Shown piece by piece: positions 1 through 64,000 of a stretch of DNA of 64,000 nt. Each line of letters opens with the position of its first letter. The first letter of the stretch is position 1. The stretch lies in sequence record PZ386958.1; one strand, written 5' to 3'. A program made the translations under genes and the position numbers. The notes below the pieces were generated by a model. That model was given only the letters and a program-made list of their open reading frames with translations. It had not been told where the DNA came from and did not search any database. Origin of the DNA: a phage.

Positions 1-211
1 TCTCACCATTCAGGAACCATAAAGCTTCCCCAATAACTTGCCGTGTAAACACCTGTTTAGATGTTAAGAGCGGGAAACCAGTCCTCATATCAAAACGAAA
101 CTGAGGTGGAGCAAAAGCAGAGATAACATCTCCAGTTCGTGTAGTACGCAGTTCGCCAACTGATAAAACATGGTTCAGGATATTTTTGTAACTTGAATCT
201 GCTTGTGACAT
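1..211 (-). CDS. Thymidylate synthase, N-terminal part (gene continues beyond window edge)
   Basis: Minus-strand translation from ATG (plus 209-211) gives MSQADSSYKNILNHVLSVGELRTTRTGDVISAFAPPQFRFDMRTGFPLLTSKQVFTRQVIGEALWFLNGE, matching the ThyA N-terminal pattern (RTGTGT..FG..RF.L..GFPL.T.K....I..ELLWFL.G). Not in the ORF track because truncated. Confidence 0.6.
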   Translation of the reverse strand, partial: MSQADSSYKNILNHVLSVGELRTTRTGDVISAFAPPQFRFDMRTGFPLLTSKQVFTRQVIGEALWFLNGE

Positions 212-212
212 A

Positions 213-758
213 TCAAAAGTGTCCTTTTACTTGTGGAGCATAAGTTTCAAAAGTTGCTTTACCATCCTCTGATGGTTTTGACTGTACCTTTGTAAATATA
301 CGGTTATCATACAACTTTTCAAAGAAGTTTTCAAAAGGTAAATGAACAGTAGCCTCTTCAGTAACTTTATGGAAAACTGTATGGAACACTACATCAGCAT
401 ACGGTAAAGCATTGACAAGAACACCTGCACCACCAATTACAAAGACATCTTCATCAATAGAGCTATCAAGATACTTCAAAAATGCTCCAAATGACTCTTT
501 AGTGGCCTTAGCATACATTATCTCATCTTTGTCAAATTCTATGCCTAAATACGGTACAGAGTTTGTTAAGATAAGGTTTGCACGTTCTGGTAAAGGTTTA
601 CTACCCAGAGTCTTAAAAGTCTCGTTACCCATCACTACTAAGTTGTTTTTAGTGAGTCTCTTAAACTCTTGCATATCCTGTTTATGTCGAGGCCACGGCA
701 TACCAGTTGGAGTACCAAACTCACCGTTTTCACCACTTGCAAATATTAGCTTAATCAT
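213..758 (-). CDS. Dihydrofolate reductase
   Basis: 181 aa; N-terminus MIKLIFASGENGEFGTPTGMPWPRHKQDMQEFKRLT and VIGGAGV match DHFR hallmark motifs; adjacent to thymidylate synthase as in T4 frd-td. Confidence 0.8.
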   Translation of the reverse strand: MIKLIFASGENGEFGTPTGMPWPRHKQDMQEFKRLTKNNLVVMGNETFKTLGSKPLPERANLILTNSVPYLGIEFDKDEIMYAKATKESFGAFLKYLDSSIDEDVFVIGGAGVLVNALPYADVVFHTVFHKVTEEATVHLPFENFFEKLYDNRIFTKVQSKPSEDGKATFETYAPQVKGHF

Positions 759-1015
759 TTTGTAAACCCTTTCTTAATGAACCAATTGATAACATTCTTC
801 ACAGCTTTATTGCTATGGTAGATTAAGTGTGGTGTGGGTTGATATGAACCATAAGCCCAGAAAGCAATGATTTCACTACACCCTGTGCACCTCGTACTCT
901 CTTCAGCAATATGACCGTTGACTATTTCACTCACCTCACCTTGTAAGTCTGTACACCCACAATGTGGACAACGGATAGGTGTTCCATCAGACTCATAGCA
1001 GTGTTCAATTTTCAT
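755..1015 (-). CDS. Small zinc-ribbon protein (CPHCGC ... CTGCSE)
   Basis: 86-aa ORF with two CxxC pairs; function unknown. Confidence 0.35.
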   Translation of the reverse strand: MKIEHCYESDGTPIRCPHCGCTDLQGEVSEIVNGHIAEESTRCTGCSEIIAFWAYGSYQPTPHLIYHSNKAVKNVINWFIKKGFTK

Positions 1016-1534
1016 CTATTTAACCTCAAAAACTGGCTCAAGAACCAATATAAAGTCTACACAGTCATCTTCTTCATCCAGAATACCATCAAAGTTCTTA
1101 GGAACGAAGTCGAAGAGGCTCATAACAAAGCAGTCAGAAGTAACCCTAATAGTGCCTCCCATATTCTCTACAGTCAACACTGTACGGCTTTCTTTTACCT
1201 CTCTCAGAAGATTACTCACAAAGTCATCTAAGAAGTACTTCATCAGTGACTTAAAACCTTTAGGGTAATCTGTACCAGAGTATGTTTCAATCTGAGGCAC
1301 AAGCTTAACATTTATGCTAGTCTTTGCTAATAAGAATGTGCTAGAGAATATGCTATCAGGTAGCTTGCAAACAATCTTTCCAGTACCTTCATGTTCAATC
1401 TCAACAAAACCAGCTTCATCGCCACATGTAACTATTTTAAAAGATGCTTCATTCTCACACTGTGAAGCCATAAACTTCTTAAGCATCACTTTAAGGAAAT
1501 CTGCATGAGCATCTTGTAAGTAGATATCAATCAT
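1016..1534 (-). CDS. Hypothetical protein
   Basis: 172-aa ORF, tightly packed in minus-strand operon. Confidence 0.4.
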   Translation of the reverse strand: MIDIYLQDAHADFLKVMLKKFMASQCENEASFKIVTCGDEAGFVEIEHEGTGKIVCKLPDSIFSSTFLLAKTSINVKLVPQIETYSGTDYPKGFKSLMKYFLDDFVSNLLREVKESRTVLTVENMGGTIRVTSDCFVMSLFDFVPKNFDGILDEEDDCVDFILVLEPVFEVK

Positions 1535-1547
1535 AGTTAATCACCTA

Positions 1548-1907
1548 TTATGGGAACAGACACTTAATGTCGTCGTTTTTGAAAACGAAACTTGTGTAGT
1601 TGTGACCGTCAACATCCAGCCAAACAGCCTGAACATCTACACCATCAAGATTTTGGTAAAGCTCTTTGATGAAGTGGTCTTTTACAATCTGACTGCTAGT
1701 TGTTTCCAGTTTAATATTCGAGATTGCTGAACCTACAGCCATATAACCCATGACACGTTTCTTCTCAGTATGCTTAATCTTTCCATCTTTGTAAGCCATA
1801 ATGAGATTGGAAAGAATTTTTACACCATAATACTTTTCAAGGTGAGTAGGTACACCATAAAAGCCTAATGCGAAATTTTCAGAGTGGATAATGTTTTCAC
1901 GTTTCAT
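1548..1907 (-). CDS. Hypothetical protein
   Basis: 119-aa ORF in operon context. Confidence 0.4.
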   Translation of the reverse strand: MKRENIIHSENFALGFYGVPTHLEKYYGVKILSNLIMAYKDGKIKHTEKKRVMGYMAVGSAISNIKLETTSSQIVKDHFIKELYQNLDGVDVQAVWLDVDGHNYTSFVFKNDDIKCLFP

Positions 1908-1908
1908 A

Positions 1909-2238
1909 TTAATCTGCCAACCTTAAATTGAAATTAACACCAAATTTTTCACATACTGCCAACATATACTCAAGGGAAACATTCCCAGTAAGGTGGATTA
2001 TGTTGGATACACGAGCCTGAGAGATACCACAAATTTTAGCAACTTGCTCTTGAGAAAGACCTCTGGATTTAATCTCTCTCTTAAAACGATGTGCAACGAA
2101 ATCTCTCATTTCGTCTACATCCATTGGACAAATATAACTCTCCATTTCATCCTCTCTATCAGCCTCCCAATCATCTTGTGGGGCATAAGGGTCAAAAACC
2201 TCATTCATCTTTCTTCTTCCGTTTGCGTGAAGTGTCAA
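1909..2238 (-). CDS. Helix-turn-helix DNA-binding protein (XRE-like)
   Basis: 109 aa; segment LSQEQVAKICGISQARVSNII is a typical HTH motif. Confidence 0.45.
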   Translation of the reverse strand: MTLHANGRRKMNEVFDPYAPQDDWEADREDEMESYICPMDVDEMRDFVAHRFKREIKSRGLSQEQVAKICGISQARVSNIIHLTGNVSLEYMLAVCEKFGVNFNLRLAD

Positions 2239-2413
2239 TCAACGAATCTATGTTTGTAGCCCTAACCTTTTCACGTTCATCGTTAAGATAATCATCAAGA
2301 GCCTTTTCAATCTGTGAATCATCTTGACAGATAACTGTAAAGACTGTAAAGCCATCTGTATCGTCAATTATCTTACCATAACCGCTTCTGGGATGTAACT
2401 TTTTAAGAGCCAT
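2201..2413 (-). CDS. Hypothetical small protein
   Basis: 70-aa ORF, basic C-terminus; overlaps upstream ORF end. Confidence 0.3.
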   Translation of the reverse strand: MALKKLHPRSGYGKIIDDTDGFTVFTVICQDDSQIEKALDDYLNDEREKVRATNIDSLIDTSRKRKKKDE

Positions 2414-2414
2414 A

Positions 2415-2798
2415 TCAAATACCTGTGCAGCTTCTGTTTTCTAAGAAATACTCAACACCATACATAGCTTTTTGCATCAAATCTTCTTTAAACTGGATAC
2501 GGTGGTTGAGCATCGCCTGTACATCAATATCATCATGGTGCTTCTCTTTAATGTTTGCAGATTGCAGGAAATACTCTGCAAGAACACGATACTGATAGTC
2601 AGTTACCTTATCAGTCATCTCTGTTAAAGACTCTTCAGAGATTGGTTTAAGTAACTCACCATTAGTCAAAGCAACACCTTTAACAATCTGGCAAGTGTCT
2701 TTTGGAACACCTGATAAGTCCACATTTGGAAGTTCTGTTGCATTGACTGGTAAATTCATTGCCATAACCATTGCAGCAGCTAATAAAGTCTTTTTCAT
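2415..2798 (-). CDS. Secreted/periplasmic protein with signal peptide
   Basis: 127 aa; N-terminus MKKTLLAAAMVMAMNLPVNATE looks like a Sec signal peptide. Confidence 0.45.
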   Translation of the reverse strand: MKKTLLAAAMVMAMNLPVNATELPNVDLSGVPKDTCQIVKGVALTNGELLKPISEESLTEMTDKVTDYQYRVLAEYFLQSANIKEKHHDDIDVQAMLNHRIQFKEDLMQKAMYGVEYFLENRSCTGI

Positions 2799-3080
2799 AA
2801 TGACCTCAAAGTTATATTAAATTTTGTATTACATTGAGTATAAAAATAAGCTATAACACCTGACTTGTCAACAGATTTTATAGCTTATTTGGCAGATTTT
2901 TTATAAGGCTACTGCCACCCTTCCATACCAGACCACACCATGCAAAACCAGACTTCACATCACCCGACCGTGCAATACATCACTTAAAAACCCTCTTAGA
3001 AGACTCTTAAGTGATGCTGGTGAGTACCCGTTGGTTTATGCTGCTCAGTATACTCACCAAATTTTCTATGTCAACAACTT

Positions 3081-4181
3081 TTATTCATAATCTCGTATAA
3101 CTAACCCAACAGGGAACTGTAAAGACCCCTTACGAGTCATCTTCTGGAACTGAACCGTTAAAGGTTTCCCGATAAACTCTTCAGGATGTTCAGCAAGATA
3201 CTGTTTCTTCTCGTGTGTAGTTTTCCATGAAACATCTACAAAGACGTTAGGAAGAGTCTCTACAACGAACTTACCATGACCACGCTTATCAGTCTTTACA
3301 CCAGTCACTTTAAACTCTTCAGTGTGCATCTTCTTGTGTTTAATCAAGAAGTATGAACGGTGACAACACTCATAGAAGGAGTCTTCAGAGATTGAACGGT
3401 ACATTGCACCTTCAAACTGAGCTTCAACCCACTTATCATGGGCTTCATCAAACTCTTCCCAAGAATTTACACGACGAGACTTAACAGGAACAACTTTACA
3501 GCCGTCTCTGAAGTCATTCAATGGTGAAGTCTCAATAATATCTCTACGCTCAGGCCATGTCTTAGTGCTGTCACAGATATCGTACCAGTAGAACTGGAGT
3601 AGATGTCGGTCTGGATTGTCAGCATTCTTAATCATAGACACAATGTCTTCTAAGTCCCAGCCATGAGCATAAATCTCGCCATCAAAGTCTTCAACTTGTG
3701 GATGTAATTTAAGCAACAAAAGCAAATCTGGGATTAGTTCTGCTGGAACGTTGTAAACAGTATTCTCACGAGAATAAGCCGTGAAACTAACTGTATCAGC
3801 ATCTCTTGAAATTCTACAACGGACACCATCAAGTTTTGGTTGAGCATCAGCAGGAAACTTCAGATACTTTGCATGGCTAACCTTTGCAGCATCATGAGCA
3901 AGCTGTACACCTACCTTCTCAGTATTCTGTGCAGACTCTTTTGTGTAAGCATAGCCTTTGCGGTCAATTTGCTTTTTATACTTAGCAGCAACTTCAAAGA
4001 GAGCTTGCTGTTCAGCATTACGCTCATTCTTTTTACCGATGTTTTTAGGTTCTGCTGTGTACTCTTCAAACATCATCTTGCCATTTTCTTTACCGTAGGT
4101 TGTAATAACTTTGTCACCTACAGCAACGCATGACCAGACGTTAAAAGAACCATCTTTATTTTGTTTGTACAGTGTTGTCAT
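3081..4181 (-). CDS. ATP-dependent DNA ligase
   Basis: 366 aa; nucleotidyltransferase motif I KLDGVR (adenylated lysine), motif III FDGEIY, motif IV EGAMYR, motif V LIKHKK. Confidence 0.75.
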   Translation of the reverse strand: MTTLYKQNKDGSFNVWSCVAVGDKVITTYGKENGKMMFEEYTAEPKNIGKKNERNAEQQALFEVAAKYKKQIDRKGYAYTKESAQNTEKVGVQLAHDAAKVSHAKYLKFPADAQPKLDGVRCRISRDADTVSFTAYSRENTVYNVPAELIPDLLLLLKLHPQVEDFDGEIYAHGWDLEDIVSMIKNADNPDRHLLQFYWYDICDSTKTWPERRDIIETSPLNDFRDGCKVVPVKSRRVNSWEEFDEAHDKWVEAQFEGAMYRSISEDSFYECCHRSYFLIKHKKMHTEEFKVTGVKTDKRGHGKFVVETLPNVFVDVSWKTTHEKKQYLAEHPEEFIGKPLTVQFQKMTRKGSLQFPVGLVIRDYE

Positions 4182-4384
4182 TTTCTCTTACCACCAATCT
4201 CTACGTCGATAACTTGAACATCGCCAGCAACATCAAACTTATGAATGATGCTTTCCACAGTGTAAGTACAACCATCAATGCGAACCAACTCACCTTCTCG
4301 TGGGACGATTGGGTTACGTTGAGCTACGGTTGCAGTGGAGTGAATAACATCATAACAGTAGATATAGTTTACTAGGACTTCCAT
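4178..4384 (-). CDS. Hypothetical small protein
   Basis: 68-aa ORF, translationally coupled in operon. Confidence 0.3.
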   Translation of the reverse strand: MEVLVNYIYCYDVIHSTATVAQRNPIVPREGELVRIDGCTYTVESIIHKFDVAGDVQVIDVEIGGKRK

Positions 4385-4393
4385 AGTTTTCCC

Positions 4394-4627
4394 TTAAAAG
4401 ACTAAGTCAATATCAATACGTTCACCCTTAAGTACTCCAGTACGGTCTTTTGCAATCTTCCCTTCAACAATAAGAATGTGTGCAGACCTTAAAGTGTCGC
4501 TGTTAAAGGCTTTTACGAACTTGCTAGGCATCACTACAATACACATCTCCTGAATCAACTCTGGAGTATAGCAATTGTCGTGAAGTTGCTGAATAACGTC
4601 TGCAAGTGTCATTTTTGATGTCTCCAA
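4394..4627 (-). CDS. Hypothetical small protein
   Basis: 77-aa ORF. Confidence 0.3.
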   Translation of the reverse strand: METSKMTLADVIQQLHDNCYTPELIQEMCIVVMPSKFVKAFNSDTLRSAHILIVEGKIAKDRTGVLKGERIDIDLVF

Positions 4628-4818
4628 TATTCAATATCTACAAGTTCTTGTGCAATGCTTTTTAGATTACCTTTCAAGAAAACCTTCTCAGAACCTGAAA
4701 GAGATGAATTGTCAATTAACCTGTTCATTCTCTCAAACAACTTCTGCTTACGGTTCTTGATAGTTTCCTTTGAAGCACCTTTCATCATCGCTGCATGGGT
4801 TCTTCCACGGTGGCTCAT
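4609..4818 (-). CDS. Hypothetical small basic protein
   Basis: 69-aa ORF. Confidence 0.3.
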   Translation of the reverse strand: MSHRGRTHAAMMKGASKETIKNRKQKLFERMNRLIDNSSLSGSEKVFLKGNLKSIAQELVDIEYWRHQK

Positions 4819-4879
4819 AAGCCCTCCTATACAAGATATAGTATAAGGTACTCTTCCATGAGCACCTTGTCAATACTAA

Positions 4880-5436
4880 TTAGTGTACCTCATACCAGCT
4901 TTTACCAACCTTACCAGTACCTGTAACAAGTGTTTCTTTCTTAAGACCTAAGTTCTTAGAAGCTTGTCCATAATACCAGTCAGTAACTGCTTTCACTTCT
5001 GCCGTCATACTTTCTGGACATTCCCAACTCGTCTCGTCGTGATAGGAGCACAATAAACGAGCACCTATAGCTGGCTTGCGACCGTTCAACTTCATCAAAC
5101 CTTCGTCAATCATACGACGGCAAGCAAGGTTAATTGCTTCATTCTGAACCTGTGCTTCCGAACTCATCAGGAGGTAGTTCAGTAGTTTATGTGGAGATTT
5201 GCACCATATCCATGCTCCAGCGACCCTGATATAACCACCTTTAGCAATTGAAGAGTTCTTCCCGAAAACCTCTTCCAGAGCCTTTTTAGACGCCTTAAAA
5301 TCGGCTTCTAAGCTATCAAGTAACTTCTTAATCTTTGGCAGACGCATATAGTAAGTTTGTTTAGTCAATGCACCTTCTTCCGTAGATGATGCCTTGATAG
5401 TTTTTGCAAACTTCTCGTCACCTGCACCGAACAATA
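4880..5436 (-). CDS. DNA polymerase (family A, T7 gp5-like), exon 2
   Basis: Begins (L)FGAGDEKFA = end of O-helix/motif B (T7: FLYGAGDEK); contains motif C YHDE and C-terminal GKVGKSWYEVH (T7: GKMGPNWAICH). The track's start M is a TTG codon inside the exon. Confidence 0.8.
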
Positions 5437-5704
5437 CATCTGGTCAATACACTCGCAAGGTGTACCAGTTCTCTTATGAACTTCTCCGCATTTCTACGGA
5501 GTGTCGGACTATATCACGTAGTAGTAATACTACCGTTGCACTTGGGAATGGTCATTAGCTTACCACCCTACTCTACTCAGTTCATACATTAAGTATGCTT
5601 TTCGATAGTCTCTGAACGTTTCTCTTAAGAGGCTTCGCTGCTGATTACCATATCTTTACAGACTTAGGCTTCCAGCAATTCACAACGTTTTACATGCGCC
5701 ACTG
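5437..5704 (-). ncRNA. Group I self-splicing intron (ORF-less, 268 nt) interrupting the DNA polymerase gene
   Basis: RNA strand contains group I R element GUUCAGAGACUA (plus 5606-5617) and S element GAUAUAGUCC (plus 5505-5514) that can pair as P7; internal guide GCGCAU pairs with 5' exon end AUGCGU (terminal U.G); intron ends in G; removal fuses ...AKNGIYA to LLFGAGDEK in frame. Confidence 0.75.
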
Positions 5705-7877
5705 ACGCATAAATGCCATTTTTGGCTTTCTTACGACCTTTTGTAATCTCGTGGAGAAGTTCCTCATCCTGTGTCTCCCTACAACGAACAATATCTTCTT
5801 CCTTGTTCAGACCAAAGTAAATACTGTTCAGTGTATGCGCATCAGTCCCTGTGTAGACTTCATAGAGGTCGTTCTCAGCATCATAACGAAGATACTTGTC
5901 AGTTTCTGGATTAAGATACTTATCGAGATGCTTGCAATAGTATCTGCCATCATCCTGTTTAGTGAACTCTACAAACTCTTTACCCTCAGTTACTGCTTTA
6001 GTGAACTCTTTATCACCCATAAAGTTACAAAGGAGAACTAGCTGGGCTGAGTTCATATCAACGGAGACTACGTTGGTTCCCTCCTCACAAATCCAAACCT
6101 CCCTCATCGGTGCTCCATAGACAGCAGCACCAGACGGTACGTTTACAATGCCATATTGTGTCATACGTCCAGTTGAAGTACCAAACACCATTGCACCAGC
6201 ACTAAGGCGACCATCAGGACGAATCTGGTTCAACCAACCTTTTTCATCATCCTTTGAGTTCTCAATAGTTCTGCGTCGGTGCATCAAAGTGTAGTATTTA
6301 GCAATCTTCTGTCCAAGCTCACCTTCAATCGTATCATAAGATGATTCAGTAAGTTTTGGTGAAGTACGGATTAAGCAAGGCTCAAGCAAATCTGTGTATT
6401 TCTTCACAGACCAGTTATGCTCAATGTACTGTACACCTTCATGTTCAACATAACTCAAACCACACCGCTCAACCATTTCCTGCCACTTAGGATGTTTTGT
6501 AATCATCTTTTTATTGTCTTTGAAACGACAAACTTTGACAGGACGACCATCTGAGTCTTTCTTGTAGTTCCAGTCATCTGGAATCCAACCAACTGATTTC
6601 AAGTAGTCTTTAACAACGGCTACCTGAGTCATACGAGAAACTTCAAACTCAATTGGTGTATATGGTGCATCAATCAAACCTGTGTAGCGACTTGACTCAA
6701 GTTCAAAGTGGTTAACAACGTGGCTGTTATAGTACTTCACAGTCTTGACTGTTTTTACTGGTTTCCAGTCTTTGCATTTTTTGCCAATCTTTGCATTCAA
6801 CTCGTTGCAGATTGCACGAGCATCCTTCATTGCTACAAAGCCTTCCTTGTATTCTTCACCAGTTACAGTGTTGGTTGGCGTATAGCAATTCCTTTTTTCA
6901 ATGTTAAAAATCTTTGTAGTTGGCTTACCAAATGGCTTGATTTCATATGTCTGCATCTCACCGTTACGTACCTGCTGACGATACTTTGTCTTAGGGTACT
7001 TGGTAATTCTCTTCAGTCCATCTGCGTGACCAAATGCTTCAACATACTCATTCCAAGCTTTTGCAAACTCTTCTCCAGTAACTTTACCTTTGGTCTTAAT
7101 AGTTGGAGGTAGATGTGGTTCAACCTCTGAAGCAAGCTCATTAGTCAACTTGTCAAGTTCCTTTACATGGAACTCCATAAGCTCTTTATCAGCTTTCCAA
7201 CCATTGATAGCTTGTTGACTCATCCAGAAAGATGTTTCTTTAGCTCGCATGTAGGTTTCATAAGTGTCTATGCCACACTTCTTAAGCTTGAGATACTCGT
7301 TATCAAGTGCCCGTTTAGTTTTGGCGTTAATACGGATATCTTCTACAACACGAGTGAAGATTTCTGCATTCCACACACCCCAATGCTCAATCTCTGGCTT
7401 ACGAACACCAACACGAGCACCCCATGCAGCCAAGCCATGAGCACCTTTATAACCCTTTGGAGTTGGTCTATCCATCCACTGAACACGAGACTGAATAAGA
7501 GAATCCTGAAAGAAATTACTCCACGGCTTACATTTTGGATTATCAAAGTTCCATAAATCAGGTGCAATGTGATTGAAAACCCACCAGTCATAGCCGAGAC
7601 CATTATGGATGCAAAGACGTTTTGCCTTTAACGCAAATTCAACACCTTCACGTAAGCCGCCCTTGATGTACTTGGTATACTTGTGACCGAGGATAGGCTC
7701 GTCTGTAAAGACCCATACAGGCGGCTCTTCATCGTCAGATTTATAATCTGCGAAAGCCATTACGTGCACTTTAGTGAACTCAAGGAGTAAACCATCAGTT
7801 TCTGTATCACCAACCAAATGTAAGTTTTTAAAATCTACGTTTTCCATTTTTACTCCCTCTAAAATCATTAACCACAT
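5705..7877 (-). CDS. DNA polymerase (family A, T7 gp5-like), exon 1 (3'-5' exonuclease plus N-terminal polymerase domain)
   Basis: Exo I motif DTETDGL near N-terminus; ends with O-helix RKKAKNGIY (T7: RDNAKTFIYG). The track ORF reads 13 codons into the intron before a stop. Confidence 0.8.
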
Positions 7878-7907
7878 ACATTACTGCAAAAAATTATAAA
7901 AAGCAAG

Positions 7908-7930
7908 TTGACAATGTACTTGACAAGGTG
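7908..7930. promoter_or_regulatory. Conserved tandem -35-like element TTGACAATGTACTTGACAAGGTG in divergent intergenic region
   Basis: Two overlapping TTGACA hexamers in AT-rich region between divergent operons; near-identical 23-mer recurs at 56503-56528. Confidence 0.4.
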
Positions 7931-8104
7931 TTAATCTTTGCGAAGTGGGTTTTTACTTAAAAGGTTACTTAACAGTTTAACTATACAGATACTTTAAAAC
8001 TCTTAAAAGATTATTTAATAGCTTTTAAAAAGCTTTAAAGTATAACGTATAGAATACGTTAAGATAAAAGATTAAAACTTAATAGTTACTTAAAAGAGGC
8101 TTAC

Positions 8105-8527
8105 ATGCAGAAAATGTTTGTTCACCCAGACATAGCTGACTTTGTTAGAGCTTTGCAGAAGTTGGAAGAACTTGACATTGCTGCTCAACGAGAATATGCT
8201 CACCATCACAGGAGAATGGTTGATATACAACATGAAATAGAGTTGTCTGAAAACTATGAAGATGACTTAAAATGCTCTGTGTTTGAGCATATGAAAGATG
8301 TTGCTACAGCTAGACGTAAAGCTAAAGACACAGTTGCTTTACTAGATTCTCTTAAAAAGAGGTTGCAAAGTGGTACAGACCTGTGTAATCTAGCATCACT
8401 GATTAATGATGTTGAAACTTCTTGGGATAGACACTACTATCCACGTTCTGAAAAGACACTTGACTTTTCTTCATCTGAAAACTTAAAATGTTCTAGAAAG
8501 AAACTTAACCAACTGAGAGAGAAATAA
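8105..8527 (+). CDS. Hypothetical protein
   Basis: 140-aa ORF, first gene of rightward block. Confidence 0.4.
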   Translation: MQKMFVHPDIADFVRALQKLEELDIAAQREYAHHHRRMVDIQHEIELSENYEDDLKCSVFEHMKDVATARRKAKDTVALLDSLKKRLQSGTDLCNLASLINDVETSWDRHYYPRSEKTLDFSSSENLKCSRKKLNQLREK

Positions 8528-8528
8528 T

Positions 8529-9341
8529 ATGAATATCGATGTAGAAAAGATGCTTGAAGAGAAAGGTATTGACGAAGCGTTCTTAATCAATGCCGTAGAA
8601 AGCATGGCTATGATTCTTCGTGGGAACAACTACACAGAACAGTTTATGCCTGCAAGCTATAACTTGCCTGAAGACAAGTCTGATAACGGTGCTTTTGCAG
8701 AACAGGTTAACATGATGTTGTGTGATAAAACACTTGCTTTAGCATCTATCGTTGTAGGTGTTGATGCTCTTGCAGAGTTCATTTTTTATGAGATGCAGAA
8801 AAATGACTATATTGCCATGACCTCTGAAGAAAAAGACTCGCTACTGCTCTTAGGTTATGATGAGCTAGTTAACCTATTAATTTCGTCAACGAGTGCTGTT
8901 ATGGCTGCTCTTGAGAAGCGAATGGAAGAGAAGCTGTCACGATATGAAAAGCTTGATTGGGGTGTAGAAGAGTTAAACCCACGAATCAAAGAGATTATCC
9001 AGCAAACAAAAGATTCTTTGGAAGAAGCTGTGAAAAATGATTCTGTAGCTGACATAGAGCCACTTCAGGTGAAAGTTGCATTGATGATTCCAGCCATCTC
9101 CACGATGATGAATATCGTTGCACTAATCCAGCTTTCACAGATGATGGGCACAAGCATTGAGTTCATTGAGAGTATGACTTGTGGTGTGAGTATGCAAGCA
9201 ATCAATGATGTTCTGGTGAGCATTGGTGCTTCAATCATTGAAGAGAAGCTGCGCATTAACTTTGGTGATGATTTTGTGAAGCAAATCTCAGCTATGGCTG
9301 AAAAAGAGTATTCACAGACTAATACTGACCAACTGCACTAA
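8529..9341 (+). CDS. Hypothetical protein
   Basis: 270-aa ORF, start overlaps upstream stop. Confidence 0.4.
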   Translation: MNIDVEKMLEEKGIDEAFLINAVESMAMILRGNNYTEQFMPASYNLPEDKSDNGAFAEQVNMMLCDKTLALASIVVGVDALAEFIFYEMQKNDYIAMTSEEKDSLLLLGYDELVNLLISSTSAVMAALEKRMEEKLSRYEKLDWGVEELNPRIKEIIQQTKDSLEEAVKNDSVADIEPLQVKVALMIPAISTMMNIVALIQLSQMMGTSIEFIESMTCGVSMQAINDVLVSIGASIIEEKLRINFGDDFVKQISAMAEKEYSQTNTDQLH

Positions 9342-9402
9342 GTCTTTATAAATCTTACAAGCCTCCTTAGTTGGGGGCTTTTTAGTAATTAATGGAGATA
9401 AA

Positions 9403-10146
9403 ATGAGTAATATTATCGCGTTTACTGGAAAGGCACGTTCTGGAAAGGACACCTCTTGTTCTATTGTGAAGAACATCTTAGAAGATGAATACGGCTATAA
9501 TGTTGCTGTAATGGCTTATGCAGACAACCTTAAGCTATCTGCATCAAAGATATTTGACCTGACTTGGAATGACCTGTACGGTGAAACTAAAGAGACTCCA
9601 CAGGTTTTTGATTTAACATACTCTGAACTTATGCCTAAAGTTACGGAGGCTATCGAGTTCACCTTCAGAGATGAACGTTACCATATGGACTTTAAGCTTA
9701 TGTCAGAGTTAACCGGACGATTAGTCATGGAGCTTAAGAAGGTCGCTAAACCGACTCTATTGACACGTCTAGGGTTTAGTAAAAAGTATAAATTCTCATC
9801 AAGGCAAATTCAACAGATTTGGGGTACTGAAGTCATCCGTAAAGTTATGGGTGACAAATTCTGGGCTAAAGACCTTGAAAAACGAATGGCTCGCTTCTTT
9901 GAATCTTGTTCACTTATGAATCAAGAGGGTGTTGTTTTAATCAGTGACTTAAGGTTTGACTCTGAAGCTGAGTGGCTGAGTAGATTTGCACACCAGACTA
10001 TTGAAGTAAAAAGATACAATGTGGACAAAGTTTCATCACATGTTTCAGAAAATGGGATTTCTACAAAATATGAGCGTGACATTATTCATAATAATGGTAC
10101 TCTTGCAGACCTTGAGAGCAAGCTAAGAGCTATCCTTAAAATTTAA
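9403..10146 (+). CDS. P-loop kinase, likely deoxynucleoside monophosphate kinase (T4 gp1-like)
   Basis: N-terminus MSNIIAFTGKARSGKDT resembles T4 gp1 start (LSGVKRSGKDT), Walker A. Confidence 0.5.
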   Translation: MSNIIAFTGKARSGKDTSCSIVKNILEDEYGYNVAVMAYADNLKLSASKIFDLTWNDLYGETKETPQVFDLTYSELMPKVTEAIEFTFRDERYHMDFKLMSELTGRLVMELKKVAKPTLLTRLGFSKKYKFSSRQIQQIWGTEVIRKVMGDKFWAKDLEKRMARFFESCSLMNQEGVVLISDLRFDSEAEWLSRFAHQTIEVKRYNVDKVSSHVSENGISTKYERDIIHNNGTLADLESKLRAILKI

Positions 10147-10154
10147 AAGAGAGA

Positions 10155-10355
10155 ATGAAGATGAGAGTAAAAGACAATTTTAAAGTTATTGACCACCGTT
10201 TAGTGGAACTCTCATCTCTTTCCAATGAGGTAATGATTGAACGTCTTAAGAGAGTTGAATCACGAAGGAAAGAGATTGCAGATGAAATTCATGAACTGGA
10301 CAAGATTGAAAACGGATTGAAGGCAGAACTACAACGAAGAGGTGCTAATGTCTAA
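10155..10355 (+). CDS. Hypothetical small coiled-coil protein
   Basis: 66-aa ORF. Confidence 0.3.
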   Translation: MKMRVKDNFKVIDHRLVELSSLSNEVMIERLKRVESRRKEIADEIHELDKIENGLKAELQRRGANV

Positions 10356-12333
10356 AGGTCGTAAATTGAAAGAGGCTGGTCAGTTTATTGGTCATTGTGC
10401 ATGTCCACGTTGTGGTTCATCAGATGCTGGTTCAATCTACCACCATGACGATGATTCTTATTCGATGACTTGCTTTAGCTGTAACAAAGGTTTCCCAGAG
10501 TGGGATTTTGATAAAGGACAAATCGTGAGCACTTATTCTACTGGTTCAGATAACAAAAGCCGTACTTTCCGTGGAATGGATTTAGACGATGTAAAAGAAA
10601 ACCTAGAAGCAATGGACTTGAAAGATAGGAAGATTCCTGCAAAAGTCCTTGAACGCTTAGGTATCAAGGTTGACATTGACAGTGACGGTGAAATTGATGC
10701 GCACTTCTATCCAACTTACAAACGTAATGAAGATGGTAAGCTAGAACATGTTGGCTACCGTGTTCGTCACCGTTACCCAGAAGACCATCCAAAAGAGCAC
10801 CTACGTGGTAAGCTAAAAGACTTTTCTGGTGGTGTTGGGGACATTAAAGGTGAACTGGCAATGTTCGGTTCATGGATTGCTCCAGAAGGTGGTAACCGTC
10901 TATTCATTTGGGAAGGTGAGATGGAATGTGCGACAGCAATCTATATGACTTCTCTTGCGATTAAGGACAAATCTCGTCGTAAGAATTACTGTCACGTATC
11001 TGTTCCATCAGGTGCAAACATTAAGTCTATCAAAGACAACTATCAGTACATCACATCATTTGACGAGATTTACTTGTGTTTTGATAACGATGAAGCAGGT
11101 GCTAAAGCTACCAAAGAAGCTGCTGGTATCCTACCTATTGAGAAGGTTCGTTTATTCCAGTATCCAGAGGGTGTAAAAGACCTTAACGAATGGTGGACAA
11201 AGTTTTATAAAGAGAAAGATACAGTTCTGGAAGGATTCAAGCAGCGTATCTACAATGCACCTCGTTACTGCCCTGCTGGTATCAAGAACTTTGCAGACGG
11301 TTTTGAGGCAATGAAGAATCGTGGTCAGATTCCATTGATTCCTTTCCCAGAATCTTTCGGGGATTTGAACAGACTGACTTATGGTGGTTACGGTTTAGGC
11401 GAGATTACGACTATTGCAGCACCATCTTCAGTAGGTAAGTCAGCTTACACCCGTGAGATGATTTATTCAGCTTGGAAAGAAACTGATTATAATATTGGTG
11501 TAATTCCTGTAGAAGATACCTATGAAGAGTTGATGGAGATGCTCTGTGCAATCCACCTTAGCAAGCAGATTTCTGAGATTCCTTATGATGAACGTGATTG
11601 GGATGAATTGAAGGTGGCACACGCAGAGCTATCTAAAGGTCGTCGTATCCATATCGTTGACCATCAAGGGGCAATTGACCAAGATAACCTGCTGGAGTTT
11701 GTTGACTATCTTGTTAATAGTTTAGACTGTAAGATTATTATTCTTGACCCTATTACGTTAGCTCTGTCACGTTCTGATACGGATGAAGAGGAAGTATTGT
11801 CTGAACTATTGCGTCGTTGCAAACGCTACCAGTATGCACAGGTAAACGTCTGTCACGTTCGTAAGAGTGCAGGTGGTCAGAAAGCTAACTCTGAAGGTGG
11901 AGATATCTCTGAAGAGGATATTAAGGGTTCTGGTGCGTATTTCCAGATTTCCATGAACAACATTCTGTTAATGCGTAACAAGGTTGACCCAGACCCTGTT
12001 AAGAAAAACTTGACAAAAATCAAGTTAACTAAGTGTCGTCGTCATGGTAAGTCAACAGGTATTGCTGGTCATACTTGGTACAATCCAGACACAGGGCGTC
12101 TTATCAAAGCTTCTGGGTGTGGTGTTGACATTGATGGTGCAGCAGAAAATATCCGTCAACAGTTTGGTATTGGTGAAGCTGAAGACCATTATGACGACTC
12201 TTTACCTCATTATGAGGATGAAGTGTTTGACCGTGAGACTGGTGAAGTCTATACTGAAGAACAGCGTCAAAGCTCAATGATTCCACCTGTATTAAGCGAG
12301 GATGCAGATGACTGCCCATTCGAAACTGAGTGA
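10342..12333 (+). CDS. Bifunctional DNA primase-helicase (T7 gp4-like)
   Basis: N-terminal Cys4 zinc ribbon (CACPRCGSSD ... CFSCNKG), TOPRIM-like middle, C-terminal DnaB-type helicase with Walker A GLGEITTIAAPSSVGKSAYT. Confidence 0.8.
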   Translation: MLMSKGRKLKEAGQFIGHCACPRCGSSDAGSIYHHDDDSYSMTCFSCNKGFPEWDFDKGQIVSTYSTGSDNKSRTFRGMDLDDVKENLEAMDLKDRKIPAKVLERLGIKVDIDSDGEIDAHFYPTYKRNEDGKLEHVGYRVRHRYPEDHPKEHLRGKLKDFSGGVGDIKGELAMFGSWIAPEGGNRLFIWEGEMECATAIYMTSLAIKDKSRRKNYCHVSVPSGANIKSIKDNYQYITSFDEIYLCFDNDEAGAKATKEAAGILPIEKVRLFQYPEGVKDLNEWWTKFYKEKDTVLEGFKQRIYNAPRYCPAGIKNFADGFEAMKNRGQIPLIPFPESFGDLNRLTYGGYGLGEITTIAAPSSVGKSAYTREMIYSAWKETDYNIGVIPVEDTYEELMEMLCAIHLSKQISEIPYDERDWDELKVAHAELSKGRRIHIVDHQGAIDQDNLLEFVDYLVNSLDCKIIILDPITLALSRSDTDEEEVLSELLRRCKRYQYAQVNVCHVRKSAGGQKANSEGGDISEEDIKGSGAYFQISMNNILLMRNKVDPDPVKKNLTKIKLTKCRRHGKSTGIAGHTWYNPDTGRLIKASGCGVDIDGAAENIRQQFGIGEAEDHYDDSLPHYEDEVFDRETGEVYTEEQRQSSMIPPVLSEDADDCPFETE

Positions 12334-12585
12334 TAGTTATAAAAGAGAGGGGTTTATACCCTTCTTTGAAGAAAAAAGTTTAAATAAATTTCAGGAAGAG
12401 TGTTTGACAAAGATTGATAGGTTCTATAGAATGCTCCACATGAAATGCGATGGAGAAGTTGAAATAGAACAACAGTTCCATCAAAGTATAATTACAGTCA
12501 TCATTACACTGCCTCAGCATAATATTGGTTGGCTGTTTATAATGAAAGAAAATGTGTTTGAATATCAAGTATATCGGAGAATATC

Positions 12586-12735
12586 ATGAAACACTCTAAA
12601 GCATTTGAAAAAGTTTTTGGGGATTCCTTAAAAGCCACTGCTGGTAAACCAGCAAAATACTATGAAGAGAAGCGTGTAAGAACTGGAAAAACTGCACGTA
12701 AAGCAGCTTCTAAAGATAAGCACAACTTCCAGTAA
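12586..12735 (+). CDS. Small basic protein (49 aa), not in ORF track
   Basis: ATG preceded by GGAG; MKHSKAFEKVFGDSLKATAGKPAKYYEEKRVRTGKTARKAASKDKHNFQ; fills intergenic gap. Confidence 0.3.
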   Translation: MKHSKAFEKVFGDSLKATAGKPAKYYEEKRVRTGKTARKAASKDKHNFQ

Positions 12736-12807
12736 TTAATGTTTGACAATAGAGTATCAACAAATTAGAATTGGTACTCTTCATAAATTGAGATAGAGGT
12801 TTAAATA

Positions 12808-13665
12808 ATGTCTAAAGTTGTTAAAATGAAAGCTCCGGTAGAGAAGTACAATGGTACTGAACGTCAAACTCTGCGTTACCTTCTGAAAGATGTTTGGTTT
12901 TATTACCTGAACACTTCACCACGTCCGGGAAAAGGTAAATCCATTGACAAGAAATTCCCAGGCAAAGACTGTAACTACAGTGTTTCAATTCTGGCAGAAG
13001 ATGGTAATAAACTATTTAAAGAGTTTACTAAGTCTAAGAAAAACCCAGAAGGTTGGGATAAAGTTACTACTGAAGCAGTTGATGCAGATGACTTCGAAGA
13101 GAAGTTTGGTTGCAAACCACCATTTGAAGCAGACACTTACTACATCTTGAAAGTAAGTCGTGCAGCAGCTTATAAGGATGGTGCTGTGTGGACAGCTAAA
13201 CAGTCATTCCCTGTAATGCTGATTGAAGAAGTAAATGGTAAGCGTGTAGCTGTTAAACAGCCGATGAAGAAAATCAAAGCTCAAGCATCTGATAAACATG
13301 AAGATGACAAGAACTATGATGTAATTCATCCAGATATTGCAGTTGGTAACGGTTCTTTCGGTAGTGTGATTCTCTCTACTCACTTCTACACTTTTGAGAA
13401 CAATGTTCTGACAAAACCTATTCAGGAACAGTTTATCATTGACACTCTTGTACCTTACACTGGTGGTAACGGTGCTAATGGTGAACCTGAACTGGATGAA
13501 GATGAACTGGCTATGCTTGGTCTTGATGGTGTTGAAGATAACGGTGAAATCACTGAAGAAGATGCAAAAGACCACAAACCTTCGAATGATTCTGATGATG
13601 GTGACGATGAAGACTTGCCAGACCCAGACGACGAAGAAGATGAAGACTTCGATACAGAAGACTAA
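12808..13665 (+). CDS. Single-stranded DNA-binding protein-like (T7 gp2.5-like acidic tail)
   Basis: 285 aa; very acidic C-terminus DDGDDEDLPDPDDEEDEDFDTED as in gp2.5-type SSBs; sits between helicase and exonuclease. Confidence 0.45.
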   Translation: MSKVVKMKAPVEKYNGTERQTLRYLLKDVWFYYLNTSPRPGKGKSIDKKFPGKDCNYSVSILAEDGNKLFKEFTKSKKNPEGWDKVTTEAVDADDFEEKFGCKPPFEADTYYILKVSRAAAYKDGAVWTAKQSFPVMLIEEVNGKRVAVKQPMKKIKAQASDKHEDDKNYDVIHPDIAVGNGSFGSVILSTHFYTFENNVLTKPIQEQFIIDTLVPYTGGNGANGEPELDEDELAMLGLDGVEDNGEITEEDAKDHKPSNDSDDGDDEDLPDPDDEEDEDFDTED

Positions 13666-13683
13666 TCTTTAAAAGTTACTTTA

Positions 13684-13712
13684 AAGCCCTGTACTTAGTA
13701 TGGGGCTTTTTC
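13684..13712 (+). terminator. Hairpin plus T-run (aaagccctgtacttagtatggggcttttt)
   Basis: GC stem followed by TTTTT downstream of SSB-like gene. Confidence 0.4.
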
Positions 13713-13727
13713 ATATGGAGAGCCACA

Positions 13728-14774
13728 ATGGAGAAGTACACGCTAACAAAACTTCCCGATTCAGTTACACATGTCTTTATTGACTCTGATAGTATTGCCT
13801 ATAAAGGTGCTTGTGTAGTTGAGAAAGCAAAATATAAGTATGTCAATAAACTCACAGCAGAAGAATCTGAACCATTTGATAATGCAAAAGATGCCGCAAG
13901 ATGGTTAGCAGACCAGAGAATCCTTGTAGAAGAGCTTGGCCTAGCATTTGATGAAGATGAATGGGAAAGACAGACTTGGAAAGAAGCTAAGAGTGAAAAA
14001 GAAGCTATCATGGCTACTCAGCAGGTTCTTCAGGAATGGCTTAAGGTTGTTGGTAAAGAAAGAACTTGGGTAGGTTATTTAACAGAGAAGGGTGTGCATA
14101 AACATAAAGACATTAAAGGTCTTGAGCACCAATATCAAGGTAACCGTAAAGATGCCGTCACACCAACACACTTAGTCGCTTGTCGTGAATACCTTCTGTC
14201 AAGACCAGAGTTTAAGCTGATTCTTGATGGATTTGAAGCTGACTCTATCGTAATTGCTAAAGCTGAAAAGATGGGTAAAAAGGCTGCCTTAATGAGTATT
14301 GATAAAGACCTTCGACAAGCTGAAGGTACTTACTGCATTGATATGACCTATGAAAAATCACCTTTAATTTTTATTGCTGATAACAACGTTGGTGAAATTT
14401 GGGATTGCCCAATAAAATCGACACCAAAAGCTAAGAAGACAGTTGGGGTAGGTTTTAAATTTCTTTGTTATCAAGCTGTGTCTGGTGATAATGCAGATAA
14501 CTATTTTGGTTTAAAGGGCGTTGGTAAGGTTGCTGTAATGAAAGCCCTTGAGGGTAAAACCACTTACAAAGAGTGTCTTGATGCAATTTATGAGCTTTAT
14601 GCTAAGAAAGAGTCATACACTTATGTCTCGTGGGATGGTCAAACAATTACCAGAACACCCTTAGAGCTAATGCAGCAACATTTCTGGATAGCTTATCAGG
14701 AAAGAAATAAGAAAGATGATTTCACTTTTGATAAGTATGGGTGGACACCAAATGTTAACTCAACAAACTCTTAA
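13728..14774 (+). CDS. 5'-3' exonuclease / flap endonuclease (T7 gp6 / T5 D15-like)
   Basis: 348 aa; acidic clusters VFIDSDSIAY, SIDKDL and GDNADNYFGLKGVG resemble FEN-family metal-binding motifs. Confidence 0.55.
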   Translation: MEKYTLTKLPDSVTHVFIDSDSIAYKGACVVEKAKYKYVNKLTAEESEPFDNAKDAARWLADQRILVEELGLAFDEDEWERQTWKEAKSEKEAIMATQQVLQEWLKVVGKERTWVGYLTEKGVHKHKDIKGLEHQYQGNRKDAVTPTHLVACREYLLSRPEFKLILDGFEADSIVIAKAEKMGKKAALMSIDKDLRQAEGTYCIDMTYEKSPLIFIADNNVGEIWDCPIKSTPKAKKTVGVGFKFLCYQAVSGDNADNYFGLKGVGKVAVMKALEGKTTYKECLDAIYELYAKKESYTYVSWDGQTITRTPLELMQQHFWIAYQERNKKDDFTFDKYGWTPNVNSTNS

Positions 14775-15252
14775 AGAGTACCTACACTATGACCCCGAAA
14801 CAGGGGTCTTTACTTGGTTAGTTGATAGAAAAGGTAAGGCCAAAGCTGGTTCAGTGGCAGGTGTTAAACACCATAGTGGTTATATCTATATAAAACTCCT
14901 CGGAAAAAGATATGGAGCACACAGGCTGGCCTTCTTATACATGAAAGGCTACCTCCCAAAATTTGTTGACCATAAGAATTGTATCAGGTATGACAACTGG
15001 TTCGACAATTTGAGAGAATGTAGCAGGTCAGATAATAACTGTAATGCAGTCAAAAGAAGGGATAATAAGTCTGGCGTGAAGGGTGTATACTACCACAAGC
15101 TAACAGGTAGGTGGGCTGCACAAGTTAAGCATAATAAGGTTTGCTATCATCTAGGTCTGTTTGACTCTGTTGCTGATGCTGAATCAGTTGTCAAAAAGAA
15201 AAGAGAAGAACTACATAAAGAGTTTTCAAATCACGGAGAAGCTTATGAATGA
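14752..15252 (+). CDS. HNH homing endonuclease with AP2-type DNA-binding domain
   Basis: Start chosen at MLTQQT (track ORF begins 14716, overlapping exonuclease); LKEYLHYDPETGVFTW ... SGVKGVYYHKLTGRWAAQVKHNKVCYHLGLFDSVADAESV is the HNH_3/AP2 architecture. Confidence 0.6.
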   Translation: MLTQQTLKEYLHYDPETGVFTWLVDRKGKAKAGSVAGVKHHSGYIYIKLLGKRYGAHRLAFLYMKGYLPKFVDHKNCIRYDNWFDNLRECSRSDNNCNAVKRRDNKSGVKGVYYHKLTGRWAAQVKHNKVCYHLGLFDSVADAESVVKKKREELHKEFSNHGEAYE

Positions 15253-15746
15253 AGATTAAAGGATTTGGTAATTGCCCCACCTATGGTCATTGGGTATCTT
15301 TATGTGGGGAAGTTGACCCCACTAAACATTTTGGTTTTGTCTATTTAGTACACTGTAAGAAAACCGGACAATACTATATCGGAAAGAAACAGCTTAATAG
15401 TGTGACCAAAAGAAAAGTTGCTGGCAAGACTCGGAAGAAGGTAGTCACTAAGGAAAGTGATTGGATGACTTATGAGACTTCTTCTGAGTATATTAAAAAA
15501 GATATTGAGAGCTTTGGAAAAGAATTTTTTGACTTTTACATTATTCAGACCTACTACACAAAAGGTGGTCTAGTTTATGGTGAAGCAAACCTTCAACATA
15601 AGTTCGATGTAATGACAAAAAGGATTGACTCGAAGCTCAGACTCTTCTACAATGCCAATATTGCAGCAATTAAGTTTATTACTAAAGAAACTTATGAAGA
15701 TGCTGAAAAAAGAATCCATAAGGTAATGAAAGCAAATTGTACTTGA
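15249..15746 (+). CDS. GIY-YIG-like endonuclease
   Basis: 165 aa; FGFVYLVHCKKTGQYYIGKK resembles GIY-x10-YIG motif. Confidence 0.4.
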   Translation: MKIKGFGNCPTYGHWVSLCGEVDPTKHFGFVYLVHCKKTGQYYIGKKQLNSVTKRKVAGKTRKKVVTKESDWMTYETSSEYIKKDIESFGKEFFDFYIIQTYYTKGGLVYGEANLQHKFDVMTKRIDSKLRLFYNANIAAIKFITKETYEDAEKRIHKVMKANCT

Positions 15747-15752
15747 CAACTA

Positions 15753-16016
15753 TTGAGAGAGAATAAAATGTTTAACAAAAGTAAAGCTGTGAGTCATGTA
15801 GCAAAGGTTGACAGCAAGATTGAAGAACTTGAGCGCATTCTTGCAAATGCCAGAGAGTCAATAATTAAAGAGGTTGAAGCTGTTGAATCTCAAATGCAGC
15901 ACCTAATGCTTAAACGTCAAGAACTACGTGAGCATCTAGAATATATTGAAACACGAGAGCTAAAGGTTAACAAATATTTTAAGGAGTCCGAATGTTTAAC
16001 TCAAGAGAATCAGTAA
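15753..16016 (+). CDS. Hypothetical coiled-coil protein
   Basis: 87-aa ORF. Confidence 0.3.
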   Translation: MRENKMFNKSKAVSHVAKVDSKIEELERILANARESIIKEVEAVESQMQHLMLKRQELREHLEYIETRELKVNKYFKESECLTQENQ

Positions 16017-16747
16017 AAAACTGGAACCTGCGTTGTGGAAACACTCAAAAGCAACCTTACAGTAATGAGTATTGGGAATCTTTAAAATCTCAATCTCTGT
16101 GTATGCTTGAAGAAGCAAAAGAGCTTGTAAAAGCAATTGAAGAGAAAGACCCCATTGAGACACTGGATGCTCAGGCAGATTTGCAATATGTTCTTGACGG
16201 CTTGATTTATCTGTCACAACATGACCATAACGGTGCTATGAAAGCTGTTTGCCATAATAATGACCTGAAGTACACAGATGACTATGAAGAAGCTTTAAAA
16301 CGTCTTGCAGACATTGAAAAGCGTACTGGTCAAGAGTGTATTATCAGGATGTCAGTAGTTGACGGTAAAGAGTGGTATGCGATTGTTCGTGCAGCCGATG
16401 GGAAGACTATGAAGCAATCAAATCTACCTAAAGTACAGCTTGGTGAATACATTGTAGAACTTGAAAGCCAAGAACTTTTTGTGGTAGTATCTGAGACATG
16501 CGTTATCTGCAAAGGTATTGTAGGTAGCTTAAAGGATTTGGGTGTAGATGGTTTTGTAGAAGTTAATCCAATTACCTCTAAAGCAGATAAAGACTTCTGT
16601 AAAGAGAACGGACTATGGATTGCAGATATTGTCTACTATGATGGTGAGCAGTTCCATGTAACCTCATACCCGAAACTGAATTATGATGCTAATAACCTGA
16701 AGTGCTGGTTAAAAGGGGTTGGTTATAATGGATTCACAGAACATTAA
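15992..16747 (+). CDS. Hypothetical protein, possible MazG-like NTP pyrophosphohydrolase
   Basis: 251 aa; LEEAKELVKAIEEKDPIETLDAQADLQYVLDGL resembles MazG EExxE..D motif; weak. Confidence 0.3.
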   Translation: MFNSRESVKNWNLRCGNTQKQPYSNEYWESLKSQSLCMLEEAKELVKAIEEKDPIETLDAQADLQYVLDGLIYLSQHDHNGAMKAVCHNNDLKYTDDYEEALKRLADIEKRTGQECIIRMSVVDGKEWYAIVRAADGKTMKQSNLPKVQLGEYIVELESQELFVVVSETCVICKGIVGSLKDLGVDGFVEVNPITSKADKDFCKENGLWIADIVYYDGEQFHVTSYPKLNYDANNLKCWLKGVGYNGFTEH

Positions 16748-17051
16748 TAAAGAGGGTGTGGCTCAGAAGAGCCACTTCTCAAACTACAATATCTCTATGA
16801 CGGTGTTTATGAATGACCCGTTACTTGAGAAGTATGGTGAGACTCCAGATACACTTCTGGACAATGAACAAGTTTTAAAAGCAGTTCTGTACAAATACGG
16901 GATTGATATTGAGAAAGAGTATTCTTTTGAAATCTGTCAACACAGGAATACTTTTGGTAAAGTTGTGATGGCTCCACTTTTTATGGGTGTAGAAAGGACT
17001 GACTACGGTTGGTTATATCTAAAAAGAAACTTGGAGAAATACCGTGTTTAA
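16719..17051 (+). CDS. Hypothetical protein
   Basis: 110-aa ORF. Confidence 0.3.
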   Translation: MVIMDSQNINKEGVAQKSHFSNYNISMTVFMNDPLLEKYGETPDTLLDNEQVLKAVLYKYGIDIEKEYSFEICQHRNTFGKVVMAPLFMGVERTDYGWLYLKRNLEKYRV

Positions 17052-17379
17052 AGCAAAGAAGTTAGATTACGATGCCATTATCTCTGGTGCTAAATTAGGT
17101 GTTGACAGTCTCGGACGGGACGTTAAACACGGAGACACAGTTATGTACTGTGATGACCGAAGAGGAAGAAGTTCAATCTTGTTTGGAAAAGTTGTATGTA
17201 AAATACGCGGTAATTATGTTGTTTCAGATATGGATGGCAACGTCGCACAAAAGCTCAAAATAATCATGGATAGCAAGACTCCATCATGGCTCTTAAATTG
17301 TATGCACGCTTCGTCTATCACAAAAGTAAGTGATAAGTTTTACGATATGTGGCAGAATGAGCAAATTTTCAAGATTTAA
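17044..17379 (+). CDS. Hypothetical protein
   Basis: 111-aa ORF. Confidence 0.3.
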   Translation: MFKAKKLDYDAIISGAKLGVDSLGRDVKHGDTVMYCDDRRGRSSILFGKVVCKIRGNYVVSDMDGNVAQKLKIIMDSKTPSWLLNCMHASSITKVSDKFYDMWQNEQIFKI

Positions 17380-17383
17380 ACTA

Positions 17384-17409
17384 GGGAGCCTCTTCGGAGG
17401 CTCTTTTCA
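17384..17409 (+). terminator. Intrinsic terminator (gggagcctcttcggaggctcttttc)
   Basis: Perfect stem with TTCG tetraloop and T-run. Confidence 0.6.
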
Positions 17410-17425
17410 TCTGTAGGATTCGAAA

Positions 17426-19660
17426 ATGATTAAGACAATTAAAAAATCAAATGGTACAGTAGTAAGCTTTGACCCAGAAAGACTGAATAAGTGGGCATCA
17501 TGGGCAGATAAACGTGGAATTATCTGGTCAGAAGTCACTATGGAAGCTATGAAACGTGTCTATGAGGGTTGCACTACAAAAGAGATGCACCAAGCCATGA
17601 TTGATGTTTGTGTTGATAAACAAACTCAAGAGTACTCAGATATGGCTGGACGACTGCTTTTGGGTATTATCTACAAAGAAGCCTTTGGAGGCTTTACTAA
17701 GGTTCCTACGCTGATTACCTTCGTTAAAAATATGGAGAGAGCAGGACTTTGGGAGAAGATGGATTATTCACAGGAAGAGCTTGAATACCTGCAAGGTTAC
17801 ATCGTGCACTCAAAAGATATCTCTTACGGTTATGCAGTCCTGAAACAGTTCAGAGACAAGTATGGTATCCGTGATATTAAAACGGGAAGACTTTTTGAGT
17901 CACCACAATTTATGTTTATGGGTATGGCTATGAAAGCCTTTGAGAAGCAACCAAAGCACCGTAGACTGCAAGATGTTATCAAGCTGTACACTTACCTATC
18001 TGACCTGAAGATTAATGCTCCTACGCCTTATCTGAATGGTTTAAGAGCTACTAAATCAGGTTATGCGTCATGCTGTTTGATTAAAGCGAATGATACCGCT
18101 GAATCACTTGGTATTGCTGCAAAGGTTGCTTATGATATGACTACAAAGCAAGCTGGTATTGGTATGCTGATGGAGACTCGTACTATTGGTGATGGTATCC
18201 GTCAAAACACTATTGAGCACATGGGTAAGCTACCTTATTATAAGCTTGTACGTTCATCTGTAGAGGCAAATAAACAGAAGAGTCGTGGTGGTTCAGCTAA
18301 TAACTTCTACACTGCTCTAGACCCGCAGATTGAAGATTTACTGCGTTTGAAGCACCCTACAACGGTTCCTTCTAAACGTATTAACGAGATGGACTACTCA
18401 TTCGGTACAAACGATTATTTCTGGCAGTGTGTTCAGTATGATACAGATTGGTTGCTATTCTCTTACAAAGATGCACCAAAACTTTATGATATGTTCTACA
18501 CCGCATCTGCCGATGAGTTTGCTATGGCAGTTGGTCACGCAGTACATTCTGGTGTTAAACACAGACGAGTAAAGGCTCGTGAAATTGCTAAACTGTTTAT
18601 CCAGCAACGTTATGCAACAGGTCGTGTGTATCCATTCTTCACAAATAATGCAAACACACATACACCATTTAAAGAACCTTTGAAGATGTCAAATCTTTGT
18701 ATGGAAATTGTGTTGCCAGTGTACGGCTTTGAGAAGGAGACAGACCTTTACAGAGATGATGCTGTGAAAGAGGATGGTGAGGTGGCTCTTTGCTTCCTAG
18801 CTAGTTTGGTTGCAGGGAGAATTTCAGAAGATGAATACGCTGACGTTGCTTATTATGCTCTGGCAATGGTTGATTCCGTTATTGACCTTATGGATTATCC
18901 GTATCCGTCGATGCGTAACCATGTTCAGAAGCGTCGCTCTGTTGGCATTGGCCTTACAAATGTGGCTCATTACCTTGCGAAAAACTACGTGAACTATTCT
19001 TCAAGAGCAGGTAAGACAAAGCTTCACGAACTTGCAGAGATGCACTCTTACTATCTGCATGAAGCTTCTTTAAGACTTGCTAAAGAACGTGGTGTACCTG
19101 AGTATATGCAGTTCACTAAGTACCCTGAAGGCTGGGTTCCTCCGAAGACAGCTAACAAGAAGATTGATGAAAAGCATGATGCAAAACTACGATATGATTG
19201 GGATGACTTAGCACAACGTATCAAAGAAAATGGTGGAATCCGAAACTCTGTATTAGAGGCTTACATGCCTAATGAGAGTTCTTCACTAGCAACTAATACG
19301 ACAAATGGCTTGTACCCAATTCGTGACTTTATTTTAACTAAAAAGTCTGCAACTGGTAACGTGCTGTTTATTGTTCCAGATTATGAAGAGTTGAAGTATG
19401 TCTATGAAATTGCTTGGGATATCAACACCTTTGATATGATTGATTGTTATGCAATTGTTCAAAAGTTCACTGGTCAAGCTATCTCTTCGGATTTCTATGT
19501 TGACTATGCAAAGTCTAAGAAGGTATCATTGGCTCAAGCTCTGAAGTACATGATTTATGCCAACTCGGTAGGTATGAAAACCATGTACTACCTTAACAGT
19601 CGCATTGGTGTAGGCAAATCTGCACTGCAAGATGCTTATTGCGAGGGTTGTGGTGTTTAG
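17426..19660 (+). CDS. nrdA: Ribonucleotide reductase class Ia large subunit
   Basis: 744 aa; N-terminal ATP-cone (MIKTIKKSNGTVVSFDPERL), C-terminal cysteine pair CEGCGV. Confidence 0.85.
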   Translation: MIKTIKKSNGTVVSFDPERLNKWASWADKRGIIWSEVTMEAMKRVYEGCTTKEMHQAMIDVCVDKQTQEYSDMAGRLLLGIIYKEAFGGFTKVPTLITFVKNMERAGLWEKMDYSQEELEYLQGYIVHSKDISYGYAVLKQFRDKYGIRDIKTGRLFESPQFMFMGMAMKAFEKQPKHRRLQDVIKLYTYLSDLKINAPTPYLNGLRATKSGYASCCLIKANDTAESLGIAAKVAYDMTTKQAGIGMLMETRTIGDGIRQNTIEHMGKLPYYKLVRSSVEANKQKSRGGSANNFYTALDPQIEDLLRLKHPTTVPSKRINEMDYSFGTNDYFWQCVQYDTDWLLFSYKDAPKLYDMFYTASADEFAMAVGHAVHSGVKHRRVKAREIAKLFIQQRYATGRVYPFFTNNANTHTPFKEPLKMSNLCMEIVLPVYGFEKETDLYRDDAVKEDGEVALCFLASLVAGRISEDEYADVAYYALAMVDSVIDLMDYPYPSMRNHVQKRRSVGIGLTNVAHYLAKNYVNYSSRAGKTKLHELAEMHSYYLHEASLRLAKERGVPEYMQFTKYPEGWVPPKTANKKIDEKHDAKLRYDWDDLAQRIKENGGIRNSVLEAYMPNESSSLATNTTNGLYPIRDFILTKKSATGNVLFIVPDYEELKYVYEIAWDINTFDMIDCYAIVQKFTGQAISSDFYVDYAKSKKVSLAQALKYMIYANSVGMKTMYYLNSRIGVGKSALQDAYCEGCGV

Positions 19661-19716
19661 TTTTAACAACTATGAGGGTCGTAAAAGACCCTCTAAAAAT
19701 AACTTTGGAGAGACCA

Positions 19717-19973
19717 TGAAAGATTTAATAGAAAAACATGAGCGACCTATATACTTGCTCCACAAGCCTCGGAAAACGATGTACTATGTGAGTAGCACAG
19801 ACATGATGATAAAACAAAATGATGACTCATGGGTTGCTGGTATCTCTTACATCTCTACAGCAGATGGTAAAATCTACGCAAGACCTTATGAGATGTTTAA
19901 CAAAGAAAATTGGGAAGTTTTAGACAGAAAACAAGCCTTAGAAATGATAAAGAAAGGAGAAATCACGCTATGA
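19717..19973 (+). CDS. Hypothetical small protein
   Basis: Track ORF 19632-19973 overlaps nrdA; internal start MKDLIEK at about 19717 more plausible. Confidence 0.3.
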
Positions 19974-21043
19974 TTAACCAGCACCCAATCTTTTTAGGTG
20001 GTGAGAGAAAAACTTTTGACTCACTTAATAAGCACTACCCAAAAATCTTTGAACTTTATAAACAACAAAAAGCACAAGATTGGTCAGAAGATGAGTTCCC
20101 TTTTGAACAATCACGTCTTGATTTTGAGAGTGTACCAGCATCAATGTCAGGTGTAATGCTTGAGATTCTTAAGTGGCAGTGGGAAGCAGATACTCAAGTT
20201 GCTAAGAGCTTGGCATTTGCCTTTGCACCATTTATCTCTGATGACATCTATGCAACTGCAATTATGAAGCAGTCTGAGATTGAAAACCTACATGCTCTTA
20301 CTTACTCAGAGATTGTAAGGCAATGTATTAAAAACCCTGAAACAATCTTAGATGAGATTAACCAGAATGTTGCTGTACAAGACCGATTAAAAACTGTGAA
20401 TCGTGTTCTTGAAGAATTACTGGATGAAGGTATAAACTATCGTCTGAGTTATGTGCGTGATTCACTTCTGGACAAAGACCCTTTACACTTCCATAAAGTG
20501 ATTCTGAAAGGGCTATTTGCAGTGACTGCACTTGAAGGTATATCTTTTATGGCATCCTTTGCATGTACTTTTGCACTTGATGCTCAAGATAAATTTCAGG
20601 GTATTGCTCAAGCGGTACAAAAAATTATGCTTGACGAAATCCTTCACACCAAAATTGATATTGAAGTTTTAAAAGAAACTTTAAGAGATGATGAGTGGCA
20701 GAAAGCTTTTCAACAAATTCTTCCAGAGATTAAAGTAATCTTAGATGAAGTAGTTGAAAGTGAAGAGAAATGGTCGTATTATATCTTCTCCGAAGGGCGT
20801 GCTGTAGTTGGCTTAAATACAAAGCTTCTTCATGAGTGGGTTTACTATAATGCTGCCCCACTGTATGATATGTTTGGCATTCAAAGAGATTTTGTAGCTC
20901 CTAAAGAACCACCTTTGAAGTACATGATTAAGAAGATGGAAATTGATAAAGAGCAGAATGCTAATCAGGAGCAGCAGAACGGTGCGTATTTATTGAATAC
21001 TGTTGTAGATGATTTGAATAGTGGATTTTTAGAGGTTCCTTAA
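19970..21043 (+). CDS. nrdB: Ribonucleotide reductase class Ia small subunit
   Basis: Start MINQHPIF after AAAGGAGA RBS; ferritin-like di-iron protein length; follows nrdA. Confidence 0.75.
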   Translation: MINQHPIFLGGERKTFDSLNKHYPKIFELYKQQKAQDWSEDEFPFEQSRLDFESVPASMSGVMLEILKWQWEADTQVAKSLAFAFAPFISDDIYATAIMKQSEIENLHALTYSEIVRQCIKNPETILDEINQNVAVQDRLKTVNRVLEELLDEGINYRLSYVRDSLLDKDPLHFHKVILKGLFAVTALEGISFMASFACTFALDAQDKFQGIAQAVQKIMLDEILHTKIDIEVLKETLRDDEWQKAFQQILPEIKVILDEVVESEEKWSYYIFSEGRAVVGLNTKLLHEWVYYNAAPLYDMFGIQRDFVAPKEPPLKYMIKKMEIDKEQNANQEQQNGAYLLNTVVDDLNSGFLEVP

Positions 21044-21285
21044 TGACTTATGTAATTTACTCCAAAACTGGATGCCCTCAGTGTGAGACTGCAAAGAATT
21101 TTGCAAAGGCTCGTGGTATTGACCATGTTGTGAGAATGTTAGGGCAGGATTATGAGTTATCAGACCTGATGGATATTGCACAGATGCCAGTTCGTCAGAT
21201 GCCATTCATCATGAGAACTGATGGTCAAAATCTAAAACCTGTTGGAACACTACAGAATTTTATGGCAGAGGTGAATAATGCTTAA
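21043..21285 (+). CDS. Glutaredoxin-like redoxin (NrdH/Grx)
   Basis: 80 aa; CPQC active site near N-terminus, coupled to nrdB. Confidence 0.65.
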   Translation: MTYVIYSKTGCPQCETAKNFAKARGIDHVVRMLGQDYELSDLMDIAQMPVRQMPFIMRTDGQNLKPVGTLQNFMAEVNNA

Positions 21286-21484
21286 ACGCCTTTGGGAAGG
21301 TTTGGTTGTTGATGCGCCAGCTATTGTGATTGGTATGCTTGTTGTTAACCTATTTACTGATTTTGAACAAGGTTCATTGTTTGGAGCCATGTTACTATGG
21401 GTTATCTTTGAAATATTAGAGATACAGCTAGGCATTACTGAAAAACTAAGAAAACTCGTTTCAAAGTTTTCTAAAAAGATTTAA
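21278..21484 (+). CDS. Small membrane protein
   Basis: 68 aa with hydrophobic helices. Confidence 0.3.
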   Translation: MLKRLWEGLVVDAPAIVIGMLVVNLFTDFEQGSLFGAMLLWVIFEILEIQLGITEKLRKLVSKFSKKI

Positions 21485-21491
21485 AATGAAA

Positions 21492-21514
21492 GGGTCTCTT
21501 CGGAGACCTTTTTA
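21492..21514 (+). terminator. Intrinsic terminator (gggtctcttcggagacctttt)
   Basis: Stem, TTCG loop, T-run. Confidence 0.6.
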
Positions 21515-21532
21515 GCATGTAAAGGGGCAATA

Positions 21533-23677
21533 ATGAACAAAGTACAGATTATTAAAAAGAATGGCTCACTTGAAGAACCTGATATCAAAAAAGTTTTAGC
21601 AGCAGTAACTAAGTCAGCTAACAGGGTTGGTTATAAAGAACTTCCACCAGATGTTACCCAAGCTCTTGAGTCAGCATTTATGAGGATTCTGGTAAAGTCC
21701 ACTAAGCAGAATAATTTGCTCATCTCGGTAAATGACATTCACAGTATTGTTGAGGGTGCTTTGGCAGAAGTCAACCACGAGATTTACGAGTCTTACTCAA
21801 CATATAGAAATTACCGTAAAGAGGTTGCTCAAAATTGGGATGAGCTTTACCAAAAGACTAGAGATACACTCTTCTTAGGTGACCGTGAAAATGCTAACTT
21901 TGACAGTAGTCTAATTTCTACAAAAGGTTCAATTATTCGTGGTTATCTGACTAAAGAAATCTTTAAGCAGTACCATTTAACACCAGAGGAACTTGAAGCC
22001 ATTGAAAAAGGGTTTATCTATATTCATGATTTAAGAGACCTTATTTTTGGTGGTATCAACTGTTGCCTGTTTGACATTGGTAAAGTACTAAAAGGTGGCT
22101 TTGAGATGTCTGGAATTGAATACTGTGAACCGAAGTCTGTGCTGTCAGCCTTACAGGTTATTGGTGATGTAGTTCTTTCAGCAACTGCACAGCAATTTGG
22201 CGGCTTTACTTTAGCAGAGCTTGATAAGGTACTTGTACCGTATGCTAAGAAGTCTCTACGTTACCATGCTGAGAAAGCAGCATCTTATGGTATTCCTAAA
22301 GAACATTACCATAATTATGTCATGGAGCAGCTACAGCTTGAATTGACTCAAGGTTTTCAATCACTTGAGATGAAACTAAATACTGTACCTTGCAGCCGTG
22401 GTGATTTTGCATTCACAACTTTAACATTTGGTTTACTTGACTCAGACATGTCTAATGAAGACAACCGGCTACAATACATGATTGCAAACACTATTCTTGA
22501 TGTTCGTATGAATGGACAAGGTAAGAGTAAGAAGCCTGTTGTATTCCCTAAACTGGTTTATATTTATGACCAGAAGAGACACGATGAGAATATCTGTCAA
22601 GGCCAACTGTACAGTAAAGCTATTGAGTGTTGCTCTAAAGCAATGTATCCAGATTTCTTAAGTGTATCTGGTCATGGTGCTGTAGCAGAGGCTTTTGAGC
22701 GTTCTGGCAAGGTAATTTCACCGATGGGTTGCAGAGCTTTCTTATCCCCATATCTTAACGAGAATGGAGAAGAGTTCTACGTTGGTCGTGCTAACATTGG
22801 TGCTGTATCTTTGAACTTACCAATGATTTACCAGTATTCTAAAGAGAATGGTTTAGATTTCTGGAAAGAGCTTGATAAGTACCTAGAGATGATTCGCAGC
22901 TTCCACAAGAAACGCTACGAAATGATTGCTAATATGCCAGCAAGTTCTAACCCTCTTGCATTCACACAAGGTGGTCTGTACAAAGGGACTAAGAAACCTA
23001 CTGACAAGGTTGGTTGGGATATCGTGAAGTCCTTCACAGCTTCTTTTGGGGTTACTGCGCTTGATGAGTTATCTGTTCTTGCTGAAGGTAAACGACTTCA
23101 TGAAGTTGGAAGTTCTAGTTTTGCATACGATGTTCTGGCATACATTAACATGAAAACTGAAGAGTTTAAGAATGAAGATGGCTTCCTGTATGCAGTATAT
23201 GGCACTCCAGCAGAGTCATTGTGTGGAACTCAGCTAAAACAGTTCAGAGATATGTTTGGCGTTATCAAAGGTGTTTCTGATAAGGAATACTTTACAAACA
23301 GTTTCCATATGAATGTTGCAGCAGATATCTCACCATTTGAGAAGCAGGACTTAGAAGAACCATTCTTCCATATCTGTAGAGGCGGCAGAATCCAGTATGT
23401 AAGGGTAGCTAACCCAGAAAACTTAACAGCACTTAAAAGTTGTATTACAAGAGGGATGTTGAAAGGTTTCTATCAGGGACTTAACTTTGACTTAGCAATC
23501 TGCGAACATTGTGGCAACAGACCAAAGGCTGATGTTGAAGAATGTGAGGTTTGCCATTCACATGACATCTCTGTGATTAACAGAGTGTGTGGGTATCTTG
23601 GGTGGACTAAGATTAAAGGTGAATCCCGAATGAATGATGCAAAAATTGCTGAGATTCGTGATAGGGTTTCTATGTAA
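21533..23677 (+). CDS. nrdD: Anaerobic ribonucleoside-triphosphate reductase (class III)
   Basis: 714 aa; N-terminal ATP-cone, C-terminal Zn ribbon CEHCGN..CEVCHS and glycyl-radical motif RVCGYLG. Confidence 0.85.
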   Translation: MNKVQIIKKNGSLEEPDIKKVLAAVTKSANRVGYKELPPDVTQALESAFMRILVKSTKQNNLLISVNDIHSIVEGALAEVNHEIYESYSTYRNYRKEVAQNWDELYQKTRDTLFLGDRENANFDSSLISTKGSIIRGYLTKEIFKQYHLTPEELEAIEKGFIYIHDLRDLIFGGINCCLFDIGKVLKGGFEMSGIEYCEPKSVLSALQVIGDVVLSATAQQFGGFTLAELDKVLVPYAKKSLRYHAEKAASYGIPKEHYHNYVMEQLQLELTQGFQSLEMKLNTVPCSRGDFAFTTLTFGLLDSDMSNEDNRLQYMIANTILDVRMNGQGKSKKPVVFPKLVYIYDQKRHDENICQGQLYSKAIECCSKAMYPDFLSVSGHGAVAEAFERSGKVISPMGCRAFLSPYLNENGEEFYVGRANIGAVSLNLPMIYQYSKENGLDFWKELDKYLEMIRSFHKKRYEMIANMPASSNPLAFTQGGLYKGTKKPTDKVGWDIVKSFTASFGVTALDELSVLAEGKRLHEVGSSSFAYDVLAYINMKTEEFKNEDGFLYAVYGTPAESLCGTQLKQFRDMFGVIKGVSDKEYFTNSFHMNVAADISPFEKQDLEEPFFHICRGGRIQYVRVANPENLTALKSCITRGMLKGFYQGLNFDLAICEHCGNRPKADVEECEVCHSHDISVINRVCGYLGWTKIKGESRMNDAKIAEIRDRVSM

Positions 23678-23688
23678 AACTTGACAAG

Positions 23689-23701
23689 GTGGTGTGAGTC
23701 T
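23689..23701 (+). promoter_or_regulatory. CTTGACAAGGTGG promoter-like element
   Basis: Same TTGACAAGGTG core as at 7918 and 56517. Confidence 0.3.
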
Positions 23702-23830
23702 TGATAGGCTTACATCACCTTTTTATTGGATGTTAGATATGGCAGAGAGCATCATTGGCCTGTTCATAGGTTCTGTCTTACTGGGGTTCTTTTTAGGACT
23801 CTCTTATTGTGAGTTGAGAGATAAGTTAAA

Positions 23831-24031
23831 ATGTTTAAAATATCAAAAACGTTGATATACATACTTCACATTCTAATCTTCTTCTTTGGAGTTAGTGTTA
23901 TGGTATGGGGTTTTTCAGACCCACAATGGAGTTTCACATATCATGGTCAGATGGATTTATGGTCATGCTTCAAACCATTTTTAGGGTTAGCTATAGCATT
24001 CAGTGTATTGCCAACTAAGGTGAAATTATGA
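23831..24031 (+). CDS. Small membrane protein
   Basis: 66 aa, hydrophobic N-terminal half. Confidence 0.3.
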   Translation: MFKISKTLIYILHILIFFFGVSVMVWGFSDPQWSFTYHGQMDLWSCFKPFLGLAIAFSVLPTKVKL

Positions 24032-24423
24032 TTAAGTTGAACAAAAAACAGTTAGAGTGGATTAAAGATTACGCCTCAGAGTGTGACTCTTGCGAAAAGA
24101 ATCACGTAAGATACTCAACATTCCATACGGTCTTCACATTGTACATAGGTGACAACGTTCTAAGTGATTCCGTAGAAGATGGTGTAGCGTTGCCTAATGA
24201 ATTGCTTGACAAATTAGCTATAGTCACTGGAACTTGGTCTGAAGAAGACGGTCATGAATTATTTGACAATGTTGTCTTCTACACCATTGAAAATATTATG
24301 AATCCAGAGTACATTATGCTAATGACGTGTGCACAAGACTGTGTGCCATTACAAAACTTCATTAAAGAACACTGTGAAGAATTTATTACTAAACAAGTTC
24401 CTTGTCAGGTAGTGTTTGAATGA
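24028..24423 (+). CDS. Hypothetical protein
   Basis: 131-aa ORF. Confidence 0.35.
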   Translation: MIKLNKKQLEWIKDYASECDSCEKNHVRYSTFHTVFTLYIGDNVLSDSVEDGVALPNELLDKLAIVTGTWSEEDGHELFDNVVFYTIENIMNPEYIMLMTCAQDCVPLQNFIKEHCEEFITKQVPCQVVFE

Positions 24424-24458
24424 GTAAAACAATTAAATAATATTGGTGAGGTAACGAG

Positions 24459-24944
24459 ATGAATTACATGGAGATTCGACCATTTGACACAGCTAATGGT
24501 GAAGGGGTTCGGATAAGCCTCTTCGTAGCTGGCTGTAAACATCACTGTGAAGGCTGCTTTAACAGGGAGTCTTGGAAGTTTAATGCTGGTAAAGGGTTTA
24601 CTTATGCAAACCTCTACGGCATCATTAAGTTAATGGATGATGAGGCCATAAGTGGGTTGTCAATACTCGGTGGAGAACCTCTGGATGATAGAAATATTCG
24701 AGAGGTCACCAACATTTGTAAACGTATTAAAACTGTTTACCCAGAAAAGTCTATCTGGCTCTGGACAGGTTTCCAGTTACACGAAAAAATCCACCTAGAT
24801 GTGATGAAATATGTTGACGTGGTGATTGATGGTAAGTATGATTCATCTAAACCAACAGTTAAACCATATCGTGGTTCAGACAACCAAAACTTGTGGAGAA
24901 AAGAGTATGGATGGCAAGGTGATTGTCAATGGCGAGCAGAATAA
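24459..24944 (+). CDS. nrdG: Anaerobic RNR activating protein (radical SAM)
   Basis: 161 aa; CKHHCEGC cysteine cluster; downstream of nrdD. Confidence 0.75.
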   Translation: MNYMEIRPFDTANGEGVRISLFVAGCKHHCEGCFNRESWKFNAGKGFTYANLYGIIKLMDDEAISGLSILGGEPLDDRNIREVTNICKRIKTVYPEKSIWLWTGFQLHEKIHLDVMKYVDVVIDGKYDSSKPTVKPYRGSDNQNLWRKEYGWQGDCQWRAE

Positions 24945-25284
24945 ATCTCGTCGTAAAATTGGCTACGGTAAAGGTGAGATAATGATTATCTCTTTTAATA
25001 GTGCTTTATTAGGCACTTATAAGGTCAAGACCGAACTCCTTGATGAGTGGAAAAAGTATACAAACTCACTGTTCGGTAATGTTGGAATGGAAGCTTTAGC
25101 AGAGATTGAGAAGGCGGGAACATTCGAAGTTGTTGGTAAAGGCCACTTTACAATGTTCTACAGAACAAACCTAAACGTTGGTGACAGTATTGTTGGTGTC
25201 ACTGAAGAAGAACTTAAAACATTTTGTGAAAAGATTGAGAGAGATACGAAATGGGAATCTGGAACAGTTTTAAATCAAAAATAA
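24826..25284 (+). CDS. Hypothetical protein (true start probably internal)
   Basis: 152-aa ORF overlapping nrdG 3' end. Confidence 0.3.
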   Translation: MMVSMIHLNQQLNHIVVQTTKTCGEKSMDGKVIVNGEQNKSRRKIGYGKGEIMIISFNSALLGTYKVKTELLDEWKKYTNSLFGNVGMEALAEIEKAGTFEVVGKGHFTMFYRTNLNVGDSIVGVTEEELKTFCEKIERDTKWESGTVLNQK

Positions 25285-25499
25285 AAGCAGCACTGGCATC
25301 ACTAGGTATGCTCACTGGTGTTGACGTTACTCATCTCATGCAGAACTTCAAGATGGATGAGAAACTAGCTAATGAGATTATGGAAAGCATCTACGTAGGT
25401 CGTGGAAAAGGTGGTAAAAAACAAGCACATCGACCAACTGGTGCAGCAGCAATTAAACGTGCAGCTAAGAAAGCTCGTAACCGTAAACGTAACAAATAA
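25251..25499 (+). CDS. Small protein with highly basic C-terminus
   Basis: 82 aa; C-terminus GRGKGGKKQAHRPTGAAAIKRAAKKARNRKRNK. Confidence 0.3.
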   Translation: MGIWNSFKSKIKAALASLGMLTGVDVTHLMQNFKMDEKLANEIMESIYVGRGKGGKKQAHRPTGAAAIKRAAKKARNRKRNK

Positions 25500-25510
25500 G
25501 GGTAGCTAAC

Positions 25511-25822
25511 ATGAAAAAGATTTATAACACTCGTAAGATTCAGATTGCAGTTCTGTGTCAGTTTATGGTTGAGCAACATAACGCACATTATTGTGGTACG
25601 GGATTTCTAACCTTTGGTGGTGAACACATCCCATTTAAGAAAGCTGTGAAGATGTACAATGAATCTCTTGATGGTAGTAAAGAGCTAGAACAGCTTAAAC
25701 TAACTTACAACAAGAAAGACAAGAAGATTGTATGTCTAAACCATTCTATTAAACCTACAAATTACATTATAAGCAACATTGGTGAAGAAGGATTCCTCAA
25801 AGTGTTGAAAATCTCACAGTAA
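25511..25822 (+). CDS. Hypothetical protein
   Basis: 103-aa ORF. Confidence 0.35.
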   Translation: MKKIYNTRKIQIAVLCQFMVEQHNAHYCGTGFLTFGGEHIPFKKAVKMYNESLDGSKELEQLKLTYNKKDKKIVCLNHSIKPTNYIISNIGEEGFLKVLKISQ

Positions 25823-25834
25823 GACTATATGATT

Positions 25835-25862
25835 AGGGAACTGTAAAGGTTCCCTTTTTATT
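25835..25862 (+). terminator. Intrinsic terminator (gggaactgtaaaggttcccttttt)
   Basis: Stem-loop plus T-run. Confidence 0.5.
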
Positions 25863-25876
25863 TTTATGGAGGCACT

Positions 25877-26392
25877 ATGTATCTGTCAAACCTGAAACGT
25901 TCGGCTGCAATGTCAGTTCTAAGACTCAGTTTTGAGGAACGTCAAGAGTTCATTGACTCCCACCAATACGACCCTTCTAACTCAAATCACATGATTCTTT
26001 GGAATCGTGATAACTTCCGTGAAAGAGCACTTGTCCGTTATTACCCACACTACACAATAGACAACCTGTATGAATGGTGTGTCGTGAAGAACACTATTGC
26101 AACACTGAACAATCTTTGCAGGTATACAGGTAAGCAAACATTCACACTAGGCCATCATAAACCTGTTACAAAAGGTGGTGAGCATCACTGTGCGAACTGG
26201 TTTATCCAAACTAAAGCTGATAACCAGAAGCAAGGAGATAACCTCCTAAGCACTCCTAAGATGACCTATGAAGAGCAAGAGAAATATATCAAAAATAATA
26301 TGCCAGATGTGCTTGACAACAACTATACAGATTTGGCAATATCTCTCCTGTTGAAGTTCGAGACAGTTTATAGGGCAACTTACAATGGCTAA
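25877..26392 (+). CDS. HNH endonuclease
   Basis: 171 aa; LGHHKPVTKGGEHHCANW resembles HNH motif. Confidence 0.45.
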   Translation: MYLSNLKRSAAMSVLRLSFEERQEFIDSHQYDPSNSNHMILWNRDNFRERALVRYYPHYTIDNLYEWCVVKNTIATLNNLCRYTGKQTFTLGHHKPVTKGGEHHCANWFIQTKADNQKQGDNLLSTPKMTYEEQEKYIKNNMPDVLDNNYTDLAISLLLKFETVYRATYNG

Positions 26393-26663
26393 AGAGAAGT
26401 GGGAGATTTTACCACTAGTCAGTGAGGGTGGGAATGGTTGTGAAATGTACATAATACGTGGTCATGTTCCAGAACCAATTGCACTTGAGATGATAAACAA
26501 TTTTACAGATGGTTCTTACAAAGATTTAGGAGAGCCAACTATAAAGCATCAATGGGTCAAACCTGTACCAGACAGCACAGGTAACTGTAGTGTACTTTAT
26601 CACGTTGTAGACCCTGCAAAATGCAAATCTGCAATGGCAGTAACAAACATAACCTTTGATTGA
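26385..26663 (+). CDS. Hypothetical protein
   Basis: 92-aa ORF. Confidence 0.3.
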   Translation: MAKEKWEILPLVSEGGNGCEMYIIRGHVPEPIALEMINNFTDGSYKDLGEPTIKHQWVKPVPDSTGNCSVLYHVVDPAKCKSAMAVTNITFD

Positions 26664-27556
26664 GAGAGAAAACTATGAAAACTGTTATTGAAGTCGTTGT
26701 CACCGCACAAGAGAAATTCTTCCACACAGAAAAATTTAATATCATCCAATTCCCATCTGGAGAAATTGGTGGAAACTTCTCTGAAGATTTTGTTAAGTTT
26801 ACTGAGCGTAATGCTGGTAAGGTTGACAATGTTATACTTACTGTGCAGGGATATGATAAAGATACACTGTTTGCATTAGCTTTGGCTAAGGATGCCGTTG
26901 ACAGTCTTGTCCCACATAAATCAGCGATGAAAACCGTTGTTTTCGGGTTCTTACCGAATGCTCGATATGACCGACATATGTTCAAAGGTGATTCAGCAGC
27001 ACTGAAAGCTTTTGCCAACCTCGTTAATGCAATGGGCTTTGATGCAGTATGTGCTCTTGACCCTCACAGTAATGTTGCAGAAAACTTATTTAAGTGCTTT
27101 CAGAGCATGAAGCAAAAAGATGTGGCAGTACACTTTGCAAGTGACCCGCGCATTGATTTCTTGGTAGCCCCAGATGCAGGTGCAGCTAAGAAGACTGAAG
27201 AGACTGCTAAAGAGGTGGATAAACCATACATCACAATGACTAAAATGCGTAACCTTAAGACTGGTGAAATTACTGGTATGCGAATCCTTGATGATGTTGA
27301 TTTGACCGATAAAACTGTTATGATTCTCGACGATATCTGTGATGGTGGTCGAACCTTCATAGAAGCAGCTAAACATCTTCGTGAAGCAGGTGCAAAACGT
27401 GTGGAACTCTATGTAACTCATGGCATTTTCTCTAAAGGTGTTGAAAGCTTACTTGACAATGGCATTGACCATATCTACACTACAAACACTTTAGGTGAAG
27501 CTAAAGACCGTGGCTTAACACATTATGGCCAAGTTACTGTAGCAACCATTGATTAG
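26660..27556 (+). CDS. Ribose-phosphate pyrophosphokinase (PRPP synthetase)-family protein; candidate ADPR-pyrophosphate synthetase
   Basis: 298 aa; PRPP-binding loop VMILDDICDGGRTF and RVELYVTHGIFS resemble Prs (VDDMIDTGGT ... RVFAYATHPIFS). Confidence 0.7.
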   Translation: MREKTMKTVIEVVVTAQEKFFHTEKFNIIQFPSGEIGGNFSEDFVKFTERNAGKVDNVILTVQGYDKDTLFALALAKDAVDSLVPHKSAMKTVVFGFLPNARYDRHMFKGDSAALKAFANLVNAMGFDAVCALDPHSNVAENLFKCFQSMKQKDVAVHFASDPRIDFLVAPDAGAAKKTEETAKEVDKPYITMTKMRNLKTGEITGMRILDDVDLTDKTVMILDDICDGGRTFIEAAKHLREAGAKRVELYVTHGIFSKGVESLLDNGIDHIYTTNTLGEAKDRGLTHYGQVTVATID

Positions 27557-27564
27557 GTAACAGT

Positions 27565-28056
27565 ATGAATAAGGGTTATTTTGAAAAATACCTAATATAT
27601 GAACCAGATACAGGTTTATTAATTTGGAGAGTAACCCTTTGCAGTACCGCTATTGCTGGTAATGTGGCTGGCACAAGGTCTAAGAAGGGTTATATCCAAG
27701 TCCAGATAAATAAGAAGAGGTACTATGCACATAATATTGCATGGATTATGTCTGGAGGTGAGATACCAAGTGGATATGAGGTAGACCACATAGACCTTGA
27801 TAAAGCTAATAATAAGTTGGAGAACTTAAGACTTAGCACAAAGTCACAAAATCAGAGGAATAGAGGTATATACAAGAATAATAAAACTGGTGTGAAGGGT
27901 GTAAGTTTTTGTAAACAAACAGGTCTTTACAAAGCAAGAGTCATGCTTTACCATAAAGAATACTTTTGTGGAAGATTTAAAACGGTAGAAGAAGCAAAAG
28001 AAGCTGTAATTAAAAAGCGAATAGAACTTCATGGTGAGTTTGCAAGACATAACTAA
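27565..28056 (+). CDS. HNH homing endonuclease with AP2-type domain
   Basis: 163 aa; paralog of 14752-15252 (YEPDTGLLIWRV ... TGVKGVSFCKQTGLYKARV); inserted between Prs-like and NAMPT-like genes. Confidence 0.6.
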   Translation: MNKGYFEKYLIYEPDTGLLIWRVTLCSTAIAGNVAGTRSKKGYIQVQINKKRYYAHNIAWIMSGGEIPSGYEVDHIDLDKANNKLENLRLSTKSQNQRNRGIYKNNKTGVKGVSFCKQTGLYKARVMLYHKEYFCGRFKTVEEAKEAVIKKRIELHGEFARHN

Positions 28057-28070
28057 GAGAGAGATAAAAT

Positions 28071-29852
28071 ATGAGTAAGTCACTTTACGCAGTACCAGCA
28101 GGTCTTAATGCAGATGCTTACAAGGCATCACATATATATCAGTATCCAGATGCTACGCAATATCTTATGTTGAACCTGACACCACGTAGTGACAAATGGT
28201 TTAACAGTCCCTTAGCAATTGATGGTGTAGTGGCTTTTGGTATTCAACGTTTTGTTAAAGATTACTTGATAGACCACTGGAATACCACCTTCTTTGAACG
28301 TGACAAAAAAGAAGCAATTGACGAAATCTTAGAAGTCATGAATGGTGTTCTGGGTAAAGATGCTATTGGTCGAGAACATTGGGAAGCACTTCACGACTTA
28401 GGTTATCTACCAGTTGAAGTATACGCTGTAGAAGAAGGCACAGTTGTCCCTATGCGTGTACCAATGATTGTCTTCCAGAACACTGTTTCGGGTTTCCATT
28501 GGGTAGCGGGGTATCTGGAAGATGCTTTCTCTGCTGAGATTTGGAAGGCTTGTACCATTGCAACTATTGCATTGCACTACAAACGTATCTGTAAGAAGTG
28601 GGCTGACCTTACTTGTGACAACGCCTTACATTTACCTTACCAGTGCCATGACTTTGCCATGCGTGGTATGTCTGGCTTTACTGATGACGCATTTAACGCT
28701 GTAGGTCACTTAACCAGCTTTAAAGGGACTGATAGCTTCCCTGCTGTGTATACAGCTAAACGCATCTATGGACAGTCCTACCCAATCTCTGATATTGGTA
28801 GTTCTGTACCAGCCACTGAACACTCTGTAATGTGTGCAAACATTGCTTGGGAAGGTGGTAACGAGTTGATTGAAGAAGAAAGACGCTTTAAAGGTGAGTT
28901 ACAAACCTTCCGTCGTTTCTTAACAGAGACTTACCCGACTGGTATTGCAAGTGTTGTTTCAGACACTTATAACTTCTGGAGAACTGTATCAGTCATATTA
29001 CCAGAACTCCGTAAAGAGATTATGGAACGTGATGGAAAACTGGTAATTCGTCCTGACTCTGGAGACCCTGTACATATTGTCACAGGCTATAAAGCAATCC
29101 ACTTAGAGTGTGCTAAAAAGGCTTATTACGAACACCTAAGCAAGCTGGAAGCCAGCGACACAATGTTGAATGCTGTTCTGAACATGAAGCTTGAAAACAT
29201 CAATTATGGTATTGCTGGATGGCTATTGTCAGAAGGCTACGAAATGGTTGTTGACAGAGAAGACTTTGAAGTTGCTGATACAGTGCTGTTGAAAAATGCT
29301 TATATGGTTGGTTCTGCAAACGTTGTAACACGTCCTGTAGCGGAGATTGATGGAGCTATCAAGACACTGTATAACATCTTTGGAGGAACTATCAACGCTA
29401 AAGGTTTTAAAGTACTGGATGAGCATATCGGACTTATTTATGGTGACTCTATCACGTTGGAACGTGCAAACGAAATCCTGAAGCGTTTGTATGAAATGGG
29501 TTTTGCAAGCTCTAACGTAGTGTTTGGTGTAGGTTCTTACACTTACCAGTACATGACTCGTGACACCTTTGCATTTGCTGTCAAAGCAACTCTTGCAAGC
29601 ATTGGTGGTAAAGAGATTATGCTTGCAAAAGACCCTAAAACAGATAGCGGTGTTAAGAAGTCTGCTTTTGGTGGTGTAGCACCTATGTGGGATGGTGATA
29701 AACTGAAAGCTGTAGATGGCTATGGATTCCAGAGCTTTGCAGATGTGCTTGAACATCCAGCTTGTGCTTTACGTTTAGTCTTTAGCGACTCTGAGCAGTT
29801 CGGTTACACAACTCTTGGTGATATTCGAAATAATATTGACAAGCAACTTTAA
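28071..29852 (+). CDS. Nicotinamide phosphoribosyltransferase (NAMPT)-family protein
   Basis: 593 aa; N-terminal YKASHIYQYPD..T and overall architecture resemble NAMPT/NadV; longer than typical. Confidence 0.65.
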   Translation: MSKSLYAVPAGLNADAYKASHIYQYPDATQYLMLNLTPRSDKWFNSPLAIDGVVAFGIQRFVKDYLIDHWNTTFFERDKKEAIDEILEVMNGVLGKDAIGREHWEALHDLGYLPVEVYAVEEGTVVPMRVPMIVFQNTVSGFHWVAGYLEDAFSAEIWKACTIATIALHYKRICKKWADLTCDNALHLPYQCHDFAMRGMSGFTDDAFNAVGHLTSFKGTDSFPAVYTAKRIYGQSYPISDIGSSVPATEHSVMCANIAWEGGNELIEEERRFKGELQTFRRFLTETYPTGIASVVSDTYNFWRTVSVILPELRKEIMERDGKLVIRPDSGDPVHIVTGYKAIHLECAKKAYYEHLSKLEASDTMLNAVLNMKLENINYGIAGWLLSEGYEMVVDREDFEVADTVLLKNAYMVGSANVVTRPVAEIDGAIKTLYNIFGGTINAKGFKVLDEHIGLIYGDSITLERANEILKRLYEMGFASSNVVFGVGSYTYQYMTRDTFAFAVKATLASIGGKEIMLAKDPKTDSGVKKSAFGGVAPMWDGDKLKAVDGYGFQSFADVLEHPACALRLVFSDSEQFGYTTLGDIRNNIDKQL

Positions 29853-29865
29853 AAGTATATGATAA

Positions 29866-29889
29866 GAGGCTCCTACGGGAGCCTTTTTA
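29866..29889 (+). terminator. Intrinsic terminator (gaggctcctacgggagccttttt)
   Basis: Stem-loop plus T-run. Confidence 0.6.
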
Positions 29890-29905
29890 ATTTCTGGAGA
29901 AGATT

Positions 29906-30241
29906 ATGAAAATCAAAGAGATGAACATCAACATTGTCTTAGAAGAACGTTGGGAGAACATCAAGAAGCCTGAAGATGGTCATAAGTTCCTTAACAAAAT
30001 CTTGGTAGCAGCTAAAGAAGAACTGACTGGCAAGGTCTCAGCAGCAATCACAATAAAGGTCTGCGTAAAAGGTCTTCCGCAACATCACCAATTTGCACTT
30101 GACGAGTTTAAAGAGAGCTTCTATAATCCAAACAAACAGATGCTTGAAAGTAACTTTGCAGTGTCTACAAGTATCGTCCATGACAGAAGCTTTATCCTTT
30201 ACAAAAATATGAGAGGTGAGTCATGCAAGCATATTGGATAG
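29906..30241 (+). CDS. Hypothetical protein
   Basis: 111-aa ORF. Confidence 0.35.
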   Translation: MKIKEMNINIVLEERWENIKKPEDGHKFLNKILVAAKEELTGKVSAAITIKVCVKGLPQHHQFALDEFKESFYNPNKQMLESNFAVSTSIVHDRSFILYKNMRGESCKHIG

Positions 30242-30399
30242 AAATTTTACTGTCACTTGGTAGTGTAGCAGTATTTGTTTACCTTCTTTGCAAGTACTAT
30301 GCAGAACACAAAAAATGTGACTTCTGTAATGGGGAAGGTTATACAAGAGCAGGTTGCTGCCCTATGTGTGGTGGTTCTGGTAAAATGTTTAATAAGTAA
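30223..30399 (+). CDS. Small membrane-anchored zinc-finger protein (58 aa), not in ORF track
   Basis: MQAYWIEILLSLGSVAVFVYLLCKYY then CDFCNGEGY...CCPMCGGSG (DnaJ-type CxxCxGxG repeats). Confidence 0.3.
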   Translation: MQAYWIEILLSLGSVAVFVYLLCKYYAEHKKCDFCNGEGYTRAGCCPMCGGSGKMFNK

Positions 30400-30427
30400 T
30401 TTAACAGTAAACTAAGAGGAAAGTATT

Positions 30428-32794
30428 ATGCGCATGGTAAACGACCACGCAGAAGTGATTAAGAGTTCAACTTCTTTAGAGACGTCTCAAGCACAGATTA
30501 CAATGACACCTGAAATGTTCAGCCTTTTGAGTTCTGGTGTATATACCTTTAAAGAAAGGGCAGTGATTCGTGAACTGTCATGTAACGCAGTAGATGCTCA
30601 GAAAGAAGCTGGAAAAGAGAATATTCCGTTCCATGTGCATTTACCTACTCGTTTTGAACCTTACTTTGAAGTCCGTGATTTTGGAACTGGATTGACTCAT
30701 GATAAAGTTATGAGTTTGTACCTAAACTACGGGGCTTCTACGAAGAATGACTCTAATGACTACATTGGTGCAATGGGTATCGGCTCAAAATCACCATTTG
30801 CAATTGCTCAGTCATTCACAGTGTCTAGCTATGTTGACGGTGTTGTTAATAAGTACTCTGTTTATCTTGAGAATGGTATCCCTCAAGTAACTAAACTGAC
30901 CACTAACCCAACAAAAGAACCTAATGGTTTAGCTGTACGTGTAGCAGTTGCTGACCACCGTATCTCAAAGTTCTTTGAAGAAGCTGGTCATGTATACTCA
31001 TACTTTGCTGTAAAACCAGAAAGTAATATCGAGTATGATGATGTATTAGCAGATATGAATGTCATTGCCCGTGAAGAAGGTGTTTATGATGCCATGATTC
31101 ATAAGCAAAGCTGGCGTTCTAGTGGTAACAGGACAGAGTTTAACGTGGTAATGGGTAACATTGCCTATCCAGTGAATATGGAAGCATTACTTGGTGATGA
31201 TTTCTTCAAAGTATTGCCAGAATTTTTCCGTAGGAGCGTAGACCTTGTAAACATATACATGCCTATTGGTTCAGTTGCTATCGCAGCTTCTCGTGAAGCA
31301 TTGCAGATGAATGACACGACAAAAAATGTTATCATCGAGGCTACTAAAAAGATAACTGAAGCAATTACAAAGGATGTTATCAAGAAAGTTAACAGTCAAC
31401 CTACACTCATGGATGCTGCACAGGCTTATGCTGAGTTACGTTTGAACTCACGAGAGATGTTTAATGCTGTGTGTCCAAAGCTAGAGTGGGGAGGCGTTAA
31501 GCTTGATTCTCTGGAAGAAGAATTGCTAAACATTCGTCGTGGAATTATCTACGCAGAAGACGGCTCAGTCATCTATGAACGTGATGGTAAGGGTAATATT
31601 AAGGTTGACAGCAAAGGAAACAATATCCCTAAAGTTGACTACCTATACAATCCAGTTGCTTATGTTAAGTTTAACTCTTTAGAGAGTAAGATTCGTGCAA
31701 CAGCACTTTCCTACACTCAAGAGGCGAGCATGTTCAATATCTTTGGTGCAATGCGTAAAAGCCAAATTGAACAGTTTTTGTTCGTGATTAATGACCGTCG
31801 CAATAAAAACGGTACTGAGAAGACTGTAGGCCGCAATCAGATTCTGCGTGGTGCATGTCGAGACTACGCCAGTGAGTCCAGTCTGTTTCACAGATATAAT
31901 GGTATTGTGTTTGTATTCTCGACTGAAAAAGAGTTAGATGATTTAATCAATCTACACAAACTTGATAAAAGCTTGCTAAAGATTGTGAAAATGTCTGATA
32001 AGGAACACCATTACCAGCGTAAAGAAGCTGTAAGAGGTGTTGTAAAACTCTGGAAAGCTGTTCCAGCAGAAGGTGTAGCCTCCTACAAAGAGGTGTCAGA
32101 GGACTTAGACACAATTGAAGAACCTCAGCTTTACATTAAGGCAATTGGTGACACAGTTGATGGTGAATGTTTTTGCTCATCCCCAGAAGATGTAGCTAAG
32201 TCAGTTGCTAATGTTATTGGAAAGACAGTCTATGTTTTCCGAAAAGCAAATTGGAAAAAGATACCAGAAGACTGGATTGAAGTAGATGAGAAGCTCTTGA
32301 ACGACAGCTTAACTGATGTTCATTGGATTAATCATAACAGGTATATGACACGCATCTACATGAATGGTGTTCTTGACCTTACAAGTAGCTGGATTATTGC
32401 CAGAAACTTTACATTCAATAATAGGAAGATTTCTCGTGGTTATTGCTATTCACGGGATACAAACAAAACTATCTTCCTAGAAGGTAATGAAGAGGCTGTA
32501 GAGGCAATGTTCGGTAAAATCCAATACGTTGCTGCACCGTTTGCATACACTTACACTGTTAGTAGATTGCAAACTTTGAAAGAATGCCTTGACAATGATA
32601 CAAAGCTGTACAAGAAAATTAAGAAAGCTGGTGACCGTATGGTCATTAAGGTGACAAACTATCTTTCAAAAAGAAAACAAGAAAACTTCTTGCTTTCTCA
32701 TTTAGATTGGAATAAAGTGTCACCCATCGAAGTGAGTAAGTTCTTAGGTTTTGATGTGAAGTGTGTTCCAGAGGGGACTACAATTTACGATTAA
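30428..32794 (+). CDS. rIIA-like protein (GHKL ATPase-fold N-terminus)
   Basis: 788 aa; PEMFSLLSSGVYTFKERAVIRELSCNAVDAQ, RDFGTGL and SNDYIGAMGIGSKSPF parallel T4 rIIA N-terminal motifs as recalled. Confidence 0.65.
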   Translation: MRMVNDHAEVIKSSTSLETSQAQITMTPEMFSLLSSGVYTFKERAVIRELSCNAVDAQKEAGKENIPFHVHLPTRFEPYFEVRDFGTGLTHDKVMSLYLNYGASTKNDSNDYIGAMGIGSKSPFAIAQSFTVSSYVDGVVNKYSVYLENGIPQVTKLTTNPTKEPNGLAVRVAVADHRISKFFEEAGHVYSYFAVKPESNIEYDDVLADMNVIAREEGVYDAMIHKQSWRSSGNRTEFNVVMGNIAYPVNMEALLGDDFFKVLPEFFRRSVDLVNIYMPIGSVAIAASREALQMNDTTKNVIIEATKKITEAITKDVIKKVNSQPTLMDAAQAYAELRLNSREMFNAVCPKLEWGGVKLDSLEEELLNIRRGIIYAEDGSVIYERDGKGNIKVDSKGNNIPKVDYLYNPVAYVKFNSLESKIRATALSYTQEASMFNIFGAMRKSQIEQFLFVINDRRNKNGTEKTVGRNQILRGACRDYASESSLFHRYNGIVFVFSTEKELDDLINLHKLDKSLLKIVKMSDKEHHYQRKEAVRGVVKLWKAVPAEGVASYKEVSEDLDTIEEPQLYIKAIGDTVDGECFCSSPEDVAKSVANVIGKTVYVFRKANWKKIPEDWIEVDEKLLNDSLTDVHWINHNRYMTRIYMNGVLDLTSSWIIARNFTFNNRKISRGYCYSRDTNKTIFLEGNEEAVEAMFGKIQYVAAPFAYTYTVSRLQTLKECLDNDTKLYKKIKKAGDRMVIKVTNYLSKRKQENFLLSHLDWNKVSPIEVSKFLGFDVKCVPEGTTIYD

Positions 32795-32876
32795 AAATGT
32801 TTGACAAGGGGCTTCAAAGCCCCTTAGAATAACCTCACAAAATGATTTATTAACTAACAAAAGAGAGAGTAACAAG

Positions 32877-33986
32877 ATGACTACTAAAACTAAAGCACAG
32901 ATTGACGCAGAAATTTACAAACTGGTTAAAGAAGGCAAGCTGACTAAAACAGCTATTGCACAGAAGTTCAATACTTCAACCCGTTCAGTTGGTCGTGCTG
33001 TAGAGCGTCATGAAGCAACCTTAAAGGGTAAGAAAAAGGCAACTTCTACACCAGCTACGAAGACTTTGAAACAAGTTGCTAAGACTTTTAAAAAGAAAGC
33101 TGGCAAACCAGTTGAAAAGGTTGTTAAAGATGCTGTACAGAAAGCTCCAGTAAATAAACTGCATGAAGCTATGCAGAATGGCGACCAGATTGAGTACATG
33201 ATTACTGGTGACTCTGTTATCATGACTTTCGGTGCAGATTCTGAAATTGTTGAATCTACCCATCCGAACTACAAAGAAATCGTGATGGCTGTTGTATCCG
33301 GTGAGTATAAGAAAGCTTTCGAACTGATGAACATTCGTAAGTCTATCGAAAACTTCACTCAGGGTGCTATCACCATCAAAGGTGACAAGTTATTCTACGG
33401 TGCTGTTGAGATGCGTTCTACTCTGGTTGACCGTATTCTTCACATGATGAAGACTGGAGATAAAGGTTTTGAACGCCTTGTGATGTTCTTCGAAAAACTG
33501 ATGGAAAACCCATCTAAAGATTCTGTAGAACAACTTTGGGGATTCGTATCTCACCTTGATGTTGAAATTGATGAAGAAGGTTACATCATTGGTTGGAAGA
33601 AAGTCTCTACTCATGAAGGCAAGCTGGTTGACTCCCACACCTACAGAGTACCTAATGATTTGGGTAACATTGTAGAAATGCCACGTTGGATGGTTGATAA
33701 TAACCGTAACGTGACTTGCTCTCAGGGTCTTCACGTTGGTGCTTGGGATTATGTTCGTTGCTTCTCAGGTGATACAATCCTGAAGGTTCGTGTCCATCCA
33801 CGAGATGTTGTATCTGTTCCAACTGATTACAACGATATGAAGATGCGTTCGTCTCGTTATGAAGTTGCAGCAATCGTTGATAATCAACGTAAAGTGCTGA
33901 AAGAATGGGATGGCAAGACTGAAGCTTTGCATGTCATCGTTGGCACTGCTGGTGAACTAATCTCCCAACGTAAACGTGAAATCTAA
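32877..33986 (+). CDS. rIIB-like protein (by position after rIIA; lysine-rich N-terminus)
   Basis: 369 aa; assignment mainly by synteny. Confidence 0.35.
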   Translation: MTTKTKAQIDAEIYKLVKEGKLTKTAIAQKFNTSTRSVGRAVERHEATLKGKKKATSTPATKTLKQVAKTFKKKAGKPVEKVVKDAVQKAPVNKLHEAMQNGDQIEYMITGDSVIMTFGADSEIVESTHPNYKEIVMAVVSGEYKKAFELMNIRKSIENFTQGAITIKGDKLFYGAVEMRSTLVDRILHMMKTGDKGFERLVMFFEKLMENPSKDSVEQLWGFVSHLDVEIDEEGYIIGWKKVSTHEGKLVDSHTYRVPNDLGNIVEMPRWMVDNNRNVTCSQGLHVGAWDYVRCFSGDTILKVRVHPRDVVSVPTDYNDMKMRSSRYEVAAIVDNQRKVLKEWDGKTEALHVIVGTAGELISQRKREI

Positions 33987-34002
33987 TAAGTAATTTCTTA
34001 AA

Positions 34003-34027
34003 AGGCTGCTTCGGCGGCCTTTTTTAT
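34003..34027 (+). terminator. Intrinsic terminator (aaaggctgcttcggcggccttttttat)
   Basis: Stem, TTCG loop, T-run. Confidence 0.6.
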
Positions 34028-34086
34028 TTGTATTTTGTGCAGAGTGCTGTATAATTGTTGTCACGATAAACTAAACAGGAGAACCA

Positions 34087-34635
34087 ATGAAGAAATTGAT
34101 TCTAGGTTTGTGCTTAATGTTTACAGCACACTTATCTTATGCAGTTGACTGCCCAGAGCTATCAATTAGTCAAAAAGTAAACATGTTAAAAGCTTACCAG
34201 TATGGTGAGAATAACATGGGCAAAGGTTGGGGTATCACTCTAGCTGCTATAGCCTTACAAGAGTCAGAGTTAGGTCTGAAGGTAGAGAATAAAAAGACAC
34301 ATGATTATGGTATTTTCCAGAATCACTTGAAGACTGTTGTAAAGCGTAACAAAATTAGTCCTAATGTGGCTAAAAAGAAACTTTTAAAAGACTTTGACTA
34401 TGCTGCGAAGGAAACCCACAAAGAACTTGAGTTTTGGACAAAGGTGCATGGTCAGCCAAAGTCAAAGAAAACTTTACAAAAAGTTTTAGCATCATATAAT
34501 GCTGGGTATTCGTACAGAATCCCTAAAGCTAAGAAATATTCTCAAGATGTTTATAACAACATGAAAGTTATTGCCCAATGTGAATTTGCAACAAACATTT
34601 CTAAGGTAAACCATGAAAAAATTAAGAAAGTCTGA
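34087..34635 (+). CDS. Secreted protein, possible lytic transglycosylase-like
   Basis: 182 aa; signal peptide MKKLILGLCLMFTAHLSYA; ALQESELG...YGIFQ resembles SLT catalytic region; weak. Confidence 0.35.
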   Translation: MKKLILGLCLMFTAHLSYAVDCPELSISQKVNMLKAYQYGENNMGKGWGITLAAIALQESELGLKVENKKTHDYGIFQNHLKTVVKRNKISPNVAKKKLLKDFDYAAKETHKELEFWTKVHGQPKSKKTLQKVLASYNAGYSYRIPKAKKYSQDVYNNMKVIAQCEFATNISKVNHEKIKKV

Positions 34636-35308
34636 TGAAGTATTGTGCCATGCTTATGACTTGCATCCTCATGAGTTAGGTCTTGATTCCTGTGTATGGA
34701 CTCCAGAACAGTGTAGGGATTTTGAAGACACCGCAAGAGAAGTTGTATGCTCACTTGAAGAGTTCCACACATCAGAACCAATTGTGAACGTTGTGGACAA
34801 AGAGACTGGACAATCCATAGGTGTAAAACGTGACAGTTTAGTCATAGTCAATAAAGACCTTGTAGAAAAAGGGAATCTTATCTTAGCAGATATTGATGGT
34901 GTTCTTACAAATTTTAATCACGAAGATTGTTCAACAGAATTGACTGATGGTTCATTTTCACAGTACACTAATCTTCTTGACTCTGTAAGAGCAAAACCAA
35001 CGTATGTTTTCAATATCATTGATGCAATTGCTAATCATGCTGCTGTTGGACTCTTGACAGCCAGAGGTGATTCTCAGAGAATACCTACTGAGATGTTCTT
35101 GAGGCACAATATAGAGCATGATTACATGCTTTTTATGCGTGGTTTTGGAACTAACTCTCTAAGTGCAGAAAGTTTAAAAGTGAGGATGATTCAGTCTTGC
35201 ATTCTTCCTTACTTTAATATAGTATGTTTTATAGAAGATACAGAGAAGAATGTTCAGAAGGTAAACAGAATCCTTCCACACATCAAAACCATGTTAGTTA
35301 AACATTGA
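34613..35308 (+). CDS. HAD-superfamily hydrolase-like protein (possible nucleotidase)
   Basis: 231 aa; LADIDGVLTNFN resembles HAD motif I DxDGxL. Confidence 0.35.
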   Translation: MKKLRKSDEVLCHAYDLHPHELGLDSCVWTPEQCRDFEDTAREVVCSLEEFHTSEPIVNVVDKETGQSIGVKRDSLVIVNKDLVEKGNLILADIDGVLTNFNHEDCSTELTDGSFSQYTNLLDSVRAKPTYVFNIIDAIANHAAVGLLTARGDSQRIPTEMFLRHNIEHDYMLFMRGFGTNSLSAESLKVRMIQSCILPYFNIVCFIEDTEKNVQKVNRILPHIKTMLVKH

Positions 35309-35318
35309 GAGAAAACTT

Positions 35319-35783
35319 ATGAACAATATCATTACGGTAGCACTGGACGTTACGGAAAACAAATCTGAAGTAGTTCGTAACATTATCAAGAGCAACTTTG
35401 AGGGTAAAATCTTCCGCGCTGTCAATGTAAAAGCAGACGGCAATATCCGAGAGTATCGTGCTCTTCTGAATGTTAAGAAACACGTCAAAGGTGCTGGTTC
35501 AACGACAGCACACAAAGAAAATTTGATGACAATCTATGATATGGGTATGGCTTCAGAGTTAGGTGCTGAAGGTATCGTTAAAGAAGGTGCTCCGTATCGC
35601 TCTTTCAATCTGGAAACTGCTCTTATGCTTTCCTTTACAAGTGGTTCTAAAACAACTACTTATCTCTTTACTGATGCTGCAACGGTATCTGCTATTAAGG
35701 ATAGCACTGTCAAAGCTGGGGTAGCTGCTGCTGCAAAAGCTTCTTCGATGGCTGCAAATGTCCTTGCTAAAGTCCTCAGTTAA
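35319..35783 (+). CDS. Hypothetical protein
   Basis: 154-aa ORF. Confidence 0.35.
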   Translation: MNNIITVALDVTENKSEVVRNIIKSNFEGKIFRAVNVKADGNIREYRALLNVKKHVKGAGSTTAHKENLMTIYDMGMASELGAEGIVKEGAPYRSFNLETALMLSFTSGSKTTTYLFTDAATVSAIKDSTVKAGVAAAAKASSMAANVLAKVLS

Positions 35784-35794
35784 GGTTAAGATAC

Positions 35795-35817
35795 AGGCTC
35801 CTTCGGGAGCCTTTTTA
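35795..35817 (+). terminator. Intrinsic terminator (caggctccttcgggagccttttt)
   Basis: Stem, TTCG loop, T-run; same hairpin recurs at 37549. Confidence 0.6.
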
Positions 35818-35834
35818 AATTTCAAGGAGTATTA

Positions 35835-36719
35835 ATGAAACCAATGTTCAAATATCTTGGTGGTAAAACAAGAATATTAAAAGAGTATGAGCGTTTAGGT
35901 GTCTTTCCAGACAACTGTAAAAACTTCTATGACCTGTTTTCAGGTGGTGGTTCAGTAGCTATCTGGGCTTATAACAGATACCCAGAGGCAAAAGTGTTTA
36001 TTAATGAGATAAATAAACATATTATAGGTCTTTACACAACTTTCAGAGATGACTATGAAAACTTCATGGAAGAATTTGAGTACTTGTCAAAGAGGTACTT
36101 AGCCTTACCTATGCAGGAAGAGTATGCCGTGAAAGGCCAGCGTCATAACCGTCTACGCTATAAAATGTATTACAGTGTAAGAGAAGAACTTCTTTTGCTT
36201 GGTGAAGAAGGAACATATGACTACAGGTACTATGCCAGACAGTTTTTCCTTCAAAAACTAAGTTTTGGTGGAGTATGGCAGACTACTAAAGAGATGAGAG
36301 GTCACTATGCAACACCTTGTGGGTATTTACTGGAAGAAGAGATTTTCTTCACAAAAACTAAAAAATCACTATCCGAGTTTTACAGTTTTATCACCGATGA
36401 AAGGGTAATACTTAGCAGTGAACCTTATGACAGGGTTGACATAAAACATGGAGAAGACACAGTTATTTACTGTGACCCTCCATATATCAACACCAACCAG
36501 AAATATGGTGTAAAGTTTGACATTGAGATGTCTGTAAAATTATGCGAAGATATGGTTTCTTGGGGGGAGTTAGGCTCTAAAGTTTTGATGTCAAACTCTC
36601 AGTGGGATGGATGGGCAAACCTAATTCCTGAAAATTTTAACTTGACAGAGGTTAGTCATTCATACACAATACATGCACAGAGAAGCAAAGATATTAGCGA
36701 AGTAATTATTCACAACTAA
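35835..36719 (+). CDS. DNA N6-adenine methyltransferase (Dam-like)
   Basis: 294 aa; N-terminal FKYLGGK and catalytic DPPY (VIYCDPPYINT). Confidence 0.65.
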   Translation: MKPMFKYLGGKTRILKEYERLGVFPDNCKNFYDLFSGGGSVAIWAYNRYPEAKVFINEINKHIIGLYTTFRDDYENFMEEFEYLSKRYLALPMQEEYAVKGQRHNRLRYKMYYSVREELLLLGEEGTYDYRYYARQFFLQKLSFGGVWQTTKEMRGHYATPCGYLLEEEIFFTKTKKSLSEFYSFITDERVILSSEPYDRVDIKHGEDTVIYCDPPYINTNQKYGVKFDIEMSVKLCEDMVSWGELGSKVLMSNSQWDGWANLIPENFNLTEVSHSYTIHAQRSKDISEVIIHN

Positions 36720-36730
36720 GGTATCAAGTT

Positions 36731-37543
36731 ATGGCAAACAGCATCAATGTAGCACTGAATGGCAAGGTTGTTAAAATTCACACTAAGATTATCAGTGTCG
36801 AGGATTTTCTTAATGAAAAACGTTACAAAGAAAACCCTCGTCAACGAAATACACTTAAGCGTCTGAAAAGCAAACACCTTAATGGTGACGTATCACCAGA
36901 CCAAACAGTAGTTCATGTGGCTAAGTTCGGTAGTTCACTGTTCATCATTGATGGGCACTCACGTCGAGAGGCATGGAAAGTTGGTAACCTGACACGACCA
37001 GAAAACTTGATTGCAGTTATATACCATGTGAACTCCATATTGGATGTCACAGATTTGTACACTCATTTTGACTCTGAGTTAGCAAGAGAAAAACCTTCAG
37101 AAGTTTATTACGGAAATATGAAGATGATTTCTTTCAACCCAGAGTCAGAACTGATGAAAGCATCTTGGGCAACTGCTATTAAGTATGTTGCTGCATATTA
37201 CGGTGTGCAACAAGTCTCTAACACTGAAACAGTTAAATACCTTAATGACTTTAAAAATGAGCTGGAACAAATTGATTCTCTTGAAGTACAGCTTAAAGGT
37301 GTAGTAAACGCAAAACGGAAGTATTCTTCTGGGATTCGTGCAGCAATGTTAATTACACTACGCCTATATGGTGATGCTGCATTTTCCTTTTGGGAAGACT
37401 ATAATGACTACTGTGAAGGTATGTCTAACAAATATGTTACAGAGGCATACCAACTTGCATTACAAGCTGGTCGCGGAGCACAGGCTGATAAGTTGTTGAT
37501 GAATCAAGCGATTTCACTTGTCAACTATTACAGTCAAGAATAA
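36731..37543 (+). CDS. ParB/Srx-like nuclease domain protein
   Basis: 270 aa; FIIDGHSRREAW resembles ParB-type DGxHR motif. Confidence 0.4.
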   Translation: MANSINVALNGKVVKIHTKIISVEDFLNEKRYKENPRQRNTLKRLKSKHLNGDVSPDQTVVHVAKFGSSLFIIDGHSRREAWKVGNLTRPENLIAVIYHVNSILDVTDLYTHFDSELAREKPSEVYYGNMKMISFNPESELMKASWATAIKYVAAYYGVQQVSNTETVKYLNDFKNELEQIDSLEVQLKGVVNAKRKYSSGIRAAMLITLRLYGDAAFSFWEDYNDYCEGMSNKYVTEAYQLALQAGRGAQADKLLMNQAISLVNYYSQE

Positions 37544-37548
37544 TACAC

Positions 37549-37571
37549 AGGCTCCTTCGGGAGCCTTTTTC
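37549..37571 (+). terminator. Intrinsic terminator (caggctccttcgggagcctttttc)
   Basis: Stem, TTCG loop, T-run. Confidence 0.6.
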
Positions 37572-37589
37572 ATTTCAGGAGATTGTTAA

Positions 37590-37937
37590 ATGACATTTAA
37601 AGAGTTCTGTCAAGCTACTTTCATAATTGTTTTCTTAGTTGGTGCAGGTGTCTGGGGAGGATACTCTTACAGAGACTATCAAGTTGCTGAAACTGAGCTA
37701 AACAATCAAAAGCTCATAAGTGTTGCTAAAGATGCTTATCAGGAAGGATTAGTTACACTGAGCACCAATTACAAAAATGATTTGAAAGATGTGCTTGCTA
37801 AGAATAAGCATACAAAAGAGGTACTAACATATGAAAAAACTAAGCCAGAGTTTTATAATGTTTGTGTTACTGATAACTATGTCAGGGTGTTCAACGAACA
37901 AAGTGAGCAGTACATTCAAAAACTCCCAAGTAAGTGA
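37590..37937 (+). CDS. Membrane-anchored protein (N-terminal TM helix)
   Basis: 115 aa; FIIVFLVGAGVWGG hydrophobic segment. Confidence 0.35.
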   Translation: MTFKEFCQATFIIVFLVGAGVWGGYSYRDYQVAETELNNQKLISVAKDAYQEGLVTLSTNYKNDLKDVLAKNKHTKEVLTYEKTKPEFYNVCVTDNYVRVFNEQSEQYIQKLPSK

Positions 37938-38100
37938 GAGCGATAAGTACACTCAAGAAGAATCACGGTATATCATCAAAGGCAACACAGGCAGCGATGT
38001 AGCAGCAGCCCTTGAGTTCTATCGTGACGGCTTTTACCAGTGCACAATCAAAGCTAATAACCTTATTGATATGATTTTATTAGGAAACAAACAGCAATGA
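37831..38100 (+). CDS. Putative lipoprotein (overlaps preceding gene in another frame)
   Basis: 89 aa; signal and lipobox-like LITMSGCS. Confidence 0.35.
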   Translation: MKKLSQSFIMFVLLITMSGCSTNKVSSTFKNSQVSESDKYTQEESRYIIKGNTGSDVAAALEFYRDGFYQCTIKANNLIDMILLGNKQQ

Positions 38101-38366
38101 CAGAGAATGAAGACACTTTCTATGTAGAAGGGTACTTACTGCTACCACGACCAAAAGAAACTTATATGCGGTTTGATTTCTCACCAACCATTATGGATAA
38201 TGTGATGTGTCATATCTTTATGCAAGGTGTCACAGCACAGCTTAAGCATGTTGGTAAAGAGTGCAAAATAAAGGTTGACACTCATCCAGAAATCAAAGAG
38301 AATCACTACACATGGTTCTTACCAGACTCTAAAGAAATCTTAGCAGTTCTAAAAACGAGGAAGTAA
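38097..38366 (+). CDS. Hypothetical small protein
   Basis: 89-aa ORF. Confidence 0.3.
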   Translation: MTENEDTFYVEGYLLLPRPKETYMRFDFSPTIMDNVMCHIFMQGVTAQLKHVGKECKIKVDTHPEIKENHYTWFLPDSKEILAVLKTRK

Positions 38367-38368
38367 CT

Positions 38369-38692
38369 ATGCAGATTAATGGAAGAGACTTTGTAGCCGT
38401 TTACTATGAGAACGATAAAGAAGTTGGTGTAGCACAGGTAACCTATGGCAATGGTAAGTGGCTATATGGAACAATCGCAGTAGTTGGAACAAGAAGTGAT
38501 ACAAAAACTTTTAAAGATTGTGTTGACCTTCTTGAAGAATCCATCCACAATCATTGGTGTCTGATATGGATGACTGATAACGAAGTGATAGAACGCTTCA
38601 AAAAGATTGGTATCAACATTGATAGCATTGAGCATGTTGATTTGTATGAGCTAACTGAGAAGGTAAGCTATGAAAGCTCTAGAGGTAATTGA
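38369..38692 (+). CDS. Hypothetical small protein
   Basis: 107-aa ORF. Confidence 0.3.
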   Translation: MQINGRDFVAVYYENDKEVGVAQVTYGNGKWLYGTIAVVGTRSDTKTFKDCVDLLEESIHNHWCLIWMTDNEVIERFKKIGINIDSIEHVDLYELTEKVSYESSRGN

Positions 38693-38897
38693 CAAAGATA
38701 CTGGAGAAGTCACGTCAGCATGTGTTTTCGTGAGTCACGACACAGTGATACCATTTTACAGCCTCGACAGTTTTAGTTTTACAGGGACAACTCCAGAGGA
38801 ATACTTTGAAGACCTCACCTTTGCCAGAATCTCTATAGACACATTCTATAAATGCTTCTATGATGAAGGTAAAGAATTACGAGAAACTGAACTATAA
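38670..38897 (+). CDS. Hypothetical small protein
   Basis: 75-aa ORF. Confidence 0.3.
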   Translation: MKALEVIDKDTGEVTSACVFVSHDTVIPFYSLDSFSFTGTTPEEYFEDLTFARISIDTFYKCFYDEGKELRETEL

Positions 38898-38909
38898 GGT
38901 GTATATTAT

Positions 38910-39110
38910 ATGGCTGACTTCTGCAAAGACTGTTCTATCGAAATGTTCGGACGTGATACAGGTGACTTAAAAGGTCTCATCACTGAAGATGACTTTAAAG
39001 CTGGTTATGCAATGCCAGTAATCTGTGAAGGTTGCGGGTGTATCTGGGTAGACCACGAAGGACAACGTGTAAAACCTTCAGAAGATAAAGAATCTTGGGA
39101 GAGATGTTAA
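38910..39110 (+). CDS. Small cysteine-containing protein
   Basis: 66 aa; CKDC ... CEGCGC. Confidence 0.3.
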   Translation: MADFCKDCSIEMFGRDTGDLKGLITEDDFKAGYAMPVICEGCGCIWVDHEGQRVKPSEDKESWERC

Positions 39111-39896
39111 ATGGGTATTGTAAAAATCATCAATGGGGATATCTTCTCCGCATTTGATAAAGGTAAGTTTGATATCATTGGTCACGGTTGCAACTGTATG
39201 AACTTAATGGGTTCAGGTATCGCTGACAAGATTTCTAAACTTTACCCAAAAGTGTATGATACTGACACAGAAGTTTACCTGTTTGCAGGCGGCATTCGTC
39301 ACAAACCCTGTGAAAATTTACTAGGTAATTTATCTGTAGCACGTTTAAAACAAGGTCGTATAGCTAACCTTTACACCCAACTTCATACTGGTAAAGATGC
39401 CCGATATAGTGCTTTAGAGTCATCTTTGAAACAGCTTAACAGATACTGTGAAGTCAATCAGTTGAAGAAAGTCGGGTTACCTATGATTGGTGCAGGCATC
39501 GGTGGGCTAGACCCTCAAGCCGTCACAGTTATCATTAATCAAGTGATGAAGAGTGTAGATGTGTATCTGTATGTCTATGAAGGAGAGATGTACCACAAGT
39601 TACGCTCAGGTTGGAAGAACTACTGTGAACCAGAATACTTTGCAGGTGTAGTAACGTTCACAGACAATACAGTTACCCTCTTCAGACGAAGAAAAGGTAA
39701 GATACATCAAAGTAACCCTCCGGTTGAAAAGATGTCTCTTAGTAACGCTCTAGTTACCCACCTGTCGAAGAGCAATCACAGGATTGCAGTAACATTTGGT
39801 AGTGATGCAGACACTTATATCTATGCAAGAACTGATGAGGATATCGAGACAGTTTTCTCTTCGCCAGAAGTTACCTTCTTAGACGCAAAGAACTAA
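39111..39896 (+). CDS. Macrodomain protein (TARG1/OARD1-like ADP-ribose hydrolase fold) with C-terminal extension
   Basis: 261 aa; GDIFSAFDKGKFDIIGHGCNCMNLMGSGIADKI parallels the TARG1-type segment (EGDLF...LAHCIS.DC.MGAGIA). Confidence 0.5.
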   Translation: MGIVKIINGDIFSAFDKGKFDIIGHGCNCMNLMGSGIADKISKLYPKVYDTDTEVYLFAGGIRHKPCENLLGNLSVARLKQGRIANLYTQLHTGKDARYSALESSLKQLNRYCEVNQLKKVGLPMIGAGIGGLDPQAVTVIINQVMKSVDVYLYVYEGEMYHKLRSGWKNYCEPEYFAGVVTFTDNTVTLFRRRKGKIHQSNPPVEKMSLSNALVTHLSKSNHRIAVTFGSDADTYIYARTDEDIETVFSSPEVTFLDAKN

Positions 39897-39974
39897 GAAA
39901 CTCTGTAGAGTATTCACAATAGACTAAGCCTTTCTTATCTGGTAAATTTTTCAGGTAAGGAGGGCTTTTTCATT

Positions 39975-40180
39975 TCAGGATTGTGCAGGTAGAGTTCTGT
40001 AGAGAAATCTGTAGAGAGAATTTTGAACTCCAAAGAGAAAATTCATTTTCAAACTGTGCAGGTAATCTCCAAAGAGCTTTTTCATTTTCAAAACGTGCAG
40101 ACCCCGCTCAGGTCGGGCAAGAAAAATCATTTTAGAATTGTGCAGGTAGGTGGGTGCAGGTGGGGATGTCGCCATTTCTC
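39975..40180. repeat. Direct-repeat (iteron-like) cluster: about 4 copies of TCATTTTCA(A/G)(A/G)N(T/C)GTGCAGGTA plus TCTGTAGAG triplet
   Basis: Visible at about 39962-39995, 40043-40075, 40080-40105, 40125-40170 inside a 508-bp gene-free region. Confidence 0.5.
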
Positions 40181-40379
40181 ACAAGGCTACCACATCTGGA
40201 AATAAAAGTCAACAGAAAAATTTGTAGTGGATTGAAAAATAATTCTTGATTGTAGTTCTGTTTTGTGGTAGTCGCGCGCACCCGTTTCATTACAATCTTT
40301 GCAAAAAATATTTTTAAAATTCCTATTGACTCTTTGAGTATGGTTATCTAATATTTGCATCAGACGGGCAATCAAGCCC

Positions 40380-40404
40380 ACTTCCTAAACTGGAGAATCT
40401 AAAA
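40380..40404 (+). promoter_or_regulatory. Conserved translation-initiation module CCTAAACTGGAGAATCTAAAAATG (first copy)
   Basis: Same 3' module as the cassette-array repeat units. Confidence 0.4.
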
Positions 40405-40611
40405 ATGCTTTACAGTCGCGAATTGATGGTTACAACTAACGTTAACACAAAGGCAAAACGTTTTTACATGCAAATCTGTGGCGTATGGTCCAGAATATCA
40501 GAAGCTGACTATTGCAACTATGTAGAAACGGCTATTAATTCTAATTGCTATCTGACAAGAAATACAAGAAAGTACATAAGACAGACAGCAATTTACTACT
40601 ACGATAAATAA
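40405..40611 (+). CDS. Cassette-array small protein
   Basis: 68 aa; followed immediately by repeat unit. Confidence 0.4.
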   Translation: MLYSRELMVTTNVNTKAKRFYMQICGVWSRISEADYCNYVETAINSNCYLTRNTRKYIRQTAIYYYDK

Positions 40612-40697
40612 AGTACTTTACAATGGGCTTATAGTTCGATAAAGTAAGCCCCAGATAAAGAGCTTTACCACTCAATCCTAAATTGGAGAACTAAAAA
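40609..40697 (+). repeat. Cassette repeat unit, class A (hairpin GGGCTTAT..ATAAGCCCC plus RBS)
   Basis: TAAAGTACTTTACAATGGGCTTATAGTTCGATAAAGTAAGCCCCAGATAAAGAGCTTTACCACTCAATCCTAAATTGGAGAACTAAAAA; begins at stop codon of upstream gene. Confidence 0.7.
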
Positions 40698-41078
40698 ATG
40701 GCATATCGTGCACCTAAATTCATCAACAAAGACAACTTTCGCAACGCACTGGAGAAGTCACTTGATGAAAATTTTAAAGGTAACATTATTGTTGTTCACT
40801 CGTTTAATTTCAAGTATGATATCAACGGGAATAGAATCAACCATTACACGGCAACCATGTTAGATGGCACACTATCAAGTGAAAAAGCCGTACTGAATGC
40901 ACTTGCTGGACGTGGTAAAAACCTGATAAAATGCGATAAGAGACGTTATCAGGGTGGCGCATATGGTTATGATGATGCTGTTTATCATCTTGAAAATATG
41001 GGCTATCAAGTAGAAAAAGCTGGAGTGTCTCAAATAATCGGTAGTGATGGTTATGTAACAATCTTCAAAATTAAATAA
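40698..41078 (+). CDS. Cassette-array small protein
   Basis: 126 aa. Confidence 0.4.
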   Translation: MAYRAPKFINKDNFRNALEKSLDENFKGNIIVVHSFNFKYDINGNRINHYTATMLDGTLSSEKAVLNALAGRGKNLIKCDKRRYQGGAYGYDDAVYHLENMGYQVEKAGVSQIIGSDGYVTIFKIK

Positions 41079-41164
41079 AGTACTTTACAAGGGGCTTATA
41101 GTTCGATAAAGTAAGCCCCAGATAAAGAGCTTTACCACTCAATCCTAAATTGGAGAACTAAAAA
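41076..41164 (+). repeat. Cassette repeat unit, class A
   Basis: Near-identical to 40609-40697. Confidence 0.7.
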
Positions 41165-41422
41165 ATGGCTATTATCAAAAACGTTGTAATTGCTGCAAAA
41201 ACTCGTGATGACGCTCGCGTTATGGCTAAAAAGTTATGCGGAAAAGTGGTTGACAACGGAAAACAATCTGCTGTAAGGTGGGGCGTGAAGGCTGATAAAC
41301 AGTTAACTTTAAAACGCAGTTCAAACAACCTTTTTAAAGGTGTAAAATCACTCGGTAAAGTGAACGTTTTTACCAAAAAAGGCTATAAAATGCACTTATC
41401 ATTAACTGGCAATTTAATCTGA
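41165..41422 (+). CDS. Cassette-array small basic protein
   Basis: 85 aa. Confidence 0.4.
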   Translation: MAIIKNVVIAAKTRDDARVMAKKLCGKVVDNGKQSAVRWGVKADKQLTLKRSSNNLFKGVKSLGKVNVFTKKGYKMHLSLTGNLI

Positions 41423-41510
41423 TAAAGTACTTTACAAGGGGCTTAAAAGTTGATATCTTAAGCCCCAGATAAAGAGCTTTACCACTAAATCCTAAACTGG
41501 AGATTCAAAA
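41420..41510 (+). repeat. Cassette repeat unit, class A variant
   Basis: Hairpin GGGGCTTAAAAGTTGATATCTTAAGCCCC then CAGATAAAGAGCTTTACCACTAAATCCTAAACTGGAGATTCAAAA. Confidence 0.65.
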
Positions 41511-42023
41511 ATGAAAACTGTAGACGCTACCTTTGAAGTTGTAAAAGAAAAATTCACCATTATTTATGAAGCTGTCAATTGCTTTGAAGCAAGCCATAAT
41601 CTTGATAATTGGAAGTTTACAGATGACCATCAAGGCGGTGTGACGATTAAAAATCCTAACTGTCAGCGTAATGATTTTAAATATGCAATTCCTTTAAATT
41701 ATAGCCTTAAGCAGCTTTCTAGTGACTATGCAAAACAAGGCCGGGAAAACCCATCAAAAGAGGCTTATATCAGCTTACAGAAAGAACTAGAAAGAGATTT
41801 AGAGGCTTCAGAGTACAACCTTGCCGCGAAAGTTGTGGATGCAAACGGTAACACGGTTTTAGAAAGTTTTTATCTTGGTTATGCTTTCGATTGGTGCTAT
41901 CGTGACGGCGATGATTTAGAGGATAGACTAAAAGAAGAGGTGAGCAATTCAGACGCAGAAACTGAAGTATTAGAACGTTTGGAATCGTTGAAAGACTCAG
42001 TGATGAATATCTTTAAGAACTAA
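41511..42023 (+). CDS. Cassette-array protein (acidic)
   Basis: 170 aa. Confidence 0.4.
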   Translation: MKTVDATFEVVKEKFTIIYEAVNCFEASHNLDNWKFTDDHQGGVTIKNPNCQRNDFKYAIPLNYSLKQLSSDYAKQGRENPSKEAYISLQKELERDLEASEYNLAAKVVDANGNTVLESFYLGYAFDWCYRDGDDLEDRLKEEVSNSDAETEVLERLESLKDSVMNIFKN

Positions 42024-42115
42024 ATAGATTTCTTTACACGGGGCTAACAAGCTGATATAATAGCCCCAGATAAAGAGATTTATCAAATAAAACCCTTAAA
42101 CTAGGAGATTCTAAA
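42021..42115 (+). repeat. Cassette repeat unit, class A variant
   Basis: Hairpin GGGGCTAACAAGCTGATATAATAGCCCC then CAGATAAAGAG...CTTAAACTAGGAGATTCTAAA. Confidence 0.6.
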
Positions 42116-42412
42116 ATGAAATTATCAAATCAAGTGCGTGAAAATCTGAGCAAATTACTCAACAAAATTGATTTCATTGAAACATCAAGAAATAGTCATG
42201 ATGTTATGGAATGGTTACACGGCAAAATAAAAGGCCGTCGTGTAGTGATTTGTTTATGGAATAGTTGCAGGGAGTATAAAAAACCTGTATTGCAAGTAAA
42301 TATTTATGATGATACTTTTAAAAGTCCAGTAAAGTCTAAAAGCGATTTATTAGAATCCTATGAGATAACTTTAAATGGCAAAGTATCACGTAAAGAGGAA
42401 ACACCATGTTAA
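42116..42412 (+). CDS. Cassette-array small protein
   Basis: 98 aa. Confidence 0.4.
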   Translation: MKLSNQVRENLSKLLNKIDFIETSRNSHDVMEWLHGKIKGRRVVICLWNSCREYKKPVLQVNIYDDTFKSPVKSKSDLLESYEITLNGKVSRKEETPC

Positions 42413-42738
42413 TGACTGGTATCACTGCAATCATTGCCATTTTCGCGCTATATAAGGCATATAAAGCCTATAATCTAGCAAATAAGGCAATCACACAGCA
42501 GGTTAGCAATAACCTTGTAGAAAGCTTTCTAGGGCGCCTCAGTGATGAGCAAATAAAGCGGCTAGAGATGAGCTTTAGATTTAAAGCGAAAACCTATCAG
42601 ATTAGTGACATTTTCAAAGATGACTATCAACTTATTGATGATTATAATTCACTGATAAACGCTTTAAATATCAGTGACTTAAAAGACTACTACGCTGTAA
42701 TTGTTCAAGAATTGAGCAAACGAAAACAAAGTGTTTGA
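42406..42738 (+). CDS. Cassette-array small membrane protein
   Basis: 110 aa; N-terminal hydrophobic helix; overlaps previous stop. Confidence 0.4.
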   Translation: MLMTGITAIIAIFALYKAYKAYNLANKAITQQVSNNLVESFLGRLSDEQIKRLEMSFRFKAKTYQISDIFKDDYQLIDDYNSLINALNISDLKDYYAVIVQELSKRKQSV

Positions 42739-42827
42739 CACTGATTTTTAGATAGGCTAAATTACACATCAACGGGGAGGGAATGACCTTCCCCACTAAA
42801 TAAAGTCCTAAACTGGAGATTCTGAAA
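42736..42827 (+). repeat. Cassette repeat unit, class B (TTGACA box plus GGGGAGGGAATGACCTTCCCC hairpin plus RBS)
   Basis: TGACACTGATTTTTAGATAGGCTAAATTACACATCAACGGGGAGGGAATGACCTTCCCCACTAAATAAAGTCCTAAACTGGAGATTCTGAAA. Confidence 0.7.
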
Positions 42828-43100
42828 ATGTATACTACTAACAACGGTCGCACCTTAAATGTCACCTTGCGTCACTATGTAGACGGTGTGATGTGCTTTG
42901 AAGATTTACGGGCTGAGCAACACATCTTAAATTGGCAAGTTGCAGGACTCCAAAAAACTGCTACAGGATACGGGAAAAAGATTCCAACCAGTTGGAAAGT
43001 ATACTACGAAGGACGTTTGCGCAGAATTTATCAGGATGTGCAAAGCAATAGTGCATCTAGTTACATCATAGTAAAAGGTAAAAAGCTGCATTTAGTATAA
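42828..43100 (+). CDS. Cassette-array small protein
   Basis: 90 aa. Confidence 0.4.
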   Translation: MYTTNNGRTLNVTLRHYVDGVMCFEDLRAEQHILNWQVAGLQKTATGYGKKIPTSWKVYYEGRLRRIYQDVQSNSASSYIIVKGKKLHLV

Positions 43101-43186
43101 AGTACTTTACAAGGGGCTTATAGTTCGATAAAGTAAGCCCCAGATAAAGAGCTTTACCACTCAATCCTAAATTGGAGAACTAAAAA
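43098..43186 (+). repeat. Cassette repeat unit, class A
   Basis: Near-identical to 40609-40697. Confidence 0.7.
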
Positions 43187-43591
43187 ATGGCTATTAATAA
43201 CCGTGAATTATCAATTTTAAAAGCACGTTTGACCGTTAACCGGATTAATGTTATCACATCATCAGCACCAGATAAAACACTGCAAAACATTATTGGGAAG
43301 ATTCAAAGTGTTATCTTAGACGTTGAAAGCGTAAAAAATTCATTGGCTGACGTTGCAGCAGGTATCACACTAGACGGTGCGCAATATGAAATGTCCGACA
43401 TGTTAGGCAAATCTAAGGTAATGAATATAGAGTTAGATTTGAAAATGTTCCGATTTGCTGTTAAAGTGTGGCTATCTGTCGAGTATGATGCTAACTTTGC
43501 AATCGCTGACTTTTTCGCCACTTGGTTGCAGCGTAATTTGACTAATCATGACTTCCGCGATATCTGTGATGCAATTTATGCAGAACTCTAA
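43187..43591 (+). CDS. Cassette-array protein
   Basis: 134 aa. Confidence 0.4.
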   Translation: MAINNRELSILKARLTVNRINVITSSAPDKTLQNIIGKIQSVILDVESVKNSLADVAAGITLDGAQYEMSDMLGKSKVMNIELDLKMFRFAVKVWLSVEYDANFAIADFFATWLQRNLTNHDFRDICDAIYAEL

Positions 43592-43699
43592 AAAAAAAAA
43601 AATTTTGTTGACACTGATTTTTAGATAGGCTAAATTACACATCAACGGGGAGGGAATGACCTTCCCCACTAAATAAAGTCCTAAACTGGAGATTCAAAA
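43589..43699 (+). repeat. Cassette repeat unit, class B (preceded by A13 run)
   Basis: Identical core to 42736-42827. Confidence 0.7.
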
Positions 43700-43903
43700 A
43701 TGGCTATTATTAATGGTTTAACCATTGAAACTACACACATCAAAGATGTCAAAGTTGGTGATATAGTCCTTTCCCACGGCGTAGAAAAAACTGTCACTGC
43801 AAAGGATATCAAAGAGGATTCTTTCATGGGTAGGACTCTCTTCGGTGATTCTTATTGCTTAGGCTATCTTGCAGTTTTAAAAGTTGTCAAAAATAACAAA
43901 TAA
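43700..43903 (+). CDS. Cassette-array small protein
   Basis: 67 aa. Confidence 0.4.
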   Translation: MAIINGLTIETTHIKDVKVGDIVLSHGVEKTVTAKDIKEDSFMGRTLFGDSYCLGYLAVLKVVKNNK

Positions 43904-43990
43904 AGTACTTTACAAGGGGCTTATAGTTCGATAAAGTAAGCCCCAGATAAAGAGCTTTACCACTCAATCCTTAAACTAGGAGATTCAAAA
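43901..43990 (+). repeat. Cassette repeat unit, class A
   Basis: Near-identical to 40609-40697 (3' part CCTTAAACTAGGAGATTCAAAA). Confidence 0.7.
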
Positions 43991-44239
43991 ATGATGAACT
44001 ATTTCAATATCCCTGATACCTGCCGACTGTTGACACAAGAAGAAAATTTGGGTAAACCTTTTCTTTACCACATGCCAGATAGCACACCAAAAACTTATAG
44101 TTACAATGTTAACCGTTTTACCGCATACGCTGCAAAGAACGGTTATAAGTTGGTTACTCAAAAAGTAATGCTGGTTACAAGCGCTGACGAGATTCCTACG
44201 GTTGCAGTTAAACTAATTTTCTCAAAGAAAGTTAAATAA
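43991..44239 (+). CDS. Cassette-array small protein
   Basis: 82 aa. Confidence 0.4.
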   Translation: MMNYFNIPDTCRLLTQEENLGKPFLYHMPDSTPKTYSYNVNRFTAYAAKNGYKLVTQKVMLVTSADEIPTVAVKLIFSKKVK

Positions 44240-44326
44240 AGTACTTTACAGGGGGCTTATAGTTCGATAAAGTAAGCCCCAGATAAAGAGCTTTACCACT
44301 CAATCCTTAAACTAGGAGATTCAAAA
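44237..44326 (+). repeat. Cassette repeat unit, class A
   Basis: Near-identical to 43901-43990. Confidence 0.7.
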
Positions 44327-44868
44327 ATGAAATGTTTTCACGGTACTACTCAAGAAAATTTCCTCAACCTTATTAATAACGGTGATAAACCATCAGGCGC
44401 ATGGAATTGTTCTGATATGGATGGGAATTTTTACGTTTACCAGAGAATAAAATCTATGGCGACGATGAGGAAGAAATAATCTTTGAAGGTATCCAGCAAG
44501 CTCTGGGCAATGCCACTATCACCGCAGCTTTTCAGATGAAAACTCAAAACATTGTTATCTTGGAACTTGAGATTCCAGAAGATGAGCTAAACGATGATTA
44601 TTCTTGTGATAATATGTCGAGCGTGGCAAGTTTTACAGAATATTTCGATTTAAATTGGATTAAAAAGGTTTACATCACTGAATTTAATGCTATGTATTCG
44701 CCTTTTTGTCTTCCTTCACTGGATAACCCAAATATGAATTATCTTGATGAGACATTAGAACTACTTGCTAAAAGTGTTCAACAATCGGACAGTATTCAGG
44801 TTTTTTGTGACATCATGGACACACTAACGGAAAACATCGCAGAAGAGGATTTAAAGAGCTTTTTCTAA
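44327..44868 (+). pseudogene. Cassette gene split across two frames (frameshifted gene or programmed -1 frameshift candidate)
   Basis: ATG at 44327 opens a 50-codon frame (MKCFHGTTQENFLNLINNGDKPSGAWNCSDMDGNFYVYQRIKSMATMRKK) that stops at 44479; the -1 frame is open from about 44393 to the stop of the track ORF 44536-44868; no repeat unit between the parts. Confidence 0.4.
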
Positions 44869-44899
44869 AAACCTATGCAATCACCTTATAAACACTATT

Positions 44900-44920
44900 C
44901 AGCCCCTTGTAGGGGCTTTT
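44900..44920 (+). terminator. Hairpin (cagccccttgtaggggctttt)
   Basis: GC stem followed by T-run. Confidence 0.45.
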
Positions 44921-44934
44921 AAGAGGCTTAAATC

Positions 44935-45168
44935 ATGCTTACAACCGTTTATCTTATCCTTTCTATATGTAATGGTCATTCATGCGATTTTAAAGGGCTT
45001 GAAGAGTTTACAGGAAGTAAAGAAAATGCTATTCAAGTTTGCCAGATAGCGAGACAAGACTACCCCGCCAGTGATGACATACAATGCTACTTTAAGACAG
45101 AAGATGAAGACGGTATCTATTTCGATAGTGTAGATGGTCAATATGAAATAATTATAGAAAAAGACTAG
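44935..45168 (+). CDS. Cassette-array small protein
   Basis: 77 aa. Confidence 0.4.
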   Translation: MLTTVYLILSICNGHSCDFKGLEEFTGSKENAIQVCQIARQDYPASDDIQCYFKTEDEDGIYFDSVDGQYEIIIEKD

Positions 45169-45257
45169 ACAAGCCTGATAAAAATCTGTAAATTATCAAT
45201 CAACGGGGAGGGGATGACCTTCCCCACTAAATAAAATCCTAAACTGGAGATTCTAAA
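45166..45257 (+). repeat. Cassette repeat unit, class B variant
   Basis: ...ATCAATCAACGGGGAGGGGATGACCTTCCCCACTAAATAAAATCCTAAACTGGAGATTCTAAA. Confidence 0.65.
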
Positions 45258-45599
45258 ATGGCTTATGTAACTGTAATTACCAATAAAGAAAATTCATCTT
45301 GGTCAACTCAAGTCAGTGATAAGATGTCACCTATGCAGTGCCTAAAATACTTTGAGCAGTGGAACAAAGGCGAGGATGTCAGCCCCTTTCAAGTAATGCA
45401 GATTATCCATACAGATAACGAAGGAAACAAAACGACACTTAATAGCGAGTATTACGCAAATCGTTTTGAGAGTCGAGTTGAAACGATGAAGGGGCTGCGT
45501 GAGGCCGGATATGGGCACATTGCCGCCTTGTTATGGGATAGCCTGCTAAAAAATCAGCGTATCAGCTATGTAAAACCTGAAAAAATATTCATCAGTTAA
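45258..45599 (+). CDS. Cassette-array protein
   Basis: 113 aa. Confidence 0.4.
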   Translation: MAYVTVITNKENSSWSTQVSDKMSPMQCLKYFEQWNKGEDVSPFQVMQIIHTDNEGNKTTLNSEYYANRFESRVETMKGLREAGYGHIAALLWDSLLKNQRISYVKPEKIFIS

Positions 45600-45628
45600 T
45601 CAACAACTTACAAAAAACTTTTAAAAAA

Positions 45629-45665
45629 GTGTTGACAATACCCCTTGACATTGGTAACTTTGTTC
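45629..45665 (+). promoter_or_regulatory. Promoter-like tandem TTGACA boxes (gtgttgacaataccccttgacattggtaact)
   Basis: Two -35-like hexamers in intergenic region. Confidence 0.35.
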
Positions 45666-45749
45666 GAGGGGGTTTATCTAAAAGGGATTCACTTAAAAGA
45701 TTCTTTATAGATAAGCTCAAAAAATTACTTGCAATCAACTATCAAAACA

Positions 45750-45819
45750 AGTAAATTACTAATCAACGGGGAGGGATAACCTCCCTACTAAGTAAAGTCC
45801 TTAAACTAGGAGATTCAAA
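45750..45819 (+). repeat. Cassette repeat unit, class C (GGGGAGGGATAACCTCCC hairpin plus RBS)
   Basis: GTAAATTACTAATCAACGGGGAGGGATAACCTCCCTACTAAGTAAAGTCCTTAAACTAGGAGATTCAAA. Confidence 0.65.
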
Positions 45820-46350
45820 ATGAACAAGTTCAAAGCTATCAACTTCATTCGTTCAAATGCTGTAATGTCAAAGCCTGTTAAAGATACCTATGAATTTCGT
45901 TGCAATGGTGTACACTTTGCAACCATCACTAAATCAGAAAACGGGGCTTATTACGTCCATCGTCGTAATGTTTCTACTGTTGTAGTTTCTCATTTTATGC
46001 AAGCTGTCGCGGAACTTCTCCCGATGTTTTTAGGTCTTTACTTAGATGAGTGTAAAAACGTTCACAACCACGTTAAAAACCTTTTAAACGGTTATAAAAT
46101 GGCTTATGAACGTTCTATCAAGTCACTAAACAAGTTTTACAATGCACCTGAAAATACTGTATCAATAGCCTATGCTGCAAATGGTGAGATGGTAAACTTA
46201 TCCAATGTGGAAGAAATCAAGCTGCATGATTTACGCCCTAGCGGTTACTCTAAGACTCTCGGTGAAGGTTTAACGTTCAATATCAAGAACTTAGAGAAAA
46301 CTTTAAAAGATATTGAAAAAGATATTGACGAGACAACCAAAAATCTGTAA
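45820..46350 (+). CDS. Cassette-array protein
   Basis: 176 aa. Confidence 0.4.
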   Translation: MNKFKAINFIRSNAVMSKPVKDTYEFRCNGVHFATITKSENGAYYVHRRNVSTVVVSHFMQAVAELLPMFLGLYLDECKNVHNHVKNLLNGYKMAYERSIKSLNKFYNAPENTVSIAYAANGEMVNLSNVEEIKLHDLRPSGYSKTLGEGLTFNIKNLEKTLKDIEKDIDETTKNL

Positions 46351-46416
46351 ATTGTCAATCAACGGGGAGGGAATGACCTTCCCCACTAAATAAAGTCCTA
46401 AACTGGAGTTATCAAG
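46346..46416 (+). repeat. Cassette repeat unit, class B
   Basis: CTGTAAATTGTCAATCAACGGGGAGGGAATGACCTTCCCCACTAAATAAAGTCCTAAACTGGAGTTATCAAG. Confidence 0.65.
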
Positions 46417-46680
46417 ATGGAAAACGTAGAATTAACCACACTTTTACAAATTGCAACCGATAAAGAAGACGTAGCTTTATTTCACCGCATCGAAAGTGAT
46501 TTGTTCAATGGTGAAATCATCAAAGAATCTTACGAAGTTGTCGGATTCAAAGACGGTAAAGCGTTTGGCTTTTTTGACCTCGACAAAGGCAAAGCGGTTA
46601 CAAAATATGATGTTTTATCTTGTGAAATTCTGACAAAATACAACGAAAAAAGGCTTGCAACATACGCCAATATGCAGTAA
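46417..46680 (+). CDS. Cassette-array small protein
   Basis: 87 aa. Confidence 0.4.
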   Translation: MENVELTTLLQIATDKEDVALFHRIESDLFNGEIIKESYEVVGFKDGKAFGFFDLDKGKAVTKYDVLSCEILTKYNEKRLATYANMQ

Positions 46681-46746
46681 ATTACTAATCAACGGAGAGG
46701 GATAACCTCCCTACTAAGTAAAGTCCTTAAACTAGGAGATTCAAAA
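46678..46746 (+). repeat. Cassette repeat unit, class C
   Basis: Near-identical to 45750-45819. Confidence 0.65.
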
Positions 46747-46995
46747 ATGGCAACTATCCGCGCAACTGTCAATGCTTATGGCTGTTATACTCTGGATGTT
46801 AAATTCGATATTGGTGGGACTGACGAGTGTTTTTCATTAGTGAAGACAGTTATCAAGCAAGTTATCCCAGATTATAACCCTACTGATGACTTCTGGAAAG
46901 ACGCCGTAAAAGAGGCATTAAACGACGAGCATCACTATCATTACTGGGGTGACTTGATTATCTCACTGTACTACAATAAACAAGGTTACAACTAA
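46747..46995 (+). CDS. Cassette-array small protein (last gene of rightward block)
   Basis: 82 aa. Confidence 0.4.
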   Translation: MATIRATVNAYGCYTLDVKFDIGGTDECFSLVKTVIKQVIPDYNPTDDFWKDAVKEALNDEHHYHYWGDLIISLYYNKQGYN

Positions 46996-47002
46996 TCGAC
47001 GC

Positions 47003-47060
47003 AGCGGGGCTAAATAGCCCCAGATACCTGAACAGCCCCTATTTAAAGGGGCTTTTTTAC
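47003..47060 (+). terminator. Tandem hairpins ending in T-run (cggggctaaatagccccag ... cagcccctatttaaaggggctttttt)
   Basis: Two GC-rich stem-loops, second followed by TTTTTT. Confidence 0.55.
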
Positions 47061-48720
47061 GTCTATGTAATAACCTCTATACAATCCCTTTCCTTTCCTT
47101 TCCAGAATCTATCCCACTAATTCGATAGAATCTATCTCGTACCTTAAAAAGCAATAACTCTATAGTCTACTCTATAACCTTTTATCAAATCAACTTAAAT
47201 ATAAGCCCATAACCCGAAAGGGAAGGGCAACCGTTTAAACGCTCTATAAAGCCCTATAACAGCCTTATCAACCTAACTTAAGGGATTGCATTAACTCACC
47301 CTTAAAAGCTCTTTACAGGGCTTTATAGAGGCTTAAAAGAATCTTATAAGGTTATAAGCTTTATTATCTCGTTAGTATCTTGTGAATATCTAAAAAGGGC
47401 TTGTTAGTGTCTTAAAAGTATGTTATAGGGGCTTAAAAGTTACTTTGAAGTAGCTTAAAAGTTACGTAAAAGGGGCTATAAAGTTACGTAAATACTAGCC
47501 CCCTTAACATTTTCTTAACAATTTCTTAACAAACCCTACATAGTTATACTTTTAAGGCACTTGTTAGCAACTTGTTAGCCCCTTGTTAAATCTCTGTTAA
47601 GACCACGTAAAAGCCTTGTAAGAGTCTTTGACATAGCCTTTAAAGCTCCTGTAAAGCCCTATAAAGAGCTTTCTTCATAGTTGGGGTGTAATTACTAGGA
47701 AGAGGCTTAAAAGAGCTTACAAAGAGCTATAGAGAGCTTTTAAGAGGTATGTTTAGAGAATCACTAAGAGGGAAAGGGAACGATAAGAAAAGAGATAGTG
47801 ACCATGTTAACAGCTTGTTAAAAAGATTAAACACTTGTTAGAAACTTGTTAATTATCTTAATTGGTATTGTTACCAATCCCTACAAAATAACTCTTAAAA
47901 ATTAACTTGTTAGCTCTTGTTAGTCATCTGTTAAGATTCTGTAAAGACTATGTATCAACTGTTAAGAAACTGTTACACCCTTGTTAGTTCTGTTAAGAAT
48001 CTGTTAAGACCTTTGAAGAGTTGTTAAGAAGGTGTGAGAACTGTTAAGAGATTGTTAATGATATTTTAAAATTTTGCAAAGGGGGTGTTAAGGAGCTGTT
48101 AAGGGCTACCAAGCAGATATACATCTTCTACAGATATTTTTCAGTTCCTTCAAAGACCATAAAAAATGACTTGACAGTCTTATTTTATAAAAATTTTAAG
48201 ATTCTGAATAATTACCTATACAGTCTTTCAAAAATACAGGTAGGAACAGGCTTATAAGATACCTTGTTAGTACCGTGTTAGACCTTGTGAGATAAGGTCT
48301 GTAAAGATATTCCTGTTAAGTTTATTAAAACAGTCTATATAGAGGCTTAGTAATACCTAGTGAACAACTATAGAGAGTCACATAGCTAACCTAATGGGTT
48401 ACTGTTAAGTAACACAGGTAACCTAGAGATTAAGAGGTGTATAGGAGCTTCTAAGAGGCTATAGAGAGATGGTTAAGGTGATTGTATAGGTTGTTAAGAA
48501 GGCTTGTTAGAGGGCTTGTTAGAAGGGTTATACAGAGGGCTATTAAGACCACTAGATAGCTACTAAGATACTATATAGTACTATATAACTATATAGAGAG
48601 TAAGATTAAGAAGGTTGTTAAGAAGGATAGATATTTTGTTCACATATGATGGTGACCCAGAGGTTGGGACAACCGATAAAATTTTATAAAAAATATAAAT
48701 TTCGTAAATTTTACTCAATA
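47061..48720. repeat. Non-coding repeat-dense region: 30 or more degenerate copies of (C/T)TGTTA(A/G) plus purine-rich AGAG/TAAGAG and TATATAG runs
   Basis: No ORF of 60 aa or more on either strand; motifs CTTGTTAG, CTGTTAAGA, GGGCTTAAAAGTTAC recur throughout, often in tandem. Confidence 0.6.
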
Positions 48721-48754
48721 AAAAGCCCCCAATTAAGGAGGCTCTTAAGATATT

Positions 48755-49348
48755 TTAAATCAGTGTTTCCAGAACTGTTTTTAGGGATGACTTAGTTGTC
48801 TGATAAAAATGAGTAAAGCCATTGTTGTTATCAAATACCTGCATCATGATATCATCTCCCTTGATTGGGTACACTCGGATATCATAGTGAAAACCACTAA
48901 AGACAGTAGAACCATTACAGAACACACTAAAATCACTTGCTGAGATATACTCTTCATGACCTGTGATTTTTATACAGACACCTTTACTCGGTCTCTTAGG
49001 GTTGATATCTTCCATAATAGACATACTCTGTCCACCAAGAGATACCATAGTGACCACTTTACGGTTCTTCTGTTTAAAGTACATTTTAACTTTCTGTAAA
49101 GTACCTTCATAGAACGGATAAGACTTCTCTACAAAGATTCCTTCAAGTGGCTCTTTACCATTTTTAACTTCTCTGATATGTCTTACTGAGAAGACAAGCT
49201 GCTCTAGTATGTCAAGGCTTTCTTTGGATAATGCTTCTCGAACATCACTCCAGTCAAGGACTAGGTAGTTACCTTCAACTTCTTTTAAGTTATCTTTTTC
49301 CATATCTATCACACCATTATCGTAAAACTTGGTAAGCTGGTACTGCAA
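48755..49348 (-). CDS. Hypothetical protein
   Basis: 197-aa ORF; last gene of leftward block. Confidence 0.4.
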   Translation of the reverse strand: MQYQLTKFYDNGVIDMEKDNLKEVEGNYLVLDWSDVREALSKESLDILEQLVFSVRHIREVKNGKEPLEGIFVEKSYPFYEGTLQKVKMYFKQKNRKVVTMVSLGGQSMSIMEDINPKRPSKGVCIKITGHEEYISASDFSVFCNGSTVFSGFHYDIRVYPIKGDDIMMQVFDNNNGFTHFYQTTKSSLKTVLETLI

Positions 49349-49781
49349 ACTTGTTGCTATTGTTCCTAATAAGGTCTTCTTCTGTTACTAAGAATGTAAT
49401 CCCACATAAGTGCGTATAGTGGCTGTCATACTCGAATATTTTAAGTAAGTATTTACCATCATGATAAACAGATTCTACTACACCTTTTGCAACAATCTTT
49501 CCAGTCTTGAAGTCTTTAAGAGGGTATGTATTACCAATTTTAGGGACTGTTTTCATCTCAGGTTCTTTTAGTTTCTCACCAGCTTCTACATCACCTAGTA
49601 AGTGAGAACTTTCAAATGCTACATATTGCATATAAGCTTCTGAGCATTCCCAAATAAAGCAATGTACAAGAACCTTAGCAGCATGTCTTGAACAGTTCAA
49701 CTTATCACAAATTTCTGTGTACATTTCATCTTTAGTTGAGTTGTCAAGCATTGCTTTTTGGACTACTTCTTTAATTTTCAT
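49317..49781 (-). CDS. Hypothetical protein
   Basis: 154-aa ORF. Confidence 0.4.
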   Translation of the reverse strand: MKIKEVVQKAMLDNSTKDEMYTEICDKLNCSRHAAKVLVHCFIWECSEAYMQYVAFESSHLLGDVEAGEKLKEPEMKTVPKIGNTYPLKDFKTGKIVAKGVVESVYHDGKYLLKIFEYDSHYTHLCGITFLVTEEDLIRNNSNKFAVPAYQVLR

Positions 49782-50199
49782 AAGCTCTCCGAATAACCCT
49801 ATTAAGCATCTCTAAAGTCAGCTTTCCAGACTCTAAATGTGGCATAACAAGCTTTAAAGCTTTTTCAACATCATGCACAACATCTATTATACCTTCTTCA
49901 TAGGCTTCTACAAGGATATCTTTTACGTTTTGTGGATTACCTTTTTGTGGTATCACTAGGCACATATCAAACTCATTTGCTTGAGGATGGTTCTTACCTT
50001 GCCAATAACCGTCTTTGTTAAAGCTGATGTAGTCACCGTGGTAAAAGTGTACACCATTAGCTTTAAACTTCTCCAGCACAAGGCATTGAATTGGGTATTC
50101 AGTATTCCACTCCCTGACTCCTATAACCTTCACTGTTGCGATGTACTCCTGTGTTTTTGCATCTATGATGTCAAGTTCTTGACCAGCTATGATTTGCAT
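49771..50199 (-). CDS. Hypothetical protein
   Basis: 142-aa ORF. Confidence 0.4.
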   Translation of the reverse strand: MQIIAGQELDIIDAKTQEYIATVKVIGVREWNTEYPIQCLVLEKFKANGVHFYHGDYISFNKDGYWQGKNHPQANEFDMCLVIPQKGNPQNVKDILVEAYEEGIIDVVHDVEKALKLVMPHLESGKLTLEMLNRVIRRAYEN

Positions 50200-50253
50200 A
50201 TTCGCTACCTTCTAAGTTTCTACAAAGGGGCTATCAAGTAACCCCTCAAGTTA

Positions 50254-50478
50254 TTACTCAGACTTTTCAGTCTTCTTATCGGATTTCTTACTAGTCTTCT
50301 TCTCAGCTTTCTGCTCAGGTTCCTTCTCAGAAGTTGCCTTGATAACCATATCAAGAAGTTCTGATAAGTCACTCTTCAGTAAAGTAACAGGCTGCTCATT
50401 ATAGAAGTTTTTGTCAAGATAATCTTTGAACTCTTCTATAGAAGGAAATCCAAAAATTGGTACAGGTGTCTTAATCAT
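50254..50478 (-). CDS. Hypothetical small protein with lysine-rich C-terminus
   Basis: 74-aa ORF. Confidence 0.3.
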   Translation of the reverse strand: MIKTPVPIFGFPSIEEFKDYLDKNFYNEQPVTLLKSDLSELLDMVIKATSEKEPEQKAEKKTSKKSDKKTEKSE

Positions 50479-50554
50479 TACTTAGTCTCTCCATAGGCAT
50501 CTTTTAAGATTGCCTTGTTAATCATTTCAGCTATTGCAAAACGAACACATACAG

Positions 50555-51088
50555 CTATAATTGTAGGTTGCATTCTTTACTTACCTCTTCAAGTTTAACC
50601 TCAGAATCCTTAAGTCGTTTCTTATGAACTCTGAACCTTATTAGTGAGATGATGATAACAGCTAAAGGAACAGCATACAAGTACCAAACATCATATACCT
50701 TTGCAGTAATCTGTGTAATTGTCAAATCTTGAGCTATGCAGCTAATTGCTGATACTGCCAGTAGCATTGCTAAGAAGAACGCCAGTACCATAACAATACT
50801 TAGGCATCCTCTAGTATGGTGTTCATGCTTAATGCACTTATTCTTTTCGTCAACAACCCTGTTGTAGTCGTTTGTAAAGTCTCTGTAGAAAGCTTTCAAG
50901 TATTCTTTATTGTAGCCTTCAAAGCAACCTGTACCGTACCAATAATCACCACCAAAATGTGCTATGATACCGGTATCTCCATTTGGTTTAGTTACTCTCA
51001 AAGATGTGTGATGACGAGTATCTTGATAGTCTATTTTGTATCTTTCTTCGTAAATCATTTCCCAACCCCTCTCAATCGTTTGTTCCAT
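50555..51088 (-). CDS. Membrane protein (two predicted TM helices)
   Basis: 177 aa; hydrophobic stretches LSIVMVLAFFLAMLLAVSAISCIA and VWYLYAVPLAVIIISLI. Confidence 0.4.
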   Translation of the reverse strand: MEQTIERGWEMIYEERYKIDYQDTRHHTSLRVTKPNGDTGIIAHFGGDYWYGTGCFEGYNKEYLKAFYRDFTNDYNRVVDEKNKCIKHEHHTRGCLSIVMVLAFFLAMLLAVSAISCIAQDLTITQITAKVYDVWYLYAVPLAVIIISLIRFRVHKKRLKDSEVKLEEVSKECNLQL

Positions 51089-51273
51089 TCAAGGTCAACA
51101 AATCTTTGCAGGACTTTCCCTCTAGGTGTTACACCTTTTAAATCTGCATCGTAACAATGGTAAAAATCACCTTCAGCGTGCTTACCATAGCATTTTCTGA
51201 TGTTCTGACTCCTACGATACTGCTCTAATAGGGAGAGTCTGTAGTAATCTTCAACTGTAGTTAACTTTTTCAT
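51055..51273 (-). CDS. Hypothetical small protein
   Basis: 72-aa ORF. Confidence 0.3.
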   Translation of the reverse strand: MKKLTTVEDYYRLSLLEQYRRSQNIRKCYGKHAEGDFYHCYDADLKGVTPRGKVLQRFVDLEWNKRLRGVGK

Positions 51274-51935
51274 TCTTTCACCGTAGCATTTCTGAACTGA
51301 CGTTGAGTTTCTCTTGTAATTTCGTCTGGAGTAAACCCTGCTTTCAGCATATCTCTGAAAAGAACTTCTAAATGGTTCCTCTCAATGATGTAAATGGCAT
51401 TCTGAATAGCTGTTTTGCGCTCCTTCAGGTCACTACTAATCTCTTCGCACTTACTGGTAAGTTCTGTGTCAGTTTTCTTATAGACTGGCATAACATGTGC
51501 GTAGCAACCTTTATTAGTCTCCATGAAAAATTTAAAAGATTCCTCAGAGTCCTTTAAAGCAATACCTATAAAGTTCTTGTAAGCACCTGTGAAAGATAAG
51601 GACTCAATCTCAGCAGTCGAGTATACAGTTCCAGCACACAGTCTTGCAGAAGTACTAAATGTGTGGTTTGGTGTTGTGTCAAAGTCTAAGTTCTTCAGTG
51701 GCCTGAAATAAACAATACCGTTGTGTGAGATATGTGTTACAACAGCCTCAACACTCTTTGACGGATTCTGTTTAACGTACAAAATTATTTTATCTTTTTC
51801 TTTCACTGTAGCCATATATTCTCCAGAAACTAAAAAGGGAACTACCTCTCGATAGCTCCCATCATAATCAATATTGTATACTCGGTCAAGAGTATTTTTT
51901 AGGCAGTAATGCGCTACGCTTGTTACTCTCTTCAC
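51270..51935 (-). CDS. Hypothetical protein
   Basis: 221-aa ORF. Confidence 0.4.
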   Translation of the reverse strand: MKRVTSVAHYCLKNTLDRVYNIDYDGSYREVVPFLVSGEYMATVKEKDKIILYVKQNPSKSVEAVVTHISHNGIVYFRPLKNLDFDTTPNHTFSTSARLCAGTVYSTAEIESLSFTGAYKNFIGIALKDSEESFKFFMETNKGCYAHVMPVYKKTDTELTSKCEEISSDLKERKTAIQNAIYIIERNHLEVLFRDMLKAGFTPDEITRETQRQFRNATVKE

Positions 51936-52467
51936 TCAATAGTGCGATAAATTCATCACCTTTCCCTTTCCACGGACTGAATGTAGGGATGTGCTCTCTG
52001 ATAGCCTCAATCACTGTTTTCAGGGCATTGTTCTTTAACCACCAATCAGACACTGCCGAAGCTACGATGTAGTAAGCACCGTCATCTGTGAAGATTGGCT
52101 CAGAGATACATGGTGAAATCATAGTGGTGATGATAGAGCCATTATTCATGTAATATGTTCTTTTTTCAACCTTATCAAGAAGCTTGTGAAGGTCTGCAAA
52201 GAGACTTACCACCTCTTTATGGTCAATATCTTTTTCAAGATTTGCTCTATACTTTAATAGTGCAGCATCAACCTCTTTATCATTAAATTTGAAGTACTGG
52301 ACTTCTTCATTCACACATACACTGATGTTGTTGGTGTTTATCGTCAATTTGCACAGTTTGACTGGAGAGTTAATGTTGGTCTGAAAAAGTGCTACACAGC
52401 CTTCTACATTCCCGAAATGTTTGACTAATGTAACTTCTGGTTGGATGTGCTCATGTTCTTCTGACAT
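51886..52467 (-). CDS. Hypothetical protein
   Basis: 193-aa ORF. Confidence 0.4.
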   Translation of the reverse strand: MSEEHEHIQPEVTLVKHFGNVEGCVALFQTNINSPVKLCKLTINTNNISVCVNEEVQYFKFNDKEVDAALLKYRANLEKDIDHKEVVSLFADLHKLLDKVEKRTYYMNNGSIITTMISPCISEPIFTDDGAYYIVASAVSDWWLKNNALKTVIEAIREHIPTFSPWKGKGDEFIALLSEESNKRSALLPKKYS

Positions 52468-52811
52468 TATAGTTTCCTCATTAAATACTTTTTAAGTTGT
52501 GTGTTAGGTTTCTCAAAAACTTCTATAGAAGATATCTTGACAGATTCACCACGCATACCTGTATGTTTGAATATATAGTACTCTAACATCCCTATGGACT
52601 TTGCTGGTAAGTCATGCTTGACATACACCGTTACAGAATCTTCAAATTCAACAACTTTTGTACCATCTTTGTAGTTGAACTCTTTAGGATGGTCGTAGTT
52701 GTCGATATCGTACATTAAAAAGAGTCTTTTCCGTTGCATGTCAAGCTTATTGGTTAAAGACTCTTTGATGTCTGAGAAGTTTTTGTACACTGTGACATGG
52801 AGCTTACTCAT
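52467..52811 (-). CDS. Hypothetical protein
   Basis: 114-aa ORF. Confidence 0.35.
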   Translation of the reverse strand: MSKLHVTVYKNFSDIKESLTNKLDMQRKRLFLMYDIDNYDHPKEFNYKDGTKVVEFEDSVTVYVKHDLPAKSIGMLEYYIFKHTGMRGESVKISSIEVFEKPNTQLKKYLMRKL

Positions 52812-53097
52812 CGTTAAACTCTCTGACGAAGAAATAGTTGACTTTGTTATTACCTACCATAAGGTCAAAGCAGGTATTCTCAAAAGGCTTGTTGTAGGCA
52901 TCGTATGAAGTGTACGTATCAGCTACTTGTTTAGTGTTGAGCTTTTTACTTGATGGATTTAAGAGGCCACCATACAGTTTCTTGATAGCCTCTTCTACAA
53001 CAGACCAGATAATTTCGTCAGTAATTTCTTCGTACAGGTCAAGTTCACGCTCTAGTGAGAAGTCACAAATAGGGAATACAACCTGTACTTTGCTCAT
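52804..53097 (-). CDS. Hypothetical protein
   Basis: 97-aa ORF. Confidence 0.35.
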   Translation of the reverse strand: MSKVQVVFPICDFSLERELDLYEEITDEIIWSVVEEAIKKLYGGLLNPSSKKLNTKQVADTYTSYDAYNKPFENTCFDLMVGNNKVNYFFVREFNDE

Positions 53098-53492
53098 TAA
53101 CGAATAACCTGTGAGACTTGAATTGCTTCGGTTACTGACAAGTCACCTACTTTCTCTTCTTTGATAAAAGTGAAGGTAAGTTCAACAGGTTCTTGCTCTT
53201 CTTGCTCAACCGGAAGAGCATTAAGCTCATCAAAGATTGCTTGGGTAGTCCAGTCTTCCCCACCATCTGGATAATGGATTGCGTAAAGTGGAAACTCTAA
53301 ATTATACCAAGCAAAAACAGGGCAACCATCTGCATCATCTCGACATCTGTGGAGATATGTGTTTGTACCTTCAAAATGCAAATGGAGGTTACCATTCTTC
53401 TCAAAGAGAAGAGCATCTTTCAGGTCTAGTTCCTCATTTTTGCTGTAACGGCTGACATCAACTTTAACGTGAATATGACTGTTATTATTCAT
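53097..53492 (-). CDS. Hypothetical protein
   Basis: 131-aa ORF. Confidence 0.35.
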   Translation of the reverse strand: MNNNSHIHVKVDVSRYSKNEELDLKDALLFEKNGNLHLHFEGTNTYLHRCRDDADGCPVFAWYNLEFPLYAIHYPDGGEDWTTQAIFDELNALPVEQEEQEPVELTFTFIKEEKVGDLSVTEAIQVSQVIR

Positions 53493-53883
53493 AAAAACCT
53501 CTCTCTGCTTGTTCGATTTTCGCTTTTAGAACTTCACACCGTTCAATGTGATATCTGGCTTCATGTTCATGTGTCGCCAAAGTTCTTTCAAGAATGGTTT
53601 TATAGTAACCTGCAAGTTGCTCTCTTGTCAATGGGTTCTCTGAAATAATATCAAGACCACTTTCACCTAGAGTATTAAATTGCCCATGCTCATTTACATG
53701 ATAAGTCTCAAACTTGAATAAACCGTTATTAGCAGATTCAATAGATGATAGTTCAACCAACTCAACAGTGAACATTGTATGCACCCTATCACCAACTGTA
53801 ACAATGTTACTTCCAATGATGCGTACAAGCGAACCATTACGAGTGTACTTAAAAGTTCCAAAGTCACTAGCCCAAAGTTTCAT
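53485..53883 (-). CDS. Hypothetical protein
   Basis: 132-aa ORF. Confidence 0.35.
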   Translation of the reverse strand: MKLWASDFGTFKYTRNGSLVRIIGSNIVTVGDRVHTMFTVELVELSSIESANNGLFKFETYHVNEHGQFNTLGESGLDIISENPLTREQLAGYYKTILERTLATHEHEARYHIERCEVLKAKIEQAERGFYE

Positions 53884-53896
53884 AGTTTTCTCCTTA

Positions 53897-53925
53897 GAAA
53901 ATAAAAAGGCTCCCGAAGGAGCCTA
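53897..53925 (-). terminator. Intrinsic terminator on minus strand (ggctccttcgggagcctttttatttt)
   Basis: Reverse complement of plus 53897-53925 gives stem, TTCG loop, T-run. Confidence 0.55.
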
Positions 53926-53933
53926 TGAAGATA

Positions 53934-54398
53934 TTACTTTGGGTATACACTGTCAAGATAAATGTCAGCTTCCATTCTACGTCTGTTTTTCAGTCCGTTT
54001 GAAGTGACCTTCTGACCTTTGACTGTAACCTTGTTCCACCACTGCATAGCTTCTGCACAACCTACCTTATTACCAGCGTTGTGGCGCTTGATAAATGTAG
54101 AGTCCTGCATAGCTGTGATACCAATGTTGTATGTTTCACTTACAAGTGCATCAAACTCGTTCTGAGAAGTTGGAACCTTGATGGCTTTGTTCACTGCTGC
54201 AACGAACTTTTCAACATCTGCGAGAAGATACTGTTCAGCTTGTTCAGCCGTGATTCTCATACCCATCTTAACAGGTTTACCAGCAATACGGATTGTTCCA
54301 TACCCAATTGTAGGGATTCCAGCAGAATCTTCGTAAGCCTCTAGCTTAAGACCTTCAAAGAACTTAATAGCTTCTAAACCTTTTCTTGAGAGTTGCAT
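53934..54398 (-). CDS. Lysozyme (T4 e-type, glycoside hydrolase family 24)
   Basis: 154 aa; FEGLKLEAYEDSAGIPTIGYGT matches catalytic E..D..T region of T4 lysozyme. Confidence 0.75.
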   Translation of the reverse strand: MQLSRKGLEAIKFFEGLKLEAYEDSAGIPTIGYGTIRIAGKPVKMGMRITAEQAEQYLLADVEKFVAAVNKAIKVPTSQNEFDALVSETYNIGITAMQDSTFIKRHNAGNKVGCAEAMQWWNKVTVKGQKVTSNGLKNRRRMEADIYLDSVYPK

Positions 54399-55030
54399 TA
54401 TGCCCCTCCTACTGGACTAACTGTAACTGTTGCTGCATTGGATGTTACAGAGCCACCTGCACCAGTAACTACACAGGTGTAGCTTCCTGAATCAGCAGCA
54501 GTTGCACCTTCTTTGGTGTAAGTTGCAGTAGTTGCATCGAGGATGTCTTCCTCACCTTTCTTCCATTGGTAACCTGTCGCACCTGTTGCAGCCACTACCA
54601 AGTTGATGTTTCCACCCTCATTGACTGTTTGACCTGTTGGTTGCTGAGTAATTGCTGGTGGCTTAATAGCATCCTTCAACTTAGCATTCAACATTGAGAA
54701 CGGCTTAACTCTTGCCAACCATTCACAGTAAATTGTGTCAACATCTTTACCATTGATGATTGCATACTGCAAATCCATGAAGAAATCAGCAGTTCTCATC
54801 TGTGCACCAACACTGTAAAGCAATTCATCACTAAATGGAACTTTGTAGTCTGGTTTGTAGTCAAACTTCTCAACTTCTGCAATATCAGCTTCAGGCCAAT
54901 ACGAACTATAGGTGAGTGGTAAAATAATCTCTTGATATGTTCTAAAATCATATCTCTTACCAGCTTTTACGTTTGCAATGAAGCCCTTCACAAACTCTTT
55001 GAAGTCTGGGTAAGTCTTTGCTTTAATCAT
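54398..55030 (-). CDS. Hypothetical protein with C-terminal Ig-like domain; paralog of next gene
   Basis: 210 aa; N-terminal 120 aa alignable to 55027-55398 product; C-terminus PPAITQQPTGQTVNEGGNINLVVAATGATGYQWKKGEEDILDATTATYTKEGATAADSGSYTCVVTGAGGSVTSNAATVTVSP is Ig-like. Confidence 0.4.
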   Translation of the reverse strand: MIKAKTYPDFKEFVKGFIANVKAGKRYDFRTYQEIILPLTYSSYWPEADIAEVEKFDYKPDYKVPFSDELLYSVGAQMRTADFFMDLQYAIINGKDVDTIYCEWLARVKPFSMLNAKLKDAIKPPAITQQPTGQTVNEGGNINLVVAATGATGYQWKKGEEDILDATTATYTKEGATAADSGSYTCVVTGAGGSVTSNAATVTVSPVGGA

Positions 55031-55398
55031 TTCTTTTTAGCCTCTAAATGTGCGTTTAGTCTAAAATAACCTTTGTGGTGTGGAGATACATCACCAACAA
55101 CAACACCTTTAACCTTATAACCTTTACCAATTACATACTGGATATCCATAAGGAATCTACCAAGACCAACAATATGGAACATTGGATATAATAGATTCTC
55201 AGAGTCTGGAATATTGATTTCAGGTTTGTAGGTGCGTTGTTCGATTGTTGGTGTAATATCTTCTTCAGGCCATTTACTGAGTCTCCATGTCAAAGGTGTT
55301 GGGATAACATCATTAAGGTTGTACCTTTCACCATTTTTCACGGAATTGATATAGGATTGTAGGAAGCAATAAAAGTCTTTTGCACTCTTAGCTTTCAT
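55027..55398 (-). CDS. Hypothetical protein (paralog of 54398-55030 N-terminal domain)
   Basis: 123 aa; shared pattern KxKxxxDFxxFxxxxIxxVKxGxRY ... WPEEDI ... YKP. Confidence 0.4.
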   Translation of the reverse strand: MKAKSAKDFYCFLQSYINSVKNGERYNLNDVIPTPLTWRLSKWPEEDITPTIEQRTYKPEINIPDSENLLYPMFHIVGLGRFLMDIQYVIGKGYKVKGVVVGDVSPHHKGYFRLNAHLEAKKK

Positions 55399-55445
55399 TA
55401 AATATCCTTATAAATAGTTAAAGGGGCATCAGCCCCTATTCACAC

Positions 55446-56036
55446 TTAAGCTTTTGTCTTAAGTAGGTTCTTAAGTTTTTTAAGATTCATACTCTCATCA
55501 AACTTAAAACCAAATCCATTGACATAATCAATGAACTCGGATTTCTTACTTAGTGACAATGCGTAACTCATATCAAAGTTCTTACTTGTTTCTGCGTCTG
55601 GACTAGAGTTCACATCAAATGAAATTTCTGTAGGCTCTTGCTTGCTGCTTCTCATATTATCAATTAATAGGCATGTATAGTTCGCTGGATAGAAGTTTGC
55701 ACTGCCATCAACATACCCATACTTATTGTTGTGAATAAGGTTTGAAAATACCTTAAGAAATGTTTCTGAGTCGTGGCATACAAGTTTGAATTGACTGCAC
55801 TCTCCAAGAGCCACTAAAGAGTAAGGACTTTCACTATCAAAGTCATAATTTGGATTCGATGACGTCACTGTTACACGCATCAAGTTATTAGCAATAGTCT
55901 TCTGTTTAAAAGAATTTGAAACATAGTGAAGACCTCTATTGCACTGATTGACTAGCTCTTTAAGTAGGTCATTTGCATATGGTGAGTTAATTGATACAGA
56001 GCCATCACTATTGTAATTAAAACTTACTGTTAACAT
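55446..56036 (-). CDS. Hypothetical protein
   Basis: 196-aa ORF. Confidence 0.4.
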   Translation of the reverse strand: MLTVSFNYNSDGSVSINSPYANDLLKELVNQCNRGLHYVSNSFKQKTIANNLMRVTVTSSNPNYDFDSESPYSLVALGECSQFKLVCHDSETFLKVFSNLIHNNKYGYVDGSANFYPANYTCLLIDNMRSSKQEPTEISFDVNSSPDAETSKNFDMSYALSLSKKSEFIDYVNGFGFKFDESMNLKKLKNLLKTKA

Positions 56037-56263
56037 TTTTCAGTTCTCCTGCGATTTATAATTTTGCTGCAATAGAGAAACGAAGTAAACTCACTGGAAG
56101 AAACCATTAAGTGTTGTTCACTAGATTGAGCCATTGCCCTGAAATACATTCCAGTCAAAGCATCATAGTGACTATTCTTTCCAATTGAGGTTATATAGCC
56201 ATGACTCTTTGCAGTTTGATATAAATCTATAATATCTGCGATTTCTAATTGGGAACTACACAT
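56030..56263 (-). CDS. Hypothetical small protein
   Basis: 77-aa ORF. Confidence 0.3.
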   Translation of the reverse strand: MCSSQLEIADIIDLYQTAKSHGYITSIGKNSHYDALTGMYFRAMAQSSEQHLMVSSSEFTSFLYCSKIINRRRTEKC

Positions 56264-56502
56264 AGATAATCCTCTTGTCTTCTGTAATTTTGAAAGAACA
56301 GGTACAGACCAATTTCAGAGGATGAATAGTAGATTAACTCTACCCTTTTTGATTCCTTACAGTGATTGGTATTCTTACCTTTCTTCGGTTTATTTGATTT
56401 TCTCATTAAGTCTCCTTTGTAGAACAAGGCAGACCTACAGCTTTAAGTAAGATGGTACAGTAATCCATACAACAAGTCAAGAACTATTGCAAGTTAAAAA
56501 AG

Positions 56503-56528
56503 TTGTTGACAAAGTACTTGACAAGGTG
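56503..56528. promoter_or_regulatory. Conserved tandem -35-like element TTGTTGACAAAGTACTTGACAAGGTG in divergent intergenic region
   Basis: Near-identical to 7908-7930. Confidence 0.4.
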
Positions 56529-56655
56529 TAGGCTTATAAATACTTAGAAGATAACTTAAAAGGTTCCTCTAAAAAGGCTATTTAAACAGATATCTTTCTG
56601 GATATCTATCTTTTATCTTAAAAGCCTTTTAAGAGGTCTTATAAGAGGCATACCA

Positions 56656-57027
56656 ATGAAAAACAGAACAAACAAAGGCCAGTTTAAAAAAGGCCAGTCT
56701 GGAAACCCATCTGGAAGACCAAAAGGCTCTCGTAACAAAAGCTCACTCGTAAAAGCTCAACTGACCATTGATAATTCTGCTGAGTTTGCTGCAAAGTTGT
56801 TTGAAGCGATTGTTACAAGGGACGCTGCTAAGCTTGCAGAGTTCGGTTTGACGACTGACGATGTAAACCTGAAGTCGATGATGGAAGCTGGTAAAACTAT
56901 CATGACCCACTCAGCAGGTGAGATGAAAGCAATTGCAGCAGACACTAAGAAGACCCCTGATAATGGTGGTCAGTCTCAGACAGATAACAAACCAACGTTC
57001 TCTGCTGTAGCGACTCTCAAAAAATAA
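56656..57027 (+). CDS. Small protein with AT-hook-like motif (KGQSGNPSGRPKGSRNK)
   Basis: 123 aa; GRP core in basic, glycine-rich N-terminus. Confidence 0.4.
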   Translation: MKNRTNKGQFKKGQSGNPSGRPKGSRNKSSLVKAQLTIDNSAEFAAKLFEAIVTRDAAKLAEFGLTTDDVNLKSMMEAGKTIMTHSAGEMKAIAADTKKTPDNGGQSQTDNKPTFSAVATLKK

Positions 57028-57109
57028 TTTTAAAAGGTGTTGACAGACTCTACAAAGTTGCTCTAAAGTCTGTCACATCAACAAACAAAATGAGAGAAGA
57101 GAGTAAAAT

Positions 57110-58486
57110 ATGAGCGAATTATTTAAACATGCGCACCTTCATGCAGGTCGAACTGAAAATGGTGCTGTAAACCATACTTCATCAATGTCTGCTCTTGTAG
57201 ACTTTTACAAAGCTGCTGGTTCAAGCCGTAGCAACGTAGAAATCTTACCAGACCTGTTCTACAAAGCTTTGCGTGAGGATGTTGATGTTGCAGTTCGTAT
57301 TTTGCTTCATATGCGAGATGTGCGAGAAGGTATGGGTGAGCGTAAAGCCTTCAGAACTGTTTTGCTTCAAGCAATTGAAGATAAAGTTTTAGAGCCTACA
57401 CAGGTTCTTCGCATTATGGATAAGATTGCAGAACTTGGTCGTTTTGATGACTTCAAAATCTTCGTAGGTACTCGTTTCGAGACGGATGCCTTCAAACATT
57501 TAGAAGCAGCATTACTAGACCCTGCAACAGCAGGTTTGGCAGCTAAGTGGTTACCACGAGTCAAACCACGTCATAAGCAGTTTGTAAAACGTTTCTGCAA
57601 GTTTGCCAACTTGAGTGAGAAAGAGTACCGCACACTGTTATCTGCACTGTCTGATACAGTTGAGCAAAAAATCTCTGCTAATGAGTTTGGTAAGATTGAC
57701 TACAGCAAGATTCCTTCACTTGCTGCTGCACGTTACCAAAAACTGTTTAACCGTAAAGATGGAGAACGCTACAAAGCTTATATTGAGTCTTTATCAAAAG
57801 GTGAGGCTAAGATTAACGCTGGTGCTGTTTACCCATACGATGTGATTAAGTCTATCAAGCATGGTAATGCAGATGTTGCCAATGAGCAGTGGAAAGCACT
57901 ACCAAACTGGATGGCAGAAGGTGAGAACATCTTGTGTATGACTGATGTTTCAAGCTCAATGTCTTGGGTGAATCTTGGCTCAATCACCGCCCTTGATATT
58001 GGTGTATCACTTGCCTTGTATGTAGCAGAACGCAATACAGGCTGCTTTAAGAATGAGTTAATGGTTTACTCAACAAACCCTCACTTCATCGAACTGAGTG
58101 GTGATTTACGAAATCGTCATCGTCAGGTGATGCGACACGTTGAATATGGTTCAACTAACTTACAAGCAGCTTTTGACCGCATTCTTGAGGTAGGTAAGAG
58201 AAACAACTTGACTCAGAAAGATATGCCAAGTAAGCTTATTATCTTCTCTGATATGGAGTTCAATCAGGTTGATGGTGCAAATGGTCGTACAAACTTTGAA
58301 GCAATTCAGAGTAAGTACAAAAAAGCTGGATACGAAATGCCTCAACTGGTATTCTGGTACTTAGCAAACCGTAATGGTACTTGCGAAGTGTCTGTTAAGG
58401 ATAACGGTGTAGCAATGGTATCAGGGTTCTCTCCAGCCACTTTAAAAGCTCTGCTTGGTGGTGAGAAGTTTGACCAATCAGCGTAA
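57110..58486 (+). CDS. von Willebrand factor A (vWA) domain protein with N-terminal helical domain (possible TROVE/Ro60-like or DUF2828-like)
   Basis: 458 aa; MIDAS motif DVSSS in LCMTDVSSSMSW; N-terminal 270 aa helical; directly upstream of tRNA cluster. Confidence 0.45.
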   Translation: MSELFKHAHLHAGRTENGAVNHTSSMSALVDFYKAAGSSRSNVEILPDLFYKALREDVDVAVRILLHMRDVREGMGERKAFRTVLLQAIEDKVLEPTQVLRIMDKIAELGRFDDFKIFVGTRFETDAFKHLEAALLDPATAGLAAKWLPRVKPRHKQFVKRFCKFANLSEKEYRTLLSALSDTVEQKISANEFGKIDYSKIPSLAAARYQKLFNRKDGERYKAYIESLSKGEAKINAGAVYPYDVIKSIKHGNADVANEQWKALPNWMAEGENILCMTDVSSSMSWVNLGSITALDIGVSLALYVAERNTGCFKNELMVYSTNPHFIELSGDLRNRHRQVMRHVEYGSTNLQAAFDRILEVGKRNNLTQKDMPSKLIIFSDMEFNQVDGANGRTNFEAIQSKYKKAGYEMPQLVFWYLANRNGTCEVSVKDNGVAMVSGFSPATLKALLGGEKFDQSA

Positions 58487-58540
58487 TGCTCAAAGCAGTA
58501 ATGATTGACCGTTATATCTGGTAAAAAGTTTTAAAAAGGG

Positions 58541-58575
58541 TATTGACAATGTGTTTAATACCCTTTAATATGTTC
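58541..58575 (+). promoter_or_regulatory. Promoter-like element (gggtattgacaatgtgtttaataccctttaatatg)
   Basis: TTGACA then TAATAT-like box at appropriate spacing upstream of tRNA cluster. Confidence 0.35.
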
Positions 58576-58689
58576 TACATAGAAACGAAATGAGAGCTTT
58601 TCTAAGATACTGAAAAATATTTTAAAAAAGTTCTTGACAACCACTAAAAAATAATGTTAAAGTGGTTACATAGAGTTTGAAAAGTTTAT

Positions 58690-58766
58690 CTCTGTTTAGC
58701 TCAGCTTGGTAGAGCGTTCCGTTTGGGGCGGTAAGGCCGGAGGTTCAAGTCCTCCAACAGAGACCA
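58690..58766 (+). tRNA. tRNA-Pro (anticodon TGG)
   Basis: Acceptor CTCTGTT/AACAGAG, T-arm GGAGG-TTCAAGT-CCTCC, loop TTTGGGG, 3' CCA encoded. Confidence 0.6.
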
Positions 58767-58773
58767 AATTAAT

Positions 58774-58851
58774 GTTCCAGTAGACAAAATGGTATAGTCA
58801 CCACTCTTTCAAAGTGGATATCTGAGGGTTCAAATCCCTTCTGGAACGCCA
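58774..58851 (+). tRNA. tRNA-Glu (anticodon TTC)
   Basis: Acceptor GTTCCAG/CTGGAAC, anticodon stem CCACT/AGTGG loop CTTTCAA, T-loop TTCAAAT, CCA encoded. Confidence 0.6.
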
Positions 58852-58857
58852 GTTTTG

Positions 58858-58931
58858 ACAGAAGACCAATTACAGCAAACTTAATCTTATTCATCTGAAG
58901 GTAAATCGGACAAAGAAGAGATTTGGTCTGG
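58858..58931 (+). ncRNA. Bracket stem-loop element a (ACAGAAGACCaatTACAGCAA ... tTTGGTCTGG)
   Basis: 5' AGACCAA pairs with 3' TTGGTCT; conserved TACAGCAA; one of four copies with compensatory changes. Confidence 0.45.
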
Positions 58932-58942
58932 TCATTAAGAAT

Positions 58943-59019
58943 TGCGGGTATAGAGAAAGGGCGTCTCACATGTCTCATTAGCATGGTATCGGCAGGTTCG
59001 ACTCCTGCACCCGCCTCCA
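58943..59019 (+). tRNA. tRNA with CAT anticodon (Met or Ile-lysidine)
   Basis: Anticodon stem CATGT/GCATG loop CTCATTA; T-arm GCAGG-TTCGACT-CCTGC; 1-72 mismatch; CCA encoded. Confidence 0.5.
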
Positions 59020-59024
59020 AATTT

Positions 59025-59090
59025 ACAGAAGACCGTTTACAGCAATATTTATTAAATTTTTAGCGGAAAAATTGAAAGATACGGTCTGGT
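59025..59090 (+). ncRNA. Bracket stem-loop element b
   Basis: ACAGAAGACCGTTTACAGCAA ... ACGGTCTGG; AGACCGT pairs with ACGGTCT. Confidence 0.45.
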
Positions 59091-59102
59091 AATACTAAAC
59101 AT

Positions 59103-59179
59103 GGTTAGGAAGCACATAAGGTATGTGCGGTCGCCTGTTAAGCGAATGGCACAGGGTTCGAATCCCTGACTAACCGCCA
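59103..59179 (+). tRNA. tRNA-Asn (anticodon GTT)
   Basis: Loop CTGTTAA; T-arm CAGGG-TTCGAAT-CCCTG; acceptor 3' ACTAACC-G-CCA. Confidence 0.55.
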
Positions 59180-59248
59180 AATTTAGGAGAGAAGCGATTG
59201 CTCACCGATTTGTAAGGTGCAAGTCCTTAGCCTGAATAGAAATTAAAT

Positions 59249-59336
59249 GTGTCGTTATCCCGTAGATGGTAGCGGTGGGGACTGTAAATCCCTTGTCATT
59301 GAGACTCGGTAGGTTCTACTCCTACACGGCACACCA
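59249..59336 (+). tRNA. tRNA-Tyr (anticodon GTA), long variable arm
   Basis: 88 nt; anticodon stem GGGGA/TCCCT loop CTGTAAA; acceptor GTGTCGT/ACGGCAC; CCA encoded. Confidence 0.55.
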
Positions 59337-59341
59337 ATAAA

Positions 59342-59419
59342 GGTTATGTAGTTTAATTTGGTTAAAATACTCCCCTGTCACGGGAGATGATGAGGGTTCA
59401 AATCCCTTCGTAACCGCCA
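59342..59419 (+). tRNA. tRNA-Asp (anticodon GTC)
   Basis: Anticodon stem CTCCC/GGGAG loop CTGTCAC; T-arm GAGGG-TTCAAAT-CCCTT; CCA encoded. Confidence 0.6.
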
Positions 59420-59450
59420 ATTTTGAGAGGGCTATTTAGCCCCTCCCTTA

Positions 59451-59478
59451 AATGGTTCTTACGAGTATCCTTTAAAGG
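59451..59478 (+). ncRNA. Conserved small hairpin GGTTCTTACGAG(T/A)(A/G)TCCTT(T)AAA (copy 1)
   Basis: Second copy at 62447-62474. Confidence 0.3.
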
Positions 59479-59480
59479 AG

Positions 59481-59553
59481 CAGAAGACCAAATACAGCAA
59501 GAACGTATGAAATTTCAAGCCAATTTAATTTTGAAAATTTAAACTTGGTCTGG
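59481..59553 (+). ncRNA. Bracket stem-loop element c
   Basis: CAGAAGACCAAATACAGCAA ... CTTGGTCTGG. Confidence 0.45.
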
Positions 59554-59565
59554 CTCAACAAATTT

Positions 59566-59698
59566 ACAGAAGACCGTCTACAGCAAAACTTAAACAATCT
59601 ATTTCTCCGGTAAAGAAAAGGCGAAGGTTCGATTCCTTCACTCGGCAGATGTCGAGTTGGTGTAATGGTAGCACTTAAGATGATAAACAACGGTCTGG
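59566..59698 (+). ncRNA. Bracket element d enclosing a permuted tRNA-like module (T-arm, acceptor-like hairpin, D-arm); candidate Y-RNA-like ncRNA
   Basis: Closing stem AGACCGT(C)/ACGGTCT; inside: GAAGG-TTCGATT-CCTTC, hairpin ACTCGGC-AGAT-GTCGAGT, then TGGTGTAATGGTAGCAC; no anticodon arm. Confidence 0.45.
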
Positions 59699-59701
59699 TA
59701 A

Positions 59702-59841
59702 TTATCTTTGTAGATAAGTTATTAAGCTTACCTGTGAGTATGCGACCACAAAGGGTGAAAGGGTAAATTCTAGATTTAAACCCAAAAAGGCACATCGCTA
59801 CAGACCTTAAGCAAGTCTGGGTAGCTTATCTACAAAGATAA
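59702..59841 (+). ncRNA. Structured element closed by a perfect 17-bp inverted repeat (TTATCTTTGTAGATAAG / CTTATCTACAAAGATAA)
   Basis: Enclosed ~106 nt has internal hairpins (CAGACCTTAAGCAAGTCTG; AGCTTACC...GGTAGCTT); no ORF. Confidence 0.4.
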
Positions 59842-59847
59842 TTTAAT

Positions 59848-59923
59848 GGAAGTGTAGCAGAATGGTGATGCGGCAGACTTTTAATCTGACAGGCGATGGG
59901 TTCGAATCCCTCCACTTCTACCA
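59848..59923 (+). tRNA. tRNA-Lys (anticodon TTT)
   Basis: Acceptor GGAAGTG/CACTTCT; D-loop AGCAGAATGGTGATGC; loop CTTTTAA; T-loop TTCGAAT; CCA encoded. Confidence 0.55.
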
Positions 59924-59927
59924 AAAT

Positions 59928-60004
59928 GGTTCAGTCGCAGATAAGGTAATGCAGGGGTCTCATAAGCCCTATGAATGTGGGTTCGATTCCCATCTGAACC
60001 TCCA
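59928..60004 (+). tRNA. tRNA with CAT anticodon (second copy; Met or Ile-lysidine)
   Basis: Acceptor GGTTCAG/CTGAACC; anticodon stem GGGGT/GCCCT loop CTCATAA; T-loop TTCGATT; CCA encoded. Confidence 0.5.
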
Positions 60005-60006
60005 AT

Positions 60007-60081
60007 TGTGGGTTAGCATAAATGGTAATGCAAACGGCTGATAACCGTTAGAAGAGGGTTCGATACCCTCACCTACAACCA
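60007..60081 (+). tRNA. tRNA-Ile (anticodon GAT)
   Basis: Anticodon stem AACGG/CCGTT loop CTGATAA; T-arm GAGGG-TTCGATA-CCCTC; CCA encoded. Confidence 0.6.
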
Positions 60082-60095
60082 ATTTCAATAAAGTT

Positions 60096-60130
60096 GTTGA
60101 CATTAAGATGTGACTACTTTATAGTAACCT
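60096..60130 (+). promoter_or_regulatory. Sigma70-like promoter inside tRNA cluster (gttgacattaagatgtgactactttatagtaacc)
   Basis: TTGACA - 17 nt - TATAGT. Confidence 0.5.
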
Positions 60131-60328
60131 TAGTTTTCGTTGCGTAGCGTCTATTTTGCAAATTTAAAATAAATGCAAACGACAATGTTTTTCTGGCAGT
60201 AGCTTGATAGGCTAAACACCAGTGAGGTCTTCCAATCCCTCATCAAAGAATTTGGCGTACTCGCCCACGGTATGATTAATAAGGTGGGCATCTTTAAGGG
60301 CTTTCTAAGAGAGTCTTTAAAGATTAAT

Positions 60329-60403
60329 GCTCCGTTAGTCTAAAGGATAGGCATCTGTCTTCTAAACAGATTGATATAGGTTCGAGTCCTATACGGAGTG
60401 CCA
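60329..60403 (+). tRNA. tRNA-Arg (anticodon TCT)
   Basis: Acceptor GCTCCGT/ACGGAGT; anticodon stem TCTGT/ACAGA loop CTTCTAA; T-loop TTCGAGT; CCA encoded. Confidence 0.6.
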
Positions 60404-60519
60404 TATTTAGAGTGTCTCCAAATGGAGGTGGTCTGTATCTCATGTTTTCCAGAACATGTAAATAATCTGAGAAGGGGCTTTACAGTGTTGAGATAATACG
60501 GTAAGCTTCGAATTATAAT

Positions 60520-60602
60520 ATGGGACGATGTTAAGACTCTAAGGCATGAGCAACGGCTTCCAACACCGTTTCAAAGGGGTTCAACTCCTCCGTCCCATGC
60601 CA
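60520..60602 (+). tRNA. Atypical 83-nt tRNA (possible anticodon CCA, Trp) or tRNA-like gene
   Basis: Acceptor ATGGGAC/GTCCCAT and T-arm AGGGG-TTCAACT-CCTCC clear, CCA encoded; D/anticodon region too long and folds ambiguously. Confidence 0.35.
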
Positions 60603-60615
60603 AAGTCTTATTAGG

Positions 60616-60703
60616 GGTAGGTAGCGGCTAATGGTAGCCAAACTGTCTTGAAAACAGTTGCCACTGTAGAGATACGGTGAGGGTTCGACTCCTTTACTTA
60701 CCG
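60616..60703 (+). tRNA. tRNA-Ser (anticodon TGA), long variable arm; CCA apparently not encoded
   Basis: Anticodon stem ACTGT/ACAGT loop CTTGAAA; long extra arm; T-arm GAGGG-TTCGACT-CCTTT; acceptor 3' ACTTACC-G then CCT. Confidence 0.45.
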
Positions 60704-60859
60704 CCTAATAAGATTTTAAAGCCAAGCTTCATTCGGATGTTGCTTTGGCATCCCTCGTGTTGTCGTACACACTAATAAAGCACCTAGTAGGTGTCATGGA
60801 GAAGAGATAATATCAAGCTCTCCAAAGGTTCTAGTCACCGGATTAAACAAGACTATGCA

Positions 60860-60880
60860 AAGACCAATTTAGGTCTTTTT
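60860..60880 (+). terminator. Hairpin plus T-run (aagaccaatttaggtcttttt)
   Basis: Stem AGACC/GGTCT followed by TTTTT within tRNA cluster. Confidence 0.45.
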
Positions 60881-60959
60881 AGAGGGCTTCTAAGGTTATT
60901 ACAGCTTGTTGTGGAACCTTGTTGCTTAGGTTCTTAGAAGTTCTCTAAAAAGATTTAAT

Positions 60960-61036
60960 GCACCTATAGCCCAACTGGTAGAGGCAGCAGACTTAGAATC
61001 TGCTCAGTGTGAGTTCGAATCTCTCTAGGTGTACCA
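60960..61036 (+). tRNA. tRNA with anticodon TAG (Leu-decoding), short variable arm
   Basis: Acceptor GCACCTA/TAGGTGT; anticodon stem GCAGA/TCTGC loop CTTAGAA; T-loop TTCGAAT; CCA encoded. Confidence 0.45.
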
Positions 61037-61043
61037 AATTAAT

Positions 61044-61119
61044 GCAGGTGTAGCAGAATGGTGATGCGGCTGACTCTTAATCAGTAAGACGATGGGTTCA
61101 ATTCCCTCCACCTGTACCA
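61044..61119 (+). tRNA. tRNA-Lys (anticodon CTT)
   Basis: Paralog of 59848-59923; loop CTCTTAA; acceptor GCAGGTG/CACCTGT; CCA encoded. Confidence 0.55.
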
Positions 61120-61125
61120 AACATT

Positions 61126-61201
61126 GGGGATGTAGTTTACATGGTTAAAACATAAGTTTTGCAAACTTAAGTACAGGGTTCAATTCCCTGCTTCTCCACC
61201 A
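61126..61201 (+). tRNA. tRNA-Ala (anticodon TGC)
   Basis: Anticodon stem TAAGT/ACTTA loop TTTGCAA; G3:U70 wobble in acceptor; T-arm CAGGG-TTCAATT-CCCTG; CCA encoded. Confidence 0.55.
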
Positions 61202-61207
61202 ATTAGT

Positions 61208-61282
61208 GCATCCATAGTTTAAACGGGAAAATTACAGTCTTCCAAACTGAGGTTGAGGGTTCGATTCCCTCTGGATGCTCCA
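61208..61282 (+). tRNA. tRNA-Gly (anticodon TCC)
   Basis: Acceptor GCATCCA/TGGATGC; loop CTTCCAA; T-loop TTCGATT; CCA encoded. Confidence 0.6.
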
Positions 61283-61288
61283 AATAAA

Positions 61289-61365
61289 GCTGCTTTCGTA
61301 TAATTGGCTATTACACATCCCTTGTAAGGATGGAAATGCAGGTTCGAGTCCTGTGAGCAGCACCA
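61289..61365 (+). tRNA. tRNA-Thr (anticodon TGT)
   Basis: Acceptor GCTGCTT/GAGCAGC; anticodon stem CATCC/GGATG loop CTTGTAA; T-loop TTCGAGT; CCA encoded. Confidence 0.6.
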
Positions 61366-61367
61366 AT

Positions 61368-61455
61368 TCAGAGGTCAAGTGAAAGACCGCTGGTGTCAAC
61401 TGAAGACCGTAACAAATTCCACGGAGTTGAGTTAGCGGCACAACTTCAGACCTCT
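61368..61455 (+). ncRNA. Structured non-tRNA element with nested stems (CAGAGGTC...GACCTCT outer stem)
   Basis: Inner pairs TCAACT/AGTTGA and CCGCTG/AGCGG; contains bracket-like GAAGACCG; no ORF. Confidence 0.35.
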
Positions 61456-61460
61456 TTCAC

Positions 61461-61541
61461 ACTCGCTTAGTTTATATGGTAAAACATCACCCTTACAAGA
61501 TGAAGATGAAGAAAAAGGTTCAAGTCCTTTAGTGAGTACCA
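61461..61541 (+). tRNA. tRNA-like gene, atypical (possible anticodon TAC, Val) with enlarged variable region
   Basis: Acceptor ACTCGCT/AGTGAGT, T-arm AAAGG-TTCAAGT-CCTTT, CCA encoded; anticodon stem has a C-A mismatch. Confidence 0.35.
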
Positions 61542-61542
61542 T

Positions 61543-61620
61543 GTTCCAGTATCCCAATTGGCAGAGGATGCAAGCTCAAACCTTGTATTAGTGACGGTTC
61601 GAATCCGTCTTGGAACACCA
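61543..61620 (+). tRNA. tRNA with anticodon CAA (Leu-decoding), short variable arm
   Basis: Acceptor GTTCCAG/TTGGAAC; anticodon stem GCAAG/CTTGT loop CTCAAAC; T-loop TTCGAAT; CCA encoded. Confidence 0.45.
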
Positions 61621-61638
61621 ATTTAAAGAGGCTATTTA

Positions 61639-62196
61639 ATGAGATATTTGAAGTACGCTTCATGGATTTTCTTAGCTTTACTAGACCCAATTGCAGCAAC
61701 CCTAGCAGTTATCTTAGCACCTTTCGTAGTTCCATTCTACAGTGAAAAGAAAGGACACTTACCTTTTGGATTCAGATGGATGGAGACTTATGACAACCCG
61801 ATTGATGGTGATGAAGGCCACGTTAAAAGATGGGCTAAGATTAGAAAGATTGGTAAGCTTGGTGTCTACATGCAGAGAGTTGGATGGCTCTGGAGAAACA
61901 AAGCTTATAACTTCTCTTACCATGTATTAGGAAGAGATGTAAAAGATGTTACTAAGTGGAAAGGTAATATCAACGTAAGTTCTAACCCTGAAGATAATCA
62001 GACTGGTTATCTCCTAATGTGGAACAGTAATGCTTGGGGATTATTCGCTTTTATCCCATCAATTAAAGTCTTTGGTAAACAGTTTTACTGGAGAATTTAT
62101 ATTGGATGGAAACTAAAAAGTGTTGTCCCAGAAGAAAGAGCATTCTCAAGGGAAAGAGTTATGTTGGCATTCTTTATTCATCCACTGAGAAAGTAA
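61639..62196 (+). CDS. Membrane protein embedded in tRNA cluster
   Basis: 185 aa; hydrophobic N-terminus WIFLALLDPIAATLAVILAPFVVPF; flanked by tRNA genes. Confidence 0.45.
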   Translation: MRYLKYASWIFLALLDPIAATLAVILAPFVVPFYSEKKGHLPFGFRWMETYDNPIDGDEGHVKRWAKIRKIGKLGVYMQRVGWLWRNKAYNFSYHVLGRDVKDVTKWKGNINVSSNPEDNQTGYLLMWNSNAWGLFAFIPSIKVFGKQFYWRIYIGWKLKSVVPEERAFSRERVMLAFFIHPLRK

Positions 62197-62204
62197 AGAT
62201 TTAA

Positions 62205-62280
62205 AGGGGATTAGTTTACAAGGTTAAAACCTCGGTCTTTGAAATCGAAGAAGTTGGTTCAATTCCAACATCCCCCGCCA
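62205..62280 (+). tRNA. tRNA-Gln (anticodon TTG)
   Basis: Anticodon stem TCGGT/ATCGA loop CTTTGAA; T-arm GTTGG-TTCAATT-CCAAC; 1-72 mismatch; CCA encoded. Confidence 0.5.
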
Positions 62281-62282
62281 AT

Positions 62283-62361
62283 GCTCCATTACTCCAATTG
62301 GCAGAGAGGCCAGACTTAAAATCTGTGTTATGTATCGGTTCGAATCCGATATGGAGTACCA
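62283..62361 (+). tRNA. tRNA with anticodon TAA (Leu-decoding), short variable arm
   Basis: Acceptor GCTCCAT/ATGGAGT; loop CTTAAAA; T-arm ATCGG-TTCGAAT-CCGAT; CCA encoded. Confidence 0.45.
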
Positions 62362-62366
62362 AATTT

Positions 62367-62442
62367 AGCGGTATAGCATAACTGGCAATGCAGCAGTCTC
62401 TGAAGCTGTCTTATTAAGGTTCAAATCCTTATGCCGCTGCCA
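62367..62442 (+). tRNA. tRNA-Gln (anticodon CTG)
   Basis: Acceptor AGCGGTA/TGCCGCT; loop CTCTGAA; T-arm TAAGG-TTCAAAT-CCTTA; CCA encoded. Confidence 0.5.
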
Positions 62443-62446
62443 CTTC

Positions 62447-62474
62447 TAAGGGTTCTTACGAGAGTCCTTAAATG
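62447..62474 (+). ncRNA. Conserved small hairpin TAAGGGTTCTTACGAGAGTCCTTAAATG (copy 2)
   Basis: Stem TAAGG/CCTTA; same loop as 59451-59478. Confidence 0.3.
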
Positions 62475-62549
62475 TGGCCTTATCATAAATGGTAATGACC
62501 CATGCTGTGAACATGGTCTATACGGGTTCAAATCCCGTAGGTCACCCCA
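62474..62549 (+). tRNA. tRNA-His (anticodon GTG)
   Basis: Acceptor GTGGCCT/AGGTCAC; anticodon stem CCATG/CATGG loop CTGTGAA; T-arm ACGGG-TTCAAAT-CCCGT; CCA encoded. Confidence 0.6.
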
Positions 62550-62554
62550 ATTTA

Positions 62555-62631
62555 TAGTCCAAGTAGCTTATATGGTTAAAGCGCGTGTCTGAAAAACATG
62601 AGAAGAGGGTTCAAATCCCACTGGACTACCA
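62555..62631 (+). tRNA. tRNA-Phe (anticodon GAA)
   Basis: Anticodon stem CGTGT/ACATG loop CTGAAAA; T-loop TTCAAAT; acceptor AGTCCAA/CTGGACT (one mismatch); CCA encoded. Confidence 0.5.
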
Positions 62632-62647
62632 ATTTCAAAGGTGCTTA

Positions 62648-63382
62648 ATGAAAGAGATGACAGAACAAGGTAAGGAGATTTTTAATCTCTTAAAAACCGG
62701 TAGAGGGTTTTCTAATCCCCTTATTACTGGTGCAGCAGTTCTAGGTGGAACCGTGGCTGCCTCTACATCACTTGTAAGCTCTATTAGCTCTGTAACAGAC
62801 CCTACAATAAAGGATAAACTTATTGCTGCTGGACTTACAACAGTTCTGCTTAATAGCTTTACAACGAGTCTGACAAGCACTACATCAACTACTAAGACCC
62901 TAACAGACTATGGTCAAAAGTCTATTGATGAGTTTTCATCACGTATGCAGGTAGCAAAGGGATACTCCAATGTTATGGGTGCAGCAGGAGAACAAGTCGG
63001 TTGTACACCATTCAGTGGTATTATGGGTGTTGCTACAGAGTATGGTCAAAAAGCTATTGATATGATTAACAGTGCACTAGACGGTGTTAATGATGTATTA
63101 AGTGACTTACAAGACGCTATTGACAAAGGTCTTGATACTATTTCTGATTTAGCTAACCAAGCTGTTAGTAAGATTAATGAAGGTATCTCGAAGATTACAG
63201 CTTATGCAGATGAAGTTGTGCAGATGATTGAAGAAGAAGCTGCCCTTATTGCAGAGTACCTTAAAACGAATATCAATGGGTTCTTAGCAGGTATCTTACC
63301 AGACTGGTTTGATGATGCTTGTAAAACTGGTGTAATTGATACTATTGCAACACCAGAAATGAAGAACGCATTACAGAAATAA
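62648..63382 (+). CDS. Hypothetical protein embedded in tRNA cluster (Ser/Thr-rich N-terminal region)
   Basis: Start MKEMTEQGKE chosen downstream of tRNA-Phe (track ORF 62585 would overlap the tRNA); about 244 aa. Confidence 0.45.
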   Translation: MKEMTEQGKEIFNLLKTGRGFSNPLITGAAVLGGTVAASTSLVSSISSVTDPTIKDKLIAAGLTTVLLNSFTTSLTSTTSTTKTLTDYGQKSIDEFSSRMQVAKGYSNVMGAAGEQVGCTPFSGIMGVATEYGQKAIDMINSALDGVNDVLSDLQDAIDKGLDTISDLANQAVSKINEGISKITAYADEVVQMIEEEAALIAEYLKTNINGFLAGILPDWFDDACKTGVIDTIATPEMKNALQK

Positions 63383-63383
63383 T

Positions 63384-63476
63384 GGAAGATTAACCCTAAA
63401 AGGTAAGGGAGCAGTTTGCTAAACTGCCAGTAGCTGAGAAATCGGTGTACCAGTTCAAGTCTGGTATCTTCCTCCA
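63384..63476 (+). tRNA. tRNA-Ser (anticodon GCT), long variable arm
   Basis: Acceptor GGAAGAT/ATCTTCC; anticodon stem GCAGT/ACTGC loop TTGCTAA; long extra arm; T-arm ACCAG-TTCAAGT-CTGGT; CCA encoded. Confidence 0.55.
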
Positions 63477-63480
63477 ATTT

Positions 63481-63556
63481 GAATCCGTGACAGAAATGGC
63501 TATGTGCCTGTCTGCAAAACAGGTTTATAAGGGTTCGAGTCCCTTCGGATTCTCCA
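63481..63556 (+). tRNA. tRNA-Cys (anticodon GCA)
   Basis: Acceptor GAATCCG/CGGATTC (perfect); anticodon stem CCTGT/ACAGG loop CTGCAAA; T-arm AAGGG-TTCGAGT-CCCTT; CCA encoded. Confidence 0.6.
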
Positions 63557-63593
63557 ATTTATTTTACTCTCTCTCAATTAAAATAATAATAAT

Positions 63594-63653
63594 GCCCTGC
63601 TATAAGTATTCTTCCTTTCGCTACCGAAGAGTATTTTTAGACAGGGCTTTTTT
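63594..63653 (+). terminator. Long hairpin terminator (GCCCTG ... CAGGGC + TTTTTT) ending the tRNA cluster
   Basis: Outer stem GCCCTG/CAGGGC followed by TTTTTT. Confidence 0.5.
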
Positions 63654-63778
63654 ACAGAGTTATACTTTATAGGAAGACTTATACAGTATGTCTCTGACGT
63701 ACATTGTGGTTTCTCCTTGACGGTCTCTGTGCCGTCTTTTTTAAGGGGAAACAATATTAATTATTTGGAGAAAACATA

Positions 63779-63979
63779 ATGAGCGAGAACGTTTATAAAG
63801 AACTTTATGAAGCTAACAAGAAGCTAGAGTTTATGCAGAATACTATCATGGCAATTGCAGACAGACTATCTGTAGCAACAGGTATTGATATTAAAGAAGC
63901 ATCTATGGATGCACTTCTTGATGCTGTTGATGCAAAGTTCGAAGTTAAGAAAGAAGAGACTGCTACAGACTCTGAATAA
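63779..63979 (+). CDS. Hypothetical small acidic protein
   Basis: 66-aa ORF preceded by GGAG. Confidence 0.4.
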   Translation: MSENVYKELYEANKKLEFMQNTIMAIADRLSVATGIDIKEASMDALLDAVDAKFEVKKEETATDSE

Positions 63980-64000
63980 TTCTATTTGCGGAGGTGCTTA

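Follow-up and report, generated by a model that had tools for sequence, protein, structure and literature searches.

The window, the whole 64,000-nt stretch of phage DNA analyzed here (PZ386958.1), belongs to a Felixounavirus (a Felix O1-like myovirus), and its family A DNA polymerase gene lies on the minus strand, split by an intron. On either side of the interruption is a minus-strand open reading frame, one at 5664-7877 (737 aa) and the other at 4880-5434 (184 aa). Exon 1 (5705-7877, minus strand) comprises 724 codons plus 1 nt when counted from ATG 7877, ends in ...GRKKAKNGIYA, and contributes as its last base the U that is the first position of a Leu codon. If unspliced, its frame continues for 13 codons inside the intron and then meets UAA at 5664-5666. 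ATG 7847, which has GAGGGAG upstream, is a likelier start of the polymerase than ATG 7877; the annotated start in relatives is the equivalent of 7847 in some records, or else of 7877. Exon 2 (4880-5436, minus strand) begins with UA, which completes the Leu codon, is translated as (L)LFGAGDEK..., and terminates with TAA at 4880-4882. Joining 5705 to 5436 generates a 2730-nt frame with a single terminal stop that reads ...IYALLFGAGDEK; the predicted mRNA junction is ...ATTTATGCGT joined to TATTGTTCGG (GCGT/TATTG). The predicted spliced reading is a polymerase of 909 aa (~100 kDa), with the intron in the codon of Leu725, the junction at residue 724/725, and a junction-spanning tryptic peptide that contains NGIYALLFGAGDEK. 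The sequence-only reading of this DNA had anticipated the two reading frames, the residues at the exon ends and the in-frame outcome of splicing, as well as the boundaries, the location in the O-helix and the lack of an endonuclease frame that are described below, and in all of these respects it stands.

The alignment with T7 gp5 crosses the junction, TRDNAKTFIYGFLYGAGDEK matching GRKKAKNGIYALLFGAGDEK over it, and places the insertion in the O-helix (motif B). The family A motif B signature R..AK...Y....G is present, and the Pfam DNA_pol_A match (PF00476; 52.9 bits vs a cutoff of 34.3) extends over residues 713-906 of the spliced protein, spanning the junction. Leu725 of the spliced reading is aligned with T7 gp5 F528, which we take to be the approximate counterpart of L764 in E. 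coli Pol I, a residue of the O-helix (motif B) of the fingers. A 2012 paper gives three intron sites for phage PolA (674, 676 and 881); judged by alignment, the O-helix site (~764) differs from all three and is an addition to them.

The insert is almost certainly a group I intron, 268 nt long and of the IA2-like kind found in phages (5437-5704, minus strand; no P2, with P7.1 and P7.2 present), devoid of an endonuclease and most likely derived by deletion; the RF00028 match, intronless alleles, a structure model and covariation all bear on this assignment. Its boundaries are given by two intronless alleles of close relatives, L001 and L002 (Felix O1), from which exactly these 268 nt are missing. 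Both read without interruption as ...KNGIYALLFGAGDEK and encode IYALLFGAGDEK, the predicted spliced peptide. A scan with the Rfam group I model RF00028, which the sequence-only reading had set as a test, returned 63.3 bits (gathering score 50; E 1e-13) over the full model (1-253), with the match at 5484-5767 on the minus strand. As P1 and P2 are misplaced by the model (and part of P6 in the Rfam alignment as well), the match overlaps exon 1 by ~60 nt; the true 5' end of the intron is 5704, where it had originally been put. A 311-nt sister allele scores 62.3 bits with the same model. The polymerase intron is the sole group I match in the window even at a permissive Rfam threshold of E<=0.1, which yields no second group I intron. 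One paper speaks of 'two introns' in a relative. No sense-strand open reading frame of >=30 aa lies within the intron. Two antisense frames (54 and 62 aa) were considered as genes and rejected for want of a Pfam match; one of them is entered as a 'hypothetical protein' in phage L27.

An artefact of sequencing or assembly, or else an insertion of another kind (an IS element, an intein or a translational bypass segment), would account for the split reading frame itself and for nothing more, and we give it next to no credence. Dozens of phages, sequenced independently of one another, carry the 268-nt insert at 96-100% identity; in-frame stops show that it is not an intein; it has neither a transposase nor terminal repeats and scores as RF00028; and at 268 nt it greatly exceeds the translational bypass segment of phage T4 (cited as 50 nt).

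In the P1-P10 model of the intron RNA all pairs are Watson-Crick or G.U. P1 (5693-5711; this and all further elements on the minus strand) joins exon UAUGCGU (TATGCGT in the DNA, 5705-5711) to the internal guide GCGCAUG (GCGCAT(G) in the DNA, 5693-5699) and sets the U(-1).G6 pair at the 5' splice site; folded in isolation, the P1 hairpin has a free energy of -8.7 kcal/mol (z -2.9). The structure model supplies P10, 5 bp between exon 2 UAUUG (5432-5436) and intron nt 1-5, CAGUG (5700-5704). The segment 5639-5687 contains the 5' strand of P3 (5681-5687), P4 (5672-5677 with 5639-5644) and P5/P5a (5647-5669, closed by a GUAA tetraloop), for which MFE fold, model and covariation agree. The region 5616-5638 holds P6 together with a P6a truncated to 3 bp with a UUAA loop, and it is here that relatives carry a 539-nt insert with an endonuclease ORF; on its own, this truncated P6/P6a is of marginal stability (-1.6 kcal/mol, on a par with shuffled sequences). 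The 5' strand of P7, GAGACUAU (5605-5612; model and covariation), with bulged A94 and the predicted guanosine-binding pair G95-C198, lies partly in the R element, GTTCAGAGACTA (5606-5617). The 3' strand, AUAGUCC (5506-5512), lies in the S element, GATATAGTCC (5506-5515), and is preceded within 5506-5540 by the 3' strand of P3 (5534-5540) and by P8 (5518-5533), again with fold, model and covariation in accord. Between P7 and the 3' strand of P3 stand two hairpins that are typical subgroup IA extras, P7.1 (5583-5597) and P7.2 (5544-5568), seen in the MFE fold and the model; both form here, and in the aligned homologues the corresponding columns are filled in only ~25% (P7.1) and ~10% (P7.2) of cases. 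The model places P9 (5484-5501, GAAA tetraloop), P9.1 (5468-5481) and P9.2 (5441-5467) in the 3' part of the intron (5437-5501), which ends with omega-G (G268) at 5437. The R and S elements with their P7 pairing, the guide with its U.G at the splice site and the terminal G had all been picked out from the letters alone, and each is retained in the model. The MFE fold independently yields P3, P4, P5, P5a, P7.1, P7.2, P8, P9 and P9.1; the z-score of the whole intron is a modest -1.87.

Covariation was assessed in 123 homologous intron cores from phage and viral contigs, found with a model of the core. In this alignment, which was fitted to the model and consequently leans towards the modelled helices, 92.2% of cells are paired (vs 69% in shuffles and <=43% with slid partners) and compensatory changes occur in 43 of the 51 pairs. 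P7, which lay outside the search model, is the exception to that leaning: 82.6% of its cells are paired, with compensatory changes in five of seven pairs. The 120 viral contigs with the P3/P4 core pattern were also considered as PolA motif B introns and rejected: tblastn with the Felix polymerase found no matches in them, and no motif B signature was found upstream of their cores, save for one spurious regex match. They were used solely as covariation material.

The exons bear their own trace of the intron. Within 240 nt on either side of the junction, all differences between the window and intronless L001 fall close together, between -23 and +17; ten of them are synonymous changes at third positions, spread over nine codons in a row (intronless target sequence, ATCTACGCCCTGTTATTTGGAGCCGGA; recoded intron-type exon junction, ATTTATGCGTTATTGTTCGGTGCAGGT). 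The changes at -1, -2 and -5 make P1 pairs and the change at +5 makes a P10 pair. Exon bases near the splice site are, on this comparison, evidently recoded in synonymous fashion to pair with the intron guide.

A pathway of splicing can be proposed on this framework. The pre-mRNA would fold to the P3-P8 and P4-P6 core; exon UAUGCGU and the internal guide would come together as P1, so that a U.G wobble marks the 5' splice site; and free guanosine in the G95-C198 site of P7 would attack after U(-1). Terminal G268 would next occupy the same site in P7, with P10 (intron nt 1-5 and UAUUG) aligning the 3' exon, and exon ligation would restore U/UA (Leu) and the reading ...KNGIYALLFGAGDEK. Self-splicing in this phage is proposed as probable, with support at the level of sequence and structure model. 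At its 5' end, exon 2 has neither a Shine-Dalgarno sequence nor an in-frame ATG; since these are propagated lytic isolates, we infer that a working polymerase requires splicing.

The notion that the insert is instead a dead relic that does not splice, with an active polymerase assembled from two separate polypeptides (~737 and ~184 aa), is very improbable. The two 'DNA polymerase' CDSs annotated in most GenBank relatives would fit it, as would the weakness of the truncated P6a. However, the chain would be broken inside the O-helix, between residues aligned with T7 Y526 and Y530, and the second polypeptide would have to be made from an exon lacking those initiation signals, for which annotators have chosen inconsistent internal starts. 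The core helices, moreover, are all intact, the ribozyme is 96-99.6% conserved across ~90 records, and the recoded exon flanks keep the P1 and P10 pairing.

Splicing being the preferred reading, the sister alleles bear on how the intron came to its present form. ORF-bearing alleles, such as that of VSe11, are 805 nt long and encode a 161-aa Endonuclease VII/HNH-type protein (PF02945) wholly within the P6a loop; a further class is a 311-nt remnant. The P6a stem has 12 bp in both of these, only the basal 3 bp remain in the window allele, and 2 nt stand in place of the 539-nt segment of relatives. An approximate census (diverged alleles escape megablast when the probes are 60 nt long, and the intronless probe matched only 28 records) finds the intron in ~124 phage records, 45 of which have the ORF-less P6a junction of the window type. 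Because P6a is cut down to 3 bp and relatives hold the endonuclease in an extended P6a, the 268-nt allele is best read, from sequence comparison, as an endonuclease-less deletion derivative of an ORF-bearing intron.

An intron that splices but whose ORF-less form is ancestral, the endonuclease gene having entered P6a later in sister lineages, is the less likely history, to which we allot a small probability. Endonuclease genes are generally known to invade intron loops independently; the sister endonuclease ORFs (77-100% identity) are far more divergent than the ribozyme, as fits a separate history; and the related intron of phage Bas89 (see below) holds a different endonuclease. Against this stands the P6a stem, for which reduction from 12 bp to a basal 3 bp and 2 nt is most simply explained by deletion.

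As a deletion derivative without endonuclease, the intron would be unable to mobilize itself and would persist by vertical descent or, alternatively, via recombination or trans-acting nucleases in co-infection. The ORF-less intron and the recoded exon patch (~25 nt) might jointly constitute an immunity allele against the Endonuclease VII-type homing enzyme of co-infecting Felixounaviruses, perhaps also guarding the polymerase gene from a free-standing HNH gene that lies just downstream of pol in relatives and is absent in the window. This is a speculative suggestion, rather doubtful but deserving mention: were it true, endonuclease-less introns would be mobilized in trans by Endonuclease VII-type or HNH enzymes, and the intronless, ORF-bearing, 311-nt and 268-nt classes would represent an ongoing cycle of homing in a coliphage and Salmonella phage genus that can be cultivated. 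Collaborative homing with the free-standing HNH gene was considered separately and rejected: the gene adjoins intronless and intron-bearing alleles alike, with no association in a small sample. The coexistence of four allele classes with a sharply bounded recoded patch, in phages that are easily grown, makes for a handy natural system in which to study homing, co-conversion and endonuclease loss.

That phage DNA polymerase genes can contain group I introns has been clear since SPO1 (1990), and the Felixounavirus intron is a real but ordinary sort of phage mobile element; the principle is not new. The closest parallels in setting include the enterobacterial phage polymerase introns at Pol I 881 (which we take to be in motif C), which likewise have a family A polymerase host gene; their core is of the IA2 type, as that of the Felixounavirus intron probably is. 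These contain an HNH-family endonuclease ORF in P6a, whereas the Felixounavirus intron, at ~764 in motif B, has an ORF there in sister alleles only, of the Endonuclease VII (PF02945) type, and the window copy has none. The introns of the Bacillus phages SPO1, SP82 and Bastille and of cyanophage Pf-WMP3 are likewise group I introns in phage family A polymerases. They belong to subgroup IA2, are self-splicing, sit in conserved fingers or palm motifs and are spread by HNH nicking endonucleases (I-HmuI, I-HmuII, I-BasI and I-PfoP3I; PMC3428280, PMC11878797). They differ from the window intron in their sites (674 or 676 rather than the O-helix), in having endonuclease ORFs and in that their splicing is experimentally proven; that of the window intron is predicted.

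The PolA intron of Escherichia phage KarlSchell_Bas89 (PQ850613, where the CDS is given as a join) is, like the Felixounavirus intron, in the O-helix and in phase 1, with similar P3-P4 core and P9-region sequences, and has its endonuclease inside the intron. It differs in its length (780 nt), in its T7-like host polymerase and in its reconstructed site, 6 nt (two codons) farther downstream, in the Tyr codon of ...FIYAFN/YGAGD. A shared Felix-type endonuclease was considered and rejected (BLASTP E 0.15, no significant similarity). In phage T4, group I introns interrupt td, nrdB and nrdD; the I-TevIII of this phage is defunct. The T4 introns differ from the Felixounavirus intron in their host genes, which are those of nucleotide metabolism, and in their endonuclease families. 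In td the endonuclease ORF is in the P6a loop, and ORF-deleted td introns still splice; related phages vary in whether they have introns and endonucleases.

Felix O1 was earlier reported to be intron-free (PMC3185647), and a comparative paper on the genus in 2021 took the intron's endonuclease for an 'integration and excision endonuclease VII' (PMC8300805). No explicit description of the Felixounavirus intron was found in the literature outside subscription journals. The intron is present in roughly half of the sequenced relatives, and most records show two 'DNA polymerase' genes, often with a spurious antisense ORF in addition; annotation as a joined CDS would correct these two-gene polymerase records.

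The DNA polymerase gene lies on the minus strand as two ORFs around a gap: an upstream ORF of 737 aa (5664-7877) that reads ...GRKKAKNGIYA and then 13 codons to UAA, and a downstream ORF of 184 aa (4880-5434) that reads (L)LFGAGDEK.... Excising 5437-5704 leaves a single frame of 2730 nt, which is open up to its terminal stop and reads ...KNGIYALLFGAGDEK.... The sequence-only reading, of a polymerase gene split by an ORF-less group I intron, is correct in both observation and interpretation. Its R and S elements, internal guide and terminal G all check out at the stated positions, and the scan that it proposed with RF00028, the Rfam group I covariance model, yields a match at 5484-5767 (minus strand; 63.3 bits against a gathering score of 50, E 1e-13), which runs past the intron into exon 1 because the model misaligns P1/P2. 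Comparison with relatives tests the reading more strongly. When 300 nt of spliced junction are queried against phage records, some match without interruption (e.g., PQ064465 and Felix O1, NC_005282) and others in two pieces 268 nt apart. In alignment, exactly the proposed 268 nt are missing from the intronless alleles, which encode the same IYALLFGAGDEK. Shifting both splice sites by one base also stays in frame (A-V-L), but breaks the U(-1)/omega-G rule and conflicts with the intronless alleles, which have Leu there. Two antisense ORFs in the intron (5394-5592, plus strand; 54 and 62 aa) have no Pfam match and are, for that reason, probably spurious; phage L27 annotates the equivalent ORF as a 'hypothetical protein'.

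Pfam DNA_pol_A covers residues 713-906 of the spliced protein, spanning the junction at residue 724/725, and the alignment with T7 DNA polymerase crosses the junction as well (TRDNAKTFIYGFLYGAGDEK to GRKKAKNGIYALLFGAGDEK). Together these place the break, as had been claimed, in the O-helix, after base 1 of the Leu codon aligned with T7 F528, which we take to be L764 of E. coli Pol I (motif B numbering). Neither a Shine-Dalgarno sequence nor an in-frame ATG was found for starting exon 2. From this, from the position of the break inside the O-helix and from the phages' being propagated lytic isolates, it follows that splicing should be needed, and that the polymerase would not be made as a two-subunit enzyme. 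Going by its family, the intron would splice by the usual two transesterification steps, initiated by guanosine, and rebuild the Leu codon as U/UA.

In the structure model, P1 pairs exon UAUGCGU with GCGCAUG, with U.G at the splice site, and P10 pairs CAGUG with exon 2 UAUUG; P3, P4, P5/P5a (GUAA loop), P6/P6a, P7 (bulged A94, with G95-C198 the predicted guanosine site), P7.1, P7.2, P8, P9 (GAAA loop), P9.1 and P9.2 are also modelled. All pairs are Watson-Crick or G.U; most of the helices are recovered by an unconstrained MFE fold, and the stability of the P1 and P9 hairpins is far above that of shuffles. With no P2 and with P7.1 and P7.2 included, the modelled layout is IA2-like, resembling that described for phage introns of this subgroup (PMC3428280). 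A covariance model built from intron nt 14-201 found 123 matches among viral-contig and phage loci. In the alignment of these cores, whose fitting to the covariance model favours the modelled helices, 92.2% of cells pair (69.0% in shuffles, 28-43% with slid partners), compensatory changes occur at 43 of 51 pairs, and covariation scores 0.368, compared with 0.097 for shuffles. In P7, which lies outside the search model, 82.6% of cells pair and 5 of 7 pairs covary.

The flanking exons are also marked. Within ~240 nt on either side of the junction, the spliced gene differs from that of the intronless relative L001 only in a cluster from -23 to +17: one Ala/Ser codon and, over a run of nine codons, ten synonymous changes at third positions (ATT TAT GCG TTA TTG TTC GGT GCA GGT in the intron allele, ATC TAC GCC CTG TTA TTT GGA GCC GGA in the intronless allele). 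The changes at -1, -2 and -5 make P1 pairs, the splice-site U included, and that at +5 makes a P10 pair. The remaining recoded positions reach past P10 and may be the trace of co-conversion over a short tract or of immunity at an endonuclease site. The patch is present in all 3 of the other intron-bearing relatives examined and missing in both (2/2) intronless ones.

The intron alleles form a tidy natural polymorphism, with ~124 close matches to an intron probe (at least 80% identity) in the phage collection. Some relatives, e.g., VSe11, have an 805-nt allele whose P6a loop has a 539-nt segment in place of 2 nt found in the window. The segment's 161-aa ORF (Pfam Endonuclease_7, PF02945, 71.4 bits) lies wholly inside the loop that a 12-bp P6a stem closes and is found in at least 26 records at 77-100% identity. 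A 311-nt allele, in phage Mushroom and ~34 records of the 80-90% identity band, retains the long P6a stem and has no ORF; the window's minimal P6a junction is common to 45 records. Folded alone, the window's P6/P6a is marginal at -1.6 kcal/mol; the corresponding value in the 311-nt form is -22.4. A deletion origin is the best reading of the window allele; possibly, instead, the endonuclease ORF invaded P6a later, and the window form would then not be a deletion product.

The Felix O1 genome paper reports introns as absent (PMC3185647), which is correct for that strain itself. A 2021 genus comparison took the endonuclease VII gene for an integration/excision function (PMC8300805), and one 2023 paper lists 'two introns' among ncRNAs, with no detail. 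An explicit account of the Felixounavirus polymerase intron was not found in a search of the literature outside subscription journals. The intron is mostly mis-annotated; its class is well known and a polymerase intron will not surprise the specialist; this member is new and its insertion site previously unlisted. Phage PolA introns are on record at E. coli positions 674 (SPO1, SP82, Bastille, Pf-WMP3), 676 (phiL7) and 881 (PhiI, W31), all IA2 with HNH endonucleases, located in P6a in PhiI, W31 and Pf-WMP3 (PMC3428280); the window's site, at ~764, differs from all of these. Bastillevirinae polymerases have up to three introns apiece. The PolA CDS of phage Bas89 is annotated as a join; its 780-nt intron, reconstructed two codons downstream of the Felixounavirus site (FIYAFN/YGAGD), has the same phase but an unrelated endonuclease. 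The closest non-Felix ribozyme core (506-683 of locus L005; R1 103 bits, RF00028 91.8 bits) belongs to the N4-like coliphage vB_EcoP-ZQ2 (NC_070874), where it splits a gene annotated 'RNA polymerase', with an HNH endonuclease ORF just downstream. In the crAss-like phage cr3_1 (NC_055874), the annotated DNA polymerase is a pair of CDSs flanking a 'homing endonuclease'; the 5' part (2993-3186 of locus L006) matches the intron core model at 87.6 bits, but the locus falls below the RF00028 gathering score, likely on account of a long ORF insert. The IMG/VR contigs L061, L010 and L066 each pack 4-5 distinct group I intron cores into a few kb.

The polymerase region (2998 nt) has matches in 263 phage records, almost all of them from Felix O1-like myoviruses (Felixounavirus) of Escherichia and Salmonella at 90-95% identity, and the gene order around the polymerase (DNA ligase, small ORFs) is that of Felix O1. 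Public records are divided over the polymerase start (region 7845-7877) between ATG 7847, which has an upstream GAGGGAG Shine-Dalgarno, and ATG 7877, which does not. Exon 2 is 87-89% identical to relatives overall, against 95-96% for exon 1; its 3' half (4880-5140), the last ~250 nt of the gene, is far more divergent than the rest (10-28 differences per 60 nt). A free-standing ~530-nt HNH endonuclease gene that follows the polymerase in all relatives examined (Felix O1, CECAV_041, VSe11, L27, Mushroom) is missing at 4873-4877 (compare 3328-3859 of relative locus L004). The divergent stretch adjoins its position, which suggests a recombination boundary. A second block, of ~410 nt (L004 4323-4736), is also absent, at 4387-4409. 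A cluster of ~23 tRNA genes occupies 58690-63553 (plus strand); among them, the gene at 60616-60703 stands out by its long variable arm and a score of just 33 bits. MG065664 and MG065668 (Campylobacter phages A132 and A126) and GU169904 (Staphylococcus phage SA1) contain Felixounavirus polymerase sequence (92-100% identity) and are probably mislabelled or contaminated assemblies.

Follow-up and report, generated by a model that had tools for sequence, protein, structure and literature searches.

Promoters of the sigma-70 class can combine a proximal UP subsite with an extended −10 element (TGn), as strong coliphage early promoters do. The spacer between the −35 and −10 hexamers is the classic place for a repressor to bind; operators of the lambdoid and 434 Cro/CI type, recognized by HTH_3 proteins, lie there (for example, ACAA-N6-TTGT), and XRE proteins as a rule recognize well-defined inverted repeats of 14–20 bp. 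At lambda PR′, a second −35-like hexamer, TTGACT, is bound by sigma region 4 for a sigma-dependent pause and the loading of Q. Pho boxes and OmpR sites are 7-bp direct repeats with an 11-bp period that end about 10 bp upstream of the −10 hexamer, and the T4 MotA box (TGCTTtA, centred at −30) replaces the −35 hexamer. To our knowledge, no promoter has been documented in which a copy of the −35 hexamer within the spacer helps.

The phage Felix O1 is a classic in the typing of Salmonella and in biocontrol. Its genome paper stated that the temporal control of its transcription was unknown, and assumed divergent promoters at the junctions of genes 40/41 and 96/97; the sole promoter seen was P41, TTGACA(N15)TATAGG, and nothing else promoter-like was noted at 40–41 or 96–97 (Whichard et al., 2010, PMC3185647). 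Our literature search found no start-site or transcriptome study of Ounavirinae. Here we describe a doubled TTGACA box at the counterparts of these two junctions and at a third site.

Results

Two divergent junctions share a near-identical 23-bp element

The DNA analysed, a stretch of 64,000 nt referred to below as the window (PZ386958.1), belongs to a Felixounavirus, a Felix O1-like myovirus of the subfamily Ounavirinae, and shares 97–98% identity with numerous phages of Escherichia, Salmonella, and Shigella. It carries 25 tRNA genes and is arranged in four transcription blocks. Two divergent junctions, J1 and J2 (Table 1), are the counterparts of the Felix O1 gene 96/97 and 40/41 junctions, respectively. 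A first-pass annotation of the window placed the elements described below in divergent regions at 7878–8104 and 56264–56655. The elements do lie inside the junctions, but the borders had to be mended: the ATG at 7846, 3′ of the SD sequence GAGGGAG, is the most likely start of the DNA polymerase gene, in which case J1 spans 7847–8104, and J2 has a true intergenic extent of 56410–56655 because a conserved 53-aa ORF (phrog_8138) fills 56248–56409. As a whole, the junctions are strongly constrained. The density of variable sites is 0.054 in J1 versus 0.152 and 0.079 in the flanking coding sequences, and Mooglevirus J1 DNA is 82–85% identical while the adjacent protein is just 61–63% identical. An Rfam search of the window returned only tRNAs and a group I intron, with no match in J1, J2, or the 47–48.7 kb region.

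The sequences TTGACAATGTACTTGACAAGGTG (7908–7930) and TTGACAAAGTACTTGACAAGGTG (56506–56528), both on the plus strand, are identical at 22 of 23 positions. A search of the window allowing up to three mismatches returned these two sites only, and none of 100 dinucleotide shuffles contained any match. The first-pass annotation had located the near-identical pair correctly. The two hexamers within each element, which it called overlapping, are actually in tandem, 12 bp from start to start with a 6-bp gap. A further tandem TTGACA pair had been missed, TTGACAATACCCCTTGACA at 45632–45650, with a period of 13 bp. The related complete genome of phage ASO1A (87.6 kb) contains the same three tandem pairs and no others. 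TTGACA is over-represented in the window (99 occurrences versus 65.8 ± 7.0 expected), and by our own estimate from the density of this hexamer about 0.15 tandem pairs with a spacing of 12–13 bp would be expected, against the three found.

The core TTGACAAGGTG and its variant TTGACAAGGGG do recur singly, as reported in the first-pass annotation, at slightly different places: the former at 23681–23691 and not 23689, the latter at 32801 and not 32804. A fourth exact copy of TTGACAAGGTG lies on the minus strand at 4863–4873.

Table 1. Junctions, promoter elements, leaders, and the candidate regulator gene in the window.
Feature	Coordinates	Strand	Description
Junction J1			DNA polymerase (leftward) versus gp97-like gene, dNMP kinase, and primase/helicase (rightward, in this order)
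Junction J2			Small genes and lysin (leftward) versus DUF5681 gene, Ro60-like gene, tRNAs, and structural genes (rightward)
XRE/Cro-type HTH protein, candidate binder of the second hexamer	1909–2238	−	Pfam HTH_3 (PF01381), 3.5e-10; phrog_1373 'transcriptional regulator'
Single TTGACAAGGTG	4863–4873	−	Beyond the 3′ end of the DNA polymerase gene; TACCTT at N17
P_L1, DNA polymerase promoter (J1), predicted	7878–7906	−	TTGCTT 7906–7901, 17-bp spacer, TAATGT 7883–7878
J1 first TTGACA, −35 of predicted P_R1	7908–7913	+	A-tract AAAAAG directly upstream; TA(A/G)TCT 18 bp downstream in 5/5 sequences
J1 linker ATGTAC	7914–7919	+	Differs in every genus; 7916–7918 vary among 22 Felixounavirus genomes
J1 second TTGACAA	7920–7926	+	In promoter spacer; invariant in all J1 sequences
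J1 putative extended −10, TGt + TAATCT	7929–7937	+	TG and TA(A/G)TCT kept in 5/5, 18 bp from first hexamer
J1 leader	7944–8104	+	About 160 nt, AT-rich; CTTAAnAG at 7956, 7968, 8002, 8033, 8078, and 8089; hairpin 8044–8060
Single TTGACAAGGTG	23681–23691	+	After the nrdD stop codon; TAGGCT at N18; overlaps a terminator hairpin; terminator annotated here in ASO1A
Single promoter, rIIA/rIIB gap	32801–32830	+	TTGACA, hairpin within the spacer, TAGAAT; promoter annotated in ASO1A
Third doubled-box promoter, predicted	45623–45660	+	A-tract; TTGACA 45632–45637; 7-nt linker; TTGACA 45645–45650; TGg + TAACTT 45652–45660
J2 leftward promoter, predicted	56452–56480	−	TTGACT-N17-TACCAT; consensus scan; identical in 5/5 sequences, three genera
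J2 first TTGACA, −35 of predicted P_R2	56506–56511	+	Invariant in 28/28; TAnnnT 17 bp downstream in all; A-tract AAAAAAG upstream
J2 linker AAGTAC	56512–56517	+	56512–56516 all variable among 28 sequences
J2 second TTGACAA	56518–56524	+	In spacer; invariant in 28/28; next two bases (56525–56526) variable
J2 putative TG + −10, TAGGCT	56527–56534	+	TG invariant; variants TAGGCT, TAGCCT, TAAGTT, TAGTGT
J2 leader	56541–56655	+	About 115 nt, AT-rich; CTTAAAAG-type repeats; hairpin 56588–56607; nearly invariant across genera

The first TTGACA behaves as a −35 hexamer of predicted rightward promoters

Conservation argues that the first TTGACA of each pair behaves as a sigma-70 −35 box at all three sites. 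We aligned J1 and J2 from Felixounavirus, Suspvirus, and Mooglevirus and added further IMG/VR sequences (21 for J1 and 27 for J2), including lineages L185 and L186. The first hexamer is invariant in all relatives at 7908, 56506, and 45632; for J1 this comprises 22 Felixounavirus sequences as well as Suspvirus and Mooglevirus. At all three sites, throughout the three genera and both metagenomic lineages, a TAnnnT hexamer keeps its register with the first TTGACA, at N17 or N18. Its second position is always A and its sixth always T, but only three of its six positions match the −10 consensus. Among the 28 J2 sequences the T, the A, and the final T alone are fixed while the inner bases change, a signature that marks this hexamer as a −10 box. 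The third site lies upstream of an ORF at 45820–46350, with the preceding ORF on the same strand, and is kept in SUSP1 (−10 TACATT) and in Mooglevirus SFPB (−10 TAGATT), each at N17 from the first hexamer. All three doubled sites point into blocks of plus-strand genes. Transcription is predicted to start at about 7943–7945 in J1 and 56540–56542 in J2.

A scan of the window for perfect TTGACA with TAnnnT 16–18 bp downstream returned about two dozen sites, mainly intergenic, some 20 of them besides the doubled ones. Most share an A-tract, AAAAAG(t)nG, directly 5′ of TTGACA, which resembles a proximal UP-element subsite. The −10 boxes of the three doubled promoters are the weakest of the scanned set.

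The shared promoter architecture put forward in the first-pass annotation is borne out by these comparisons as a predicted combination of A-tract, first TTGACA, and TAnnnT at J1, J2, and the third site. Its conserved GGTG reduces to the TG; the rest varies (GGTG, GCTG, CGTG, GATG). The label 'early' is not established, and Felix O1 genes 41, 42, and 97–99 fall into an RT-PCR class that peaks at 25 min (PMC3185647).

Strong coliphage early promoters are among the closest known counterparts. As in these, an A-tract stands 5′ of a perfect TTGACA, followed by a spacer of 17–18 bp, a TG, and a TAnnnT with the −11 A and the −7 T; the elements also lie upstream of a transcription unit and are conserved across genera. 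Unlike these, they hold a second TTGACAA inside the spacer and have weak −10 hexamers (TAATCT, TAGGCT, and TAACTT), and at J2 the TG abuts the −10 hexamer without the usual one-base gap.

P41 of Felix O1 is the same locus as J2 (Whichard et al., 2010, PMC3185647), and among the consensus-matched promoters of GenBank record MZ726791 the J1 annotation (7908–7935) begins at the first box. In the P41 and MZ726791 annotations, the hexamer chosen and the −10 proposed for it differ from one junction to the other, and neither source mentions the doubling or its conservation. Such a switch of hexamers between J1 and J2 in the GenBank record of a close relative indicates that the doubling had not been recognized before, and our search of the literature found no description of a doubled TTGACA box.

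The second TTGACAA is selected separately

The second TTGACAA occupies positions of about −24 to −17 relative to the predicted starts, with about −24 to −18 in J1 and −23 to −17 in J2. Over 75 nt of J1 (7875–7949), the sole positions that vary among the 22 Felixounavirus genomes are 7916–7918, the three central bases of the linker. The first-pass annotation took both hexamers for −35 elements, a view that holds for the first; past the second, neither J1 nor the 45632 site has a −10-like hexamer at a distance of 15–19 bp, and the one candidate in J2 is a weak AATACT at N15, which degrades to AACACT in other genera. Thus, the three sites do not provide each TTGACA with its own −10 at 16–18 bp. 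Because the second TTGACAA is invariant, lacks a −10 of its own, and follows a linker that varies freely, it is selected, as exactly TTGACAA, for something else, separately from the first box and not as a second promoter.

Two overlapping tandem promoters 12 nt apart, in which each TTGACA would have its own −10 and its own start, are an improbable explanation. The promoters annotated for ASO1A in GenBank begin from different hexamers, the first one in J1 but the second one in J2, P41 was described with a spacer of N15 from its TTGACA (PMC3185647), and the J2 AATACT does lie 15 bp past the second hexamer; but N15 is a poor spacer length, this hexamer is AACACT in other genera, J1 and the 45632 site offer no nAnnnT 15–19 bp past the second box, and the conserved TAnnnT is always in the register of the first box.

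It is highly improbable that the second box is functionless, a 12-bp slippage duplication spread by gene conversion. The near-identity of the Felixounavirus J1 and J2 elements, linker included, suggests recent exchange, as this explanation would have it, yet the pattern of substitutions already disfavours it: the Mooglevirus linkers are unrelated (AATCAC versus TTCCTC) with both boxes intact, substitutions in 28 sequences from at least five lineages fall in the linker and flanks and never in a box, and the third site, with its other spacing, is also kept in three genera.

Several other assignments were considered and rejected. The palindrome CTTGACAAG is not the conserved unit, as its outer C…G pair is broken in Mooglevirus and L186 and TTGACAA alone is fixed. 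The reverse complement of the second hexamer does not yield a leftward promoter; all three sites have TTTTTA at N17, and this is no −10. Direct repeats of the Pho-box, ArcA, or OmpR type have a different period from the 12–13 bp of the doubled box, and a leftward TATAAT nearby is not conserved in other genera. Unlike T4 MotA promoters, the doubled promoters have a perfect −35 hexamer, and their second box is centred near −21 and differs in sequence. Sites for sigma-54, sigma-32, CRP, FNR, and IHF, judged by eye against their consensuses, do not fit. On the reverse strand the pair reads TTGTCAA-N5-TTGTCAA.

Predicted leftward promoters

Both junctions have predicted leftward promoters (Table 1). 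TTGCTT-N17-TA(A/G)(T/G)GT is present in all five J1 sequences, with a spacer that varies between genera, and is followed by the SD sequence and ATG of the DNA polymerase gene. Since the −35 boxes of P_L1 and P_R1 are 1 bp apart, the A-rich stretch would serve both promoters.

This proximity is one of two observations in favour of a leftward role, in which the doubled box would be an upstream activator or UP-type site with its boxes at about −40 and −52 of the DNA polymerase promoter; the other is a leftward TTGTCA-N18-TGcAATAGT in J2, whose TTGTCA is the first box read on the opposite strand. We consider such a role quite improbable: the geometries at J1 and J2 differ, the sequence is not A/T-tract-like, unlike UP elements, and the 45632 site has neither a leftward gene nor a leftward promoter adjacent to it, the upstream ORF being on the same strand. 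The lack of a leftward partner at this third site is an argument for assigning the second box to the rightward promoters.

Distribution of the doubled box and of the leader repeats

Doubled boxes are conserved across at least three genera (Felixounavirus, Suspvirus, and Mooglevirus). The homologous junction of Kolesnikvirus (Erwinia) has a single TTGACA-N17-TACATT, that of Pectobacterium phage Arno162 a single TTGACA-N17-TAGGCT, and J2 of Yersinia phage P778 a single TTGACA-N17-TAAAGT. Single boxes in these distant Ounavirinae mark the second box as derived in the clade infecting Escherichia, Salmonella, Shigella, and Citrobacter, so that the doubling originated within one clade.

The predicted rightward transcripts begin with AT-rich leaders. 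ACTTAAAAGGTT occurs 47 nt (J1) and 48 nt (J2) after the first hexamer. Both junctions also share CTTAAAAG-type repeats, as the first-pass annotation had pointed out; CTTAAAAG is present in 27 copies versus 6.0 ± 2.5 expected, a number reached by none of 100 shuffles, with three copies in J1 and three in J2. In 162 phage records the J1 leader has an identity of 99% or more, and its hairpin shows one compensatory change from C-G to U-A. In the J2 leader the repeats are predicted to pair with each other and form a long stem (z = −2.88; fold energy −28.4 kcal/mol). The sixth base of the CTTAAnAG octamers changes between genera, whereas CTT…AG is fixed. Kolesnikvirus, Arno162, and P778 carry related octamers, CTTAACAG and CTTTAAAG, in their versions of these leaders, which indicates that the leader motif is older than the doubled box. 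More remotely, transcription from a strong promoter into a long, near-invariant, AT-rich repeat leader could prime replication, as it does at the T4 origins oriF/oriG.

A phage-encoded HTH protein with the same distribution

The one recognizable regulator encoded by the phage is an XRE-type HTH protein (Table 1). It probably starts at the ATG at 2208, which gives 99 aa (range 99–109 aa). The protein has a sub-threshold Pfam match to sigma-70 region 4 (1.4e-4), and a PDB sequence search with it returned generic XRE-family matches only, none of which bears on specificity. With the HTH protein as a query, tblastn found 259 records, all from Felixounavirus, Suspvirus, and Mooglevirus, and none from Erwinia, Pectobacterium, Hafnia, or Yersinia relatives, although gp97 and DUF5681 queries detect these. 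The gene is part of a six-gene cassette between the DHFR and ligase genes; Kolesnikvirus lacks the cassette, and no HTH was detected among its small proteins. The HTH protein and the doubled box have the same phyletic distribution, and so do many other clade-specific genes. Their co-occurrence is weak evidence because it represents a single evolutionary event. To this weak degree it favours, for the second hexamer, the other possibility raised in the first-pass annotation, a binding site for a common regulator.

Discussion

Our preferred reading, to which we assign a probability of about 0.5, is that the doubled element combines a host sigma-70 promoter core with an operator-like site for a phage protein, the candidate being the HTH protein encoded at 1909–2238. 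Comparison of sequences establishes the layout of the promoters, the constraint on the two hexamers, the freedom of the linker, and a doubling that arose within one clade. We infer from the sequence that the second box binds a protein; to name the HTH protein as the binder is a guess. Host sigma-70 holoenzyme would fire rightward from the A-tract, the first TTGACA, the 17–18 bp spacer, the TG, and the weak TAnnnT; transcription would begin about 7 nt past the −10 box, at roughly 7944 and 56541, and run through the conserved AT-rich leader. The phage protein would bind the TTGACAA-N5-TTGACAA pair and, once made, would shut down or tune the three promoters.

TTGACAA differs little from its own reverse complement, and the pair can therefore also be read as a near-palindrome (TTGnCAA-N5-TTGnCAA): 12 of 14 arm positions match its own reverse complement and the centre varies, although formally it is a direct repeat. 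The likeness to Cro/CI-type operators lies in a spacer site at which a bound protein would block RNA polymerase, a possible reading as a near-palindrome with a free centre, an HTH_3 protein encoded in the same phage genome and distributed with the doubled box (as one evolutionary event), and a site common to several promoters. Unlike Cro/CI operators, the site is a direct repeat with a half-site spacing of 12–13 bp, has the sequence of the −35 consensus, and belongs to a virulent phage without a lysogeny module. A rigid dimer would not easily accommodate copies spaced by 12 bp at two sites and by 13 bp at the other, which speaks against an operator, as does the usual preference of XRE proteins for clear inverted repeats. 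A narrower version, in which the doubled box is the operator of a phage protein that reads the host −35 consensus itself, again with the HTH protein as the candidate, is unlikely.

If an unrelated HTH protein bound the second site, the perfect match of this site to the −35 consensus would be coincidental; the match is at least as natural for sigma-70 region 4.

The second TTGACAA may possibly, if somewhat doubtfully, give sigma-70 region 4 one more place to dock, with no phage regulator involved. Such a site would raise the local occupancy of RNA polymerase, or hold a second, unproductive polymerase, and thereby tune promoters that have weak −10 boxes and depend heavily on the −35. The second site matches the −35 consensus exactly, and does so in 28 of 28 sequences; at 23681 and at 4873 (minus strand) the 11-mer TTGACAAGGTG stands alone as the −35-like box; the three doubled promoters are those with the weakest −10 boxes, at three of six matches; and a spacing of either 12 or 13 bp would be easily tolerated. 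With no −10 past the second box, however, binding would be unproductive, our literature search found no promoter helped by a −35 copy in its spacer, and relatives with an equally weak −10, such as Arno162 with its TAGGCT, need one box only. Lambda PR′ also has two −35-type hexamers per promoter, the second of which is bound by sigma region 4 and does not serve initiation; there, however, the second hexamer lies downstream of the −10 beside a pause element, whereas here it lies upstream and no pause element is evident. We rank the operator reading slightly above docking by sigma region 4.

New here are the base-level map of two master divergent control regions, with predicted back-to-back promoters, and a doubled −35 box common to three rightward promoters. 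If the second box merely modifies promoter strength, it is a minor variation on ordinary promoters. The doubled box suggests a candidate regulator and is useful for the engineering of Felix O1-like phages and for mending inconsistent promoter annotations. A phage protein that reads the −35 consensus, if it exists, would compete with sigma for −35 boxes and set the moment at which the three master rightward promoters, and possibly host promoters too, are switched off; such a way of timing transcription would be new for Felix O1-like phages.

DNA polymerase gene and HTH cassette

A group I intron match from Rfam (63.3 bits, gathering score 50, E = 1e-13) lies at 5484-5767 (-), flanked by a 737-aa ORF (5664-7877) and a 184-aa ORF (4880-5434), an arrangement from which we infer a split gene. 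The DNA polymerase gene of the PZ386958.1 phage thus appears to be interrupted by an intron, unlike that of the related phage ASO1A (MZ726791), in which it is a single CDS of 2721 nt. The ATG at 7846, which is preceded by the SD sequence GAGGGAG, is probably the DNA polymerase start, rather than 7877. The predicted promoter of this gene and the rightward one of J1, the junction with the gp97-like block, stand back to back, and only 1 bp separates their -35 boxes.

The six-gene cassette that holds the XRE-type HTH gene is flanked by DHFR and DNA ligase; Fifi318, a Kolesnikvirus, carries one gene alone in its place.

Features of the window, with strand and sequence or content
Feature	Position	Strand	Sequence or content
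Predicted DNA polymerase promoter	within 7847-7906	-	TTGCTT-N17-TAATGT
XRE-type HTH gene cassette, six genes	1909-2800	-	ASO1A genes 080-085
J1 leader hairpin/palindrome	8044-8060		AACGTAT-AGA-ATACGTT; conserved
J2 leader hairpin/palindrome	56588-56607		AGATATC-TTTCTG-GATATCT; conserved
Hairpin-in-spacer module	32801-32830		TTGACA-AGGGGCTTCAAAGCCCCT-TAGAAT
Hairpin-in-spacer module	58543-58571		GGGTATTGACAATGTGTTTAATACCC-TTTAATAT
53-aa ORF, phrog_8138	56248-56409	-	conserved
First genes of J2 rightward unit	56656-58486	+	DUF5681 protein, then Ro60-like protein

Hairpins and TTGACA arrangements

Each leader, the stretch 3' of a rightward junction promoter, contains a hairpin or palindrome; in two Mooglevirus genomes a C-G pair of the J1 hairpin is replaced by U-A, a compensatory change. 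At two further sites a terminator-like hairpin located within the promoter spacer forms a compact module. A hairpin (CCCCTTGA...TCGAGGGG) is also present at the doubled-box site at 45632, where it covers the second box and the -10 element. Inside the primase/helicase gene two TTGACA hexamers abut at 10670-10681 (+; TTGACATTGACA), probably a coding coincidence. The divergent junction J2 of Yersinia phage P778 (L015 490-530) has no tandem pair and instead carries the inverted -35 pair TGTCAA-GAC-TTGACA, which contains the perfect palindrome GTCAAG-A-CTTGAC.

Genes around J2

The 53-aa ORF, left unannotated in many records, reduces the J2 intergenic region to 56410-56655. On the rightward side, the DUF5681 protein has a basic N-terminus (GNPSGRPKG) and the Ro60-like gene encodes a DUF2828/DUF7788 'RNA-binding protein'; a cluster of 25 tRNAs lies directly downstream of both genes. 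As suggested in a preprint on phage Bas63 (PMC11482910), the Ro60-like protein may act against the ppl defence system.

Repeat array and genome ends

Two gene blocks converge at a 1.7-kb stretch, 47000-48700, that lacks any ORF of at least 60 aa. In related records MW481326 and OL656108 a direct terminal repeat of 581-618 bp is annotated here, equivalent to ~47498-48100 of the window, which places the physical ends of the phage genome inside this array. Phased octamers are dense here, with CTTAAAAG, CTATAAAG, and CTTTACAG filling ~47300-47740, and are followed by 32 TGTTA(A/G) direct repeats (18.8 per kb in the stretch vs 1.4 per kb elsewhere) that show a sharp periodicity of 11 bp. TGTTA repeats at this spacing are reminiscent of ArcA-P sites; a function in packaging or in replication would be just as plausible.

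Follow-up and report, generated by a model that had tools for sequence, protein, structure and literature searches.

A probable NARP1 anti-defence module with an intervening homing-endonuclease gene in a FelixO1-like phage

The window, a stretch of 64,000 nucleotides from phage record PZ386958.1, very likely carries an NAD+ reconstitution pathway 1 (NARP1) anti-defence module. An ORF scan identified three open reading frames on the same (+) strand, 26660..27556 (298 aa when read from a TTG), 27565..28056 (163 aa) and 28071..29852 (593 aa), and family scans confirmed the arrangement that had been described from the letters alone, a Prs-like gene and a NAMPT-like gene separated only by an HNH_3 + AP2 gene. 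The interpretation of this pair as NARP1 was borne out: the first enzyme is identical to bas63_0079 of phage Bas63 at 281 of 293 residues (96%), the second to bas63_0080 at 574 of 593 (97%), and the latter carries a Namat-specific motif. The phage of the window is a FelixO1-like member of Felixounavirus (259 related records; 95.6% nucleotide identity to ECML-1) and is almost identical to Escherichia phage Bas63 (JohannRWettstein, MZ501086), the phage in which NARP1 was discovered and whose operon bas63_0079/0080 has been validated genetically (Osterman et al., 'Phages reconstitute NAD+ to counter bacterial immunity', bioRxiv 10.1101/2024.02.11.579819). The module is already known and is not a discovery; what we report here are its orthology, its motif content, its fold and the presence/absence polymorphism of its HNH gene (Table 1).

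Table 1. Features of the probable NARP1 locus, in positions of the whole window
Feature	Position	Strand	Basis or content
adps, ADP-ribose pyrophosphate synthetase (Prs-family), 293 aa	26675..27556	+	identity to Bas63 Adps; family scans
Catalytic Lys K190 of Adps	27242-27244	+	aligned to SPbetaL1 K162
PRPP-type loop VMILDDICDGGRTF in adps	27317-27358	+	
Homing-endonuclease cassette (predicted)	27557..28070	+	8-nt spacer GTAACAGT, HNH ORF, 14-nt spacer GAGAGAGATAAAAT
HNH_3+AP2 ORF, 163 aa	27565-28056	+	Pfam, phrog_99
namat, nicotinamide ADP-ribose transferase (NAMPT-family), 593 aa	28071..29852	+	identity to Bas63 Namat; sequence and fold matches
Selectivity-clamp loop (SCL) S40-D41-K42-W43	28188..28199	+	alignment; rule from PMC12774641
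Lineage-specific insertion, Namat residues 342-427 (~86 residues)	29094..29351	+	gap between aligned stretches vs 9W5W
Selectivity-clamp helix (SCH) motif GSYTYQYMTRD, residues 488-498	29532..29564	+	Namat-specific adenine-stacking signature; sequence verified
Terminator-like hairpin, 10-bp stem then T-run	29864..29887	+	12 nt past namat stop; consensus scan and sequence

Although the ORF scan gave 26660..27556 for the Prs-like gene, its start most likely lies at the ATG at 26675 rather than at the TTG, since this ATG is the annotated start in Bas63, FelixO1, Si3 and mio and is preceded by GAGAGAGA, a purine-rich motif also found ahead of the Namat ATG. The TTG and the stop codon of the preceding gene overlap. 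Both PRPP-binding motifs quoted earlier, VMILDDICDGGRTF and RVELYVTHGIFS, are present in this ORF. Adps matched Pribosyltran (1e-11) and Pribosyl_synth (4.7e-10) in Pfam, TIGR01251 ribP_PPkin (135.7 bits, cut-off 113) and phrog_619 in PHROGs (4e-97). No solved Adps structure was found by sequence search; the SPbetaL1 Adps, with 34% identity, scored 95 bits, compared with at most 68 bits for any solved Prs. K190 aligns with K162, which is essential in SPbetaL1 Adps and equivalent to K197 of Bacillus subtilis Prs. Adps proteins form a clade apart from cellular Prs, and a Namat adjoins 97% of its members; here, a Namat homologue lies well within ~10 genes of adps, 515 nt downstream with one gene intervening, and by sequence the protein appears to fall in the phage Adps clade and not with cellular Prs. 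By analogy, Adps would convert ADPR and ATP to ADPR-PP and would not use ribose-5-phosphate. Among Felixounaviruses, Adps occurs with either of two sharply diverged N-terminal halves. This dimorphism could reflect selection by a host factor that targets Adps, an idea that we consider rather doubtful.

Namat matched NAPRTase (4.4e-34) and NAMPT_N in Pfam, NF006629 (469.6 bits, cut-off 405) and phrog_448 in PHROGs (1e-200). Its best solved relative by sequence was the SPbetaL1 Namat (9W5W/9W5X, 5e-129), followed by 9KE8 (1e-105), a Haemophilus ducreyi enzyme deposited under the NadV/Nampt name, with the remaining Nampt chains at 1e-50 to 1e-39. A fold search also returned 9W5W/9W5X as the top match, with target-normalised TM values of 0.94-0.95. 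Taking partner-protomer Asp/Tyr, Phe, Arg, Asp, the catalytic His and RPDSG as the Nampt-like catalytic core, we located D15, Y17, F195, R198, D221, H251, R327 and D329 in the protein, and none of these positions varies among 44 homologues; every catalytic and NAD-contact residue is retained. The SCH motif has been defined as GS-X-phi-X-phi-X-phi-TRD, and in the SCL the adenine-stacking residue is either an Arg at position 3 or the residue that follows a Lys or Tyr at that position (PMC12774641). Namat of the window contains both elements: its SCH has Met at phi3, as in Bas63, instead of the commoner Asn or Val, and its SCL is of the Bas63 type, with Lys in third position and an aromatic residue next, SDKW being identical to the Bas63 loop. 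By analogy with its characterised relatives, this Namat probably prefers ADPR-PP over PRPP and would yield NAD+ directly.

The sequence-only reading had held that sequence alone cannot separate such a pair from Prs plus NadV, a statement that is now out of date, as a Namat-specific motif has been published (NAR 2026, PMC12774641) and is present here. In canonical salvage, a true PRPP synthetase and a true Nampt/NadV would make NMN, to be turned into NAD+ by host NadR or PncC. The Pfam, NCBIfam and PHROG names, all Prs and NAMPT/NAPRTase, agree with such a route, as do the second rank of H. ducreyi NadV among the solved relatives and the observation that, in the absence of ADPR-PP, Namat still converts PRPP to NMN in vitro (PMC12774641). 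Against it stand the adenine clamp, the distinctness of the Adps clade with its adjoining Namat genes, and the biochemistry of SPbetaL1, whose Adps used ADPR in vitro and gave no product from ribose-5-phosphate, the Prs substrate, and whose Namat preferred ADPR-PP over PRPP (bioRxiv 10.1101/2024.02.11.579819). Moreover, the 96-97% identical genes of Bas63 function in a pncC nadR double-deletion host, so that rescue is independent of both host genes, and ADPR-PP was detected in infected cells only when the Bas63 operon was combined with a defence system (bioRxiv 10.1101/2024.02.11.579819). Canonical salvage is consequently a very improbable account of the locus, although the residual PRPP-to-NMN activity of Namat means that some canonical salvage flux is possible. 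NARP2 (Nampt + Nmnat/NatV, as in Vibrio phage KVP40) and cellular Prs + NadV share homologous families and the nicotinamide-ribosyl coupling chemistry with the window's pair, but they proceed through PRPP and NMN and need an NMN adenylyltransferase, and the Namat clamp sets the window's pair apart from them. The window contains Adps, and neither CTP_transf_like nor NUDIX was found among its 38 large ORFs (>=130 aa).

Under NARP1, an NAD+-depleting defence (SIR2-HerA, DSR, type I Thoeris, SEFIR or similar) would split NAD+ into ADP-ribose and nicotinamide. Adps would then use ATP to pyrophosphorylate ADP-ribose to ADPR-PP, and Namat would combine ADPR-PP with nicotinamide to give NAD+ directly, bypassing the host NMN-to-NAD+ steps. 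When genes 79-80 were removed from Bas63, about 20-fold fewer plaques formed on SIR2-HerA cells and NAD+ was no longer sustained; the in vitro chemistry comes from the SPbetaL1 enzymes, and Bas63 Adps purified poorly (bioRxiv 10.1101/2024.02.11.579819). We infer that the alleles of the PZ386958.1 phage act like their SPbetaL1 counterparts in chemistry and like their Bas63 counterparts in anti-defence. The HNH gene would lie outside the pathway while sharing a single transcript with both enzyme genes, from which Namat would be translated through its own ribosome-binding site. A consensus scan found no terminator-like site separating any of the three ORFs and placed the next such site at the hairpin after namat; on the basis of such scans, the three genes are probably co-transcribed, and the transcription unit probably ends at this hairpin, to judge by its pattern.

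The middle gene had been read as a free-standing homing endonuclease, and both its domains and its distribution among relatives support this. It matched HNH_3 (3.9e-19) and, below threshold, AP2 (4.5e-4) in Pfam, as well as phrog_99 in PHROGs (8e-68); no solved structure was found for the protein by sequence search. A paralogue with 39% identity lies at 14716-15252 in the window. Of 259 related phage records, 62, about a quarter, contain the gene, FelixO1 among them; Bas63, mio, REP7 and EC6 lack it and have in its place a spacer of ~45 nt with the hairpin GGGGCTTnAAAGCCCC followed by ATTTT. The cassette is 99% identical in nucleotides to the copy in Si3, although the adjoining adps genes of the two phages are only 79.5% identical. 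A nuclease domain joined to a DNA-binding domain, an intergenic site, a presence/absence polymorphism and a cassette more conserved than its flanks are all features of homing endonucleases, and the gene is accordingly a predicted free-standing homing endonuclease, common, selfish and outside the NARP1 pathway. It replaced the short hairpin-containing spacer of its HNH-free relatives, and the Namat ribosome-binding site was kept, since the 14-nt spacer GAGAGAGATAAAAT carries the motif GAGAGAGA.

Identity between the window and Si3 is 99-100% along the stretch from the HNH gene to ~100 nt into namat, 97% over the next 100 nt of namat and 89-95% in the flanks. In five genomes, ~20 sites within the first ~100 nt of namat seemed to segregate with the presence of the HNH gene, and one haplotype of this 5' end (haplotype I) is carried by all sampled HNH-bearing phages. 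A co-conversion tract strictly linked to this gene was nevertheless rejected once REP7 and EC6 were included, as these HNH-free phages showed that the haplotype can occur without the gene.

Accessory pathway genes are known to occupy the junction between adps and namat. A third gene is found there in NARP1-AP (Adps-Adpp-Namat; Vibrio phage Gary and relatives such as IW18) and in the RyDEP-containing NARP1 of mycobacteriophage DyoEdafos. This position, together with the tight packing of the HNH gene between both enzymes, raises the idea that it is a functional third component, in the manner of the Macro phosphatase Adpp or of RyDEP. However, the inserts in those systems are pathway enzymes (a Macro-domain phosphatase and a RyR-domain glycosidase), whereas HNH_3 together with an AP2 DNA-binding domain is typical of homing endonucleases. 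Bas63 NARP1 works without the gene, most related records lack it, its near-identical copies sit beside diverged adps genes, and a paralogue lies elsewhere in the window. A role of the HNH protein in the pathway is therefore extremely unlikely.

A homing endonuclease could also have damaged the module by uncoupling or silencing Namat, which would make the locus a decaying NARP1, and the loss of the native spacer with its hairpin through the insertion fits this. Yet both enzyme ORFs are intact with all catalytic residues kept, the ribosome-binding motif ahead of Namat is retained, the cassette has no terminator-like site, and the arrangement persists in the HNH-bearing records, FelixO1 among them, with Namat still ~97% conserved; we regard an impaired module as highly unlikely. 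An intact NARP1 module could still differ in the relative expression of Adps and Namat from the phage in which it was tested, because the insertion removes the Bas63-type hairpin spacer.

Bas63 and the window share the genus, the genomic position between the nrdG region and rIIA, and a 593-aa Namat with the same insertion subdomain and clamp residues. They differ in that Bas63 has adps and namat without an intervening gene, separated by a 45-nt spacer with a GC hairpin, carries a further small gene after namat (bas63_0081) that is absent from the window, and has another haplotype in the first ~100 nt of namat. Salmonella phage FelixO1 (NC_005282 / AF320576; ORF127-ORF128-nadV) shares the Adps-HNH-Namat order with the window, and its insertion occupies the identical place. 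In the supplementary tables of the original study, its Namat is listed as 'Adps-associated' and its Adps orthologue appears in the Adps table. Its HNH copy shares only 90% identity with that of the window, and its Adps is a recombinant of the two allele classes.

The length of Namat, earlier called unusual, is normal for its lineage, the Bas63 protein having exactly 593 aa. SPbetaL1 (OQ921341) shares the two-gene pathway, the catalytic Lys of Adps, and the Namat core with its GS-X-phi-X-phi-X-phi-TRD clamp, but its enzymes are only 34% (Adps) and ~43% (Namat) identical to those of the window, its clamp loop has Arg40 in place of Lys42-Trp43, and its 491-aa Namat lacks the 86-residue insertion and another of ~15 residues. 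The larger insertion accounts for most of the extra length and forms a compact alpha/beta subdomain shortly past the RPDSGDP motif, with pLDDT values of ~93-97 inside the full model and 93.3 when modelled alone. It was seen only in Ounavirinae-like phages; no fold match was found for it in the PDB or BFVD and no family match in Pfam. An intein or a fused domain was rejected as the source of the length, as the insertion is in-frame, confidently folded and shared with Bas63.

Pfam and PHROGs searches detected no accessory NARP1 genes (Macro/Adpp or RyR/RyDEP) in the middle gene, the four upstream neighbours or the two downstream neighbours, and no Macro-domain gene lies within two genes of the pair, as it does in NARP1-AP. 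The only Macro-domain gene of the window, of the TARG1/Poa1p class and orthologous to bas63_0095, is located 9.3 kb downstream (39111-39896). Felixounaviruses might run a 'split' extended pathway, in which this distal Adpp-like protein would convert ADPR-1''-phosphate or other ADP-ribose conjugates to ADPR for Adps and Namat, although we consider this improbable. The published survey would miss such a gene because only two genes around NARP1 were examined.

The locus is orthologous and nearly identical to the founding NARP1 operon, and its HNH arrangement, as in FelixO1, is already part of the published catalogue. Public records label these genes 'ribose-phosphate pyrophosphokinase' and 'nicotinamide phosphoribosyltransferase', and the clamp motif makes it possible to rename them Adps and Namat. 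A split pathway, if true, would confer resistance to aRES-type defences. NARP1 variation within a single phage genus offers several small leads: the orphan insertion in Namat, the dimorphic Adps, the hairpin-replacing endonuclease and the distal Macro gene.

Sequence evidence places the adps–namat pair in NARP1, the two-enzyme phage pathway that reconstitutes NAD+, and suggests that it works like NARP1, since it has all the defining features that can be judged from sequence. The pathway was discovered through genes 79-80 of the Felixounavirus Bas63 (Escherichia phage JohannRWettstein, MZ501086; bioRxiv 10.1101/2024.02.11.579819), and the Adps and Namat encoded here share 281 of 293 residues with bas63_0079 and 574 of 593 with bas63_0080. 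Bas63 lacking genes 79-80 plates ~20-fold less efficiently on SIR2-HerA cells and cannot keep NAD+ up, the effect of the operon is independent of host pncC and nadR, and ADPR-pyrophosphate (ADPR-PP) was seen only when operon and defence system were present together (bioRxiv 10.1101/2024.02.11.579819). In vitro, the homologues from phage SPbetaL1 convert ADPR and ATP to ADPR-PP, and ADPR-PP and nicotinamide to NAD+, with ADPR-PP favoured over PRPP (bioRxiv 10.1101/2024.02.11.579819). The NARP1 interpretation in the sequence-only reading is thus correct, with the Bas63 orthologues, the Namat clamp and the published definition of Adps in agreement, and the module itself is already known: FelixO1, which has the same gene order including the HNH gene, is in the published catalogue, and its orthologues appear in the supplementary tables of the NARP1 study as Adps and 'Adps-associated' Namat.

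The three ORFs lie in the same orientation and are closely packed (ORF scan), and profile scans upheld the families first assigned to them, the peptide motifs quoted at that stage also being found in the sequence. The adps product belongs to the ribose-phosphate diphosphokinase family (Pfam Pribosyltran and Pribosyl_synth; TIGR01251 above the cut-off; phrog_619 at 4e-97), the HNH gene product has a weak AP2 domain after its HNH_3 domain (3.9e-19; Pfam) and matches phrog_99, and the namat product is a NAMPT/NAPRTase family member. The region is matched at 92–96% DNA identity by some 200 genomes of Felixounavirus (FelixO1-like myoviruses of Escherichia, Salmonella and Shigella), with ECML-1 the top match (95.6%). 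The start of adps is most likely ATG 26675, given that four relatives are annotated with the same start and that GAGAGAGA stands just before it, as it does before the namat ATG. Consensus scans found no terminator-like site between the three ORFs; the hairpins with T-runs lie outside the trio, a strong one 3' of namat and a second preceding the upstream 171-aa gene, which makes co-transcription of the three genes plausible on the basis of these scans only.

Features of the NARP1 locus and related genes in the window
Feature	Position	Strand	Details
HNH_3+AP2 paralogue	14716-15252	+	39% identical to the HNH gene of the NARP1 locus
adps	26660/26675-27556	+	ORF scan
Dimorphic N-terminal ~150 codons of adps	26675-27130		compared with L006:1176-2057 and L008:3501-4382 (comparison loci)
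HNH gene	27565-28056	+	ORF scan
namat	28071-29852	+	593 aa; ORF scan
Large insertion in Namat	29094-29351		residues 342-427, shortly after the RPDSGDP motif; alignment to SPbetaL1 Namat
Strong hairpin and T-run, 3' of namat	29864-29887		consensus scan
Macro-domain gene	39111-39896	+	261 aa; N-terminal Macro PF01661, 31.4 bits

Whether the two enzymes are closer to Adps and Namat or to canonical Prs and NadV had been put forward as a check on this interpretation, and both comparisons favour NARP1. No solved Adps structure was found by sequence search of the PDB, where any solved Prs scored at most 68 bits, compared with 95 bits (34% identity) for the biochemically characterised SPbetaL1 Adps. 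K190 aligns with K162 of the latter, an essential residue (bioRxiv 10.1101/2024.02.11.579819). Adps are defined in the literature by clade membership and a neighbouring Namat, and both are found here. For Namat, the top solved relatives by sequence are 9W5W/9W5X (5e-129), which are SPbetaL1 Namat, ahead of Haemophilus ducreyi NadV (1e-105) and other Nampt chains (1e-50 to 1e-39) in the PDB search; Namat crystal structures are also the top fold match of the AlphaFold2 model (pLDDT 92.7; target-normalised TM-score 0.94–0.95). The residues of the shared catalytic core (D15, Y17, F195, R198, D221, H251, R327 and D329) are intact and invariant in 44 homologues. A 2026 structural study defined a two-part 'selectivity clamp' of Namat, in which the aromatic residues of a helix motif, GS-X-phi-X-phi-X-phi-TRD, stack on the substrate adenine and a variable loop supplies one further stacking residue (PMC12774641). 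Residues 488-498 of the present Namat read GSYTYQYMTRD, and its clamp loop is S40-D41-K42-W43, in which K42-W43 matches the Lys-then-aromatic arrangement described for Bas63 Namat.

The length of Namat, initially considered unusual, is exactly that of its Bas63 counterpart. The excess over the 491-aa SPbetaL1 Namat is mostly one ~86-residue insertion, with a second of ~15 residues near residue 260. In the full model, the large insertion is folded with high confidence into a compact alpha/beta subdomain, as it also is when modelled alone (pLDDT 93.3); it has no Pfam match, and fold searches of the PDB and BFVD gave nothing significant. The 254 phage records that contain it are all Ounavirinae-like, and it is also found in remoter 580–610-aa homologues from metagenomes and Yersinia and Pectobacterium phages, while insertions of other lengths occupy the same site in other homologues. 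Since Bas63 carries it, the insertion is compatible with NARP1 function.

Neither Macro nor RyR domains were detected in the immediate neighbour genes (Pfam, PHROGs), which argues for plain NARP1 rather than the NARP1-AP or RyDEP variant, and the lack of an NMN adenylyltransferase or Nudix gene among the 38 large ORFs of the window argues against a NARP2-type arrangement. A distal gene does encode a Macro-domain protein, orthologous to bas63_0095 (annotated 'putative phosphatase'), which over its N-terminal 154 residues shares 29% identity (pairwise E 3e-16) with the Macro protein of Vibrio phage IW18 (L011:3001-3477), encoded between Adps and Namat in an operon of NARP1-AP type. The published survey, which reached only two genes out from NARP1, would have missed it. 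That this protein is a distal Adpp-like partner of NARP1 is only a hypothesis, as such proteins are common in NARP1-free phages; it is possibly an unrelated ADP-ribose hydrolase. Its nearest solved relatives are TARG1/OARD1, and it has a sub-threshold DarG-like match. Elsewhere in the window, a gene for a D12-class (Dam-like) adenine methyltransferase (35835-36719, +) precedes a 270-aa gene (phrog_2615, no Pfam match). Compared with Bas63, this pair (35835-37543, +) has probably been inserted, as in the Bas63 annotation the spanin genes come directly after the 154-aa gene. As in other Felixounaviruses, 25 tRNA genes are clustered at 58690-63556 (+).

The HNH gene appears to be a free-standing homing endonuclease, judging from its HNH_3 and AP2 domains, phrog_99 membership, patchy presence, replacement of a spacer, cassette conservation and a paralogue. 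It is found in 62 of the 259 records containing the region, and Bas63, mio, REP7 and EC6 lack it. HNH-free genomes have a ~45-nt adps–namat spacer (L005:16528-16572 in Bas63) with the GC-rich hairpin GGGGCTTnAAAGCCCC followed by a T-run (ATTTT), labelled a terminator in one record. The HNH cassette exactly substitutes for this hairpin, from the adps stop codon (TAG, not TGA) to just before the conserved GAGAGAGA preceding namat. The hairpin may be an internal attenuator within the 'two-gene operon' of HNH-free relatives, which the cassette would delete. The cassettes of the window and Si3 are 99% identical, whereas identity between their adps genes is only 79.5%; scored per 100 alignment columns, identity is 96–100% (mostly 99–100%) across the HNH gene and the initial ~100 nt of namat, 97% in the 100 columns after that and 89–95% further out, the pattern expected if the cassette spread laterally in recent times with some flanking co-conversion. 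Those first ~100 nt (28071-28170; alignment A6) occur as two haplotypes ~25% apart, altering residues 2, 19-20, 22, 27, 30 and 34; every HNH-carrying phage sampled has haplotype I, whereas either occurs in HNH-free phages. Strict segregation of ~20 sites with the HNH gene was ruled out by two further HNH-free genomes with the 'HNH-type' haplotype.

The window also has a group I intron (5484-5767, -; Rfam RF00028, 63.3 bits), which overlaps the 3' end of a 737-aa ORF (5664-7877, -) and adjoins a 184-aa ORF (4880-5434, -), and one large ORF has a SegE-type GIY-YIG endonuclease domain. The nrdD gene (21533-23677, +) is one unbroken 714-aa ORF, unlike that of Bas63, whose annotation splits it in two around a homing-endonuclease gene; here too, a selfish element is polymorphic for presence or absence.

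Among otherwise ~95%-identical Felixounaviruses, Adps falls into two allele classes, which are 68% identical over residues 1-150 and 89–90% over residues 151-293. The adps DNA identity drops to 61–64% over 26677-26977, between flanks of 92–100%. The window, Bas63 and FelixO1 share one N-terminal form and Si3 and mio have the other; FelixO1 adps is a recombinant of both classes. The class common to the window and Bas63 is the minority one. Identity to the present Adps is at least 90% in 54 phage records, 80–90% in 38 and 60–80% in 163. This dimorphism could have arisen from an imported allele or from diversifying selection.
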